Assembly: GCA_049999805.1 (NCBI GenBank) | Contig: JBNGIO010006274.1 | Span: forward strand, 81,818-145,817 | Direction of reading: 5' to 3' | DNA: 64,000 bases | From: Folioceros fuciformis | Lineage: Eukaryota | In this document: in pieces, positions 1 through 64,000 of the stretch | Layout of the letters: every line of letters starts with the position of its first letter | Numbering within the stretch: position 1 is the stretch's first letter | Notes under the pieces: generated by a model | The model's input: only the letters and a program-made list of their open reading frames with translations | Told to the model about the DNA's origin: nothing | Database searches by the model: none | Translations under genes and position numbers: made by a program

Positions 1-121
1 CTCAGAAAGAACTTAAGTAAACAGGGCATTTCAACTCCGTCATTTCAACTGGAGCGTCAGGATGGAAATTAGCAATAGGCGTCGAAGGGAGCCGAAAATA
101 CTTTGAATCGATTCTGGCAAG

Positions 122-3100
122 TCACATTAAACCGTAGTTTGACGCTGTATGTTGGCGACCCCTTTCGTGGAACAGGCCCAGTTCAGAAGCAACCAGCCGT
201 AGCAACACCCGCAGCAGCTGTTTCACCCTCCCTTCCCTGCACACCGTCGGAACAGGAAACGATTCAGCCATTACTCCCATGTCCCTTGCCCTGCAGAACT
301 TGAGGTGCGTTTCAAACATCGACCCACCTTGAGGTCACCAGTTCACATAGGGGTGTGAAAAGTAGCAGCAGATGGGCATGCTCCCAACCCAACTGACGCC
401 GTTGGGCATCCAGAAACCGTGCTGACGAATACGACGCTCGATGTTGGTCCGTAGCATTTGAAGTCTCTTCTCGGTGGCTGATGGGTATGTCCACCACAGC
501 AGCCGTCGCAGGATGAAGGGAGAGACGAGCCAGCTCTTGAAGCACGAATACTATCTCGTCCAGTCTCATTTGAGGTATTTCGTTGTCCCCTGCAATTTGC
601 AAATCGACAGCAATTGGTACTTGTCACCGAGAAAATGCAATAATACTGCAGCGAGGCACATTGTGAGCCCTCACACCTAGTGATGCCTCGTCCTTCGAGA
701 ACTGTCGCAATACGGAGTCACAACGTGCTATGAGAATTGGCAACGCCACCTTACTTACAGAAATGCTTGACGAGGCCGCGGGGACATCCATTTCAATACT
801 GCCAACACACAGGGCATGCAACAAATGATCACAAGAGAGCTAGAAAAATATGCACAAACTAACTAACGGCTTTACACATTCCGAAACGAGTAAGTCAGCT
901 GGACCGCTGGGGCTGGAGAATCTCGTGCAGTTCAATATGATCTCACCTGCATAGGTTGAAGAGCTTTTGCAGGCATAGCAATGAGAATCTCCCACAGTTG
1001 GGAGGCAAGAGTGCAAGGCTCGCAACTGATAGAGCAGCAGTTCGGGCGGCACACCGATCTATGACTGACACCAATCGCTCGACAACCTGCCAAGAAGGGT
1101 AAGGCTTGCAGCTCCACTACCTTCAAACAGTGAGACACTGGGGATGGTGGTGTGAGAGGGCATACCTCAACCGGCGAATCCTGACAGGATTTCAGCGCCT
1201 TCTCACACAGCACGTCAAGAATGCTGACTTCAAGCAGCTCGTCACCTTTCAATACCTCAGGTGCAATGCTCTCACCGGCTGGCAGATTACCAGCACGTCC
1301 ACATGCACCAATTAAAAATTTCTCGTACACATCCGCAACTTCATTCCAAAATCTCATGCCGCCAGTTGTTGTAACAGGTCCAGCCTGCACCATACTGTCT
1401 CTTGAACCAGGAATGGGCTGGTTCAATGAGTCCGGCAACAAGGCACCTTCAAAGACGTGATTGAAGGCCTCAACTGCTCTTCTCCAAAGTGGACTGCTCG
1501 GCAAATCTCTTCTCGACTCCATGCACCTACAAACATGCTTTTGGTGAAGAAAGCTCCTTTCAACAAAGACTACAAAGTTGACAAGAACCGCTACCTAGAA
1601 TTCCACCATCACTCCGACATCCTTCACGGCGCTTCTCATGAACTGAACGCACAAGAATGCCTCAAGTCACTGACAGGGATTTCAGGGCTGTTAAATTTCG
1701 TCATACCGTCCCAGTGCCGCAATCACGTCTGGTAGAACAGCAACCTTGGCAGCCGTAGATGCTATCCTGTAGAGCTGGACCAGTATTGGGACGCATTTCT
1801 CAGCAAAGGCAGGAGATGATGCATCTGCTGGGGTTTCACCACTGGATACACCAGAGGTTGCTGCAGAAGTCTGAGATGGATTTCTGAAAGCCTCGTTGGG
1901 CTGTCCAAGTTCTGAAGAAGTCTTTCCATTTTCAGTTGGTGAGCTCTCCGGCACTGGCATTTGTCCTCTCTCAGGAAGAATCGATTTCCTGTCGGGTGTC
2001 AGTGACTTTCTTTCTATCATCAGAGACTTCCGGTCAAAAAAAGAGGCCTTTCTGTCAGGTAGTACAGACTTCCTTTCGGGTAGAGATTTCCTTTCGGCAT
2101 TTCTCAGCATCTCCCCACCAGGAAGGTAGTAGAGGAGCTGGCGCAGAAATGCTGGCCACAAAGACATTAGCCTTTCATCCATTGGCTTCAGCAGTGGCAG
2201 CACTTCCAGAACTGTCCGTTGTACGAGCGGGATACTACCCTGGGACAACCAACAAGGCAACGTCATCCACGATTAGCCGTAGCTGGTCTCTCAAAGCCTG
2301 TAAAGTGATTTCATATCAAAGTCGCGTTGAAGCCCTATCAAACCTTGAGAATAGCAGGCTCATCCCCTGAGGTTACAGGGCAGCGGATCATCGAATCAAC
2401 CAAGCTGAGAAGCCGCAGATAGCTATTTGGGTTGAACATGGTGAAAGCATTTGAATACAGTTCACCTGCATAATTGACGAGTCAACCAGAAAAATCAGGA
2501 GACAACGAGAGTCCTCCTCCACGCATCAAACTGGCAAATGTCGATCAAATCTTCGGATGAATGCCAACCTAAGTTTTGCACCAGCTCTTGCCGTGCTTTC
2601 ACAGCCATCTTGCTTTCAAACTTGGTAGCATTTCGAATCACTTGCTCATAGGTTGCAAATGCCGTGTCAAAATAGTACACAGGTAGGGTGCCCTGTGCAT
2701 ACAAACACGAATCTGTCAGTGCTAAGCAGAAACTACATTTCTAAGCCCTCTCGCCAGCACAATTAATTCATCTGGAACCCGGAATGACCTTGGAAGCATG
2801 GCTGAGAACAACAGTGTGGAGAGAAGTGATGGCTGCCAGCGCCACCTCCTTGCTCCCTGTGTTGATACTCTCTTGGATAAAAACAAGAAGGGAGTTCCAG
2901 CCTAAAACAGAATAATTGAAGTACCTTAGTGCCATGGCCGAAACCTGAAACTCAAAAAACATGCAACGGAATTAACACGATTACCTTGCTTGAAATTTCC
3001 CATCGAATGGAAAAACACAAAAAAGGGTCTTAATAGGCGACACATTCCACCCAGTACTAGTACCAATGTTTCGTCCCATTGCTTCTGGGCTGTATTGCGG

Positions 3101-6100
3101 CTGTGGAAACAATGAGGAAATTAGGAAACAAACTACAGCGAGAAATACAGTGGTTGCCGGGTCAAAAAGTCTTTTTGTGCCATACCTGTGATGGACAAGC
3201 ATGTGCACGGGCTTTCCACCTTGCATGCCCAGCTCCTTTCCTTGCCACTCATCCTTGGACGAAGTAGCTGCCTGCACTTGAATGAAACAAGGTTTAATCC
3301 CTTCAGCACGAAAACATGTTGTGACACCAGTTAACTATGTATGGCCAAATAGTGATGATTGTAACTTAACAAACACGAGGCAACCAGAAACGTACGATTA
3401 AATGAAAACCATACCAAGTGTCGCACTGTATCCACAAGTGGAAAAACAAGGTTCCAGAGACACTGTTGCCAAAGGTCCATCGAAAGCTTGTGGCCGTGGC
3501 TGCTTATGGATTGGAAGAGCGTTCTTATTGCTGAATTTCGGACCTGCACATTGCAATGTGGCTCAGCAAGTAGAAAACCTGCAGCTAGTAGCTAAGTATA
3601 GTTTAAGGTCAAGACAAAAACTTAATGAATGACAACAAACCTCTGGCCTGTCATCTGTTCCCAGTCCCTGTATGACACCATAGACTGCTAGTAGCATAGC
3701 ATCACAGTCCATATCAAGCCTTCTTCCTAATTGTGGAGTTTCACTTTCAATATCCTCGATGGGCTCAGGTCTGCCAGGACCGACACCACTTAAATCGTGC
3801 CCTCTGGGACTTGGCTGTCGAGTATCTCCATCACTGACCTTCCCTGCATGAAATTAAGTCATAACTATGGCCACCGAAATAGACAGGGAGGTGCACATTT
3901 GGCCGAGTGAGACATACTTGAGCCTCGAAGCTCACTTATTTCATAATTCACTCCCCTTGCAAAGAAGTCGGCCGTAGTCCACAGAAGTCCAACGGCAGTC
4001 AAACTGATATTTATATCGATCTGCTGTGCCCCATAAGCCCCTGCAACTTCCACACATCTGCGGCACATATTCTGTTGGTGGTAGGCAAGAAAAGAGCAAA
4101 CAAATTGCGACCCCAAAGGAAGGAAACTTACATGTCTAGAGCATGTGCTGGAACTGATAGAAGTCCATCGTTCATAATGAAGCGCACACTCTGGTTATCA
4201 CCCCACACTCTGATTACCACCCAACATCACTCCAATCTTTTTGAATGGTAGTGGTCAAAAGCAAGATTTCAAGAAGCATGTTTGTTACGAAGCTGCCATT
4301 TCTCAGACCTGAAAACCAAGAGGAACAAGCTCCTTCTCCGAACCATTGGCGATGGCTCTGTATCAAAAACAAAGGATATTGAGATGCTTTGCAAAACCGA
4401 AAGGATCCCTCAGTCCTAAGAGGACATTGACCAACAAGTCCCATTCCATGCCCAAAGATGGCACGAGAGCTGACAGCATAAGGAAAGCCTCGACCTACCT
4501 TAGGAGCTCCAGGATACTGGGCCAGCTATGATACAGTTTTTCTCCATGGCGCTGGAAAGCAGGAACACGACCATCAGTTCTAAACGGCTGCAAATATGGG
4601 GCTTGAAAGAAATGTGCTGCATTCCGAACTAGCTCACCTCCAGAACATGAAGCAAAATCTTCAGGGCCCCTGAGCGAGTTTCTGCATCTGGAGCAGAGGC
4701 ATACAACGTAATGAGCGGCAAAATGACTGCACACTCAAAGGCATCCAACTGAAAGCTGCCTAAGCCCCTCCGGAATGAGGCTGCAGGAGCTCCAGATTGT
4801 TCAGTGCCAGGGGTTGGACTTGCAGCAGCAACTAACTCTTCAGAGGACTGTTTTGCATCCTGTTGGATTCGGTCACAGTGCAGAACTAAACATATAGATC
4901 TGTCCAGCGCATCCAGTGCAGCAGCTCGTACATGTAGGCTCTCATGCTGCGCCAACTGAACTCATACACAGGTTCTTATGAGAAGTGCACGAAAATGACC
5001 AAGAATTGACAAAGACTCATTACCGGCCACTGGGCAAGCTAGAAATAACAATATCCACTGACCTCCAAGATATGAGTGGTATACTGGTTCCACAGGTGTT
5101 CCGCTCCTACAGAATTAATGCATCATGAACAGAAAGTTTGACCTTAACATTTCAGAAAAGCAGACATTTTGTATGGACATGGATCCACAAGATCAACAAA
5201 TATCATAGAAGTAGAAGTCCTTAGCTCGACGACAGACGTACTGTGCAGATTGTAAGACAGCGTAGAGGTCATCCTCTCAAGTGCAAACATCTTCAGTGGG
5301 GCTTGAGAACTTGCTGCGCTGACGGGGTTTGAAACAGTGCTGCTACTTCCAGATGCTGCTGATCCAAGCCCGTTTGTGACTCCGACCAGAGCATTATTTG
5401 AAACTATCCGTAGCGCTGACAGAAGTGCAGATACCGCAGATGTGCTCATCATTGCTGAGCTCTCGAAAAGCTGGGGCAAACAGTCATTTTATCAGTGCTC
5501 AACATCAGGCACAGGCTGCTAATAAGATGAAGGTACATGCATCGCACTACACATAGGATTCAGTCACATGCCTTCCGACTAAGTGTTTGCAAGAAGCAGT
5601 ACCTGCGCATCAAGAACTGACAGAATACTGAAGTCACTTGGCTGGTTGCCAGTATCACGACTAGCCTTTGGAGCCACTGCAGAAAATTCCTGAAAACCAC
5701 CTCACCACAACAATTGAGTCAAAACTCATCTTGACTACCGCTTGCTCAGCTCTAGGCTATTTTATGCCGTGCGTTCAATCATCAGCAAGCACTGCTCAGT
5801 CTGATGACGATATGCATGTCTGTCGATCAGTTGTGGACTAAAAACTCAAGCAAATCACTGTATACCTGAGTGGTTGCATGGGGTGAGTGTATAATGCGGT
5901 CTAAGATTGCGAGTGTTTCCAGAACCTACAAAACGTGTATAGCCTGCCTCATCAATGCCGTACTGGTGTAACAAAACACAGCTCGTCAGCAAGAAATTCA
6001 TCTCAAGAAGAACGTCATAAGACAATTAAGGGACGTACCAGCACCCAAGATGGTCCGAGGACACAATTCAAACGATGGGATATGTTGAAAAGGGTCCGTA

Positions 6101-9100
6101 GAGCCTGCAGAGCATCATAAGCAATAAAAACTGACGTTTAAGGTGCATGAATTTGACTATTGGTAGCATGATGAGAATACATCAATGCTGCAGCTCGTAG
6201 CTTGAGGATCAAGAGGTACAAAGGAAAACCTTATGGGAGGATTCCAATCAGAGGTGAATCACCAGACACCCGCATCTAGTAGCCTCCCAATACAGGAAAA
6301 GCTCTGGTAAAGCCTAACTAAATTTTGCCAAGTGAGAATGAAACCTGGACATTCTTCGAAGAGAGGACAATGACATCTCGCTCAGCAGATTGCTCAATAC
6401 GTTTACTCCCAGTATTACTTCCACCACTGCATGAGAGCAAACGGGCAAACCAAAAAAGTACCTCAGCGTAACATCTCTTCTGGCATTCGAGAGGCAAGTT
6501 TATTTCACAGAACAAAGCCAGTTCCCTTCCTCCTCAAGTAACAGGGAAGGATATCAATGAAAGCAACGAACCCATGTTTCTCTGGTTCAGACTGCTGGGC
6601 CAGCGCGAATTTGCACAGTGAAGCCAGGAAGGCATCTCGAGCTTCAACAGCTTTAAGAACACCACATGCCTGCAGCACATGGAACTCCCCAGTTCTGTGT
6701 CAGACACACCACGCATACATTCCAGCTTCCTCAGTGACTGCAGAAATAACAATGAACAACCACACAGTCAGACCTGAGTAAAAGCTTGATATCCCTTAAG
6801 GATTTCTAGAACTATGGCCTCCCCATGTGATCTGCAGAAGACGACATTTTTTGCAAGTTACGAAGAGAAAGAGATAACTAAAGTTTCAAGCAACAGAGAG
6901 GAACTCATCCTCACCTGGAGAGCACAAGAGAAAGTGCATCCAAAAGCGTTATCCAGACAGCATTAACCATAGCATTACAAAGATTCGCTAGCTCTCCTCC
7001 TTTTGAAGCTTTTGGCTGGGCAGCTGTCAAGTCGTATCTTGGGGAATCCAGCTTTAACAACAGAGCAAAAATCAGTGCCTCTTACTTGTGGTACTCTATC
7101 TGGGCAGATCTGAGATTGAGAACTCCTTGCATAGCATAACATTACCAGGTTAGAGGAAACAAACTGAAATCCCAGGGGCCCTCAGATAATCACCTCACCA
7201 GTGTCGATTGCCTCGTCTGTCAAGGTGGCAATTGTGAAAACCACACCCAACAAGCCTTCCACTGCTAATGTTATTGCATGTGCTTCACTTGCAACCATCA
7301 CAGCAACACCACTAGCATCATATTCCATGGTCCATTCCTCACCTGCAGCTTCAATTGAGATAGGACCGTTAGATCAGCTGATAGGAGGAGGTTAACGCAT
7401 CCAATCATTGCTTAAAGCTCATATCCACAAGCTATTCAGGTTTGAAGGTGGGTTTATACAAACTGAAGGAGAGGGCAGATTGTACCCTTTGCTTTACTAT
7501 TGAACATGCCAGCCACAGCTGCAAGGGACTCTTCAGCAGACTCTGAGCCCTAATAGTGCAAGCAATCCATGAACGTATCAGACCCCACTTTTAGCACTGC
7601 AAGTTGAAAATAGAGGCAACCACATAGATCAAAGGCTGCAATTTCCAAACACAGCCCTCGACGGCAAGAATCTACTGCAAGTCATACAAGCAGAAACTTT
7701 GCGCGAGCGATCGATCACCTGAACACTGCATACGACATGGGCCAATACATGCACAATATCCGCAACAATGTTGGTATTCCTTTCACGCCTGTGGAGGCAC
7801 ACATCTGTCAGATTTTTTCATGCCAACCACAATGCATGCACTCTTGCGTTACACCACGTCGGATGATCTGCAAGGCCTGCAAAAACTGTTACTCCCGATT
7901 GCATGGACGAAGAAAGGCCCTATCACTTACATGTCAAAAGTTTGGAAAAGCAGACGTAGCACCCTTGCTTCAACACAAAAACCCTGAAAGACACATTTCA
8001 CACAGAGATCCTAAAGTTACAGAAGCTTGCCCTGTCTGGAGACACATACACAACACCCTTGCTACATACCCGCAACACCTCGAGGACCATGATTCGGTGC
8101 CAAAGAGGCAAGTCAAGATCTGCACTTTTGATGAGCATGCTTAGGAAGACCTGCACCATGCATGCATGATACTTTTCACACACCAATCACTGAAAGAGCA
8201 AGAAATAACAGCCTGCAAGGTATAAACATGTACCTCGCACTCAGTGGTCACAATGGAACAATATAACCTTGTCACATTCGACACAGAGCGCAATACCAGG
8301 CGCCGATATGCTGGCTCAGATACTTCCCCATCACCCTGCGAGATCACGACAGTTACAACATTTAGGAATCTCTAACATTTCCCCACACCATCAAAACCAT
8401 GAAAAGATACACTAACGAAACCTTGCTGGAAGAGAGAAAAAAAAAACATATGTACATTGGTGCCAGAGCGTAACACTAGCCGACGATAGGCAGGCTCCGG
8501 CACTTCTCCATCACCCTAAAAGCACCAGAGTAAGCACCCGGAGTCTCTTGAGGAGACTTGGAGAGCTATGGTCTGTCTAAAGCGAATTCTGGAACATGGT
8601 GAAACATTGATGGGGGGCATGCTCCAGCTAACCTCACGAGTTGCACGAAGTGACGTCATTAGAAGTGAACAAATTTGATGGCGAAGCACCTAAATCAGTA
8701 GCAAATTAGGCATTAAAACCATGCACCGGGAGCAGAAAGAGAAGAGTTTGAGGAGCCTGGGCACCTGCTCATAGGGACCGAGCTTTCTAAAGATGGCCAC
8801 GTAGTGTGCGATAACATACCTGCACACAGTCAGCAGACGATCACAACCTGTGCACTAGAGCATTGAATCCATTACAGACCACTTCGTTGGTAACATGTTC
8901 ACTCACTCGAGCATATCAAGAGAGAAAGTCCTCTGAAGAGAGGGAACTTGAAGCCAGTTCGCCTACAGACGAAGTTTAGGAGGCATATTAGGTTCTGGAG
9001 CCCCACACAACAAATACCAAGAGAATTCATCACATCAATGAAGGAGGGTATACTAGGATTGAATGCTACCGGCCCTCCACCAGCTAAAGAAGTGAGATCC

Positions 9101-10484
9101 TCAAGCAAGCGAAGACCTAGTCTTCCTGCTTGTGTGAGACTCTCCCTGGACACCTGAGGATGTGGGTGATCGTCAATGACAGTTTCCACAGCTCTGTTTT
9201 CACAAAGAGAAAAAAACATTGGAAAAAGTTACAGAATGCAGATCTTTTGAATTGCCTTCGCATTTGAAGTTGGAGGAAAATAAGACATGGGTTGGGATGT
9301 GCACGTACTTTGCAGCAATTATGCTCCTACTGACATCTCCAGAAACTGAATTCGACCGAGAATTTCTGCTACTAGTTCCAGGCTTTTGTACTGGAAGTGA
9401 TTCAGCAGCTACTACACGGTCAAAGATAAGTGCCACAGCTTGTCGTAAAGTCGCAGCTGCTGTGCTGTTCCAAGACATACATTCATCAACGTAGAATCAG
9501 CTTGAGTGACTCTTGGAAGCTTTGAAATGGACACAATCCAGCTGACTAACTTCTTGGACAGAGCTATCTGTCACCAAAGCAGTCAGAAGAAACTATACAG
9601 AAGGGCTCGTACATTGCTTGGGAAAGGAGTTGCCACGTGCCTGTGTACACTATCTGCGTTGCGATTGTTTCCAATGAGGCGCAGACAGATTCCTAAAATG
9701 ATTGCCATACTATCCTGTACAACATAACCGGCTTCAGAAGAGGCAGCAGCAAATGATAAGATGAGAGCCCTACAGTGCAATCAAAGTAAACCAGTGACTA
9801 TGGGCTGAATGATGATTTCAGTCAGAGTCACTTGCCTCATCTGTGGGATGCAGTTGAGACTGCAGAATCGTCAAAACGGTCTGCAGTGTCTTCAGTTGCA
9901 CATTCTCATCATTAAGATCCGAGTGCTGGACACAAAAGAGAAGGCGAACCTCAGGCACATGTTCCCGAAAGTGACAAGGTCGATGAGAGAGAATAACCAT
10001 AGTGCCGTGGGGCCTGCTTCCAGGGCGATGCAGCTTACATCTCTGAGAGTCGAGATGATTGCTGGCAAAGCCGCACTCGAGACAGCATCGTGCGCAATGA
10101 GCTTCTGAAGGCACGACAAGCCAATTGCACTCAACTTCACATTCTTGGGCTCACAGGCCAGCAAGAATATCTTGAGAACATCATCGTTTCGTGCAATTTG
10201 AGTTGGGTCCGACAGCGTTCGGAGCTGCGAAACAGGTTGCCGTGCAGGTCAGCAGGCCAGCGTTGTGAATAGAAAAACATGAACGTTTTACACACACGAC
10301 ATCATCTCCTGAGCTGAGAAGACGGTCGAATCGAGAGTCATAAAGCGCATCCAATGCGGAGGCAATGACAGTGAAATACTTTGAGGATGGCATGCTCGGC
10401 TCCATCCTTGACGGCTGGATACTTGCGCCGTGCTTCGGATGACAGAGCCCGCAAATCGGCCTCCAACACAGCCATGAAAGCCAT
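122..10484 (-). CDS. MON2: MON2 homolog (ARF-GEF-like endosomal/Golgi scaffold), complete multi-exon gene
   Basis: ATG at 10484 reads MAFMAVLEADLRALSSEARRKYPAVKDGAEHA, the typical plant MON2 N-terminus. Later exons read LACEPKNVKLSAIGLSCLQKLIAHDAV, STAAATLRQAVALIFDRVVAAESLP, VRNSAIRTLFQSISSHG and HLLLLFTPLCELVTSR. The last exon (236-122) reads EGRVKQLLRVLLRLVASELG...*. Exons are separated by short GT-AG introns; not all internal junctions were resolved. Confidence 0.95.
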
Positions 10485-11916
10485 GATGCCCGACTAAGTC
10501 GCCGAATTTGAGAGCAATCCTGGCTATCTTTGTGACGGGTGCAGTGCCATGCTGACCTAGAAGTTCCAGCTCCCGGAGCTGGGGTCGAGAGGGGAGCCCA
10601 GCACCTCAGTCGGTGTCAACAGACTGCTGGCAAACGGTGGCAGCTAGTGAGCCCAAAGAAACGTTGGCATCTGCTTTGCTCAAACCCCAGCATGAGCATC
10701 TTGAAGATCCCGCTTGAGACGGACTGATGTTGCGCGACCCCCAAAATAGACTGTCAAGGAGCAGCAGCGGAGTCGATGGATCACATTTCGCACTCTCGCA
10801 GACGAGCTGGGAGCCTGGACTAGTTACAGGCAGGCGTGCGTGGCTATGTCGCAATTGGGGCGTAGGCTGGCCTGTCCTTGCCTGCCTGGACATGTGGGAG
10901 AAGCATCCCGGAAACAGGGCAGTCTGCTTGTGGACGATTGAGCGCACTGGGTCACAGACGTCGACAGCGTATCCATGATCGAGGCGACATAGCCTGGTAT
11001 AGCAAAATGGATCTGGACTTGGGAAAGACAGCAATTTTTTTGACTCGACCGTGTCGCTTGTCCGGTCTGTTCCCTTCGGAGCCGGTCCAACCCGTTTCCA
11101 CCCGCGCCAGTAGTAATAAAGACCTAGTCTACCCGGCTTCATTCGAGAATTGGTGCAGCCTATAGGCGTTTGCGTTAGGCAACGGCTGGCCCGTGCGGTG
11201 CTGTACGTGTACAGTTTCTCTCCTCCGGGCTGGAGATGCTCGCGCATCTTGGAATGCGCGCCGAGCCTCGGAGGAATAAGGGAGTGGCTGCGACAGCCTT
11301 TTCAGGTTTTTCCACGAAATCGGAGGGGGATCAGGAGCTACAAGGCGATTGATTGGCAATGTAAAGACATGGACGAAGCCAAGGGGATGCAGCAATAAGA
11401 GTTTCCTCCTCCGCACACACACACAAGGACGCTCAGGGTGTGCAATTGATCCCGGTAACCACAACTTGCTGCTGTCAGAGATTGTGATCGTGACGTTCAG
11501 ATGAGTGCAGACTCCAGTCATGTGCCTCACCTAATATCTGCTCTACAGAGCAGTTATCAACATCGAACTGCTAGAGCATATTTCAGAGCAGTCCCTACTA
11601 TATATCGCACTTCGAACTGCGGATTGTAACCCTCAATCGACTTATGATTTACTGCTTCTTCGCGCCCTGGTCATTGCGATATGGTTTGCTTGCAATGTCA
11701 GGAACACGGGTTACTAGGACTGGCAGAATTTTAGAAGGGAATGCAACAAAACAAAATTACGCGACATGTTGTCAACTTTCAGTGTTCTGTACATAATGTA
11801 CAATTCGGTCTACAATTGCCAAATCTCAAGACATCCATATTCAGAAATTCTCAGCTGTAACAACTCTCTAAGTCTTCGGAAAGCTTGCAGTCTGAAGGAC
11901 TAGCGACTACAGGCGG

Positions 11917-12551
11917 CTACTTGTTCCTTGTACGATACGTCGACTCGTCGATTTCTATCCCCTCTTCCCCCTCCCTTTCCTCTGACGATTTCTCCTTAGT
12001 ACTCAGTCCTCCCTTACGTCCCATATTCTGGTAGCCCTCCCTCCCCAATTGCTCCCTCCTCGAGTGACCCCCTTTGCTTCTCCCTACAATCCACAAACAA
12101 ATGGTCAACATGCCCCGACGGTTTAACGAGCATGCAGGTACGTTATCCAGGCGGAAGTGCTTCAAGTAAACATAAAGAATCTTGGACCTTCTGCCAAGCG
12201 CTCCTGCGTTTCCAACGTTTTGCCGCCAGTTCCGCCCGGGACCACGGTCTCGCCCTTCTCCCTCACCATCCGATCCAGCCTCCTCCTCTCCTTCTCAGGG
12301 AGACTCTTGGTGGGAGGAGCGCACTCGGAGTCCTCCACTCCACTCCGTTTGCCTGGCGGAGCGCGCTCTTCAGGTGCTCGCTTATCTTCCCCTCCTTCCT
12401 CTAGATCTTCGTCCTCCTCCGCGTCCTCTGCCCTTTCCTCTCCTTCCTCCTCCTCCTCCACGTCCTCTTCCTCCTCTCGCTACCGTTCCTCCTCCTCCTC
12501 CTCCTTCTTCCTCGGATTACCTCCCTTGCGCACCACCTTCGTGGTCGACAT
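11917..12551 (-). CDS. Group 1 LEA / Em-like small hydrophilic protein with acidic N-terminal extension; in-frame TAG at 12482-12480 (possible pseudogene)
   Basis: [51 protein letters not shown]...[10 protein letters not shown] is the Em/LEA_5 signature. The intron 12187-12084 (GT..AG) lies at the LAEG|RS position typical of Em genes. Confidence 0.9.
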
Positions 12552-13295
12552 CTCTACATGCAAACATACATTCCCTGGAGCCGGGTGGATCAGATAATGT
12601 CAGTGGCAATCAGAATTCATTCCCCATTCCCTTAGAACTCACCGAGTCCTACAGGCAGTTCCTTAACATCCTACCTTCCTGACAGGAAAGGCTAGCTGCT
12701 CCGCAACAGATGATCCAACTTTTGAGCGAATCGTGGACTGTTCCAGAGCAAAATCTTGTGCTTCAGTCTTCAAGCTCCGTTCCTCCAAGACTTATGTTCA
12801 GAAACGAGCTTAAATTTCACGAGGAAGTAGATTCAGCCCTGGCTACCATGGAGGTGACGAGCCACCTCACTCTCTGAAAACTGCAGACAATCCAAGACGT
12901 GCGCCAACGCTGCTCGCTTGCCACGACTGGCGTTCTCGTGTCGTCACTTCAATACCAGTCCACCTGCCAGCGCCTACAGGCTGCACGTCAAGGTGCCAAG
13001 ACATACCGACGTCCGTAGGTACATATTTATGTACACACCCTTGTAACTTCAAGTCCTGCATACGTGCAGTAACTGTACGTATGTACCTGAGCCTGAGACG
13101 CTGCAAGTGGCCTCTTTGGGTGAGAAAAGAATCGAGCAACCATCCCGGTCCGAGAACGAAGGAAACAAGCTGCTATGTTATATTGGTGTCCTCGGAAGCT
13201 GCCACCGTACGTAGGCGGGGCCTTGCGCGGTTAAATCTTGAAGCAGTGGAGAGAAGCGGCGCAGAAGGCACACGGATTAGGCTATCCCATCAGCG

Positions 13296-15498
13296 ATGAG
13301 CGGCATGGAGGTAACCATCGCAGCGTGCGCGGCAGACATCGACGGGCTAGTGGGGGCCTTTGCTGAGGTGCGCTGCTCTGCACTTCTCTTGTTGGTGGGA
13401 CGCCCAAGTTGGCCTGAATGCCTGCCTGCCTACCTGCCTGCTTGCCTGCCTGCCACAGCAGTATGAACCGGGATACAATTCATCCAGCTTTTTCGGCAAG
13501 AAATGCGCTGCTGCTTGCTCCTCTCGCGCTCCTTTTGTGACTTGAACCATGTTATTCCTCATCACTATCCGATCCTTGGTCATTCTCATTTCCCTCGCCC
13601 TAATGTACGTCTATCCCGCTTTTCACTTTCCTGCCCTGCTTTCCGCTCTTCTCATCCTCTTCTTCAATTCCGTCCTGCCTTTGTTTGTGTCTGCATTTCT
13701 CTTCCTCTTTGTTAACCCCCTCTTCTTTCTCTTCTCCTGTTTCATACTTCTTCTGGCCCTCGTGTCTTCCTACATCTGGTGACTGTTGCTTTATGAACGT
13801 GTCTGCGAATGACATGATCATTCTGGGTCCTTCGCTTTCCTGTTGCTGTCGTTGCCGCTTTTTCTCACCTCCAGCGACTGGACTGTGCATCGACACCCGC
13901 TAATTTCTTTAGTTTATCATCTGCTGGCTCTAGATTGAGGGGACCGAACTTCTTCAAATGAAGGAGCTATGGAGGGCTCGGAACTTCTCCTTCATCCATG
14001 ACGCCCGACCGAAGGATATACTGCCGTCGTTTTACATGCAATGCCTATACTCTGCTGCGCTGAGTAAGAGCAATTGAAAAGAAAGAGGAAACTTCTGGAA
14101 ATGTGGTTTTTCCATCCTGACTGACACCCTGGGGACTCATCAATACCCTCTCATGTCTGGCAGATCATGTTAGCAGCGGAGACGAGTCGTTTTTCGCCAA
14201 GGTGGGGTCTGTGTATGTTCTCTACATCCTGTATGAAACACAGCTGTTCCAACCACGCTTCAAAATCTATCTATCCTTGGGTAATTCATGACTCCAGGAC
14301 TCCAGATATGCATGTGGTTGCTATAATTCGATCGCCTCTTACTTTAGCCCGTGACAATACTTTGTCGGCAGTGCAGAGGACCTGGAAGCCATGCGCAACC
14401 TTTTGAAGCAGCTCAAGTTCAGAACTCTGGATATGGTCTTGAAGGTGGTGCACAAAATGTTTGCCAACAAGGTGTTCCTCTATGGATCAGTGGCCGTGGA
14501 TCAAAATCGAATTGCTGCTGCCGCTACCAGGCTAGCAGGTGATGTTGCTTCTCGGCTTGCTCGCACCCGCTCAAGGCATTTCTCGCATACCTACTCGAGT
14601 ATTATTACTTTGTCAGATTGCAAGGGAAGCAAAGGCATCATCCTCTCTGTGTGTGCGGGCCAGCTCAGTGTGGGTGTTGGGGTTTGTGCCTGTTTTCTGG
14701 ATGCAGGTTACTGGCTAACGCGTCTCTTCGCCAACATCTCCATGGAAACCTGGTAAGTTGGTATTAGCTGTCTCCTTCCTAGGTTTCCTAAATCGCTTAA
14801 AGGGAGCTCAGCCTAATTATTTCATTGCAGGATTTTGTCTCAGTTGTTGCTGGTTCGTGTTTCAGGTGGACGAACCTTCACTGAATACAGTTGTGCTACG
14901 AACAAAGTCCTACGTTGACGCTCGGCACGAAGTGTGCAGAGGTACTGCCGTTGTCTTTACTGAGTTCCCGTGAGTTAATTATTATGGTGGTCACTTCCTC
15001 ACTGGAGGTATGATGGATCGTCAGGAAACGGGGTTTTACTTGAAGAGGATAGAGAGGGCCTCAGGTCAACAAGTGAAGGATTTGGAGGTATTTTGAAACA
15101 AGAGGTGGACTCGTGGGTTCGGCAAAGGTCTGCAATAATCGAGGAGCAAGTGGTATGCACCCCCCAACCTTTGTTGTGCACGTGGCTGTGACCTTTTTCT
15201 TGTGATGTCTGTGAATTGATTTGTCCTGTTGTGCAGCGTGTGGAGCCAATGCTTGTGGATATCCTGGAGCGGGCAAGTCCAAGTTCAAGATTCAGTGGTA
15301 ATTGCTGCTGGCTTTTGGATTTAGTTTTTGTTTGGTCGTGTAAGCGTGCATTCCATGGTTGCTTCATGTGGGGTTGCAGCTGACGGAGGCCTCGATGGCG
15401 GTGGCTTCACAGGGTTCTTAGACGAGGAGGATGAGCTAGACGATGCAGAAGAAAGAGCGTACGCGGCCGAACTGAACCTACTTTTGGATGAAGTATGA
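13296..15498 (+). CDS. SNAPC1: snRNA-activating protein complex subunit 1 (SNAP43), multi-exon
   Basis: Exon 1 (13296-13367) reads MSGMEVTIAACAADIDGLVGAFAE. Exon 2 from 13934 reads IEGTELLQMKELWRARNFSFIHDARP..FYMQCLY, followed by KVGSVYVLYILYETQLFQPRFKIYLSL and VVHKMFANKVFLYGSV, matching the plant SNAP43 motif pattern. An acidic tail ends at TGA 15496-15498. Confidence 0.85.
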
Positions 15499-16069
15499 CA
15501 ATCGCGGTCACCACTCGTGATTATCTACCCCTGTTTATCCTACGTTGATTTGACTTATTTGACATAGACTTCTCTAGGCCCAAGCCAAGTTTGGAGCATG
15601 TGGGCATTGAGTGGGTTGAAAATTATTTTGGGCTTTTTGTGTTCACCGGAATTATAACCATCTTCCTGCCTACTCGGGTCATGGGTAAAAGACTCGACTG
15701 CCTGAAGAGACCGCGACCTTTCTGACTCTGACGAGGAGGTTCTGGAATGGGAAGAGAGAGTTTGGAGGGCCCGGCAAAATTTGCTTCGCGGTCACCAAGC
15801 TTGGCTGAAACACATTGCGGAATGGACATTAGAGGACGTTGCCTGGCATCCATCCCAATTCACGGGGGCTTGCATGGCTTGATAAGGAACAATGACATGA
15901 CGGTATGTCGTCTAGTTCCTTGAGATGGAAGGCCCTTCATTTCTGCCACTTGGCGTTGGACGAGGCTGCCAAAAGGCAGGCTAACACTCTAGCTTGAATC
16001 CCATCGCGACCGTTCAACACTTCCCGCACCTCCGAGCAGGGAGCCAATTCCGCAGCGGCAGCGAGACCC

Positions 16070-18238
16070 ATGGCTCTGGCGGCTGGTGTGCGGTCTCTGC
16101 GAAGCGGGAAAAATGCCATGGCCGCCTTCTGGAGAGTGACAGTATGTCGAAGCAGCTGCGTAGCAGCAGGAGGGGCAGCAACAGATCCGGCATCTGCAGC
16201 AGGAAGCGGCAGCGGCCGCGTCGCATCCGCTCCGCACGCTTTCTCTGGATTCCTTAACCGGGAGCTTGCGTTTGCAGCCATCACCACGGTGGTTGGCGCG
16301 GCTGCATTCGCGGCATGGCAGTTGAGGGTGCGCCTACCCAGCCTCCCCGTCCCACAGTTTGCTCGCTGAAATTGCAACTTGCTGGCTACCGACATTCGAC
16401 TGCCTTGCATGTCCGCAGACGCCACCCCAGCTCAGTTTGTCAGAGGCAGCAGAGCATACCGGTACGTTATAAAAATCTCCCGCGTTCAGCTGCATGGCAG
16501 GTGCCTCCCCCCGATCATGACTCGTGAAGCTGCTGGCTTGCGGCAGCTCTGAATCCGAGCGAGTGGAGGAACTTCAAGTTGGTGCACGTCGAAAGAGTCA
16601 GTCCTGATACTCGTCTTTACAGGTTAGTGGAGAGGATTCGAGGTCAAACCGTCGTCCAATCCACGACCAGAATGATGCAGCCAAAAATTGAATATTTACG
16701 CAGGTTCGAATTTGACCCGAATCAGAGGCTTGGTCTCAGTGTGGCATCATGCTTGCTCACCAGGTCAGAGCAGCTTGGCCTCAGTCTGGTTTTTGTCCAA
16801 TTTTTTGCCGGCGCGCTCCTCACTTTGTGGCGTGACCTCATATGGTGTTATTGTCAGAGCTCCAATCGGCGTCAGCAGGGATGGAAATCCTTCGTATGTC
16901 GTCCGTCCGTAAGTTTCTTAGCTCTTGCTGAGAGTAGTGATTGCTTCGCACGTAAAATCGTTACTCCTCCTGTACGTGATGATCTCTACACACTGGCAAT
17001 GTTCAGGTACACTCCAGTCTCGCCTCCAGATTCCCAGGGCTACTTTGATCTCATTGTGAAGGTGAGTTTGCATGAAATCAATAGTCATCCTCCGTACTGA
17101 GGAACAAGACTGATCATTTGTATGCAGACCTATCCTCAAGGTAAGATGAGTCAACACTTTGGCAGCCTTGAAAAGGGCAATACCTTGGAGGTGAAAGGGT
17201 GAGGCCAAACTTAGTGTTTTACCTGATTACAGCAGATCTCTAGTGACTTCTTGTTCACGCAGTTTCCTTGACAACCTGCTCTTCATTCAAAAGTGAAGGA
17301 TTTCAGCAACTATGCTGTCGGGATTTTTCTGTATGGCAGGCCTATCCCGAAGCTTCCCTACAGCCCCAACATGAAAAAGCAGATTGGCATGGTGAACATG
17401 ATGAAAATTCACTTGTCCTTGCCCAATGGCGTGATGGCGTAATGGGAGCATAATCCCCTTGCTTTCGATTTGCAGATCGCTGGCGGAACAGGGATCACCC
17501 CTATGAAGCAAATCATTGATGAGATTTTGAAGAATCCTGATGACAACACGCAGGTCCTTTATGTTGAAGACTTTGATCTGCGTTGCAACTGGTAACAGCT
17601 ATGCCATCATGGGGTTGCTTACATTTGGTGTTGTGCATTCCTCAGGTCTTCCTTCTTTACGGGAGTGTATCTCCAGATGACATCTTGTTGAAAGATGAGC
17701 TTGATCGTTTGGCCGCTATCCACCCCAACTTCAAGGTACGTTTAGGTTCTATGGAGGCATTTTAGTTTACGTCAACGCTGCATAATATTTTTTCATAAAC
17801 TCCTGAGCTCCTCGAGTTCTTTGAACAATGCAGGTTTACTACTACGTGGATAAGGCTGATGATAAGTGGATGGGAGGGAAGGGTTATTTCACATTGGATG
17901 CAATAAAAAAGGGCTTGCCACCTCCAGGAGACAATACACTCATCTTGGTACGTCTGATCGTCACCTATTGTGGCTACGTAAACTTGCGAGAGCGAGGAGC
18001 AGATCCATTGACTTTTGTTTTGGTTTGTAGGTTTGTGGCCCCCCGGGTATGATGAAGCACGTTTCTGGTGATAAGGGATCTAACAGATCACAAGGCAAGG
18101 TAATCTGGTGACAGTGATTCTGCACAGTGTGTCTGAAAGCGATATGTTTCAACTGCTGACTTTTGGCTCCGTTTTTTGTAGCTATCTGGCCTTTTAGCGG
18201 CAGCAGGTTATATCGAAGACCAGGTGTTCAAGTTCTGA
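16070..18238 (+). CDS. NADH-cytochrome b5 reductase (N-terminal targeting/anchor extension, probably mitochondrial type), multi-exon
   Basis: The spliced motifs VRPYTPVSPPDSQGYFDLIVK, YPQGKMSQHF, GMIAGGTGITPM, VCGPPGMMKHVSG and QVFKF* are the FNR-family FAD/NAD-binding motifs. Confidence 0.93.
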
Positions 18239-18389
18239 GTCGTGAATCATTACTTTTCTTTTCTTTTTTGCTGGAAAGGGCGTAGCCCGAGTTCCTCCTC
18301 CGAACGAGGAGACGGGGGTTAGAAATGGATCATGGGTCTTCTCCCGTCTCCTAAATATTTTGAAGTTTTAATGACAAAAGCAGCAAACG

Positions 18390-19113
18390 AGTAACAATGC
18401 TGGTTTGAGTGCCAAGCAAGGAAGCTCCATGCAGAGGCATGTTTAGTAAAGCAGGTTACTAAGAGTATGAGAAGCATACAACCTTAGGAATAAAGCAGGT
18501 TACTAAGAGTATGAGAAGCATACAACCNNNNNNNNNNACCTTAGGAATAAAGCAGGTTACTAAGAGTATGAGAAGCATACAACCCTAGGAAAAAGGTGTG
18601 GTAGTGAATAATAGCTTAAGGCTTAAGTAAGTAGTTGTTAAGTTAGTAACTTGAGTTTGTGTATAAAAGGGGACCTAAGCTAAGGGCTAAGGTAAGTTCA
18701 GTAGAGTGGAGTTGAGATCAATATCTCCTCAAACCTTGAGGGCACTGGGTGCTTGGGCTATGCCTTGAGAGCATGTGTTGCTTGGGCTATGCCTTGAGAG
18801 CATGTGTTGCTTGGGCTGTAAGAGCACATGAAAGGTGCTGTGAAAGAGCTGTGGGAGGAGGTCAAGAGAAGGGAGAGCTAAACTCCTAGCTTAGACAAAG
18901 ATAGGGAGTTCTCTCTAGCCCTCCACCTCTGTACGTTCTTGTTGATTCGTGATTTGAATAAAGAGCAGCAGCAAGGATGCTGGCTGCGAGTCCTCCTAGA
19001 AGAGGAAAGCGGGCTACTTGGAGGCCTAGTGTTGTGTCCGGTGTTTAAAACTGACTCTTGCTTTGGCTTCTAACTACGTGGTTCTGCCCCACCCCGTTGA
19101 AGGGGGTGTTACT
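18390..19113 (+). repeat. 5' LTR of gypsy element (AGTAACA...TGTTACT)
   Basis: Near-identical to 24037-24642. Contains a TATAAAA box, internal tandem duplications and a 10-N gap. Confidence 0.93.
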
Positions 19114-20875
19114 TGCTCGTTGGTATCAGAGCATAGGTTGAAGCATCCTTGACTAGTACGCTAGTTAACGATAGCAGATCCTGCTGAGCCAAGCAGAGCA
19201 GAGAGGGTACGCCGCAGGAAGGATAAGGCCCCGCTTACCGAAGCCGTTGTGGAAGAGCCACAGGCGGATCCTCAAGTCGTGAGAACGACGGAGGAAGGAA
19301 CTTCGGAGCAAAGGACCGGTACCACCATAGAGGACCAGCTCCAAAAAATCATGAGGAGACTTGATGCTCTAGATCAAGAGATCAAAGGCAAACGTAGGCT
19401 CATTGAAGAAGAGCCAGAAGAAGTGGAGCCAGAGCCTGAGATCAGTGCTCCTAAGAACGCAAAGAAGTTGAGATTGAGTGTTCCTACGCCTAAGAGTTAC
19501 AAAGGTGAGCGTGACGTAGAGAAAATCAAATCTTGGTTTTTCTCTTTGGAAGCATACTTGGAATCATGTGGAGTGCCGCAAGACGAGTACTTGAAGCGCG
19601 TCACGTACTTCTTGGACGAGTATGCTCTTACTTGGTGGAGGACTTACGTAAAGAACGTAAGGCAAGGCAATCATAGAGCAACAATCTTCACATGGGCAGA
19701 CTTCAAGGAAGCGCTGCAACTCCGTTTCCAACCAGCTAATGCTGCGAGTTTGGCGCGAAGGATGCTCGACAATGTCAAGCATACTGGAACTTTGTGGGAG
19801 TATGTGAGTGAATTCAGCTCTATTGTCTTGCAATGTCCTGAGATGCATGAGCAGGACAAACTCCACAAGTTTACTACTGGCCTTAAGAGATGGGCTCAAA
19901 ACAGGATTGCATTGACTAATCCTCATACTTGCAAAAGGCTATGGCAGCAGCAGATGCCATACCGGACGTGTTTGTCTAGGAGGCTCCAATCTTGAGGGGG
20001 AGATATCCTAGATCTCAGGGTAGATCTAGAGGCAGAGGACGAGCCACCACCACTGGGAACAGTGCAACTACTCAGACTACTGCCAGAAGTCGGGGTAGAG
20101 GTGATAACAGGAGTCTTGGAAGACGACGTGCAGCGCCTACCTCTGGTGTATGTTATAGTTGTGGAGAGCAGGGACATTTTGCTAGAAACTGTCCACATGC
20201 ACAAGCTCTCAATTTGAATCTAGTGGCTGCAAATCCACCTGCTCCTAGAGCCAGGATCCAAGAGCTCCCTGAAGAGTCTAGGTGACGCCAAGGGCCACAT
20301 GTTGTGAGGACATGTGGTGAGTCATCAAGTATCAAGGATGACATTATTTCTAAGGAGGGTGGAGACTTGATGTATATTTGTGGCAAGATCAATGGCTTGG
20401 ATATTGAGCTATTGTTAGATTCTGCAGCCACCCATAATTTTGTGACTCCACATAAGGCAAGAGAGCTTGGCCTTGATTGGACTGAAACTTCCACGCCACA
20501 TAGAATCAAGTAAGCTAAAAGAACTCTGCAATTTCTGGGTGAATTGCATGGAGTAAAGCTGCAAGTTGATGCGTGGCAAGGAAGTTTGAGTTTTACAGTC
20601 GTGGAGATGGATAACCATGATATCATCCTAGGTCTGGAGTGGTTGAGATCTAATGAAGTGCAAATGGATGTTAAGTCACGCACTATCGAGATATCCAAAA
20701 AGCACAAAGTGAGTTGTGCTAGCAGTAACCAGAGGCTTGAGAGCGTATCAGTACAGCTGATTACAAACAGAGAGCTCAAGAAAGACCTCAGGAAAAAGAA
20801 GGAGTTATACTTGCTTGTACTCCAAGGACTAGAGGATGGTCTGGAAGAAGATTCCATAGAGGAGAAGGACATCCC

Positions 20876-21168
20876 TGTTGAGTTATCGAGCTCTATATGA
20901 GCTAAACTCATGTGGTGTTAGTTATCCCAGTTGGGTTCATACTAGACTAGTTCTAGTTATTAGTGAACTTAGGATAGTGTAGATTATCCCATATTGAACC
21001 TGGAAGTTGTGTAGCCCTAAATGTACTACTTAAATGGAGACCTCGGACCTCCATAGTAAGACAGTGGTGATGTGTATTGTTTTCATGATTGTGATCACCA
21101 ATACCACCCTCTCTTCTCTCCTCTCCTCTCCTACACTTGCACGTAGATTGGAGTCGATCCTATTGACA
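20876..21168. mobile_element. Solo LTR (293 bp, TG...CA) inserted in gypsy pol
   Basis: Flanked by a perfect 5-bp TSD ATCCC (20871-75 and 21169-73). Removing it restores the reading frame [21 protein letters not shown]. Confidence 0.9.
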
Positions 21169-24036
21169 ATCCCAAAAGAAGTACAAGCTGTACTAGATGA
21201 GTTCAAGGACTTGATGCCAGATGAGTTGCCACCATTTTCGTCTCACAGAGTTGTGGATCATGAAATTGAGTTGAGGCCAGGGAGTACACCTCCTTCAAGA
21301 GCACCATATAGACTGCCACAAGACGAGTTGCAAGAACTCAAACGACAACTATCCAACCTATTGGCAAAGGGATATGTTAGAGTTTCTAAGTCTCCCTTTG
21401 GTGCGCCTGTGTTATTCACGCGCAAAAAGAATGGAGGACTTAGATTGTGTCTGGATTACAGAGCTTTGAACCAGATCACAATCAAGAATGCATATCCTTT
21501 GCCGAGAATGGACGATATGTTTGATAGGTTGAAGGGTGCCAAGTATTTTACCAAGCTAGACCTGATGGCAGGGTACTATCAGGTCAGGATTGCTGAGGGG
21601 CATGAGTACAAAACAGCATGTAGAACAAGGTATGGATCGTTTGAGTTCCTTGTCATGCTATTTGGACTTACTAACGCACCTGCCACATTTCAGACTCTTA
21701 TGAATACTATATTCATAGATCTGGTGGACAAGTGTGTTGTAATCTATCTGGATGACATTTTGATCTATAGTCATATCTTGGAGGAACATGTTGAACACTT
21801 GAGGAAAGTGTTATAGAGACTAAGAGAGAATTCTTTGTTCTTGGCAATCAAGAAGTGTGACTTTGTCAAGACAGAAATTTCATTCTTAGGTTTCATTGTC
21901 TCTGCCAAGGGCATCAAGATGGATCTTGATAAAGTTAAGGCCATTCAAGATTGGCAGCCCCCTCGAAATATTCATGAGGTGCGAAGTTTTATGGGTTTAG
22001 CTTCTGTGTATAGGAAGTTTGTACATATGTTTGCTAAGATAGCAGCTCCCATAACTGACCTCTTGAAGACAGCAAAAGCTTAGAAATGGGATGCTGAGTG
22101 TCAAGCAGCCTTTGAATGCTTGAAGAAGAAGTTGAGCACGACTCCGGTGTTGGGAATGTATGACCCCAAGAGAGATGTGGAAGTGTATTGTGATGCCTCA
22201 GATATGGCTATAGGTGGAGTTTTGATGCAGGACCAAAAGCCGTTAGCTTTTGAGTCAAGGAAGTTGCATCCTTATGAGAGGAAGTATCCCACCTATGAGA
22301 AGGAAATGACTGCTGTCATTCACTGTATGAAGGCTTGGAGACACTATCTCTTGGGTAGGTCTTTTGTGCTGTATACTGATAATATCAGCACGACGTACTT
22401 CTCAAACCAGTTGAAGTTGAATGCAAGGCAAGCTAGATGGCAAGATTTCCTAGCTATATATGACGTGACTCTAAGATATAAACCTGGAAAAGAGAATAAG
22501 GTTGCAGATGCGCTGAGCCGCAAGCAGAGTCAAGACGTGAAAGCAATGGCAACTATGATTGAACCTTTGGATGCTCACAAAGAGATAAAAGAAGCTTATC
22601 TGCAAGATCCTGAAGTGCAGGACTGGATGAATGGGGTGGCAGAGAAAGGAAGCAAGTTCAAACTCAGAGATGGTTTGTTGATATACAAACAGAAGAGAGT
22701 TGTGATCCCTAACTCTGTAGGCTTGAAGAGGAAATTTTTTGCTGAGTGTCATGATGTGCCAAGTGCTGGTCACCGTGGAGGTGATTCAACTTATGAGAAG
22801 TTGAAGAGACTGTTCTATTGGCAAGGAGTGTATCAAGATACATTGGATTATGTCAAGGCATGTGTTGTTTGTCAGTAGGATAAGGTTGAGCAGGCTAAGC
22901 CGAGAGGTTTATTACAGCCCCTACCTATCCCAAGAGGCCCATGGAAAAGTATTTCTATGGACTTCATCATGCCCTTGCCTCCCGGTAATGGATTTACAGC
23001 TATCATGACAGTGGTGGATAGATTCACCAGACAAGCACACTTCATCCCCGCCAAGAAGCGAGTGACCGCTTCTTAGGCAGCAAACTTGTTCAAAAAGTAT
23101 GTGTACAAGTATCATGGCTTGCCCATGCAGATTGTGAGCGATAGAGATCCAAGATTCGCAAGAGAGTTCTGGCAGCACTTGATGAAGAGTTTGAATGTGC
23201 AACTATGCATGAGTACTACATACCATCCAGATACTGATGGATTAACTGAGCGAGTCAACCGAATCCAAGAAGAATATTTGAGGCACTATGTGCAGATTGA
23301 TCAGAGAGATTGGGCTGATCATCTTGATGATGCGGAGTTTTGTTACAATAACACAGTACATAGCTCCCTGGGATGTAGTCCCTTTGAGATGAGTGGAAAT
23401 TCAGCTGTGGATGTGGTATCCATGCTAAATGCTGAAGTTTTCGACACTACCACTGGAGATCCACGCCAATTTGTTGAGCAATTGAAGGTTAGGCATGAGG
23501 TTGCCCAAAAGATATTAGCCAAGGCTCAAGCACGTCAAAAGAGATATGCTGATAAGCACAGGAGAGAAACTGTCTTCAATGTTGGGGATAAAGTTTGGGT
23601 GAAACTGAAGCATTTCACACTACCCCAAGGATTGTCTTTAAAGTTGAGACCAAAGTATGGAGGTCCATATGTTGTCTTGAAGCGCATTGGAGAAGTGGCT
23701 TACAAGTTGGACTTGCCTGATTGGATTTTTGCACACAATGTGTTTCATGTATCTATGTTGAAACCATTTGTGCTAGGCAAAGAGAAAGATGATATAGACA
23801 GGAAGAAGTACAGTATCATGGTGCAGCATGATCAAGGACTACGGGAGATTGAGGAATTCCTTGCATAAGGTAGCGTGGCTACGAGACGTAGAACTCTACC
23901 ACAGTATATGGTAAAGTTGCGTGGGATCTCAACACCAGTTTGGGTAACATTAGAGGATATCCAGAGAGGCTCCTGGATGATTGCTCGTTACACTGGTTAT
24001 CACTGAGGGCAGTGATTCTTTCCTAGTGGGGGAGGA

Positions 24037-24642
24037 AGTAACAATGCTAGTTTGAGTGCCAAGCAAGTAAGCTCCATGCAGAGGCATGTTTAGCAGAGCA
24101 GGTTACTATAAGCATGAGAAGCATGCAACCCTAGGAAACAGGTGTGGTAGTGAATAATAGCTTAAGGCTTAAGTAAGTGCTTAAGTAAGTAGTTGCTAAG
24201 TTAGTGACTTGAGCTTGTGTATAAAAGGGGACCTAGCTAAGGGCTAAGGCAAGTTCAGTACAGTGGAGTTGAGATTAATATTTCCTCAAAGCCTTGAGAG
24301 CACTCGGTGCTTGGGCTATGCCTTGAGACCATGTGTTGCTTGGGCTGTGAGAGCACATGAAAGGTGCTGTGAAGGAGTTGTGGGAGGAGGTCAAGAGAAG
24401 GGAGAGCTAAACTCCTAGCTTAGGCAAAGATGGGGAGTTCTCTCTAGCCCTCCAGCTCTGTATGTTCTTGTTGACTCGTGATTTGAATAAAGAGCAGCAG
24501 CAAGGGTGCTGGCTGCGAGTCCTCCTAGAAGAGGAGGGCGGGCTCCGTGGAGGCCTAGTGCTGTGTCCGGTGTTTAAAACTAACCCTTGCTTTGGCTTCT
24601 AACTGCGTGGTTTTGCCCCACCCCGTTGAAGGGGGTGTTACT
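24037..24642 (+). repeat. 3' LTR of gypsy element
   Basis: Follows the PPT AGTGGGGGAGGA; ends TGTTACT and is followed by the TSD copy AAACA. Confidence 0.93.
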
Positions 24643-25139
24643 AAACAGGTCCAAGTCATCGGGGAACAGGTTAGTTTCTCTCATAGGGGTCATCGATTCG
24701 GAATAACATATACGAATACAAAAACATGCCTAATGGCATACAGAATGAACCCTCTTCAATGGATTGAACATGATCGTGAGCTGTTGAACATGTCTGTCAA
24801 TTTCAGCATAGTGAGGAATGTGTGGACATGTGTGGAATGGATAGTGAGGAATGCATGGAGCAAGTGCAAACGAGTGCCCATAATGAAATTGCACGGCCAC
24901 TATGGAGATTCATTGGAGAGCTATTCAAAGAGCATATATGTGCTGAACATGGACAGTGTGGAGTGGATCTTGCACCCAAGAACCACCAAGGGCCACACTT
25001 CCCCCTTATTATCGTCGTAGTACTAGGATTCGCTCCCAAGGAAGTGAACCGGTGTCAAGGTTTTCTACAATCTCCCCCACTCTGCCCTAATTTGAGCCTA
25101 CCTATCAGCCGGCTCCTAGACCTAACCACACTACAGCAA

Positions 25140-28100
25140 AAAGATCAGAACTCTATCTTCAACACCAGCTACAACCCCAGTTGAATGAGGACTCAACAGC
25201 ATCTTCAGCTCCCACTCCTAGCTCTGGGTATTAGCCGCCTCAGCCGCTGAGAGGAGGTTCCAGCCCTAGCCTCAACCTCCACTCTCAGCCCTAAATGCCA
25301 GCAACCTCAGCAGCTGATTGAGAACCTCAGCACCTAAGCTCCTCACCTCAGCACAACAGTTCTCTACTCCAGCACTTCAAGTCTCTACTCTAGCACTTCA
25401 AACCTCCACTCCAGCACTCCAACTCTTCAATCCTTCACCATCACGTCTCACTCCTAGATTTTAAAACACAGCAGCCCCTCACTTGCAGCCCTTGAGGCAG
25501 GGATGTGCAGACCCAGGCTGGATGGCCTCCTCGGCCCACAACCCTGCAATCCGTCACCTTGGAAACCCCTCAGGGACGTCAAGGTACCCCAACCACCCAA
25601 CCAGCATGCAAGGAAGGTCAACCCCTGTGGATCTGCCCACCCAGATCTCGACGATTTTGGGAGCCGCCACGTTCCCCTAGTGGCATGGGGAATCAAGGCT
25701 GCACACAAGGTCCAAGGAGCTCTCACCAAAAAAAACCCCCCCCCTCAATGACAGGCCTGGCCTCTTATCCCCCCTTGGCCAGGAACCCGTGTCACTATCT
25801 AACCAGGTCAACCCGCCTCCGACAGAACCCTCCACTTGTCAAAACCCTAAACCTAACTCCGACCTAATCCTAACCCTGACCTAGCCCTAACCCCGACTTT
25901 TGCCCTGGTTGCTCTTATCAAAATTAATCGACCACTCAAAACTACCAAAGCTCACGAGTGCCTCTCAACACTCTCTTCCCCCCTCTGATCCTCTCCTTAG
26001 ATCATATGCAACCCTTTAGAGACCCCACTGTCTTCAGATCCTTTCCTCCATTCTGGTAGCCAAGGCCCATGACCCGGTAGACCTACTCATCTAGTGCCCT
26101 GCAGCCCGTCCCCAGCCCCCGCTGAGCCAACCGCCAGCCGCTAGGCGGGAACCTGGCTCTGGCAGTGCCCCCTGCACCTCGTCCTGCCGGCCAGGATTTC
26201 CTCCACAGCGGCCGCCGATCCGGCTCTTGCTGCCTGTCCCTCGATGGTCCCTCCTCATTCGACCGACCTGTTCCCCCCCCTCGGCTTGGCTGGCCGGCCT
26301 AGGGTGGATCGTCGCCTGCTTGCCCAGGTCGACTGGCCAGTGGTCGCCAACCGGCCTCCAGATTCAGCCAGGCAACCAGCATGTCCAGCTGGCTGACTAC
26401 TGGCTTCACCCTCCCAACGCCTGGTAGCTTGGGCTCCTTCTTCGAACAACTCCTGAAAGGTCTTCCGCAGATCCAATGCCACCCTCCTGACCTCCAATTG
26501 TTCTAACTTTTCCTTCAACTCCAGTTCACCCTTAGCGAGGACCTTCTCCCTGCCAACGAAGGCATTCCCCAACTACTGCCATAGCTGCCTATAGAGGTCC
26601 CCTGGCTCAGCCCCAGCTTGATCCTACTAGCGCCACCTTGATGCCTACTTGTCTGCTAGCCTGCCGCGATCCAGCCCAGCCTCCTTGCCAACCAGTTCGC
26701 CTGTCTACGCAACCGCGATTCCGCCTAGCTAATCGGTACCAAAAACACAATCACACAAACAAGAGTTGCTTGGATTTTACCGAGTCTCCCCGCAATTCCA
26801 TCCCCAATCCAATCACCCGCCTACTTGCCGATCCGGCCAACCCATGTGGCCCCCGGCCCTCGGCCTGCGCAATCGCCTACCTGCTACTAGCCAGCCAGCC
26901 AGACCCTCGGCATGGATCCTGGTTCCAGTTTAGCTCAGATCCACCCTGGCCAGCCACCGATCTGCCCGCCGTCAGTTGAGCCCGGAGCACCCTCCTACTA
27001 GCCGCCGATTTGGCCATTCTGCCTACTGTCGGCCTGCTGCAACTGCTTGGTTGCCTCGCCACGGTTTAGCCAGCCCACCGACTAACCACGATCTAGCCAG
27101 CCTGCCTGGATCCGGCGAGTGCCTGGATCTGGCGCCTCCCGGCCTGCCTGGATCCGTCTCCTGCAGCCACAGCCTGGATGCCGGCCAGCCGCCAGCCGGC
27201 CTGGTTGGCTATTGGATTCACCATCTCCGCTGCTTGGAGTCCACCACCAGGCCTCTGCTTGGGTCCAGATCCAACCCCGGCCGCCCAGATTTGGCACCGC
27301 TCACTGGCTTGCCCGGGTGCTTGCCAATCGGCCAGGATCTGCTTGCAGCCCGCCTGGCCTAGATCAAGCATCGCCCGCCTGGCCTGGATCTAGCGCCGCC
27401 CGCCTGGCTCCAACTCCGACCAGCCCTGCCGCCCAGCCATCCCTGTGCTGGCTCTGAGCTTGGTGCGCAGGTCCCGCAGCCTGTCTGGCTGCTTGNNNNN
27501 NNNNNTCTGAGCTTGGTGCGCAGGTCCCGCAGCCTGTCTGGCTGCTTGGCTCCTGATCCGGCAAGCCAACCAGCCGCCGAGCCGGCTAATCCTGCTGCGC
27601 TTCGGGCTGCTTGGTTGCTGACGTGCCCGGCTACGTGCTGTCCCTCGTGCCTGCAGCCAGCCGACCCATTGGATCCAGCCAGGACCCCAGCCCAGACCCG
27701 AACCCGGCCTGCTACACCTATGAATCCCGGCTAGGCCGCGGCCAACACGGCCTGCCTCAGCCTCGCTTCACACCTACCTGGGCCTGCCATAGACTGCCCC
27801 GGCGACCTGCACAGGCCGCCGAGGCGCCTTGCCCCCATCTGGTCTACCTCCACCACTACGGGGCTGCATGCATATCCTGTCCAGGGGTCGCAACCCAACC
27901 ATTCGCCTTCTAGGCCCAGTAGCTGTTGAGCCGCCTGCTGACTCCCCGATCCGGCCCCGTCCTCAACCAGCTATCAGCCGCCAGCCTACCTGGATGCCGA
28001 ATCGCCCACCGCCCAGTTGCCCGGCTCTAGGATCGGCCAACCAGCCAACCACCGGACTTGCCTTCGAATTCGCTAGCAGCCAACAGAATCAGGCCTCAGC

Positions 28101-28630
28101 CTCAATGGCTCCTACTTTGATCTGCCCACCTTTGCCTGGATAGTTTGCTGCTGCAGCCAGCCCGCCGACTGGCCACAGTCCAGTCGACCAGGCGGACTAC
28201 TTGGACCCTCACAGCCCGCCAGCTGTTGGATCGCACAGCTGCTGCTCAACAGCCGACCTCTATTGGCCAGCTCCTACCAAGCCGATTCATCCAGGCCGCC
28301 CACCTGCCTAGCCTATGCCGAGCTGGACCAGCCACAGCCAGCCCGCAAGCCACCTGCAACCTGGCCAGCTGGCCCTCCTGCTTAGCCTTATCAGTCAGCT
28401 CCCATGGATCAGCCCTAGGCCCACCTAGCTTGGATCCAGCGCCGTCTCTGGCTGCCTGCCTGGAGCTGGGCCGGGCTGGGTTGCGGGCTAGGCTCCTCAG
28501 CAGCCCGCCAACCTGCCATCCGACCTTGGCCCTGCTAGCCAAACAACCGGGCCGCTGCTGGCCCCATCCTAATTCCTGCTGCCGCTGGTGGCCTGCCTCA
28601 TCCACACCGGCCAGGATCAGGCCTCCGTGA
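25140..28630. repeat. GC-rich low-complexity region of unidentified repeat/TE origin
   Basis: Dense recurring CAGCC/GGCTG/GGATCC words, no recognisable protein, decayed coiled-coil-like frames on the minus strand, and telomere-like CCCTAA(A) words at 25841-25895. Confidence 0.4.
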
Positions 28631-28814
28631 TTTACCAGCAGCTGATAGTTGCTGATATGTTTGCAATGGAATTTTGCATGAAATTCCACTTCCTAAGAGG
28701 AGCAAAGAATTCAAGGTGCGCATGCAATCCATGAATTCTCCCCCTCCTCGCGCTCATCTTTGACCCTTGCATGTCATTCACTTGTATTGCATGTTCCTTT
28801 GTTCTACGGTTCCA

Positions 28815-30790
28815 ATGTGGCATCCTCTCAAACAATTCCCCGGCCTACCATTTGGGCACTCTCACAACCTCCGTTGGGCCGCTTCACACAACAAGAACTC
28901 ACATGGATGCTTGAGCAGAAAAGATATAGTAGTCATTGTGGGAATGTGCGAGTTGCTTTCATTCCTTTTGAGAGAGTTGCTGATTTTGTGAAAGGGTAGG
29001 AAACCTTGGAAGGCTTCCCAACCAATTTGCACACTCAACGTCACACTCCTCATACCGCTGTGAACAAAGCAGCTCTATTTTACCGCGCCCAACGCACACT
29101 TCACCGCTATTATGTAAGCTTGCATAAGCATTTTTGTGCATATGGTCCTGAAGACAAGCATCTAACGGGGAAAGAAGTGTTTATACAGCTCAGCAACAAA
29201 TCAAAGACTGGCGTGGGCAACAAATGGTCAAAGGTGAAACATGGGGATAGCATCAAAAGGGGGTATCAATATAATTTTGAGATATAACAGCTATTGGTAT
29301 GGCCTGATGGTGCTGAGGTTAAGATTTTTGTGGGCTCCCATGTGGATAGTAATGGCCAATTTTGTCACAGTCGACCATGTGAGAATCCAACTCACTTATC
29401 TCCTCACCTGTCGAAGGATATTCAGAATTGGGTGAAGTATAGGGTGTTTTGCAAGGTTTCAAGAGCCGAAATTCTCACAAACTACGAAAAGATGATGGCT
29501 ATTTAGTTCATGGGCAGAGTATTAGCTACACTCACGCCTTCATGAAGTTATTGTCTTACTGAAACGGATATTGAAAATATTGCAAGAAAAGCATGTGCTC
29601 ACTTCTATGCCTTGGCTACTCGTGATGAGAATAGTGTCTGTTTGTGGATTGCTATGCACAAGGACATTGTATTTCACTTCTCATGAGAACATCCTATTTT
29701 TGCCTTTTGGATATAGACACCTTTCCAAGAGGAGATGCTTGTCAACTTACGAACAAATAACATATTGTCTGTGAATGCAACCTTTGGGACCAACAAATGG
29801 AAAGTGAGTACATGACATGTGATATCTAAGTTTAGAGTCACAATGTAAAAGCTTGTTAATTTTGGTGTTCTCTTCATTTTGCAGAAACAACTTATTTCCA
29901 TCTTAGTTTTCCATGATTATTTCAATGGAATTCCCGTTGCTCGTGTCCTTATAGACTCGAGAGCTAGCAAACAGATAGTGAAGTGGTTACATGCACTTTA
30001 AATCTGCATGTTATCGAAGCACCCTACGTTGACTCCTTCCTCCTTTCTTGTTGATGATTGCCAAGCTGAAATAAATGCTATTTGAATAACCTTTAGCGAG
30101 AGTATGCCATTGTATTTATGTTTGTGGCATGTTCGCAAATGCTAGCACGGGCATATTTTGCAAATGTATGTGATGTAGAAGTGAGGAAACGACTGTATAA
30201 GGGTTTCTCATATATTATGTATGTTAATAGCAGCATACAAAAAGGAGCTGTAACCTATTTGTACACAGAGTTTGAGGCCATTGCATTGGCATTCACGAAT
30301 TATTTTCGAAAGCAACGGGATACTATCATTGACATGTGGTTGGACACCATGCGAACTATGCCACATGCGGGAAAGAATTGTAATTCTAGTATAGAGGCAT
30401 ATCATAGTCACTTGAAAGCAAGAGCTTCTTTGACCAAGAAGCGATTGAGAAGTCGGAGGTTGGATTGGTTATTACACATATTAGTAAAACGACATTTTTT
30501 GTTTCAAGCATATTGCAAGGATAATGCTATCACTCGAAACACCAAATTAGAACGGCAAGTGTAGCATGATTTTACAAAAGCAGACACAATTCCAAATATC
30601 CATGTGAGATTGCCAGTCACAGATGGTGGCACAGCCTATGTGTTGGGGAAGAAGGGACTAGTGTATGAAGTTGACGATGCTGTTATGTTTGGGGCTCCTG
30701 CACATGTGCTCATGCTACACAGAAGTTTGTGTGCAACCACCAATTAAAAGTCTTCTTGATGCTGCAGGATTCGGCACCTAAAATAGTGCA
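28815..30790 (+). pseudogene. Decayed Mutator-like (MULE) transposase / SWIM zinc-finger family
   Basis: Fragments VAFIPFERVADFVKG, FCAYGPED, NATFGTNKWK, SFLVDDCQAEINAI, LCLWHVRK, NSSIEAYHSHLK and RRLDWLLHIL, plus a SWIM motif CTCAHATQKFVCNHQLK. Many stops and frameshifts; GT-AG intron at ~29804-29884. Confidence 0.8.
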
Positions 30791-30792
30791 TG

Positions 30793-31092
30793 TCAAACAT
30801 TTGATGCACTTGAGTCAGCCCATATGTTAGTTCACAATGTCCCACTTGTGCATCAAACATTTGATGCACTTGAGTCAGTCCATATGTTAGTTCACAATGT
30901 CCCACTTGTGCATCAAATATTTGATGCACTTGAGTCAGCCCATATGTTAGTTCACACTGTCCCACTTGTGCATCAAACATTTGATGCACTTGAGTCAGCC
31001 CATATGTTAGTTCACACTATCCCACTTGTGCATCAAACATTTGATGCACTTGAGTCAGCCCATATGTTAGTTCACACTGTCCCACTTGTGCA
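30793..31092. repeat. 60-bp tandem repeat x5
   Basis: Unit TCAAACATTTGATGCACTTGAGTCAGCCCATATGTTAGTTCACACTGTCCCACTTGTGCA. Confidence 0.95.
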
Positions 31093-31221
31093 GCAATTCT
31101 TGTACCAGTTGAAATCCACTCGAGTTGGTAGTGGCGAGCCTCCACCATCTTTAGCTCTCCACCAAGTGAATGATAGGTTGAACAATGACTTGAAGCAGCT
31201 GCTTTCCTTTAGGGAGCACTG

Positions 31222-31318
31222 AGGCCAAAAGCAGGATACGATAGGAGGCCAGAAGCGGAATACGATAGGAGGCCAGAAGCGAAATACGATAGGAGGCCAG
31301 AAGCGCAATATGATAGGA
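31222..31318. repeat. 24-bp tandem repeat x4
   Basis: Unit approximately AGGCCAGAAGCGGAATACGATAGG. Confidence 0.9.
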
Positions 31319-32249
31319 TAAATTCTCAGTCAACAAACAACAGAGTGAAGTTGCAATAGCAATCTACAGTGAGCAGAGGTCTTTTTCAAGTGTAGCTACA
31401 AGAGGAGGCAGCAGCTTGTATCGATATGTTAGACAAAGACAGAGCAGCTTATATCACAATTTCAAACAAAGACGTAGTAACCTACAACAACTGACATCGC
31501 AATTTGAAGTCAAGAAGGATGCCATGCAGCGCAATTTCATAGCAGCTGTCTCTCTTCATATGCAGCCTTAACACGCATTTGAAGTGAACCGAGACTCTCG
31601 GCCCATTCTTTTGGTCTTGAATACAAATGCATACGTACAAGGATGCCATGGGTATATACACATATTTTTTTGTATGTACACTTGCTCTATATTCCATATA
31701 CATCATTACCAATATGTGACCTGTACCAGCCAAGCTAACAAGTTCTCAGTAACTTGTACCCATTTGCGCCTTCTCTGGCCTACCGCACGGCCTTTGTCAG
31801 CTCAATAAAACTTTGAAGTATTTAGGAAACGAGGGTCTTTTGGGGTCGATATAAAAATCAAAACTTCCCAAACAATATTGATTATATTATCTCAAGCAAA
31901 GTTGTTCCTTTCCCAACGGATTACGAACCAGGTCACTTACGAAACAAGTCAAACTAATGTGATGAACAAAAATTTAGGGCTATCTTCTAATGTCTTAATA
32001 TTATAAGATAATCCTAAGTAACAAATGAGAACTTAGTTCCAATAACTAAGAGTATTTTTTCTAATTCAAAGAGAGATGGAAAGTCCCATCTACTCCAAAG
32101 ATTGGAGAAACAACCTGACCAGGAAGCTTTGGAGTAGAACTCGAGTAGGGCCAAAGGTCAAAAGGGGTACTAGCCCCTTCGAACATCAAGACTACCTACT
32201 GCTCCCAAGATATAACATGGGTTTAGGGTTTAAGGCTCCAATATAAAAT

Positions 32250-32650
32250 CCTTGAGCTAAGGATCCTTTGAGAGAGCTAAGTTGGAAGCTTAGGCCGGAG
32301 ATGGCTAACGCAAGCTACTTGGACACCAAGAGCTGGTGTTAGTGTTTGGTAGTTAATCTTGACTATACTTTTGCTTCTAACCGCATGGTTTCTTGCACAC
32401 TTCATCTTTCTCTCGAAGAGAATGTTAATGGTTTGTCTCACCCTCCTAGAAGGATAATTCTAGGATGATGCAACCAATTTGGAAAATGTTGAGGATCCTC
32501 TAACATCACTCATACACTACCTATGTTGGATTTAATTTGGAATTCTAGTGTAAGTAGAAGTATAGAACTTATTGCAATACAATGCCCTTCTTGCAATTTG
32601 TTAGGTCACTATGTCCCACAACAAAAAACATGTCCTAGGTGGACTAAAAC
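32250..32650 (+). mobile_element. Possible LINE ORF1 relic with zinc-knuckle-like motif
   Basis: One frame reads IELIAIQCPSCNLLGHY...TCP; otherwise decayed. Confidence 0.3.
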
Positions 32651-32832
32651 CCTTCTTCAACTTCTTTTACTCATTTGGTACATAAGGTAGTGGGCTATTT
32701 GCATTCTAAGACACGCAATTTGCAGAAGGCAAACATGCTTCCTTATGAAGTTGAGCGGCAGGGAAACAATCGCTTTGTGGGGCGACGGCTAGGGTGACGA
32801 TGGCGCCGGGAGGGATTTAGCTCGGTGGCTCA

Positions 32833-34420
32833 ATGGAGTCGATGAGCCCCCCATGGGGGGGCTCAACAGTTGGCACATGGGCGGCAGTAGTCGGTATGTG
32901 CTCTAATAAACAGAAGGTGGGGGGGATAAACGAGGGGGAGACGGAATCTAATCCTTCTAACGCTAGCCAAAAAAATGTCGCGGCAGAGAAAGACTCGCAG
33001 GTACGGTCTTATGAGTTGGATTCTGCGCAGGCAAAGGTCTATATAGCCAGGCCCTTCCCAAGAATATGCCTCGGGTTCGGCAAAAGAGGGTACAGGGTTA
33101 GAGCTGGGTCCGCTCACAGATGTGCTCATTAAGGCGAGATTTTTTTAAAGGGAAGAGGACAAGCTGGCTGCCAGCTCAGTTGTGGGGAGGCTTTTGTCTG
33201 GTGGTCCTCCTTCCGTGAAGGAATTGGAGGATTGGGTGGCTTAAGTAACGGGATGCCCCCCTACATATGTTTTCCTGAAAGCAGACGGATCTTTCCAAAT
33301 AAAGTGTGACGAGGCCGTTGGGGCTCAGGCCCTTCTGCAAACAACGTTGTCATTCCGAGATTCTATCCCGGTGGTGGTGGAGGCCTGGTCTCCTGGGCAT
33401 ACAATCATGCAGTCTAAAATCAAGCGACACTTTTTGTGGGTGGGTCTTCCAGCCTTGCCAGTTCAGCTCATCCCAATGATTCGCAAAATTCTGGAGACCA
33501 TTGGCAGGATGGTGGAGGTCCCTAAGGTGGGTTCTTGATTCTTCGATAGCAGCAAACCACCTCACTTTGGTGTGAGGGTGGACAACCTCCACACTCTGCC
33601 GGAAGGAGTTGTAGTTCGGGACCCAGAGGACCCAACTAAGTGCTTTACTCAGCTTTTTGATTACCCTGATCTCCCTATCAGATGCGGTGTGTGTGGCTTG
33701 CATAATCATCTTAAGCAGGCCTGTCCTCTTTGAGCTAGAACGGAAAGGAGGAGGGACAGGTCGGAGCAGGCGCAGTCGGGCCCCCTGCCTGGATTCAAAG
33801 AAGCCCCTACAAAGCCTTGGAAGACTAATCCTGGAATGCGGCTGTGGGCAATTAAAATTCAGAAGGACTTCTTCTCGGGGAGCGGTGTGGTAAACAACGC
33901 GCAATCTAAATTGTGTGTGCTCCTGAGGAAGAAAGTCGATAATAAGTACTTCTATTGGATGCCGAAGGGGGGAAAACTTAGAGCCTTGCCTATGCGCTCT
34001 CTCCAGATAGGGGGGTTGTCGGAGGGTCAACTGCCTGCGCTCTGGAGTACAGTTAAGTTGAAAGTTAGGGGCATGTTGCAAGCAAGCTTGGGCTTTGATG
34101 AGCAGGTTGTAAGAACAATTCTACAAGAAGCACGGCATAGTATGGTGTGTCACAGACTGGAGGATAGCACAGTTATCTTGTTTGTGAACACTCTAATTGA
34201 ACTGAGGGAAGAGTGTCATATTCGGGATTTTAAGGTGTCTAGTGGATGGGGGAGCCTTAGCTACTGGCTAACATCAAGGATGTGGAGTTCAGCAAAGGCA
34301 GGGTTACTCTCGCCTCCAGGGTGGTCTTTAAATCACACCTTGGCTTTCTTGGGCTTCTCAATGCTCCGATTTCGATCAAACTTCCAAGCAGTTGGGAGCT
34401 CAGATGAGAAGAAGGTTTGA
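32833..34420 (+). mobile_element. L1-type LINE ORF1 relic (DUF4283-like region plus CCHC knuckle)
   Basis: VVVEAWSPG...LWVGLPALPVQLIPMIRKILETIGRMVEV and LPIRCGVCGLHNHLKQACP (CX2CX4HX4C, ~33680-33727). Stops and frameshifts present; no ORF2 seen. Confidence 0.7.
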
Positions 34421-34696
34421 TGTTTGAGGAGGCGGTGCCCATGGAGGAGGATCTTGATACTGTGGTGCTTAATCGGACGATGAGGTTGTCACCTGCAAGT
34501 GGTACCAACGGTCCTACAAATGATGGCAAGGTTAAAATCGGGGGACCTTCCCAAAGTAGAAGTGCCCATCAGCTTGACCACCCCGAAACACATCAGGGGT
34601 CCTCAAGAATCTCCTAGGATGCAAACCAGGTCGGGGTAGAACGAGAGAACGAGAGAAGGAGAACGAGAGAAGGGCGAACCCTAAGCCTTCTTGCAG

Positions 34697-34865
34697 TATA
34701 GTGGCATGAAGTTTTAGATGAAGGGCACGAAGTGTAGCAATGGGGTGCTTAGTTATAGTGGCATGAAGTTTTAGATGAAGGGCACGAAGTGTAGCAATGG
34801 TGTGCTTAGTTATAGTGGCATGAAGTTTTAGATGAAGGGCACGAAGTGTAGCAATGGTGTGCTCA
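34697..34865. repeat. 57-bp tandem repeat x3
   Basis: Units start at 34697, 34754 and 34811 (TATAGTGGCATGAAGTTTTAGATGAAGGGCACG...). Confidence 0.95.
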
Positions 34866-35577
34866 ATTATAGATCTAGCTGGCTTTAGGCATAATGCTCT
34901 GGCAACCTAAGCATATTCATTACACATGAGACACTGCTTGAGACGCACTTTAAATGGTCATGACAAACCTTGTTAATCTTAGCTAACTTTAAATGAGATT
35001 TGTAAACTAAGCTCCAATCCTAGTCTTGAATGTTGGATAGTATTAGTAGTGATCCAATGTGATATGACGTAATCAAACAATGCTATAGATTGAAACCTTC
35101 TTTTGTGCACGCGAGGAAAGATAGATATACATTGGTCAAGGATATCAAATGCAAAATATGAAGAAACAAATATCCAATGAAGATCAAACCAATATATGTG
35201 CAAACAATATATATCACCATTTGTTTGTAGAATACCATAGATGCATGAACCTTTCAAAGATTAAAATAAGATAAGAAAATTTTAACCCATCCACCCTGAA
35301 GAGGAGATAGATAAATCATGATTGACATACTAGGACTAACCAACTACCTAATGACTACCAATAACACTTAAAATATCATGGTCTAGAACTAATTACTACC
35401 AATAACACTTCAAATATCATGGTCTAGAAAGAGAAAGGGTCTCACTACTAATGCAATGACAAAAGATAGAGTCTAAGAGAAAAGATCTCATGTACTTCTA
35501 CAAAAAATAAATAAAAAAATACCAAGGATAAAAGATCTATTATAAAAAGTCTACTACATAAAAAATCTTCTACACAG

Positions 35578-35900
35578 AGTCTACCCACTTACTAGAGACC
35601 CTAAGTCCAATTGTGAGAAAGGGTCTATCCACTTACTACANNNNNNNNNNGAGAAAGGGTCTATCCACTTACTACAGACCCTAAGAGACCCTAAGTCTAA
35701 TTGTGAGAAAGGGTCTATCCACTTACTACAGACCCTAAGTCCAATAGTGAGAAAGGGTTTACCCACTTACTATAGACTCTATGTCCAATTGTGAGAAAGG
35801 GTCTACCCACTTACTACAGACCCTATGTCCAATTGTGAGACAATGAAATGTGTCCAATTGTTAGACAATGAAATATGAGTCCAATTGTGAGACAATCAAA
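35578..35900. repeat. 44-bp tandem repeat array (contains N gap)
   Basis: Unit CTACCCACTTACTACAGACCCTAAGTCCAATTGTGAGAAAGGGT. Confidence 0.9.
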
Positions 35901-35919
35901 TGTCAGACAATCAAACACC

Positions 35920-36300
35920 CGCCAGAAAATACGAATACCAAGTCCAATGTGATAACATGTCTATAGTCAGCCGGAAAATACAGATACCAAGTCCAATGTG
36001 ATAACATGTCTATAGTCAGCCGGAAAATACGGATACCAAGTCCAATGTGATAACATGTTTATAGTCAGCCAAGTCCAATGTGNNNNNNNNNNTGTGATAA
36101 CATGTTTATAGTCAGCCAAGTCCAATGTGATAACATGTTCATAGTCAGCCAAGTCCAATGTGATAACATGTTTATAGTCAGCCAAGTCCAATGTGATGAC
36201 ATGTTTATAGTCAGCCAAGTCCAATGTGATAACATGTTTATAGTCAGCCGGAAAATATGGATACCAAGTCCAATGTGATGACATGTCTCAGCCGGAAAAT
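35920..36300. repeat. Compound tandem repeat: 33-bp core with longer ~53-bp variants (contains N gap)
   Basis: Core CCAAGTCCAATGTGATAACATGTTTATAGTCAG, sometimes extended by CCGGAAAATACGGATA. Confidence 0.9.
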
Positions 36301-36723
36301 TGAAGAACAATGCTAAGATGGAGAAGAATGCGAGGATGAAAGGAATGTAAATATGGAGAGGAATGCAATAAGGATGAAAGGCAATTGTGAATGTACACGT
36401 CATGGATTGTGAAAGCCACAAGGAAGTGATATCTATAATACACCACGAACTAGCTAAGTGCACTTGACCAAGGCACTCCATGGAGAGAGTCATAACCGAA
36501 AGAGAAGAAGAGATTAGACGATGTCACCAAAGAATGGATATTACATTGATGTACAAGATTATAGAACTCAGATTTCGAAGAAAAAAAATCTTCGCAGCAC
36601 ATTGTTGATCACCATTCCGATGTGGGAGTCCGCTGTCCACAATCACGAAACCATACTACGTGTACCAAAATACTGGGACAAACCCCAATACAGGTCACGC
36701 CAGCCACATCCCTGATGAACAGC

Positions 36724-37815
36724 CTAATCGCTTTGGAAGACCCTCAGGATCCGGAGCAGTGATAAAAATAGGTTGATGATGTCCAGATAGAGTGCCACTG
36801 ATGCCCATACGTACTCGTCGACAGAATAGCGTTTTATCAGCTGATCGGTGTCGTACACGATGTACCCGCAGAATATTAGAGCCCCTAAACCCCCGTATAT
36901 TGTATCTGACAGGGGCCCGAGGGGGAAAAAGATCTGCACAGAATTGCCGAAATTAGGGCCCAAAATTGGCCAGCTAGTGCCCCTCGTATCACATCTGTTT
37001 CATGACAAGAGTACACGGCCAGGGACGTACCTGAATGAAGCCGAACAAAATGAGGACCATAAGGCTCGAGAACAACAGAGGTTCTAGAAAGCTGAAGTCA
37101 TAGCCCCTCTTAGATGCCCAATACGTGTAGCCGGTGAGAGACACGACTATCGTGGTAGTCAATATCAGTGCCTCAAGTACGGCAATCCCTGCAGAGCACA
37201 TGCAGATATCTCCATCAAACTAACCCTGGTTTTAAATGAGACAGCACAACAATGAGGCACACAAAAACAAGGAGCACAGCATACATTCTAACCTGATGTA
37301 AGAGCACAAGTCAGCCCGACAGTCAGGCTGATGCACACGGTGAAAATCCCCAGCAGTACTAGGTTTATGGGATGCCTCTGGTGATAGTAAAAGAGAGGAC
37401 ATAGCGCTGCGACGCAAAGGAGCAGACAAGTCAGTACCAGCAACAAGAAGAAAAAAGAAAACGAGAGGAGTACAAGCGCTACTCAGTAAACAGCAAGCAA
37501 CAAGCAGCGGCAACGGAAGAAGTGCAGAGTTTAGGCCAACCGGAACTTACTGATGAAAGAGGACAATGCTACAGCTAGCAAAACAAAAGGGTTGTTCCGG
37601 AAGAAGATTTGGATTGGCGTGCAAAAGAAGACAACGGCTCCCACAATTACGGTGAGAGCGAGCTGCGTGCTCAGAATCCCATACACCTTCCGAATGAGAC
37701 CCCATCTCAGTTCGTTTTCTCCAGCTGAGATGCCCGGGTAAAGGGCTGACTGCCCAAATCCGCTCTCGAGGTCCCCATAGGTCGGCTTGTAGGAGGAATC
37801 CGCAGATCCATACAT
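36724..37815 (-). CDS. Bax inhibitor-1 family / LIFEGUARD (TMBIM) membrane protein, 4 exons
   Basis: LYPGISAGENELRWGLIRKVYGILSTQL, LEALILTTTIVVSLTGYTYWASKRGYDFSFL and GYIVYDTDQLIKRYSVDEYVWASVALYLDIINLFL. Confidence 0.95.
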
Positions 37816-38328
37816 GATTGCAAGCTTCGCGTCGCCAAGGAATGACGTGGTTCAGGGAAGTCCGATGCCTGCGAGAGTCGTCGATCACAACCTAGCGAAG
37901 AAAAACTGTCTCCCAAGGCCGACCGCGTGCAAGAGTGCGGTGGTGAACCGTCGGCGAGTCGAAGTTTCTACATGGATCAATGGAGCACTTTCTAGGAATC
38001 TCACTCGGTGACGCGTGGTGGCCAGCATATCCGAGCCTTGGTCCTACATGGCGTAGGGTTGCACACGCAAGCAAGCCGTCTGGTCGTGGCTTGCGTGCCG
38101 GGCCGGGGCCCGGCAACCGTGCCTGCCACGCTCCAGTTTGCCGCGTGCCGCGCAGTCCATCGGCTTTTCTCAATCAGTCCCGGCTATTTTCAATCAGTCG
38201 CGGCTGTACGCAATCAGTCGCGGCTGTACTCTCAATCAATCACATTCTGACTTCCGTTCTCAAACGTCCCGACTTCGGCTCCGTCCTTGCTTGCCTCGCG
38301 AGCTTGTGGCAACTTCGGAGCTTGGAGC

Positions 38329-41250
38329 ATGGAGATGGCGGTCTCTACGTTTCGCCTCAATTTGCATGCGCTGCGGCAATCTGGCTGTGTCACGGCCAGC
38401 CGCAATCAGCTCACCCTGAAACCTGCACGCCCGCTCCTATTCCCCCTTAACAAGAAACTTTGCTCGGAAGCAAGCGTGAGTGCCTGGCTGTACTTGCGTC
38501 CCCAATTTCACTCACACTGCTCTGTCCACGTGTGGTGGAATTGGCTCACACTGCGCCCTGATCTCATGTGACTCCACGTATTCTCAGGGATTTCTTGCAG
38601 GCGACTTTTTCCGGGCACCTGCCAGGGAGTTACCCGGTCGCCATGACGACCTCAAGGTGTTGGCAGGTTCGTCTTACTGGAGCAACGGTTTTGATCCAGG
38701 AACTTGTGCTTCGTGGCAGCAAGTATGGAGGTGATGAATTGAATTTGTTCCTGGACTTGGATCCAGCTGCTGCACCAGGTTCTGAAGCGAGCTTAGCGGG
38801 AGACTCCAAGTTCATGGAGGACTTGACCATAAACACGACGACGGGATTTCAGCCGGTCATTGACATGCCAGAGACAGTCGACCAGGCTTCCAGTGTTTCG
38901 GAGAAACGTACAGCCACTATTACGTATGCAAACCTCAGAGGCTCTCTGTTGTGGGGGACGGGGTAAACTATGGGAGGGGAAGAGCAATTTAGGGTCGGAT
39001 GCACAGTAGCTTTGCACCAAGTACCTTCTTCTGTTCAGGGACCTGGTAGTGTTGGTTTTTATGGTCAGTAGTTCCCCAATTTGGTGTGCAGGGTTCATGG
39101 CGTGGGGAATGACAACGATGTGAGGAGGCGAGTTTTACGCTTATGCCCTTGTATTGCAAACTGCTGCAGCCAGTCCAGCTCACCACATCTTTCCTTGATT
39201 TTACGCGACGCGCAGGCTAATTGCTCTACTAAGGGAGCTGGAGGGCATTGAAGACGCATGGATCGGACCTTTCATAGAAGGCGGACTTCGAGGGGGCTCT
39301 GTGACGCTGCAGATTGAAGCTCAACAGAGACTTCCACTGACGGCTGTTCTGACGGACATACAGGCCTTGGATGATGATCTTCTTGTACTGCCTTATAAAT
39401 ACAACTCGTGGTCATGGAAGTAAGTCCCTCTACTTAATCTTGTAGCGTATTTTCGTCCGTGGTTGACCTGTTGGCATTTAAGGGGTGATCGCTACATTGC
39501 AGAGGTCACAAGATCAAGTTTGCCGTTGCAGGATGTGGGAAACCGATTGTTCTTGTCCATGGTTTTGGTAGGTCCCTCTGCTCGTCTTCTTTTTGTGTGG
39601 AGTTGAAGGAAACTTGGTATTGTATTGGTAGGCTAATTTGGTCTTGCCAATCATCAGGAGGTAACGCAGGCCACTTTTCGAGGTTAATTTCATACCTCGC
39701 GGACGAGTATAGAGTGTATGCAGTAGATCTGTTGGGTTTTGGGAACTCAGATAAACCCAGTAATGCTGAGTACGGTCCAGGGCTGTGGGCGGACCTAATC
39801 TGTGGTAAGCACTTCTGCCCTTGTCTCTCTGTAGTTGTTTCATCCTCAGCCTTGTGCAGAGGTCAAAGCTCAGAGTGTTCTCGGGTCTTGGATTGTGGAT
39901 TCTCAGATTTTGTGAAGGAGTTTAGCCCAGAGGGTGTAGTGCTGGTTGGGAACTCGATAGGATCGTTAACAGCGCTTGCTGCAGCTGCAAAAGGTGGCAG
40001 GAATGCAATAAGGTATTGAAGCAGCTGGAACCTTTATGTTTGCAATGAAGATTCTTCCCGGCTGTTGAACAGGATTGCCAATAATGGTACTGTTACTCGT
40101 TGATTTTCCCTGCAGGGGTTTGGTACTGTTAAACTGTGCCGGTGCTATGAATAGAAAAGGCTTGACGCAGGATGATGCTCTGCTCCAATTTCTGTCCCCC
40201 ATATTTGTGGCTGTGGAATATCTTTTGAAGCGTCCCCGAATAGCTAATTTCTTGTTCGATAAGTGAGTTTGAGCCATGGCTATTTCCAGGTTTGATGGAA
40301 CGTCTCTGTTTTTCCCTTTGGTCAAAATCTGGCTTGCATCGGAAGAGTCAGCTAGCAGTATCAACAGGTGACCTTCATCTGGATTGGTGACGGTCACTGG
40401 TCAATACTGATCAGCTGACCTCTCATAATATAATCTTACAGTTTCTGTCTGTCTTCCTTTCTTGCTTTCGTGGCACGAGTGTGTACATTGCTTCCAGGTG
40501 AGGTGAGTTTGTAGGGGGCTCATCGTCCCTGCACTATTTGTCAGGTTCAGAAGCAAGGAGAATGTGAGGAAGATCCTGCAACAGCAGGCGTATTGCAATG
40601 AGGCAGCTGTGACCAGCCAACTGGTAGGATGTTGTGAGCACATTCCATGCTCTTAAGTGGAGAAGTTATTCTATTATCGTAAAAGACTTGAGTTAAGTAC
40701 TTTCCGGGAGCATGGGAAGTGGGAAACGTACTTAGGCGGCTCAGTGGTGTGTATCATCAGGTTGACATTTTGCACCACCCATCCACAGATTCTGGAGCCC
40801 TCGATGTGTTTGTGAAAGTCTTTACTGGAGAGCCTGGTATGGTCTTTTGTAGCTGGACCTGTGCAGGAAGGCCAATGTTCGCTGGTTTCATTACTATGAT
40901 GATGGGTACTATTTTGTCCTGCAGGTCCACGACCTGAGGTGCTAATGCCTCAAATAGAGGTGCCACTGCTGCTTTTGTGGGGGGATAAGGATCGGTGGAC
41001 CCCTCCGAATGGCCCGGTAAGTAAGACACATTAGTCGTCTGAGCACTTTGTGGATGTGGAGTACTTGTGTTTCAAACCACAGAGTGTTGTGCAGGTTGCA
41101 AACTACTTCAGGAAGTTAGCGGCCGAACGAGACAATGTGCAGGTGCATGTGCTGCCGGATGTGGGTCACTGCCCTCATGATGACAGGCCAGAACTGGCTG
41201 CAGCTCAGATACTCCCTTTTCTTGAAACGGTGAATTGGGACAAGTCATGA
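38329..41250 (+). CDS. Alpha/beta-hydrolase, chlorophyll dephytylase (CLD1)/pheophytinase-like, with transit-peptide-like N-terminus and an extra N-terminal domain
   Basis: PIVLVHGFG, VYAVDLLGFGNSDKP, nucleophile motif GNSIG, GLVLLNCAGAMN, LWGDKDRWTP and VGHCPHDDRPE. The start codon (38329 or 38335) is inferred. Confidence 0.88.
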
Positions 41251-42025
41251 GTTGCTGGTTTCAGGAAAGGCAATTATGTACAGTAATCATGTAGGCTAGA
41301 TTATTTATGTCGATAGTGAGCTCTGCTGCTGATGGACGGACCCAAGTCGTTCAGGCTGGTGCTCGGCGTGTGTACGTTGTCTAGTTTCTGATCCAACTCA
41401 AACGCAATCCTTGGGCATATCCTACGTCCTTAATCATGTATGTTATCATTTATACAAATCAATTTGTCAAGACTTGCAAATGTGCTTAGCAACCAATCAG
41501 TTGTCCAGGAAATTGACTAGACACATAAATCCTTTGCAATGCAATTAAGCAAGCAGCCAAATCATCCTTTGCAATNNNNNNNNNNGCCAAATCATCCTTT
41601 GCAATGCAATTAAGCAAGCAGCCAAATCATCCAAATTGATGCAATGCAATTAAGCAAGCAGCCAAATCATCCAAATTGACACAGTATCATCATATGCGAA
41701 AGTTTGGATTTGCAGTGGGTGGCAGGTCTGGATTTGCAGTGGGTGGCAAACTAGCCGGTAGTCTAGTGGTGTCCTAAACCTTCACCTTGCCTTCATCAGC
41801 ACCTATAGATCATAAGCCTGGATTTCTGGTTTTGGATGTCAATGGATCTAAGTGCCAAGCTAACTGCAAACTTGAAAACGCCCAACTAATAAGCTAGCTT
41901 CAAACTAGAAGATGCCCAACTAATAAGCTAGCTTCAAACTAGAAGATGCCCAACTAGTAAGCTAGCTGCAAACTAGAAGACGCCCAACTAAGTAAGCTAG
42001 CTGCAAACTAGAAGATGCCCAACTA

Positions 42026-45000
42026 CAGTCAAACCCCTCTAATTGGAACCCCTATAAATGGAACACCCGAGCTTACTCCCTTGAATGTGCTACATGCTAA
42101 ATGGGAAACCCCTTCTAATTTGTAATTGGGAACATGTCTCGCAAACATTCAATGCAAGTACACCTCTGTAAAAGGAAAAATACATATTAAAAAATTTTGA
42201 AGAAATCGTCTTATCGAGATTAAATCATGAGTTATTGAGATTATGTCAGGTTAAAGGCTATCGAGATTATATCATAAAACATAGACAGTCATCGAGATTG
42301 GGCCTATATATGTAGTAGTTCTGTACACTATGCTATGATCATATTGTTCCTAGTACATAAGTTGTTTCGTTGTACAAGTTGTCTTATGGTGTTCTAAGTT
42401 GTGTTATGGTGTTGTAAGTTGTTGTCTTGCTATGAGATATTTTGTATGTGTTTCTTAGCCATTCTCTTTAACGTGTAGGAATAATGCCGCCAAAGCTGCC
42501 ACACAAGCATGCTACCCTAACAAAGCAACAAAAGAAAGAGGTTTGCGAATATTATGTCCAACACTCTTGCACACTTAAGGAGTTTGACTAGATGGACAAC
42601 AGAGAAGTTTTCAATAGCGGCTTCTAAAAGTGCATTGTCTAGGATTGTGAATGACAAAGACAAATAGTTGGACCTTGCCATTGGTCCAACAACTAATCTT
42701 GCAGGAATGAGGGATAGAGTAGTCGTATGCCCACAGATTGACCACGCAATGCACGTTTGGGCTCTTGCAATCCAACCTCAAGGTGCCACAATTTCAAATG
42801 ACTTGCTTCGTGAGTGCATCAAGTTGTATCGTGACTATCAAGCAATGATTATGCTGGTAAAAGGTTGGACATCATTTGTGAGTCCTCATACCATACGCAA
42901 TTATTGGAGGCATAGCACTTTGGATGCAAAATTGCGTGCACAAGATTCTCGGTTCCGCGAGTCTTTAGATCTAAACAGCGCACCATATGATTCAGAGGAT
43001 CAATTGTCGCATCCTCAAAATTACTCTAATTCGTTGGAAACGCAGTAAAAGAGCTACAACAGTCCATACGAAGCTTAGCATTATTAACATCTGAGGATAT
43101 GACAGGAATTGCTGATGTTGGATATCCAACGATGACAGCTGAAGAGTATATGAACTTTGAGGAGGATGAAAAATTGAAGACTACGTATATTCCTATAGAG
43201 GACGAAATATGGCAAGCATTAATCCCTCCACCTGTCAATGAGGAGGGTGAGGAGAATGATACAGCATCAGTGGAGACCATAATGCCAAGACCGTGTACGA
43301 CAAAGGATGTTGTAGATAATGCAGTTAGAAGTGGTAGCAGTCCACTTGAGTTATGTAACCTTAGGTATAGATAGCTTAGCAAAGTAACTGTTGGATTAGT
43401 TAGCGGAGTGGTGACCACAATCGTGCACATCACCCGTGTGGAGGTCATTCAGATGAGATTCGAAGAGAAACAACAGCTTGCAAAGGAGGCGCGCCCTTGA
43501 ATCAGCAGATCTCGCCCACAAATTCAGGCGGGATATCTCCAAAATTTCAGGACACTACCACAAATTCAGGCGGTGCGCCCTTCCAATTTCAGGCTGCGAC
43601 TGCTGATTTGGGAGGCGCATCTGCAATTAGGGGAGTCGCGCCTCCTCTGCTGGAGAGCACGCCAATCAAAGAACTGATCGCGCGCTCTGATCCGGCTCCA
43701 ATTCCCAGCGCGACTGTCAATTTTAGAGGCGCCTGTCCAGATCCTGCTTGGGCGTCCCCTAATTTCCAGCGTGCGCCTGTTCATCAGCGAAGGGCGCTTG
43801 CTTCAAGCGATGCTCGTCCATATCTAAAGGAAGGGCATGCTCTGAATTCAGGTGTTCTTTCTGATCACAGCAGCGCGCCAGTGGTGGTAGGAGTAACCAC
43901 CTCACGCACGGGAGGAGCGCCCCAAGCACCGGCCCTGGCGAAGAAAAACCTCGTCAACTTCTTGCTATGCGGTGCGTGCCCCCGGCATCCACTTTAAAAA
44001 TTCAAGCACCTTCTACAACGGTGGCAGTTCATATTAAGGAGGAACCAGTTTCTCCCCCGTCCCCCTTTGAGACCCTCCAAGCTGCTTATAAGGATTATAA
44101 GGACCACGAGACCCAAGCACAAGCTTCATCTTTTGAGAAACGTTCTCACCATTATCTGAAACTTTGGGAGTCTATCACTAACTTAGTCAACGAAGTTAAA
44201 ACTGTTTGTCGTATGGAGTCCAGTTCTGATTAGGGATCTCAAGTACCTATATTTATATATATCCATAAATTATCTTGTGCTCTTTATATTGATGTTTATC
44301 CTAAGCCTTGTGTTATAACACTTTGCTTGCTTAAATATCTATTCAAGACACAAATAACATTATGCCAGGAACGAGTACCCCCATGTCGATGACTACTCCC
44401 TCAATTGCACTAGTGATAAATGTGATGAACGTATCAACTGATTTCAAAGAAAAAGACCTTTTTAACGGTACAAAGTATGAAGTCTGGTCTCGACGAATGA
44501 AAACAGCCTTGAATACATGAGATTTGCTTTCTATCGTGAAAGGAACTTCCCCCAAGCCTCTGGCACCTCAATCGGCTGTCGAAGCTTGGTTAAAACTTGA
44601 TTGTCAAGCCATGCATATGTTAATATCTAGTCTTGACGAGACTACGTTACACCATACCGATGGTGCAACTACAGTAGCAGAAGCGTGGAAGCAGATAAAT
44701 GATATTTATCAATCCACCAATGTGATGACCCTGGTCACTGTGCGCCAAGAGCTCTATACTCTTCATATGCAACCAGGCGATAGTATTGCCCACCATGTGA
44801 GTCGTTTTCGTTACCTCCGGGCACAATTGGCTGCACTAGGCACTACTATGTTTGAGTTTGATGCTATTGTACAATTGCTGGCTAGTCTTCCGGCTAGCTA
44901 TCAATCTTTTGTCTCTTCACACAACCAGTCGGTCCGTAACTCTCAGCGAGCATTGGCGGCTGGTGGTCAATCGACACTTAATGTGTCCAAGATTGCTGGG

Positions 45001-48000
45001 GCGCTCCTACAAGAGGAGGATTCTCGCTATAATACTAGCACATCTAAGCATGGTGATGAGCGAGTGATGTTCGTGACACGAGGGCGGTCTCAACATCAGC
45101 CTAAGAGAAGAGACAATCCCACAAAGCGGATGACTTCTAACAGTCACCCAAAATCTGCTTCTTCTGCCTCTACCTCCAAGACCCAGAAGCGACAAGGCAC
45201 TTGTAACTGGTCTCAAATTCCGGGCCATTGGGAGAGGGAGTGCAGCAAGAAGCAAGCTGGTGAGGCTAAGAGGGAGCCCAAGTCCACTAATACGGCTGTT
45301 CTTCCTAAGGCCAAGACTCAGACTAAACCAGAGATTGCTCTTACAGTGTGCCTCGTTGCATCGGCTCTAAAGACATCGTGGCTCATTGACTCCGCAGCTA
45401 CTGCTCATATTTGCAATTCCAAGCATATGTTTACTACCTATGCGGCGTCACCTGATCCTCTCCGGTATGTCCTATTAGGAGATGACTCTGGGCTTGCCAT
45501 ACACGGCATATGGAATGTGACCTTCACATTAGAAGACAAATCCACCCTTCTGCTGACGAATGTACTTCATGTTCCGCAAATGGCCAAGAACCTTATCTCC
45601 GTATGACACCTTATGCACGATGGTCTTTATAAACTAGAGTTTGGCAAAGAGAACTGTCTACTCTATCGATCCTCCAAGCCCCATCAAGTGGTAGCACGAG
45701 GACATCTCCAGAGTGATCTCTATATATTCTCCGGCACCCTTGTGTATTCTTCTAGTGCTGTCGCTGTGGATACTACCAAGGATGCACCACAAGCTAGGCA
45801 CCAGTCCTTCGGGCCAGCCTTCTTATGGCACTGTAGGCTTTGGCATCTTAACTCTGCCAAGTTACTTGTCATGTCCATGCAGGATCTCTATCGTGACAAG
45901 CTTCCTGCCTTGGCCAAGACTCCACCATTCTATGAAGCCTATGTGTTGGCCAAGCAGCGAAGTGCACCTTACTCTAGTCTTCCTGCTCACAGGGCGTCTC
46001 AACCCTTGGAAATAGTTCACATTGATTTGTGTGGACCTCTTCCTGTCACTTTTTTAGGCGGAGCCCACCATTTTATGACAATCGTAGATGATTATTCTCA
46101 TTATTCTTTTGTGTATCCGCTCCGTCTTAAGAGTGACTCCTTTGGTGTGTTCCAACCCTTTGTCTCGATGGCCGAGCTGCACACTAGGTGTAAGCTGCGG
46201 TGCATTCGTTCTGACAATGCAGGGGAACTCAACAATTGGCTCTTCCAAGCATTCTGTGAAGAACGAGGGATTACCCGGCAATTCTCGGTTCCCTACACTT
46301 CTGCTCAAAATGGCGTTGCGGAGAAGGCCAATGGCAATCTTCTTGCCATGGCCAGGGCTATGCTAGCCCAGTCTCATCTGCCGAAGTCTTTTGGGCTGAG
46401 GCCATTTCCACCGCTACTTATATAAAGAACCGGCTTCTTACACAGGCAGTAGCTAGCCGTACTCCTTTTGAATGCTGGTTTGGTTACAAGCCACTTATTT
46501 CCCATCTTCGGGTTTTTGGCTCTCTCGCCTATGCCTATGTCCCTTCCCCACTACGCGACAAGCTTTCTTCTTGAGCGTGGAAACTTGTGTTTGTTGGCTA
46601 CGGGGAGGCCCGCAAGGCTTATAAGCTAGTTGATCCTCACTCTCATACTCCAGTCTATGCACGAATGGTTACTTTTGATGAAGGTTATGTTCTGTCTCAT
46701 GGACCCATTCTTGATGGTGACAAGGATAACCGCTCTCCGCCAAGTAGTCCTCGTCCTCTTGACGATGTCCATGTCTCCTTTGACCTCCCTTCTTCCTCAT
46801 TTCCTAATGGTTCTATACTATTGGATCCTTCATCACTAGCAACTCCGGCTTCTCCGGTTTCTACTCGAGGGGGGGAAGATGAAGATGAAGGCTCCATGGG
46901 TACTACTCAAGATATGGATCTTCCTCATGATATACCTACAGCAGATGCTCACATTTCGTCTCAGAGGACAGATGCTAGTACACCTAAGCGAAAGTATCCT
47001 TCACATCAGAGACAGCCAAGACATTTGTGGGGTGAAAATCCTTTTGATCTAGAATTTAATCAAGTTGGTTATATTGGGGTCTATCCCACTGTGTATTCTC
47101 TTGCTACTAGCTCTCCTCTTTCAGAGGGAGATCCTCTCACACTTAGAGAAGCATATTCAAGACCAGACGCTGATAAGTGGAAATTAGCTATTGACGATGA
47201 ATACAACTCTCTAGTCAAAAATAACACTTGGCAATTAGTGGATCTTCCTGCAGGTAGGATTACAGTCAAGTGTAAGTGGGTACTAAAAACCAAATTTCAA
47301 GAGGTGGAACCCCGGATAAGATACAAAGCAAGGTTAGTGGCCATGGGTTAAAGTCAGCAAGAGGGAGTAGACTATCAGGGTGACCAGGGTTACTCTCCTG
47401 TTGTCAAAGCAGCATCTATTAGGATGCTTCTGGCTCTTTGTGTTGAACTCAACCTTACCATCTATCAATTAGATGTCTGCACAGCCTTTTTGTATGGTCA
47501 TTTAGAAGAAGAAATCTATATGGATCAGCCTGAGGACTATGAGGATAAGAAACATCCTTATAAGGTGTGTAAACTTCTTCGTACTATATATGGGCTCAAA
47601 CAAAGCCTACGACTATGGTACAAGCAAATTGATACATACCTCAAGAAGATTGGCTTTGTACAATGTGAGTCAGATACCAATCTCTATGTACTACGAAAGG
47701 ACAGTTCAATTGTATTAATAGCACTTGGTCATTCTAGGCAACAATGTGGAGCTGGTTAACCAAATTAAGGCAGATCTCAGTAAAGAGTTTGAAATGAAAG
47801 ACCTTGGTCAAGTAAAGTATATTCTTGGAATGCATGTACATAAAGATAGATCCACTGGAGCTATCTATCTTCATCAGGGGAGATATGTAGCATGGATGTT
47901 GAAGAAGTTTAATCTAGAAAATGCACGAGCAGCAGCCACTCTAGGTGCCGTTGGTGTCAAGCTGTCTTCGTCATTCTGTCCGCAGTCTGAAGAGGATAAG

Positions 48001-49675
48001 AAGGAAATGGAGAGTGTGCCATATCGAATGGCAGTAGGAACACTCATGTTTCTTAGCAATTGGACCAGACTAGACATATCTAACACTATGAATGCAGTTG
48101 CTCAATTCTCTGAGAATCCAGGAAGAGACCACTGGGTTGCAGTCAAAAGAATAATGCGATACCTAAAGGGTAGGAACACTCATGTTTCTTAGCAATCGGC
48201 CCATACCAAACATATCTAACACTGTGAATGCAGTTGCTCAATTCTCTGAGAATCCAAGAAGAGACCACTGGGTTGTAGTCAAAAGAATAATGCGATACCT
48301 AAAGGGTACTCCTAATTATGGTCTCTGCTACAAACCCAGCGGGAAGAAGCATTTATAACTCAGTTGTTACGTAGACGCTGATTGGGCTTCTAATGCTGAT
48401 ACCCGCAAAAGTCTTTCGGCATATTGTTTCCTTGCTGGTTCCACAGTGATAAATTGGTCCTGTAGGAAACAAGCCTCTATTTCTCTATCTTCTACTGAGT
48501 CAGAGTATAAAGCATTGACAGAAGCTACGAAGGAGGCTGAGTGGGAAAGGAAATTATGCAAGGATTTGGGAATGCATCAGAAGGGACCCACTATTCTTAA
48601 TAGTGATAGTATGTCAGCCATTGCCTTGGTGGCTAATCTTGTGTTTCATGCCCGCACTAAGCACATCGAGATACAACATCATTATGTTAGGGATGCTGCT
48701 GAGAGGGGCTTAGTAAAGATACAGTATGTGCCTACAGATCTTAACATGGCTGATGTCTTGACAAAGTCACTTCCTAAGTTCAGACATTGTTTTCATAGGA
48801 AAGGACTTGGTCTAGTAGACTGTAGTAGTTTTGGCTCTCAGAAAAATTTGAAGACGTGGTGAAGATATCCCTTCTGACCCCATCAAGTGCAAGGATAACT
48901 GAAACTGGAGTATTACTTCTGTTCTGGTCATGACTAGTGCGCTACTATAACGGTTGTCGTCTGCGGCAGACTTCTTGACAGTGTTAGCGACTGCAAGATT
49001 TGACAGCCGAGCTGAAGTAGATAGCTTACAGTAACAGACTTTCACAAGTACTGATCTCTATAAGAGCTCTCATAACTCTAACGTGACTGAGAGGGAGAGT
49101 TAGAAGTGGTAGCAGTCCACTTGAGTTATGTAACCTTAGGTATAGATAGTTTAGCAAAGTAACTGTTGGGTTAGTTAGCTAGGCTAATGAAAGGACACAC
49201 CCTTTAGGATGGTACCTATAAAAAGACAATTAAGTGTACTTCTAAATCATTCTTATTTTAAACTTTTGTGTAGAAGACACACTTTCGCATGTAGTCTTCC
49301 AACTAATGCTATGAGGATAACGAAGATGTTTTTGGAAGAGATGCCACATAACACTCTTTTGATGCTTTGAAGTTGCATTCTCAGTTCGAAAAACATATTG
49401 CTAGTCATTGGATGAAAGCAACTCAACATCAATCAAGGATTGATGATTATTTTAACCCAACAAACTAGAATTAGCTTGACAAGTATGTAGTATGAGGGAG
49501 CATTTTGGATTTTTTGGAAGCTTTTAAGCTCTTTCGAATTTTTGATTTAAAAGATTTTATGACTTTTTAAATATTTTTGTGTTCAAAAAAAGATGAAAAT
49601 GCCTAAATGCGAACCCCTCTAAAATGGGACAAGTTTTGCTACTCCCAATTGTTCCCAATTAGAGGGGTCTGACTG
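42026..49675 (+). mobile_element. pogo/Tigger-like Tc1-mariner DNA transposon, internally deleted, interrupted by copia
   Basis: TIRs CAGTCAAACCCCTCTAATTGGAAC and (rc) CAGTCAGACCCCTCTAATTGGGAAC, with a TA TSD on both sides. Transposase relic: MPPKLPHKHATLTKQQKKEVC (HTH), IDHAMHVWA..GATISNDLLRE (CENP-B-like), KGWTSFVSPHTIRNYWRH, MTAEEYMNFE, C-terminus QSRIDDYF. Confidence 0.88.
43323..49304 (+). mobile_element. Ty1/copia LTR retrotransposon, decayed, 5' LTR truncated
   Basis: Domain order is gag (from ~44362), protease WLIDSAATAHIC, integrase (VHIDLCGP, IRSDNAGE, QNGVAEK), RT (YKARLVA, YGLKQS), RNase H (YVDADWA, RTKHIEIQHHYVRD). PPT at 49089-97; 3' LTR 49098-49304; 5' LTR remnant 43323-43404; perfect TSD AATGC. 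Confidence 0.95.
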
Positions 49676-51563
49676 TAGTAAGCTAGCTGCAAACTAGAAG
49701 ACACCCAACTAGTAAGCTAGTTGCAAACTAGAAGACGCCCAACTAGTAAGCTAGGTGGAAACTAGAAGACGCCCAACTAGTAAGCTAGTTGGAAACTAGA
49801 AGACGCCCAACTATTATGCTACTTGCAAACTAGAAGACACACAACTAGTAAGAACAACGAGAAGCATCACTAGAAAGACTGCAAGATTGCAAGGTCAGGT
49901 ACCTGTTGAACCATGGCAATATGAGGTGGAGACAAGGGGATTTGAGCCAGCAATGGAGTAAGGCATTCCATGCACTTGTGTGTTTATATGCTAGGCTAAG
50001 AGAGGTGTCAACCTAATTTCGTGGTTTATAGCAAGGACAGTTGGTATGCCAACTAGCCTTGTCACCACAATAATGTTGGTGGGCTTGCTTGAGCTAAGAA
50101 ATCAACAAGTTCCTTCATGGTAGCTATGTCTGAGTTCATTGATGGCAGCTGTGTCTAAGAGCCAAAGGCATCTTGTCAGTTTAGCATTACAAAAAGCCTT
50201 TTAGGCAATTGAGATTATGAGCCGAGATTATGAGCCGTCAAAGACATTGTAGGCGTATAGCAATGAGTGCGCTGAAAAGGTCACCCTGGTAATCACTATA
50301 TGCCCGCTCATTCAAGTCTGCACAGTATTTGTCAGCTCATCGATACTATTTATTGTAGAGTAATATAGTAATAAATTAATATACATACATACCTATACAT
50401 GGTATGTTATCATTTACACAAATCAAGATTTGTCACCAGCCTTTTCCAAGAACTTGCAAATGTGCTTAGCAACCAATCAATAGCTCAACAGATGTTCAGC
50501 TCAAGAGATTGATAAGACAAGATCAGTCCTTTATAATGCCATCAAGCAAGCAGCGAAATCATCTAGCTTAACAAAGTGGCACCATGTGTGCAGGTCTAGA
50601 TTTGTAGGTGGTGGCAAACTAGCCGGTATTCCAATGGTGTGCTGGACCTTCACCTTGCCTTCATCAGTGGCACCATGTGTGCATGTCTGGATTTGTAGCT
50701 GGTGGCAAACTAACCGGCATTCCAGTGGTGTGCTGGACCTTCACCTTGCCTTCATAAGCACTTGTCAGGGATCATAAGCCTGGATTTGTGGTTTCGGATG
50801 TCAGGTGGATCTAGGTGCCAAGCTAGCAGGTGCCAAGCTAGCTGCAAACGAGAAGACTCCCAACTGGTAAGAACAACAAGAAGCATCACCGGACATACTG
50901 TAAGGTCAGGTACCTGTTGAGTCATGGCAGTATGAGGAGGAGACAAGAGGATATGAGCTAGCAATGGAGCAAAGCATTCCATGCACTTGTGTGTTTATAT
51001 GCTGGACTAAGAAAGGTGTTAGCCTAATTTTGTGGTTATGGTAGGGACAATTGGTATGCCAACTAGCCTTGCCACCACAATAATGTTGGTGGGCTTACTT
51101 GCGCTAAGAAATCAATAGGTTCATTCATGGTAGTTGTGTCTAAGAGCCAAAGGCATCTTGCCAGTTTAGCATTACAAAAAGCCTTTTAAGCAACTGAGAT
51201 TATGAGCCGTCAAAGGCATTGTAGGCATGTAGCAATGAGTGTGCTGAAAGGGTCACCCACGTAGTCACTATATGCTTGCTCATTCATGTGCGGACAGTAT
51301 TTGTCAACTCATTGATTGGTATTTACTATATAATAATATAATAATATACATACATACCCATACATTGTATATATGTATATATATATACAAGCCATCATGG
51401 CTTGCCAATAGCCTCTTTTTGAGGACTCACACACTCATTAGCCTTGGTTTATGTGAGGCTTTAATCACGTAGAGTGCTAGTATCATAGCACTCATAAAGT
51501 TACAAACACGCACTCATGGAGGTACAAACATGGGCTTGGTGTGGCTATAGGCACTCACCCAAT

Positions 51564-51735
51564 ATAAAAAATTCAGCCCAAAGATCTTGTCATAGCACTA
51601 TCAATTTTCTTGCTCATTATAAAAAATTCAGCCCAGAGATCTTGTCATGGCATTGTCAATTTTCTTGCTTAACATAAAAAATTCAGCCCATAGATCTTGT
51701 CATGGCACTGTCAATTTTCTTGCTCATCATAAAGT
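51564..51735. repeat. 55-bp tandem repeat x3
   Basis: Units ATAAAAAATTCAGCCC... start at 51564, 51619 and 51674. Confidence 0.9.
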
Positions 51736-52350
51736 TATCAGCAATACACTTGTGGTATGAAATCAATGCATCACATTAGAACAATTTGCAGGAATGTCCC
51801 AAGCACACCAAGCAAGTGGACATTCTAGCTTGCTGTACACACTAAGGGCGAGCTGCTGGTGGGGCAGCCCCTCTATCCCCCCTTTATTAGCTCCAAAAAG
51901 GACATCATTGGCATGGATTTATGGCCGGAATGGAGGATCCATGGCACTTGAGCAGTAGTGAAAACCAAAACCAAGTCCTAATGTGTTTATGGTATTTGCA
52001 AATACATTTCCAAATGGATAGTAGTGGTCAGCAAAGGAATCACCTGGTCATAAAATCCAATACCCAAAAACTAAGACAAGAGCACCTCCTCCAACCAAAA
52101 GACAAGCTGTATAATAGATTTCAAAGGAGTATGTGGTCAAACTCACTTACTGAGCCATGTAGCAGTAGGCAGTCTTCCCAAAGCCACCAAGGTAGCAAGG
52201 AGTCAACCAAGGAGAGGGCTAAGGGATCAACATGAGGGGGAGGGGATGCAAGCTTAGAGTGAAGGACCACCAAGCTGTTCTAGGTATAAGAAGAGGAAAA
52301 GTTAACACAAGATATCATGGAGGTACAAATCCAAAGAACCAGGTGTTGCA

Positions 52351-52545
52351 CAAGGAGTGCATTACGGGACATAGTTCTTCTTACTAGCTGCAACTTGGTG
52401 GTAAAGTAAGTCAACAAGGAGTGCATCACGGGACACAGTTCTTCTTACTGGCTGCAACTTGGTGGCAAAGTAAGTCAACAAGGAGTGCATCACGGGACAC
52501 AATTCTTCTTACTGGCTGCAACTTGGTGGCAAAGTAAGTCAACAA
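52351..52545. repeat. 64-bp tandem repeat x3
   Basis: Units CAAGGAGTGCATCACGGGACAC... start at 52351, 52415 and 52479. Confidence 0.92.
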
Positions 52546-52899
52546 CCGCTTAGCATCTAAGGAGCCTTCAATTCCATCAATGCACGGCCTTATTGAAGCC
52601 ATGCCCTAGCCCGCTAGTTGGCAATCAAGTGTAAATGATTTTTATCATATACATACATACCAAAGGGTATGTATGTATGTACCCTCTATAGGGTTATTAA
52701 AGCCCAATGTGCTTAGACTAATGTGTTTAGTCTAAGATTAGTGTCTAAGATTAGCTTAGCTTAAGCTAATCTTTAAGAAGCTTCTTGCGCAGCTTCCAGT
52801 GAGCTTCTTGTGAAGCTTCCTTGGAGCTCTTCTAGAGGGTATAAATACCCCTTGAGCTCCCTTGCAATATAGAGTGAGATTGGGAGAGACTCTATGTGA

Positions 52900-55340
52900 G
52901 AGTGTGACCTCTCTTTCTCCTCTCCTCCTTCACCATGTGGCTCCTATAGCAATCCTTCACCTTCCACCAACCTGATGTGCTTGAAATAATCCATACTAGG
53001 GTGACTGCAATGTGCAGAGCCCTTAGCAGGATGCACACCACAGCACATGGATGTTTTCTTAGCATAGGGAGAAACTTATTGTGAGGAGCTAGTGTGGGTG
53101 GGGAATACCACAACTTGGGCTTGGAAGAGTGGAAGCCATCGGAGAAAAAAGCATTACGAGAATGTCTTCCTTGACCACTCTAGTCCCGGGGAAAGAGCTT
53201 CGTTCCAAAAACTTGGTAATAATTTTAAACAACCTTGCTTCTTGGAAGCCATTAGCCAGAAAGGTGCAGACCAACAGCAAAAGCTCATGTACAGCAGCCT
53301 CAACTGTGGAACAAATCTATGGCAAAGGAAAAACTTGTGAAACAATAACCTTGTATGCTTGGGAGACAGATCTATTAGACTCTAAGTGAATGAACTGCGC
53401 AAATTGGAAAAGGAGTGCCCTTCTTTTGTTGTACTTGGTGTAAGATAACCGTCCACATGGAGGATCTGTGATAGTAAACTCAAAAGAAAAGAAGTGAGTA
53501 GCAATCCCTGTCCTTTTACCTTCCAAATCCTCTCCAAATTTTTCAATCTCAGGTTCAATAGCCACTATATCTAGAGGGTAAATCCAAAATGGTGAATATG
53601 GGGTCCTTGGTGTAGCCAGGTCCAAGAATTTGTTGGGGATTCTCGTGTTAAATCAGCACAAGTGATCCATGTATCTGTGAGCATGTTCAAACAAGGCCAT
53701 AAGGTCAGGTCTTCCAAGTCTAGCCAATCTGCAAATGAATTGTGCTTCATAGTGAAAAAAATATAGATTACACCATTGGGGGGAGCATGAGAATCCCATC
53801 GGTATCCCCAATTGCTGCAACCATACACTATTACCAAATTGGACATAGCAATGTTGCATAAGCTAGTAGTGGATACCACTCAACCGGTCTGATGTAAAAA
53901 GATAGGTAGGTAGAATTGGAGCCTCTTGGGGGCTTACTTGCCCAAGATACATATGTGAATTGAGAAGAGTTGTGATCAAAACGAACATGCAGAAGTAGTT
54001 GCTGTTGTGTTGTACGTCCCTTGTTCACTTGCTTAAAAGCCAAGCCAATGTTAGCATAAGTAGCGGTTTTGAGTGCATCTTCCCCTTAAGTAGCGATTGC
54101 ATTATAGCAGCGTGCAATATCTGCCACAAATAGGTCATGCACCTTGTTTGGCAAGTTTAAGGCCACATCTAAAGTTGAGTCAGTGATTCAATATAAGGAA
54201 GCACATACCTTAAAGAACCTGTAGTACGTGTCTTGTAGGATTGCAGCCCATTCTTTCAAAATGGGGAACAAAGCTTTTGTGGTCATGGTTAATAAATCAG
54301 CTACAATAGAGAAGCAATAGTTGTGTGCATTGGTAAGCCATCTATATTTCAACTTGTGTTGTTTGAAGGTGGCCATGAGGTATGGGAGGCCCCGCTTCAT
54401 ATCATTCTCTAGTTTTGGAAGAAGAAGAGAAATCTCTTGTTGGATCAACCCTAAGCAAGCCTGCGAAGACATTGAGAGGGCTTTAAAATCCAAACTATTA
54501 GCCTTACTAGTGCTTGTTGCCTTATGTGTCTCTTGCAAATGAAACAAGCAGTGTGAGTAGCTTTGTCAAGTCCGAAATGTACAGGGGCTGTAATAACCAA
54601 GAAATTTCATCCTTGATCGAAGATTCTTCAAGGACATATCTTTGGTGTAGCTGCCATCTCTTATTGCATTTGATAGCAGTTTTCAGATGGAACCAACACA
54701 ATTCTATTAGCTGAGTTTTGGCATGATCAATCCACTCAATCTGGAAATAGTGTCCACATTTTTGAAGAATCTCAATGACTTTTACAAAGGCAATACCTAG
54801 GGCATCTACTACAGGTTGTATTCTGGTAGGGTGGAGTGGGATGTGGTTTAAACCTTTGCTAACACAGGTGCATAGACGAGGATGTCGTAGGATATCCAAG
54901 CACATAGTCCAAACATATAAGGAGGAGGGATCCCTTGACGAGGCTGTGGCTTTATCTATAAAAGGGAGAAGCCGTTTGGTAGACATACAACTACATGCAT
55001 TCATATTTGCATGGTTAGAAACATCAAAGCCCGTGAAGACATCTTTGGGACAGTACAGAGTCTTAGAGATGTTCTCCATGTATTTCCAGCCAAAGACAAT
55101 CAGATCAAAATCCACTAACACTTCTTCCTCACAATCTTCCAAAACAAATCTAAAAAGATTAGGGAGAGAGATTCATTCAAAGGCTCTGTTAGCATATAGT
55201 AGATGGACAAAACCAGGGACTGAGGTCTCCTTTTGGGTTAACAAATAGCAATGTCCCAATTCATCAATTTGCACCCTGCGAGAGGTTCCATTCGAAGGCA
55301 CATCCAAAGAGTCTGTTTAGACCAACAAATAAGAAAAATG
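52900..55340 (-). mobile_element. Penelope-like retroelement reverse transcriptase relic (copy 1)
   Basis: ACSC...LDILRHPRL..VSKGLNHIP, LPYLMATFKQHKLKYRWLTNA, FVADIARCY, QQLGIPMGFSCSPQWCNLYF and HRYMDHLC. Many stops and frameshifts; no GIY-YIG endonuclease seen. Confidence 0.72.
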
Positions 55341-55376
55341 GACATTCAGCTATTGTATCATCTATTACCACTCAGT

Positions 55377-55513
55377 AGATAAGTCGTGTCTTCCAAAAGC
55401 ATGATCATAGCAGATAAGTCGTGTCTTCCAAGAGCATGATCATAGCAGATAAGTCGTGTCTTCCAAAAGCATGATCATAGCAGATAAGTCGTGTCTTCCA
55501 ATAGCATGATCAT
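55377..55513. repeat. 35-bp tandem repeat x4
   Basis: Unit AGATAAGTCGTGTCTTCCAAAAGCATGATCATAGC. Confidence 0.95.
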
Positions 55514-55563
55514 ATCGAGACACAATTCTGTTGGAAGACACAGTCTCTTGTGTAATTAAGCTT

Positions 55564-55710
55564 GACATGCCACCACATGCAATGGTTCCTAAAGAGGGAC
55601 CAGAGCAAGCAGACGTGCCACCACATGCAGTGGTTCCGGAAGAGGGACCAGAGCAAGTAGACGTGCCACCACATGCAGTGGTTCCTAAAGAGGGACCAGA
55701 GCAAGCAGAA
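55564..55710. repeat. 48-bp tandem repeat x3
   Basis: Unit GACGTGCCACCACATGCAGTGGTTCCTAAAGAGGGACCAGAGCAAGCA. Confidence 0.93.
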
Positions 55711-55859
55711 ATGCTAGGGGACGATGATGCAAAGTGTTCGGTGAGTTAGGGAGGTGAAACTCTTCGTGGTTTGCTAGGGGCGAAGAACCCTATTCGCTCG
55801 TCGTCCATTAATTCGCTCATCGCTTCGTTTGCCTCATTGCAAATATGTAAGGGGATGAA

Positions 55860-56760
55860 CCCTTAGGAAAGGATGGTCTTGTACGCTTGTGAGACGGCCC
55901 GGTTAGAATCGAGATGGATGAATTGTGCGACCTTAAATGGGAGAGCTTTGCGTTTATCTAACTTCCAAAAGGAATACCGTTTGGTATTGGTATCCTGGAT
56001 GTGAAATTAGAATGACAGAAAGTAAGCATCAATGCCCACTTGCTGTCCTTGAGTATCCATGGTGAAAGCCTGAATGTCAAGCTCAATTGCCACAATGCGA
56101 GAGGGTAGGTCCAAAAGGGACAGTCATCCGTACGCGGGACTGCTGGGTTTAAGAATGCCATTGGCATTCCAGTGTTAGACCAGTAGAGATCATCCATGTA
56201 CCTACGGGCATGGGTGAAACGAGCCATGAGATCCGTACGTCCTAGTCTGGCCAGGTGTCGGATGAAATTAGCCTCCTAGTGGAAGAAGTACAAGTTGCAC
56301 TAGATAGGATTACATGAGAATCCCATGGGGATTCCCAAGTGTTGATGCTAGACCTGGTCACCAAACTATAGAAAGCAAGAGCTCATGAGCCAAAGGTGTA
56401 GTTCAAATAATCTCTTGACAGTAAACTCAATCCAGGTAGCAGCAGCCAAGTGTTTGGGTGCATGAGCAGCCCAAGGCATTGTGGAGAATTTCACCTAGTT
56501 GTGTTCAAACTTCACAAAGAGCTTGTGGTCGAGTTTATGTCCCTCTTGGGCTTTGCAAAAGGAGATCTTGATGCATGCTTGGATGGCTGTTGATAGCTCA
56601 TCCAATGCCCGTATCATGATAGTCACGTAGCAGAGTGCAATTTCTGCGACAAAGATATTTGTAGATGTTGCGGGCAGGTTGAGGGCAACATCGATTGTAG
56701 ACTGGGCAATCCAGTACAAGGATGGGTCAACTTGCAAAAACTGTGTGTATGCCCTTTGTT
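55860..56760 (-). mobile_element. Penelope-like RT relic (copy 2, diverged subfamily)
   Basis: SLYWIAQSTIDVALNLP..IFVAEIALCY, HLGIPMGFSCNP, LARLGRTDLMARFTHARRYMDDL and PFWTYPL, colinear with copy 1. Confidence 0.72.
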
Positions 56761-57262
56761 TTTTTAGCAGCCCAGCCTTTCGGATGTAGGAAGATAGGAG
56801 TAGGCGGTTAGAAGATCCACAACGACAAAAAAACAACAGTCATGGCGGTTGAGAAAGGAAGCGATGTTTCCCGGAAAGGAAAGTTGGTAGTGTAAGAGCT
56901 ACGATATAAAGTCTTGCCATTGCTAGGTACGTATGCACCAACCCAGTGCATTTATAGGGAGTGCATGGCAGAGGTAGGTGTTGGCGGAAAAGGCAGCCGG
57001 GCCAGCCGTCCAGCCCACCCCTGCACAACCGCAATCGTCGTGTGGAAGGAAGAAAGAATAACCGTCACTCTATTCCGTTGAAAGGTTCCAATTTTTCCTT
57101 TAACGTGACATCCAAGCCATAAGGGTTGGTCTGGACGACGCAGGTTAGGAAAGGAGGAACGGTACGAGGGGCCGTCTATGGAAAGGGCAGCGGAAGGTCA
57201 GGAATGAGCAGAAGCATGAGGAAGGTGGAGCGGGAGTGAAGCATGAGTGATCGGACCAGTGC

Positions 57263-59109
57263 ATGAGCATGTCTGGCAGTGGAGACATCGTAGAGTGGGA
57301 GTGGAGCAGCGATGATCAGCACTGGATTGCCTACAGTGCCTCCTGCAGCTCCCTGATAGAGGAAGCGTATGCCGCGGGCTTCTCCAGTGTGCCGCTCTGT
57401 CTCTCGTCCAATCCATCCACCTCCCACACCATCATCTTTGAGGGCCTCCCGCAGCGACAGGTCTCCTTCTTCCCTTTGCCCTTGCGCCCACCTCTTGCTC
57501 CGCTGCTGGCTTCGCCTTCCGTTGGCTGGCTTGTCGGACCTGCTTGTTTGTCGGCTGGGCTCAGGTGAACGTGCGGACGCTGCGGTCGAGGCCCGTAAGG
57601 CGCCAGGTTCTGGGCGGTGGCCCTGTCGGGCAGCGGGTGTCGTGGGAGTGGTGGGAGGTTGAGAGAGGGACGTGGACGCCTTACGCTGCAGCTGCCGCCT
57701 CGCAGATAGAGGCAGCCTGGGCTGAGTGCAGCAGCAGCAGGGCGTGCAACCGAGCCAACGGGCCCTCTGGGCTGCTCTTGTGCATCAGGAATCACTGGTA
57801 CACTATCGAGTTTGAAACTGACGCTCGGCAGTGCAACAATTCCACCATGTTTTGTAGAGGAGTGAGGAGGAGGGCAGTTTCTCAGCCAGCTGCGCCTGCG
57901 GCTTCCCGAGCTTGCAGGTTTACCCTGCCTTGGACCCGATCACGGACCGCGCGAGATCCCGCTGCCCAGGGCCAGCAGGAGGCGCAAGCTACTCAGGAAA
58001 GCCATCCCATTCCCAGTCTAATTCCCATTACCGGTCTAGTTCCCGTTACAGTGCCCGCTCCCGTGCATCTGGGCCAGGTGAATAGTCCATCCCTTAACGA
58101 AGAGTACTTCATTCCCTTCCCGGATTGCAATGAATCCGACGACTGCCCTATCTGCATCTGCAGCCTCACTGCATGGGAGGCAGTGAAGCTTTCCAAGTGC
58201 AGGCACGCGTACCACAGGGCATGCATCCAGCAGTGGTTTAGGAGCAAGCCCACTTGTCCTGAGTGTGCCACCCCTCATGGGGTCATATTGGGTACTCAGC
58301 CAGCAGGAGAGATGAAAGTGCGATATGTTACTCGAGAAAGCGAGGGTGGTCTTTCGGGGTATCCTCATACTGACGTCATCGAGATCAGCTATTACTTTCC
58401 CAGTGGAATTCAGGTATGCATCCTACCCGGAAATAGGGCTTGTACTCTGACGCAGGTCCCTACTTTGTGTGTGGAGTGGAGTGGAGGTCTTCATATTGTG
58501 TTGTGGTCCCGTGGTGGAGGCAGACAGATGAACACCCCAACCCAGGCCGGGCATACACGGGCACCAGGAGAGTTGCGTACTTGCCCAAGAACAAAGACGG
58601 GGAGGATATCTTGGACCTACTCAAAACAGCATGGCAGCGAAAGCTACTCTTTACAGTAGGAACATCTGTGACCACTGGACGACAAAACCAAGTAATGTAT
58701 GTAGCTGTGTCAACTCTTTTGCTTAAACGCCAAAAACACAGCCAACCTCATGTGACGAGACGGAGCTCCTCAATGATACGTTGCTGTGCCTCTGTGCCTT
58801 TGTGTATCTCCTTTGTGTACTGACTGGCTGTCTCCTCTTTAGCTGGGCTGGGATCCATCACAAAACAAACAAACAAGGAGGGGCCGAGTATTACGGCTAT
58901 GTGAGTCACACACTCGGGGACTTTCCGCCCCTGGTGACCTAAACATGCTGTCAGACTGGGCTTCTGTCGTCCTCCTTTTTCGTTAGGAGGAACAGAACCC
59001 GTACGTAGTTGGAACTCACACCATCTGCTGTCGATGTTTGCAGCCTGACGACACTTACTTCGCTCGAGTCCGAAGTGAGCTGGCAGCAGTGGGCGTAACC
59101 TCGTTGTGA
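57263..59109 (+). CDS. DTX: Deltex-family E3 ubiquitin ligase (WWE-WWE-RING-H2-DTC), 5 exons
   Basis: Exons 57263-57460, 57565-58413, 58524-58696, 58843-58900 and 59044-59109 splice in frame through GT-AG introns. Two WWE repeats (VEWEWSSD..WIAY..IEEAY; VSWEWWE..WTPY..IEAAW), RING CPIC..CRHAYHRAC..CPEC, and DTC motifs GTQPAGEM, FPSGIQ.DEHPNPG, RVAYLP, LLFTVGTSVTTG, VIWAGIHHKT, YGYPDDTYFARVRSELAAVGV. Confidence 0.93.
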
Positions 59110-59669
59110 GAGGCGCGGCAAGAAATACTTAGCAGGGGTGCCACCAAGTGTTTAAATTTTCAGAAGCAGAGCTTGGAGAACTTCGATATTGTACATTGTT
59201 TTCTTCAAATGAATTTAATAATAGCAGAGCGGAATAAGTTGTGTGACTGTATTGCATTCGGTTTGGGTGTTATGTCGATGCCGATGCCGATGCGATTGCC
59301 TCCCTCACTCATCGAATCGAGTGTGTTCGCGGGATCACGTGGGTGCGCCATTCCAAAGGTGGTGGTCAGCAGGCTTCTCATGCACGCATGTAGGTTCACG
59401 TACAACTTGCTTCGTCCTTGCGCGTAGTTATCACGTGGTCGGGATGTGGCCCAGATCTGGACCTCATTTCAAAGTACATGTGTTTCATAATGGCACGTCT
59501 CTGGGGTCAGATGGGTACGAGGACAGACCTCGTTTCTCTCGATGTGATGGATGGACACTCTCTTGGAGCTAGTCTGAATTCTATGATACTCTGTTCTCTT
59601 TTGTGAAGTTGATTGTTCAAGCTTGTTTATATTTTATATTATTAACAATATTTCCTCCTTTGTCATCAC

Positions 59670-59674
59670 GGGGG

Positions 59675-59720
<46 letters not shown>

Positions 59721-59742
59721 GGATCGAAACCCGGCGTCTCCA
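59670..59742 (+). tRNA. trnA-UGC: tRNA-Ala (anticodon TGC)
   Basis: 73-nt cloverleaf GGGGGTGTAGCTCAATTGGTAGAGCGCGCGCTTTGCATGCGCGAGGTACCGGGATCGAAACCCGGCGTCTCCA, with the G3:U70 Ala identity pair and discriminator A. Confidence 0.93.
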
Positions 59743-60540
59743 CATCTTGGTCCTCTTAAAATTTTGGGTTTCAGAGTAATCCAAAATTACGGCTTATGCG
59801 CTTGGGGTAGATGGACTTAACACCGGGGTTATGTGCTTTCTGGTGGTTGGACTTGGGGGAGATTCCATCTACCCCAATTAGGATAGGGTACAAGCCCTAG
59901 ATTTCTAGATTTCAAGCCTTGTGGGTAAAGGAGACAACTAAAACCACATATAGGATTAAAAAAAGATAGTTTATAGCACAAGCATAGATTACCCCCTTTT
60001 TTTCTTATCACACCCCTAGTGATAAGAAAAAGGAGAAAAAAGAATATAAAGAATAGTAGCATATTGGGGGAGTGAAATGATTTTAGTCACAGTCATCCCC
60101 TATGTTATGTTATGGCCACTTTTATCCTAAAGTTGTAGGATTACATATTTAGTTCACGCCCTGTATGCTCCAAAGGATTTCCACGTTTTGATGCTTGAAT
60201 CGACCGACAGGTTGATGCGTGGCTGACGAAACGGATGGTTGTCGGTCTACAATAAGCCCTTCGACGAGCTGACGTGAGCCCCGCAGCAGGAACGGATTTT
60301 ACAGTCAATGGGGATTGCAGGTGGTAATATAATAAGATGCCCCGACATTGCAAGACGCAAAGTCACAGGCAGAGGACTGCATCAACAGACAGCACGAGGC
60401 TCAGCAAATTAGTGAGCAAAGCTGGGAGACAAACGGCTCGCAGTGGCTGGCCAGGGCACAATTCCGCTCCAATGGGAGCCAATCATGCTGAAAGCATACT
60501 AGGCCAAAGCGAAGGCTGCCGAGGGTGAAGTAAATTAACA

Positions 60541-62157
60541 TCAGGTGGAGATGATCCGCACGTCTGGCACATGGACAGGGAAGTTGTGTATGCAGGCAGC
60601 CCACGGGCCAGTTTTGGGAGGCTGAATGGTCCGAAGGGCCCGCCATACCGAACTGTTGCACTTGAAGCCACTACCGAAGGCGATCTGCCACACCCTGTCC
60701 CCGCGCCGAACTCGTCCCTTGGCCTCCGTGTAGGCCAGCTCGTACCAGATGGAGGAGGAGGACGTGTTACCGAACCTGTACAGCGTCATCCGGGAGGCCT
60801 CCACGTGCTCCTTGGACAGCTGCAAGTTCTTCTCCAGCTCATCAATAACCGCCCGGCCGCCCGCGTGAATGCAGAAATGCTCGAAAGCGAGCTTGAAGTC
60901 CGGAATGTAAGGCTTGAGCTTGGCATTGAAGAGCTTCCTGGCAACCAGAGTCGCGAAGAAGAGGATCTGCTCCGAGAGCGGGAGCACTGGCGGTCCTAGA
61001 GTAGTGATGTTGGTCTTGAGCGCATCGCCGGCGATGGCCATAAGATCCTTGGACAGCGACACCCCGAGCTTTCCCTCCTCGTCCTCCTCCTGGTACACGC
61101 AGCGGAAGCACTTGGTATCGGCGCCCTTGTGCGTCCTCACCGTGTGCACCAGCTGGTACTTCGATCTCCGTCGGTCGGAGGCCTTGTTGGAGAGCAGAAT
61201 TGCAACGCCCCCAACCCGGAACAAGCAGTTGGGAATGAGCATGGAGCGGCGGTTCCCGAAGTACCAGTTCTGTGTGATGTTCTCCGTGCTCACCACAATG
61301 GCGTAGGTGCTCCTGTGCACTTGCAGCAAATCCTTGGCCAGATCCACAGAAATGACGTTGGCGCTGCACCCCATTCCCCCCAGATTGAAGCTTCGAATGT
61401 TGCCACGCATCCGATACTTGTTGACGATCATGGCCGAGAGCGAAGGTGTGGGATTGAAAAGGCTGCAATTCACCACCAGCACCCCCACGTCCTTGGGCGT
61501 CACCTTAGTCTGCGCGAAGAGCTGGTCCAGGGCCCCGAACATGACTGTCTCCGCCTCGGCGCGCGCCTCCGCCATATTGATGGTGACCGGCACGTTGTGC
61601 AGCCCCGGCGGCAGGTACGTCTCCTCGCTCAGCCCCGACCGCTCCAGGATCTTGCGCTGGAACTCCAGATTCTTGGGGTCGAAGAGACCCACCATCTCCG
61701 ATCGCTTGATGAAGAGGTTGAAGGGCACCTTGAGCTCGTCCGGCGGCAGGTAGCAGGCGTAGTCGACGTTGTACACGGGCCGCGCCCGCGACATGAAGTA
61801 CACCGTGCCCCCGAACACTAGCAATGCGGAGCAGCCCAGCACGCTCACCAAGTTGTATTGCAGCTTCACCCACAAACTCCACATCTCCTCCCTCCCAACC
61901 CGCGTCATCTCCAGCCCCACCCCCAGCACCAGCGGCACCACCAGCAGCGTCACCAGATGCGTGATCAGGTAGTGGTACCCCAATTTCACATATTTGAGAT
62001 TCACGGACTGCAGAAAATCCGGCAGCCGAGCCCTCCGCGTCCCGCCGCCGACACCGCCGCCATGGTGCCCATTTTCAATCCACGCATTCCCGTTCCCGTT
62101 CACCACCTCCGCCGTCTCCCTCTCCTTGTCTTTCTCCTGCACCCGCTCCTCCTCCAT
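60541..62157 (-). CDS. KCS: 3-ketoacyl-CoA synthase (FAE1-type very-long-chain fatty acid elongase), single exon, 538 aa
   Basis: [34 protein letters not shown], catalytic [43 protein letters not shown] and [12 protein letters not shown]. Confidence 0.98.
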
Positions 62158-62664
62158 CTCCGATGCTCCTCTTCACAACCCCCACCTCCTTCCTCGAATC
62201 CGCCCTGCTCTGCTCCACCTTTACCTTTCCTGCCCGGCTCTCAGCTCGGCTGAACTCAGCTCAGCTCAGCTCAGGGCTGGGAGCTCGGCTCCAGAAATGC
62301 ACAGGCACTAACTCCCGCAGCGAGCACCGCTGAGCTGCAGGCAGTTGAGCCCGTCAACAAGCCGGCTGACTGGAGAGAGGTGGTGGGAGCCCTGGCCTCA
62401 TCGACCTAGGTTTTCCTCACTGCCCAGTGCCAGCGCAGCAAGCCTGCCACGAACAGACTGCGATTCCCCTTCACTGCAGCACCTGCAGCATAGCCTGCCA
62501 CGATTCCAGTCGCCCGGGCAGCCTCCATTCGTCGTCACATGCTCTCCCTGCCTTCCTTCCCATGATTCGCGCTCATAACACCCGTGGCGGGGTGGTATAA
62601 CGCTCTCCTACTTTCCCCTCTACGTACGCCGCGCCGCACGGCAACCCCCCGGGCTGCGCCTGTT

Positions 62665-64000
62665 CTACATCCTACGTCCCCGGGCGCTGCTTCCGTTTTT
62701 GCCTCTACGGCTCTGACTGCCGCCTCGAGCCGATCGTCGGCACTTCTTCTCGTCGAAGCCGTCGGCGTCAGGGACTCGGCTGCCACCACCATCGGACAGC
62801 AACTCCGAATATTCCTCCGCGCTTGCGAACGGCGACCAAGAGCTGCTGCCCTCCCGTTGCCTTAGCCTTCGACCCTGGCCCCGCCCTTGCCGGGATTTCC
62901 TCTTCCTCGTCGCCCCCTCAGCCGCGGCCATTTCACACTCATCCTCGCTGTCGGGCCCCAGCATCTCAGGGTCGCTATCAAGCGTGGGCTCTACAAGCTC
63001 GCCGTCCACTCCGAACCCTGATGCCGATTCCGATTCCTCATCGCTGTCGTTGCCGACTTTTGAATCGCGGCCGTCGTCGCGACTGAGGACTCCGTCCAGT
63101 TTATCGTAATCAAACTCGCCCCCGCTGCTGTTACTCTCATCGTCGTCGTCGTCATCAGCTGAGTCCATGCCACCAGCTCCCTCCTCCCGCTCCAGCAACG
63201 CCTCCACTTCCTCGTTGTCACTGTCATCTTCGTCGCCGACGTCGTCTTCGTCGTTCGTGATGCCAGTGATATCGTCGTCCTCCTCATCGTCCTGGTTCTG
63301 TTTCTTTCGAGATTTGCCCCTCGAGGAGGCCTTCGCCTGATAGAATTTATGGAACACCACATCTTCGGGTGCGACATCAGCCTCTGCCAGGGTCAAAAAC
63401 TGAGCTCCCACTGGAAGCGTTGACACAGCCTCCAACTGCGGCAGAGGGACGAAGCAAAGGGCACGCCAATTAATTCTTCGTTCCACACATTTCAACCTAC
63501 TCCGGTGGACAGCTGTTTTTGGTGAAATCGTTGCGCGGAGTCAAAGACGACGGTCATGCGGGGGGAAGAACACTCACCGTCTGTGATGATTTGGAAGTGG
63601 ACAATCCATGCCATGTGCCTCCCTCCTTGCCTTTCCGGGCCTTCGGCTTCTTCTCTGCAAATCTATCCAGAAACACCCCGAGAGCAAAATCTTGCAACGG
63701 GTCGCCTGAGTAGAGCACGTTTGAGCCAGAGAGCAAAGTTCGGGCCATAGCTGCCACTGATGGATGCACATGAACGCTCAAGGATGTAAGCTCCCACCAA
63801 CACGTCTGATCTGCGTTACTGCGAACAGCAAAAAAGACATGACGCCAAATGCTCCAGATGTACGCCGAGCTAACAGTCGTTGCGACACTTCATGAGGCCA
63901 TAAGATGGGGTCGCGAAGATCCACATACCAGTAAGAAGGCTCCCGAAGCAGAGGATTGTAAGCCAGCGTCTCTACTCGAACCTTTCCTTTCCCATCGACG
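62665..64000 (-). CDS. NOC1: 3' part of NOC1/MAK21/CEBPZ (CCAAT-binding factor domain) ribosome biogenesis protein; 5' end outside window
   Basis: YNPLLREPSY, WWELTSLSVHVHPSVAAMARTLLSG..YSGDPLQDFALGVFLDRF.EKKPK, DVAPEDVVFHKFY, an acidic tail and SPFASAEEYSELL. Confidence 0.9.

Follow-up and report, generated by a model that had tools for sequence, protein, structure and literature searches.

Shared AG...CT termini of a Ty1/copia element and a neighbouring Ty3/gypsy element in a window of Folioceros fuciformis DNA

How can two unrelated LTR retrotransposons in the same stretch of plant DNA come to carry the same change at the ends that their integrases join? In DNA joined by retroviral-type integrases, nothing is better conserved than the terminal CA-3'. 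In a 64,000-nucleotide stretch of Folioceros fuciformis DNA (the window), a Ty1/copia element and a Ty3/gypsy element both begin with AG and end with CT. Our sample is one copy per family, that is two elements in one window. The copia insertion is delimited by the following features.

43323-49304, forward strand: Ty1/copia element, 5,982 bp, ends AG...CT
43318-43322, forward strand: target-site duplication AATGC, left copy
49305-49309, forward strand: target-site duplication AATGC, right copy
43323-43404, forward strand: 5' LTR remnant, first 82 bp only, starting AGTTAGAAG, 80 of 82 positions identical to 49098-49179
43405-43940, forward strand: low-copy GC-rich filler, right limit approximate
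49089-49097, forward strand: polypurine tract GAGAGGGAG, abutting the 3' LTR
49098-49304, forward strand: 3' LTR, 207 bp, AGTTAGAAG...CTTCCAACT, with TATAAAAAG at 49217-49225

AATGC flanks the element on both sides as a perfect 5-bp match. At the left junction (43322 to 43323) GATAATGC meets AGTTAGAAG, and at the right junction (49304 to 49305) CTTCCAACT meets AATGC. In contigs from public runs, 43316 is joined straight to 49304 (three in run X1, three in X2 and two in X3). The joint, with 6 letters that fit either side, leaves out 5987 bases, exactly the element (5982) and the duplication (5) taken together. Run X4 placed only four short pieces on the window and is uninformative. A 345-nt contig spans 43173-43316 and then 49304-49515, with 13-14 letters differing per side. 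The contigs without the insertion represent diverged paralogues of the repeat that the element entered (paralogous empty sites), and the element is nested in a multi-copy repeat. Such empty sites establish the insertion boundaries independently and to the base. As T occupies both 43317 and 49304, the final T is formally readable as part of a 6-bp duplication; we assign it to the LTR on account of the terminal inverted repeat (AGTTAGAAG versus AGTTGGAAG, identical at 8 of 9 positions) and of the usual 5-bp duplication.

The LTRs themselves agree with these limits. Both copies begin AGTTAGAAG, and identity between them starts exactly at AGTT. A sequence-only reading had proposed AG...CT ends within a perfect AATGC duplication at 43318-49309, and a 3' LTR that starts AGTT right after the polypurine tract; junctions and empty-site contigs agree on the first, and AGTT at 49098 directly follows GAGAGGGAG at 49089-49097. 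The AG...CT ends of the copia element are thereby confirmed as real.

Since the 5' LTR is truncated, the ...CT end of this element is seen once only. The direct repeat common to both element ends measures only 82 bp, and a search at the 5' end found no copy of the last 125 bp of the 3' LTR; filler stands there in place of the distal 5' LTR, of part of the leader and of the primer-binding site. The element contains no match to the initiator-tRNA primer-binding motif; outside the gypsy site at 19121, the other four of five matches to this motif carry two mismatches each, which is chance level. An exact 478-nt contig covers filler positions 43436-43913. The filler has no Pfam match, and its ORF retrieved nothing credible in the protein atlas (recognition low, 896). 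Read depth in X1 is about 6-10 over the filler versus 77-488 across the copia gag-pol, indicating that the copia family was amplified. The 3' LTR is likewise multi-copy in the runs, with a variant at 49187 present in 13 X1 contigs and 19 X2 contigs. RNA folding around the polypurine tract was no better than in shuffled sequences (z = 0.47).

Between the LTRs lies a recognizable, much damaged coding region.

44362-45606, forward strand: gag and protease, putative ATG at 44362, in-frame stop at 44518-44520; Retrotran_gag_2 (1.1e-28) and Pol_BBD (8.3e-19)
45607-46574, forward strand: integrase (zinc-binding region, DDE core, SH3-like domain) with one frameshift; gag_pre-integrs, rve and SH3_retrovirus
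46575-48192, forward strand: SH3 tail, linker and reverse transcriptase; RVT_2 in three ORF pieces
48034-48305, forward strand: tandem duplication of 136 bp, two copies, 94% alike
48359-48862, forward strand: C-terminal ORF, presumed copia RNase H by position and motifs

The Pfam matches follow the Ty1/copia domain order (gag_2, Pol_BBD, gag_pre-integrs, rve, SH3_retrovirus, RVT_2), and the gag-protease fell only into generic plant and fungal copia clusters of the protein atlas. An in-frame stop at 45604-45606 directly precedes the integrase, the reverse transcriptase is interrupted twice, at 47349-47351 by an in-frame stop and near 47722-47759 by a frameshift, and the 136-bp duplication shifts the frame between reverse transcriptase and RNase H. 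The C-terminal ORF matches no Pfam family at E<=0.01; its motifs are ones that we take to be those of copia RNase H. In the integrase alignment the positions D140, D203 and E239 are occupied, and these residues probably form the DDE triad. No env-like ORF was seen in the ORF table of the element. This copia copy is old and defective.

The second element with altered ends, and a solo LTR nested in it, lie in the same window.

18390-24642, forward strand: Ty3/gypsy element with LTRs at 18390-19113 and 24037-24642
19121-19132, forward strand: gypsy primer-binding site TGGTATCAGAGC, initiator-tRNA motif
24028-24036, forward strand: gypsy purine tract GGGGGAGGA
20876-21168, forward strand: solo LTR TGTTGAG...TTGACA, canonical ends, nested in the gypsy element
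20871-20875 and 21169-21173, forward strand: perfect duplication ATCCC of the solo LTR

The full gypsy LTRs read AGTAACA...TGTTACT, align end to end and are identical at all four termini, with differences in 31 of 593 aligned columns overall. The flanks are AAACG and AAACA, a duplication matching at 4 of 5 positions, and the Pfam order is Retrotrans_gag/RVP/RVT_1/RNaseH/Integrase_H2C2. The further claims that two superfamilies share one terminal swap and that the solo LTR at 20876 is ordinary both held: copia and gypsy elements with different Pfam orders each carry AGT...ACT within 25 kb, and the solo LTR reads TGTTGAG...TTGACA inside its ATCCC duplication. A third LTR family of the window is thus canonical, and because its solo LTR is nested inside the gypsy copy, this family integrated in the host after that copy did.

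In both elements the change touches a single base pair, the outermost one, at either end of the LTR (T:A to A:T). From position 2 onward the copia ends retain the integrase-recognition sequence that is canonical for copia (xGTTAGA...CCAACx), and since the change is symmetric, the short inverted repeat is retained. The AG...CT state is present at every terminus that can be observed, four in the gypsy element and three in the copia element, which shows that it was inherited and did not arise by mutation after insertion. Canonical Ty1/copia ends read TGTTRRN...YAACA, which the element matches at positions 2-7 (GTTAGA) and in the CCAAC before the last base; the two also have in common a purine tract abutting the LTR, a 5-bp duplication and the domain order, but differ in the outermost base pair at both ends. 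TG...CA termini, which are usual in Ty1/copia and not strictly defining, thus give way here to AG...CT.

To place these ends among relatives, we use as a control 26 candidate LTR pairs of copia relatives found in metagenomes (copia only), 18 of them readable and 8 unresolved. TG...CA with an exact 5-bp duplication was found in 15 of the 26 and with a 4/5 duplication in one more; two pairs, probably from one element, were TA...CA. None of the 18 readable pairs was AG...CT, which makes this end type a rare one among copia relatives. Of the control elements, L037 starts TGTTAGA, and L038 and L056 end CAACA. L008, L034, L024 and L038, which at 39-41% identity are the nearest relatives sampled, start with TG. 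A full HMMER search of 1.84 billion representatives gave the copia integrase a best relative of at most 43% identity. Word searches returned six matches among longer proteins (<=37% identity) and two among near-length proteins (<=39%), and neither a single-protein nor an alignment query matched viral contigs. In the integrase tree the protein stands alone on a long branch (1.63) with no supported sister, which makes the tree uninformative on its origin.

Ends of this form are familiar from insects. Errantiviruses (gypsy, ZAM and Idefix subgroups) have AGT...ACT in place of TGT...ACA, as do both elements here; in the available text of PMC5408687 and PMC3601003, AGT/AnT ends are the Drosophila errantivirus norm, the Zam-clade motif is AGTTAYRK...TAAYT (PMC3601003), and AGT-ended errantiviruses coexist with TG/CA families (PMC5408687). 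The AGT...ACT ends of our copia and gypsy elements fit the errantivirus-type definition AGT...AnT. Errantiviruses, however, are insect Ty3/gypsy elements with env; our two elements sit in plant DNA, have 5-bp duplications and include one of Ty1/copia type. Errantivirus duplications are 4-bp and site-specific. The copia element falls outside the genus, with its copia domain order, land-plant-like host genes and no env-like ORF. The refuting condition set by the sequence-only reading, that AG...CT is already a documented norm for both lineages, is partly borne out in kind by the errantivirus AGT/AnT norm, but no counterpart was found for copia elements or plants in the texts available.

Non-canonical ends are also known from plants, including TG..GA in Tos17, TA..CA in TARE1, and TGCT, TGGA, TACA, TACT and others in lotus. 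As described in the available text of two surveys (10.1101/137141, PMC9804982), such elements are mostly copia, with LTRs of about 270-330 bp versus 207 bp here; like our copia element, they have 5-bp duplications and tolerate a terminal T at the 3' end. In lotus either A or T may stand last, and TGCT is the most frequent of the non-canonical types (PMC9804982). The first LTR base was always T in both surveys, and the catalogued motifs (seven in LTR_retriever, nine in lotus) begin with T, whereas the copia element begins with A. Rosaceae AACA subfamilies (copia and TRIM) do have LTRs starting with A in the accessible part of PMC5659011; their ends are the non-palindromic AA...CA with CA-3' kept, whereas the second base is G and the 3' end CT in our copia element. 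Our literature search, of incomplete coverage, found no report of AG...CT or AGT...ACT ends in plants or in copia elements, and nothing on liverwort LTR termini.

We consider it most likely, with a probability of roughly 60%, that the copia element is an old, defective insertion and that in each of the two families the integrase co-evolved with its own ends, in parallel and with no host factor needed. On this reading, the copia integrase would have made the usual 5-bp staggered cut and joined DNA ends that finished ...AACT-3' instead of ...AACA-3'. Each family's integrase would have come to accept a terminal T, plausibly by way of a TG...CT intermediate, which in plants is the most frequent non-canonical type. 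The endpoint would be the symmetric AGT...ACT also used by insect errantiviruses, at which the copia and gypsy families may have arrived in parallel. According to work cited in the available text of PMC9804982, att-site mutations can be offset by an altered integrase. Two AG...CT families within 25 kb would nevertheless be a striking coincidence, and together with the invariant first T of the plant surveys, as far as their available text goes, they leave room for a lineage-level cause.

One such cause would be descent: whole copia and gypsy clades of liverworts or bryophytes may have had AG...CT ends from the start, ends that look rare only because standard LTR finders miss them. The available descriptions of these tools are consistent with such a blind spot, in that LTR_retriever seeks TG..CA and then seven listed motifs (10.1101/137141) and the REXdb survey used 5'TG/3'CA as a criterion for element prediction (PMC6317226). 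The multi-copy state of the copia family and the high divergence of its integrase (<=43% identity, end branch 1.63) also speak for it. Against it, the closest sampled relatives (39-41% identity) start with TG, and the literature search, within its incomplete coverage, turned up no report of such ends; we regard this origin as unlikely.

We think it similarly improbable that the host drove convergence, with a cofactor, end processing or a defence targeting TG...CA pushing unrelated elements to swap their ends. The identical AGT...ACT change in two unrelated superfamilies within 25 kb is what such a pressure might produce, as is its rarity elsewhere, with AG...CT absent from all 18 control copia pairs that could be read and a first base that is always T in the plant surveys, so far as their available text goes. 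Yet the solo LTR nested in the gypsy copy, with its TG...CA ends and perfect duplication, indicates that canonical ends were integrated later in the same host, and there is no known or visible candidate for a host factor. Just two elements were sampled, and the Drosophila mixture of AGT errantiviruses and TG/CA families in the available text of PMC5408687 implies that no host switch is needed.

An artefact, whether from mis-set boundaries, wrong assembly or terminal bases mutated after a TG...CA insertion, might be suspected from the degenerate copia copy with its truncated 5' LTR, the last T readable within a 6-bp match and the gypsy duplication at only 4/5, but it is largely refuted and very improbable, as the empty-site contigs set the insertion to the base, identity between LTR copies starts exactly at A, all seven observable termini of the two elements carry the change and, at LTR divergences of 2.4-5.2%, independent mutation at every terminus is not credible.

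Co-evolution of integrase and ends within each family thus remains our preferred explanation, and two elements in one window are a lead, not an established lineage-wide rule. It is conceivable, though we hold it only tentatively and at well below even odds, that a sizeable share of the LTR families of the host lineage, in both superfamilies, use ...ACT-3' reactive ends, through lineage-wide pressure or as old bryophyte clades. If so, AG...CT families would systematically be missed or mis-delimited by pipelines bound to TG/CA, and repeat content, insertion dating and assembly-quality indices would be biased for such genomes. LTR finders that need TG/CA or T-initial motifs would skip such families, which could distort bryophyte repeat annotation. 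Natural elements with symmetric CT-3' ends in a plant, of both copia and gypsy kind, extend the errantivirus exception to another kingdom and another superfamily, and the two elements offer a natural pair in which to ask what residues of an integrase recognize the last base.

Window positions 43323-49304 hold a Ty1/copia LTR retrotransposon of 5,982 bp on the + strand; since integrase precedes reverse transcriptase, the arrangement is that of copia. Its domains (Pfam), in order along the element, are:

Retrotran_gag_2, first, E = 1.1e-28
Pol_BBD, second, E = 8.3e-19
gag_pre-integrs, third, E = 1.9e-05 (24.8 bits, below the Pfam cut-off of 28.4 bits)
rve, fourth, E = 3.5e-08
SH3_retrovirus, fifth, in two ORF pieces, E = 4.3e-08 and 6.9e-08
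RVT_2, sixth, in three ORF pieces, best E = 2.4e-29

The element is a dead, defective copy: its coding region has in-frame stops (ending at 44520, 45606, 46574 and 47351), three or more frameshifts, and a 136-bp tandem duplication (48034-48305) that shifts the reading frame. The leader upstream of gag contains a 122-codon open frame (43865-44233; no Pfam match) in a part common to other family members (~86% identity in X3, one of the public sequencing runs), and could be a further ORF ahead of gag or just noise.

At the left junction GATAATGC is followed by AGTTAGAAG, and at the right junction CTTCCAACT by AATGC. The 3' LTR (207 bp) starts at 49098 with AGTTAGAAG and ends at 49304; it is directly preceded by the purine run GAGAGGGAG (49089-49097) and contains TATAAAAAG at 49217-49225. 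The element ends form an inverted repeat matching at 8 of 9 positions. These data bear out the AG...CT ends and AATGC duplication reported in the sequence-only reading, which missed that the end-to-end direct repeat is only 82 bp (43323-43404 versus 49098-49179, 80/82 identical) and the 5' LTR truncated. Nothing elsewhere in the window corresponds to the other 125 bp of the 3' LTR, and no initiator-tRNA primer-binding site was found inside the element. In X1 the depth over 43436-43913 is single-copy, ~6, and one 478-nt contig matches this stretch exactly; over gag-pol the X1 depth is 77-488, and many contigs of the public runs hold the 3' LTR. This copy therefore lost the distal 5' LTR, the primer-binding site and some of the leader to a deletion accompanied by low-copy filler. 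The 207-bp 3' LTR stands for the family, which has been amplified.

Contigs of four public runs were aligned to window 42800-49800. A joint from 43316 to 49304 (three contigs each in X1 and X2, two in X3) skips 5,987 bases, corresponding to the element plus one duplication copy, with 6 letters fitting either side; two more variant joints fall at the same place. One 345-nt contig runs through 43173-43316 and then 49304-49515, with 13-14 differing letters per side. The joint contigs are diverged paralogues of a multi-copy target repeat without the copia insertion, and they establish the element's boundaries independently; the flanks of the element have a depth of 495-681 in X1. The 6-letter ambiguity comprises the 5-bp AATGC and a T that 43317 and 49304 share by chance, so the last T of the LTR is formally readable within a 6-bp duplication, a reading against which stand the AGTT/AACT inverted repeat and the usual duplication length of 5 bp.

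The host repeat (run depth about 500-900 at 41719-42029 and 49676-51370) has 34-bp tandem arrays either side of the element (41857-42025 and from 49676; 86-94% alike) and a local duplication of ~0.55 kb (49818-50405 versus 50837-51370, 80%); Pfam gave no match for the ORFs of this repeat. Over 42800-49800, X3 contigs differ from the window by 151 C>T and 166 G>A changes, against 61 A>G and 36 T>C. Contigs of X1 and X2, from the same sample, show no such bias there, and the X3 excess may reflect a converted-DNA library or deaminated repeat copies.

The neighbouring element at 18390-24642 is Ty3/gypsy (Pfam: Retrotrans_gag, Ty3_capsid, zf-CCHC, RVP_2, RVT_1, RT_RNaseH, Integrase_H2C2, SH3_Tf2-1). 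Its LTRs can be aligned from end to end and differ at 31 of 593 aligned columns, with AGTAACA at both starts and TGTTACT at both ends, a perfect 7-bp inverted repeat; the purine tract GGGGGAGGA adjoins the 3' LTR, and the element is flanked by AAACG and AAACA. In the 5' LTR a 44-bp unit recurs in additional tandem copies (18447-18584) that the 3' LTR lacks, their number made uncertain by a 10-N gap within them (18528-18537). The initiator-tRNA primer-binding site TGGTATCAGAGC lies 7 bases past the 5' LTR (spacer and site together, 19114-19132); the spacer, TGCTCGT, is longer than the 0-5 bases assumed by common tools. Should such a spacer be usual in the family, extra bases would sit at that end of the linear cDNA and need trimming before joining. 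Nested within the gypsy element is a solo LTR (20876-21168) that, as the sequence-only reading held, is ordinary: TGTTGAG...TTGACA, with a perfect ATCCC duplication. It was inserted later than the gypsy copy. Two of the three LTR families found in the window are thus AG...CT and one TG...CA, and the canonical family was also active in this genome.

Host genes in the window include DUF4283 (Pfam) and the following:

3868-10248, -, Mon2-like gene, in pieces
11920-12479, -, LEA_5 (Em-like) gene
36727-37851, -, Bax-inhibitor-1 gene
57442-58659, +, WWE-RING protein, weak Deltex C-terminal match
60544-62172, -, intron-less FAE1-type 3-ketoacyl-CoA synthase, 462 bits

By identity, the best named matches of the synthase all come from liverworts (Calypogeia fissa 80%, Marchantia polymorpha 79%, Riccia fluitans 78%), so that the host genome is liverwort-like; one further match has 82% identity.

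That two unrelated superfamilies share their ends, as first proposed, is upheld by the differing domain orders and by AGT...ACT at all observable termini. The AG...CT change is present at 4/4 gypsy and 3/3 observable copia termini, and LTR divergence of the two elements is 2.4-5.2%; separate post-insertion hits at every terminus are therefore not credible. The parental elements already carried AG...CT ends, which were joined by an integrase, given the 5-bp duplications. The copia consensus in PMC3601003 is TGTTRRN...YAACA; GTTAGA and CCAAC of the copia element fit it, and its ends, base 1 excepted, are ordinary. They are matched too among control copia loci from metagenome contigs: TGTTAGA opens L037, and CAACA closes both L038 and L056.

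The control query was an alignment of the window's copia integrase and 17 relatives. It retrieved 80 copia loci, the top 80 among 554 confirmed matches (30-44% identity). Loci of 4.5 kb or more, compared with themselves, gave 52 repeat rows, and boundaries were inspected for 31 pairs. Five whose 3' LTR runs into the contig end (L010, L029, L051, L067, L070) were left out, and 26 were scanned for a 5-bp duplication at most 6 bases from the BLAST boundaries.

Terminus readings in the 26 control copia pairs
TG...CA, exact duplication: 15
TG...CA, 4/5 duplication: 1 (L023, read by eye)
TA...CA: 2 (L057, L058, apparently two assemblies of a single element)
No clear terminus reading: 8 (L007, L008, L018, L027, L034, L046, L049, outer L077)

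In four exact cases (L012, L033, L075, L079) another offset was equally or nearly as good, and that giving an inverted repeat was chosen. AG...CT was found in 0/26 pairs, eight of which gave no clear reading. The same scan returned AGTTAGA...TCCAACT (duplication 5/5, offset 0) for the window's copia element and AGTAACA...TGTTACT (4/5, offset 0) for gypsy. Four of the five left-out pairs (all except L051) start with TG, as do the sampled elements nearest the window copia integrase (L008, L034, L024, L038; 39-41% identity). A tree of 24 integrase segments is uninformative on the origin of the ends, since the window copy sits on an unsupported branch of length 1.63. Several control elements (L038, L049, L077, L079) have GGTTATGGGCC, a primer site of the half-tRNA-Met type, directly after the 5' LTR in place of TGGTATCAGAGC; REXdb reportedly has such sites in Osser, Bryco and Gymco-II. 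Control elements with GGTTATGGGCC are TG...CA wherever their ends were readable.

Seven non-TGCA types, invariably with T as the first base, occur across 50 plant genomes (Ou & Jiang, 10.1101/137141) and nine in lotus, where TGCT is commonest, the first nucleotide is never mutated and the last is A or T (PMC9804982); given the AA...CA families of Rosaceae (Yin et al., PMC5659011), an initial A is not unheard of in plants. Drosophila errantiviruses have AGT/AnT ends, and BEL, Copia and Metavirus-type elements TG/CA (Nefedova & Kim, PMC5408687); the Zam clade ends AGTTAYRK...TAAYT (Benachenhou et al., PMC3601003). Both window elements, copia and gypsy alike, have errantivirus-like ends, and their host is a plant. 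No paper on AG...CT-type termini was found in the literature searched, which took in few subscription journals. The 13,566 plant elements of REXdb were predicted with a 5'TG/3'CA criterion (PMC6317226), so elements like this pair would be excluded.

Our data show that a single liverwort-like plant genome received two unrelated retrotransposons whose ends are AGT...ACT and whose integration left 5-bp duplications. Most economically, the integrase of each family would have evolved together with that family's ends until it could join a terminal T. TG...CT, a type abundant in lotus, is a plausible intermediate, the end state being the symmetric configuration also used by errantiviruses. Two AG...CT families within one 64-kb window are more than expected if the state is as rare here as in seed plants, and a lineage-level explanation is therefore retained: the two families may belong to ancient bryophyte clades that tools tied to a terminal motif overlook or, with lower probability, reflect a host factor. 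The earlier proposal of a convergent change in end recognition in this lineage holds in part, and a host no longer tolerating TG...CA ends is argued against by the nested solo LTR.

Follow-up and report, generated by a model that had tools for sequence, protein, structure and literature searches.

The window analysed here, a 64,000-nucleotide stretch of Folioceros fuciformis DNA, contains a gene that we read with good confidence as nuclear, intact and transcribed, and as belonging to a bryophyte-grade plant. Its product would be a RING E3 ligase with the layout of DTX1, DTX2 and DTX4, a member of an old streptophyte family with a predicted ADP-ribose-directed activity. That this is a spliced, expressed and genuine Deltex-family gene of the plant is close to certain, and what its domains, motifs and splice junctions show is far beyond chance.

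Deltex ligases have been studied as animal enzymes, as regulators of Notch and, since 2020–2022, as proteins that bind and ubiquitylate ADP-ribose. In the accessible text of a 2009 survey, Deltex is scored as holozoan-specific (PMC2770060). A plant copy with relatives from streptophyte algae to conifers makes the module older than Holozoa, contrary to that scoring as far as the accessible text gives it. No paper describing a plant Deltex was found in the literature covered (main texts, few of them from subscription journals). What is new here is a member of an overlooked plant Deltex family that is already in the databases.

Gene structure, expression and locus

The coding sequence is on the + strand, join(57263..57460, 57565..58413, 58524..58696, 58843..58900, 59044..59109). 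Once spliced it comprises 1344 nt, with 447 codons for a protein of 447 residues and a sole stop, the terminal codon. Three sequencing runs bear on its expression. X3 is a probable RNA run (the label is a guess), DNA run X1 spans the whole stretch, and DNA run X4 covers it in parts. The features are as follows.

57178–57262, + strand: 5' leader, covered part only, starting at the first X3 contig match
57263–57460, + strand: exon 1, residues 1–66, with the start codon and most of the first WWE domain (WWE1, about 57293–57454)
57461–57564, + strand: intron 1, 104 nt, GT..AG, phase 0; joint 57460/57565 in an X3 contig, none in DNA run X1
57565–58413, + strand: exon 2, residues 67–349, with the end of WWE1, WWE2, a linker, the RING-H2 and the first DTC strands
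57640–57870, + strand: WWE2, within exon 2
58144–58266, + strand: RING-H2 (C3H2C3), within exon 2, residues 260–300
58291–58413, + strand: first DTC strands, within exon 2
58414–58523, + strand: intron 2, 110 nt, GT..AG, phase 0; joint 58413/58524 in X3
58524–58696, + strand: exon 3, residues 350–407 (last codon split), core of the DTC; R365 and S397/V398 belong to its predicted ADP-ribose diphosphate site
58697–58842, + strand: intron 3, 146 nt, GT..AG, phase 2; joint 58696/58843 in X3 at depth 156
58843–58900, + strand: exon 4, residues 407–426, with W408 (58844–58846), H412 of IHHKT (58856–58858) and Y424
58901–59043, + strand: intron 4, 143 nt, GT..AG, phase 0; joint 58900/59044 in X3
59044–59109, + strand: coding part of exon 5, residues 427–447 and the TGA stop (59107–59109); E438 is at 59077–59079
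59110–59247, + strand: 3' UTR, ending at the reach of the X3 transcript contig

A preliminary description of this DNA had claimed an intact five-exon reading frame at 57263..59109. This span begins exactly with the start codon and ends with the stop, all 447 codons are open, and the four introns are GT..AG without exception. The confirmation of the four junctions in RNA that it called for comes from X3, the probable RNA run, whose contigs carry every predicted splice joint (at least 99% identity, in four of four aligned contigs), while X1 has none of the four. Within the stretch, X3 leaves the four introns and the flanks uncovered, and one X3 contig (58667–58872, depth 52) retains intron 3. 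The 5' leader holds four short upstream ATG ORFs of 7–11 codons, with ATGs at 57178, 57204, 57216 and 57243. The GYPD motif is split by intron 4, G-Y ending exon 4 and P-D falling in exon 5.

Could the locus be foreign or misassembled? Contamination often accounts for animal-like genes in plant assemblies, and the window has five scaffold gaps (runs of 10 N). None of these gaps lies between the Deltex gene and the FAE1/KCS (3-ketoacyl-CoA synthase) gene 1.4 kb downstream of it (60541–62172, minus strand). Its identity to the closest KCS proteins of land plants is 77–82%, which bears out the land-plant host that had been supposed. A tRNA and plant-type LTR elements complete the flanks, and two LTR retroelements are on the same contig as the gene. 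A single X1 contig spans 57103–59300 with zero differences, X1 possibly being the source of the assembly DNA, and X3 and X4, runs from two other studies, match at ≥99%. The nearest relatives of the protein are themselves plant proteins. The Deltex gene is the host plant's own, and the chance that the locus is foreign or misassembled is negligible. Among the 13 neighbouring ORFs scanned, there were no genes for ADP-ribosylation partners.

Domains and the predicted ADP-ribose site

The Pfam scan covered the translations of exons 1, 2, 3 and 5, exon 4 (19 aa) being too short. Exon 1 matched WWE (E 7.5e-9), and exon 2 matched WWE (E 4.8e-8), zf-RING_2 (E 1.6e-10, residues 258–300) and DTC profile positions 2–38 (E 0.0033), the DTC beginning at residue 309. 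The strongest DTC match (PF18102) came from exon 3, at profile positions 40–95 (E 3.5e-22; 79.4 bits against a curated cut-off of 25), and exon 5 matched positions 116–133 (E 0.056). Exon 4, at about positions 96–115, aligns to DTX2 through the plant homologue P0122, which matches the RING-DTC of DTX1 and DTX2 at E ~1e-41. With phmmer, the exon-3 core matched DTX2 (6y22, 4.5e-15), DTX1 (3.3e-14) and DTX3L (3.9e-14). The RING directly precedes the DTC, forming a contiguous RING-DTC module, and its spacing, C-x2-C-x14-C-x-H-x2-H-x2-C-x10-C-x2-C, is of the RING-H2 type common to DTX1 and DTX2. The linker of about 90 aa between WWE2 and the RING, in exon 2, has no Pfam match and aligns poorly among homologues.

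The order WWE-WWE-RING-H2-DTC given in the preliminary description thus stands, with two WWE domains, the RING-H2 and the DTC all matched in the profile search it had proposed, and with its named motifs (IHHKT, GYPD and a terminal E-L...G-V) all located in the protein. To call this architecture 'metazoan-style' was an overstatement, since WWE and DTC also occur together in proteins of an amoebozoan and an apicomplexan, according to precomputed Pfam families.

The ADP-ribose contacts of DTX2 given in the available part of PMC7442474 are R535, S567, S568, W578, H582 and H594, and its catalytic pair, from the available part of PMC7615817, is H582 and E608. None of the six residue names searched for occurs in PMC7500938. 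These positions were mapped onto the window protein by the alignment of P0122 to 6y22 and by homologue alignments. Four of the six pocket residues are identical (R535 to R365, S567 to S397, W578 to W408 and H582 to H412). S568, a main-chain contact in DTX2, corresponds to V398, and H594 to Y424, so that the aromatic character is kept. E608 corresponds to E438, and the 26-residue gap between H412 and E438 is that between H582 and E608. As judged from these alignments, the putative ADP-ribose pocket and catalytic His-Glu pair of DTX2 are kept in the window protein, in agreement with the earlier assignment of the IHHKT His and a late Glu. Among plant homologues, all 17 that cover the H582 position have His there. 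Fifteen extend to the E608 position; 14 have Glu there, the exception being Cryptomeria P0271 with Gln. To judge by this conifer sequence, some plant copies may lack catalytic activity.

The RING and WWE residues are less uniform. The RING linchpin, K473 in DTX2, is Ala in the window protein (A301) and Leu in many plant homologues, a change that may weaken classical lysine ubiquitylation. The iso-ADP-ribose-contacting WWE pairs of DTX2 are Y75/Q84 and Y152/Q161, according to the accessible text of PMC11345397. WWE2 keeps the Tyr and the Gln in a weak alignment to the TRIP12 WWE. In a similarly weak alignment to Drosophila Deltex, WWE1 has His at the iso-ADPr-contacting Tyr of RNF146- and DTX-type WWE domains, so it may bind weakly or bind something else.

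Plant relatives and the origin of the family

The gene is no isolated case; it belongs to an old plant family that has been overlooked. A HMMER search of 1.84 billion representatives yielded nine proteins with E<=1e-30, and those with names come from Cryptomeria, Taxus and Ceratopteris. Further relatives are present in Mesotaenium, Coleochaete, Selaginella, Adiantum (two species), Pteridium and Psilotum. The WWE-WWE-RING-DTC layout is common to Ceratopteris (Ceratopteris richardii KP509_09G068000 and 09G067700 being among the homologues listed), Adiantum, Pteridium, Psilotum, Cryptomeria and Coleochaete (listed as Coleochaete scutata). In Cryptomeria japonica XP_057829841.2 there are four WWE domains, and Gln takes the place of the catalytic Glu. 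Shorter or partial forms occur in Mesotaenium (ME000587S08649, one WWE found), Taxus (Taxus chinensis KAH9317941.1, partial and without the first WWE) and Selaginella (XP_002960827.1, RING-DTC alone, 199 aa). The streptophyte homologues are 36–56% identical to the window protein and have in common with it the RING-DTC module and a W-A-G-I-H-H-K-T type motif. Over the RING-DTC, identity to the conifer-clade relative P0292, a JGI protein, reaches 65%. All of this has gone under automatic names such as 'uncharacterized', 'RING-type E3 ubiquitin transferase' and 'probable DTX3'.

The uniqueness implied by the preliminary description therefore does not hold, as the layout is already public for two conifer genera, which are seed plants, and for several ferns and streptophyte algae. 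It had also named wide occurrence and prior description in seed plants as the findings that would undo its reading. The architecture is indeed widespread in databases; no publication on it was found. Its statement that no such gene was known from Arabidopsis-type angiosperms agrees with the named plant matches, which include no angiosperm, moss or liverwort, in distribution data that are incomplete and do not prove absence from those groups: of the six sequences used as its query, the profile search recovered only two. A word-indexed search with exon 2 gave one match among 1335 candidates, which reflects the index limit and not rarity. A metagenome scan found 22 loci, of which six were examined by tblastn. 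One of these (L001) is intron-free and cDNA-like and is 46.6% identical over residues 10–447; the other five have different exon layouts and are probably not from plants.

How did the family reach this plant? The preliminary description had offered ancient retention or horizontal transfer. In a RING-DTC tree of 105 rows with SH-aLRT supports, the window protein lies inside an all-plant (embryophyte) clade of 17 rows (SH-aLRT 95), beside fern and conifer subclades. An AU test with all 21 streptophyte rows as one clade did not reject that grouping (p-AU 0.775), and the constrained 21-row plant tree had a log-likelihood 26.8 above the free quick search. Together, the embryophyte placement and the unrejected single plant clade favour old vertical retention over horizontal transfer, and of the two origins offered it is the first that finds support. 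Most likely, on these sequence comparisons, this is a streptophyte-wide family that was inherited vertically and patchily retained. With 43 of 102 inner branches open, the tree has no firm deep backbone, and an origin that is ancient in eukaryotes is inseparable from very old transfers between eukaryote groups.

Horizontal acquisition of the gene by this plant lineage, with an animal or protist as donor, could be read into the protein atlas, where only animal-dominated clusters appeared, including all of the nearest large ones; this is a lead and not evidence of plant absence. The holozoan-specific scoring in the accessible text of PMC2770060 and the lack of named mosses, liverworts and angiosperms among the matches point the same way. 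Such a transfer is nonetheless very unlikely. The window protein groups with ferns and conifers and not with animals. The AU test does not reject the single plant clade, in which a lycophyte and streptophyte algae are included, and the likelihood is better with it. In addition, the gene has four spliceosomal introns, and the gene models of its relatives break at two of the same positions. The ORF of the nearest relative, P0001, overruns the same ...GIQ point, at which intron 2 lies here, and continues with unrelated residues, suggesting that it too has an intron there. The Taxus model and one Ceratopteris database model stop exactly at the ...GY boundary, that of intron 4 here. Any transfer would have to predate land plants.

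Possible function and comparison with known systems

By analogy with human DTX2 work, we infer binding, catalysis, substrates and a physiological role. ADP-ribose units that plant PARPs have attached to proteins, and possibly to nucleic acids, would be recognised by both WWE domains and by the pocket of the DTC, and the RING-H2 would recruit a ubiquitin-charged E2. H412 and E438 of the DTC would then activate the adenine-proximal ribose at its 3' hydroxyl. The outcome would be ubiquitin esterified onto ADP-ribose (a hybrid ADPr-Ub mark), ubiquitylation of nearby lysines, or both. On this analogy we lean towards the window protein performing ADP-ribose-directed ubiquitylation, and signalling of DNA damage or stress may be proposed as its role.

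Two other readings of the protein need to be weighed. It may be a conventional lysine-directed RING E3 whose WWE and DTC domains serve only to bring it to its partners, PARylated or otherwise, with ADP-ribose not ubiquitylated. The role of DTC and WWE in ADPr binding and recruitment was the first to be shown for DTX2, in the portions of PMC7442474 and PMC11345397 that are accessible, and sequence alone contains no proof of hydroxyl catalysis. Set against this are the conserved His-Glu pair at the exact DTX2 spacing, a pair that DTX2 requires specifically when it ubiquitylates a hydroxyl, according to the available part of PMC7615817, its near-complete retention among the plant homologues and the missing linchpin that would aid lysine transfer. 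We regard the lysine-directed reading as unlikely. Alternatively, the gene may be decaying, transcribed yet not needed. The patchy distribution implies repeated loss, the WWE1 Tyr is gone, and intron 3 is retained in one contig. This is scarcely credible for a frame that is open across five exons, with pocket and catalytic residues conserved and a RING-DTC that has stayed so similar to that of conifer-clade P0292 after what was presumably a very long divergence.

An intact Deltex gene in this lineage, with its conserved pocket and its relatives, raises the possibility that PARP signalling is coupled to ubiquitin in some plants in animal fashion. More broadly, and tentatively, at a little short of an even chance, the coupling of ADP-ribosylation to ubiquitylation by Deltex, including the ADPr-ubiquitin ester, would predate animals, be active downstream of PARPs in non-flowering streptophytes (streptophyte algae, the window's bryophyte-grade plant, lycophytes, ferns and conifers) and have been lost toward flowering plants. 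Do plants form ADPr-ubiquitin marks? The question is now testable, and transformable non-seed plants could be used. The importance of the finding is limited because homologues are already public and because the model angiosperms, the subject of most plant PARP work, show no named homologue here.

Among known proteins, the WWE proteins described in the plant literature are RCD1/SRO, which have WWE, PARP-like and RST domains and no RING or DTC, as far as the accessible text of PMC2848248 goes. Membership of that group is ruled out, there being no PARP or RST match at E<=1 on the scanned exons 1, 2, 3 and 5. The PAR-dependent RING E3 RNF146/Iduna is alike in its logic, recognition of iso-ADP-ribose by a WWE guiding the ligase, as described in the accessible parts of PMC7615817 and PMC11345397. 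Unlike the window protein, it has one WWE, no DTC and no His-Glu hydroxyl-activating site, and the second WWE and the DTC rule out RNF146-type membership. The best solved match to the tandem WWE is that of Drosophila Deltex (2A90; WWE1 E 7.1e-6, WWE2 E 6.4e-6), at low identity.

The closest likeness is to human DTX1, DTX2 and DTX4 (structures 6Y22, 6Y3J and 6Y5N), which have the same order of tandem WWE, RING-H2 and DTC. The window protein keeps the R, S, W and H of the DTX2 ADPr contacts together with the catalytic His-Glu, and differs from DTX2 in the changes of H594 to Tyr, S568 to Val and linchpin K473 to Ala, and of the WWE1 Tyr to His. At 447 aa it is shorter than the vertebrate DTX2 proteins returned by the profile search (542–763 aa). 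We know of no Notch receptor in plants, and the Notch-binding role of DTX is therefore inapplicable. Should Deltex coupling prove to be older than animals and still at work in plants, the ancestral job of Deltex could be seen there free of Notch.

Gene structure and transcription

The candidate Deltex gene was modelled by reading 56800-59600, listing the stop-to-stop frames and joining the exons by script. Five in-frame pieces on the + strand make up 1344 nt, or 447 codons, with the sole stop at the very end:

57263-57460, + strand: exon 1, in-frame piece
57565-58413, + strand: exon 2, in-frame piece
58524-58696, + strand: exon 3, in-frame piece
58843-58900, + strand: exon 4, in-frame piece of 19 aa
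59044-59109, + strand: exon 5, in-frame piece ending with the stop

The introns, of 104, 110, 146 and 143 nt, are GT..AG in all four cases. The preliminary description had reported a Deltex gene at 57263..59109, which runs exactly from start codon through stop codon, and it was right as to the five-exon frame and the domains.

The gene region is present, whole or in part, in four public runs (three studies, one organism), and contigs from three of these were aligned on 57100-59300. The DNA sequencing run X1, from which the assembly may derive, has a single contig across the stretch with zero differences and zero splice joints. The contigs of X3, a run designated RNA only by an automated guess, jump exactly 57461-57564, 58414-58523, 58697-58842 and 58901-59043, each GT..AG, and together reach from 57178 to 59247. 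Since these contigs are intron-free and missing from X1, they are best explained as mRNA, and all four splice junctions are therefore confirmed independently of the gene model.

One X3 contig (58667-58872, + strand) retains intron 3, at a depth of 52 versus 156 for the spliced form. Retention would close the frame upstream of the IHHKT motif; possible sources of the contig are pre-mRNA, regulated intron retention and DNA carry-over. Within the 5' leader, as far as transcript contigs reach (57178-57262, + strand), there are four upstream ATGs, whose ORFs measure 7-11 codons. The contig at 57178 also bears 30 extra letters unlike the window, which could be an upstream 5' exon or an assembly chimera.

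Genomic neighbourhood and host

Four further features were located in the window:

19165-23868, + strand: LTR retrotransposon, Ty3/gypsy-type, with gag, RVT_1 and integrase-like frames
44521-48862, + strand: LTR retrotransposon, Ty1/copia-type, with gag_pre-integrs, rve and RVT_2
59670-59743, + strand: tRNA-Ala, anticodon TGC (Rfam 59.9 bits, and ARAGORN)
60541-62172, - strand: FAE1/KCS (3-ketoacyl-CoA synthase), 543-codon intron-free frame (Pfam 7.7e-139)

Both retrotransposon bodies contain long open frames. About 560 nt separate the Deltex stop codon from the tRNA gene that follows it, and the KCS frame sits 1.4 kb downstream of the Deltex gene on the opposite strand. The best KCS matches are from land plants: a Logan protein at 82%, Calypogeia at 80%, Marchantia at 79%, Riccia at 78% and Adiantum at 77%. 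In a tree of 32 rows the window and Logan proteins come out as a lineage of their own (SH-aLRT 99), placed inside none of the groups sampled: liverworts (97), mosses (99) or vascular plants (84). By this placement the host is a land plant of bryophyte grade. It may be a hornwort or some other bryophyte with poor sampling, a suggestion drawn from one gene.

Relatives and origin of the gene

A HMMER search of 1.84 billion representatives with exon 2 returned 3576 hits at E<=1e-3, of which 120 reach <=1e-10 and 9 reach <=1e-30. Exact look-up of top matches (30 proteins) named the conifers Cryptomeria japonica (614 aa) and Taxus chinensis (partial), the ferns Ceratopteris richardii, Pteridium aquilinum and Psilotum nudum, and also Mesotaenium endlicherianum, Coleochaete scutata and Selaginella moellendorffii, the last a RING-DTC protein of 199 aa with one entry auto-named 'probable DTX3'. 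The remaining top matches come from Logan, JGI or ENA. When 22 top hits were scanned with Pfam, WWE, RING and DTC occurred together in the Logan protein P0122, the Cryptomeria-cluster representative (four WWE stretches), Mesotaenium (one), Coleochaete (two) and others. The same layout occurs in several protist groups.

Against a 5.8-billion set, a six-sequence plant profile yielded 65 hits at E<=1e-10, in a search that was incomplete, since it recovered just two of the six sequences behind the query. Thirteen plant-like proteins scored 6e-199 to 4e-130, among them proteins of two Adiantum species and another Ceratopteris paralogue, followed by a gap until 2e-77, where vertebrate DTX2 and DTX3L start along with amphioxus, the apicomplexan Besnoitia (WWE and DTC), a ciliate and an amoebozoan. 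No angiosperm, moss or liverwort is among the named plant hits, though their proteomes sit in the same database, which suggests, but does not prove, absence there. In the protein atlas no large plant-dominated Deltex cluster appears, a lead only. Five metagenome proteins among the profile hits (P0343-P0347) carry a PARP catalytic domain (PF00644), RING and DTC in one chain, so that an ADP-ribose writer is joined to the Deltex module; their place in the tree is beside the animal DTX2 group.

One paper terms Deltex holozoan-specific, with WWE plus RING as diagnostic (PMC2770060), and another mentions KEGG 'Deltex' among transcripts of brown-alga gametes (PMC3879662). No description of a plant Deltex was found in the literature covered, which takes in few subscription journals. 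The framing as a unique metazoan-style gene in a plant was overstated. The gene belongs to an unstudied family, already in databases, with a range from streptophyte algae to conifers.

Was this gene retained from ancient times, or was it acquired by transfer, as the preliminary description alternatively proposed? A RING-DTC tree was built from 135 proteins covering at least 85% of the module, less 30 near-duplicates removed by hand (105 rows). The window protein falls in a plants-only clade of 17 rows (SH-aLRT 95), within which one subclade unites the named ferns (99) and a second the named conifers (94). A separate group (88) comprises Mesotaenium, P0135 (a EukProt transcriptome protein) and Selaginella, and the tree gives no resolution for the placement of Coleochaete or the deep backbone. 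A single clade for all 21 plant rows was not rejected by the AU test (p-AU 0.775), and the tree so constrained was 26.8 log-likelihood units above the quick free search. The nearest relative, database protein P0001, shares 58% identity with the window protein across 254 aligned residues inside exon 2, and its ORF turns non-homologous exactly past ...GIQ, where window intron 2 starts. Similarly, the gene model of Taxus and one of those from Ceratopteris break off exactly at ...GY, the start of intron 4. These coincidences hint that intron positions 2 and 4 may be shared with the relatives. Taken together, the plant clade, the AU test and the intron hints favour old vertical inheritance with losses; recent transfer from an animal is unsupported.

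Domains and comparison with animal Deltex proteins

Translations of four of the five exons were scanned with Pfam, exon 4 being under the minimum length. Exon 1 contains a WWE (E 7.5e-9). Exon 2 carries another WWE (4.8e-8), a RING recognised as zf-RING_2 (1.6e-10) and the beginning of the DTC profile, as far as position 38. Exon 3 covers DTC positions 40-95 and scores 79.4 bits, where the curated cut-off is 25 (3.5e-22), and exon 5 adds positions 116-133.

According to PMC7442474, the ADP-ribose contacts of DTX2 are R535, S567, S568, W578, H582 and H594. The window protein was aligned with plant homologues and the mapping verified by index; DTX2 numbering is the chain index plus 387 in the DTX2 alignments, which reproduces every named residue.

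Residues of human DTX2 and their counterparts in the window protein
R535: R365, identical
S567: S397, identical
S568: V398, main-chain contact in DTX2
W578: W408, identical
H582: H412, catalytic His
H594: Y424, aromatic kept
E608: E438, catalytic Glu
K473: A301, linchpin position

By this mapping the ADP-ribose pocket and catalytic pair are predicted to be intact. In weak alignments WWE2 keeps the Tyr/Gln pair, the residues mutated in DTX2 according to PMC11345397, and WWE1 has His for Tyr. The functional reading of the preliminary description is reasonable. Judged by residue conservation, WWE and DTC would read ADP-ribose, and E2~Ub would discharge onto an ADP-ribose hydroxyl via H412 and E438.

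The Cryptomeria japonica protein P0271 has four WWE and a Gln at the catalytic Glu position (DTX2 E608). Because E608Q in DTX2 strongly lowers ADP-ribose ubiquitylation, this copy may, by analogy, only bind.

Among proteins with solved structures, exon 3 finds DTX2, DTX1 and DTX3L by sequence at 4.5e-15 to 3.9e-14, and the best match for both WWE is the Drosophila Deltex tandem WWE (2a90, about 7e-6). With the Pfam hits and the C3H2C3 spacing of the RING (aa 260-300), these matches establish the WWE-WWE-RING-H2-DTC architecture as real, with a RING of the type common to DTX1 and DTX2.
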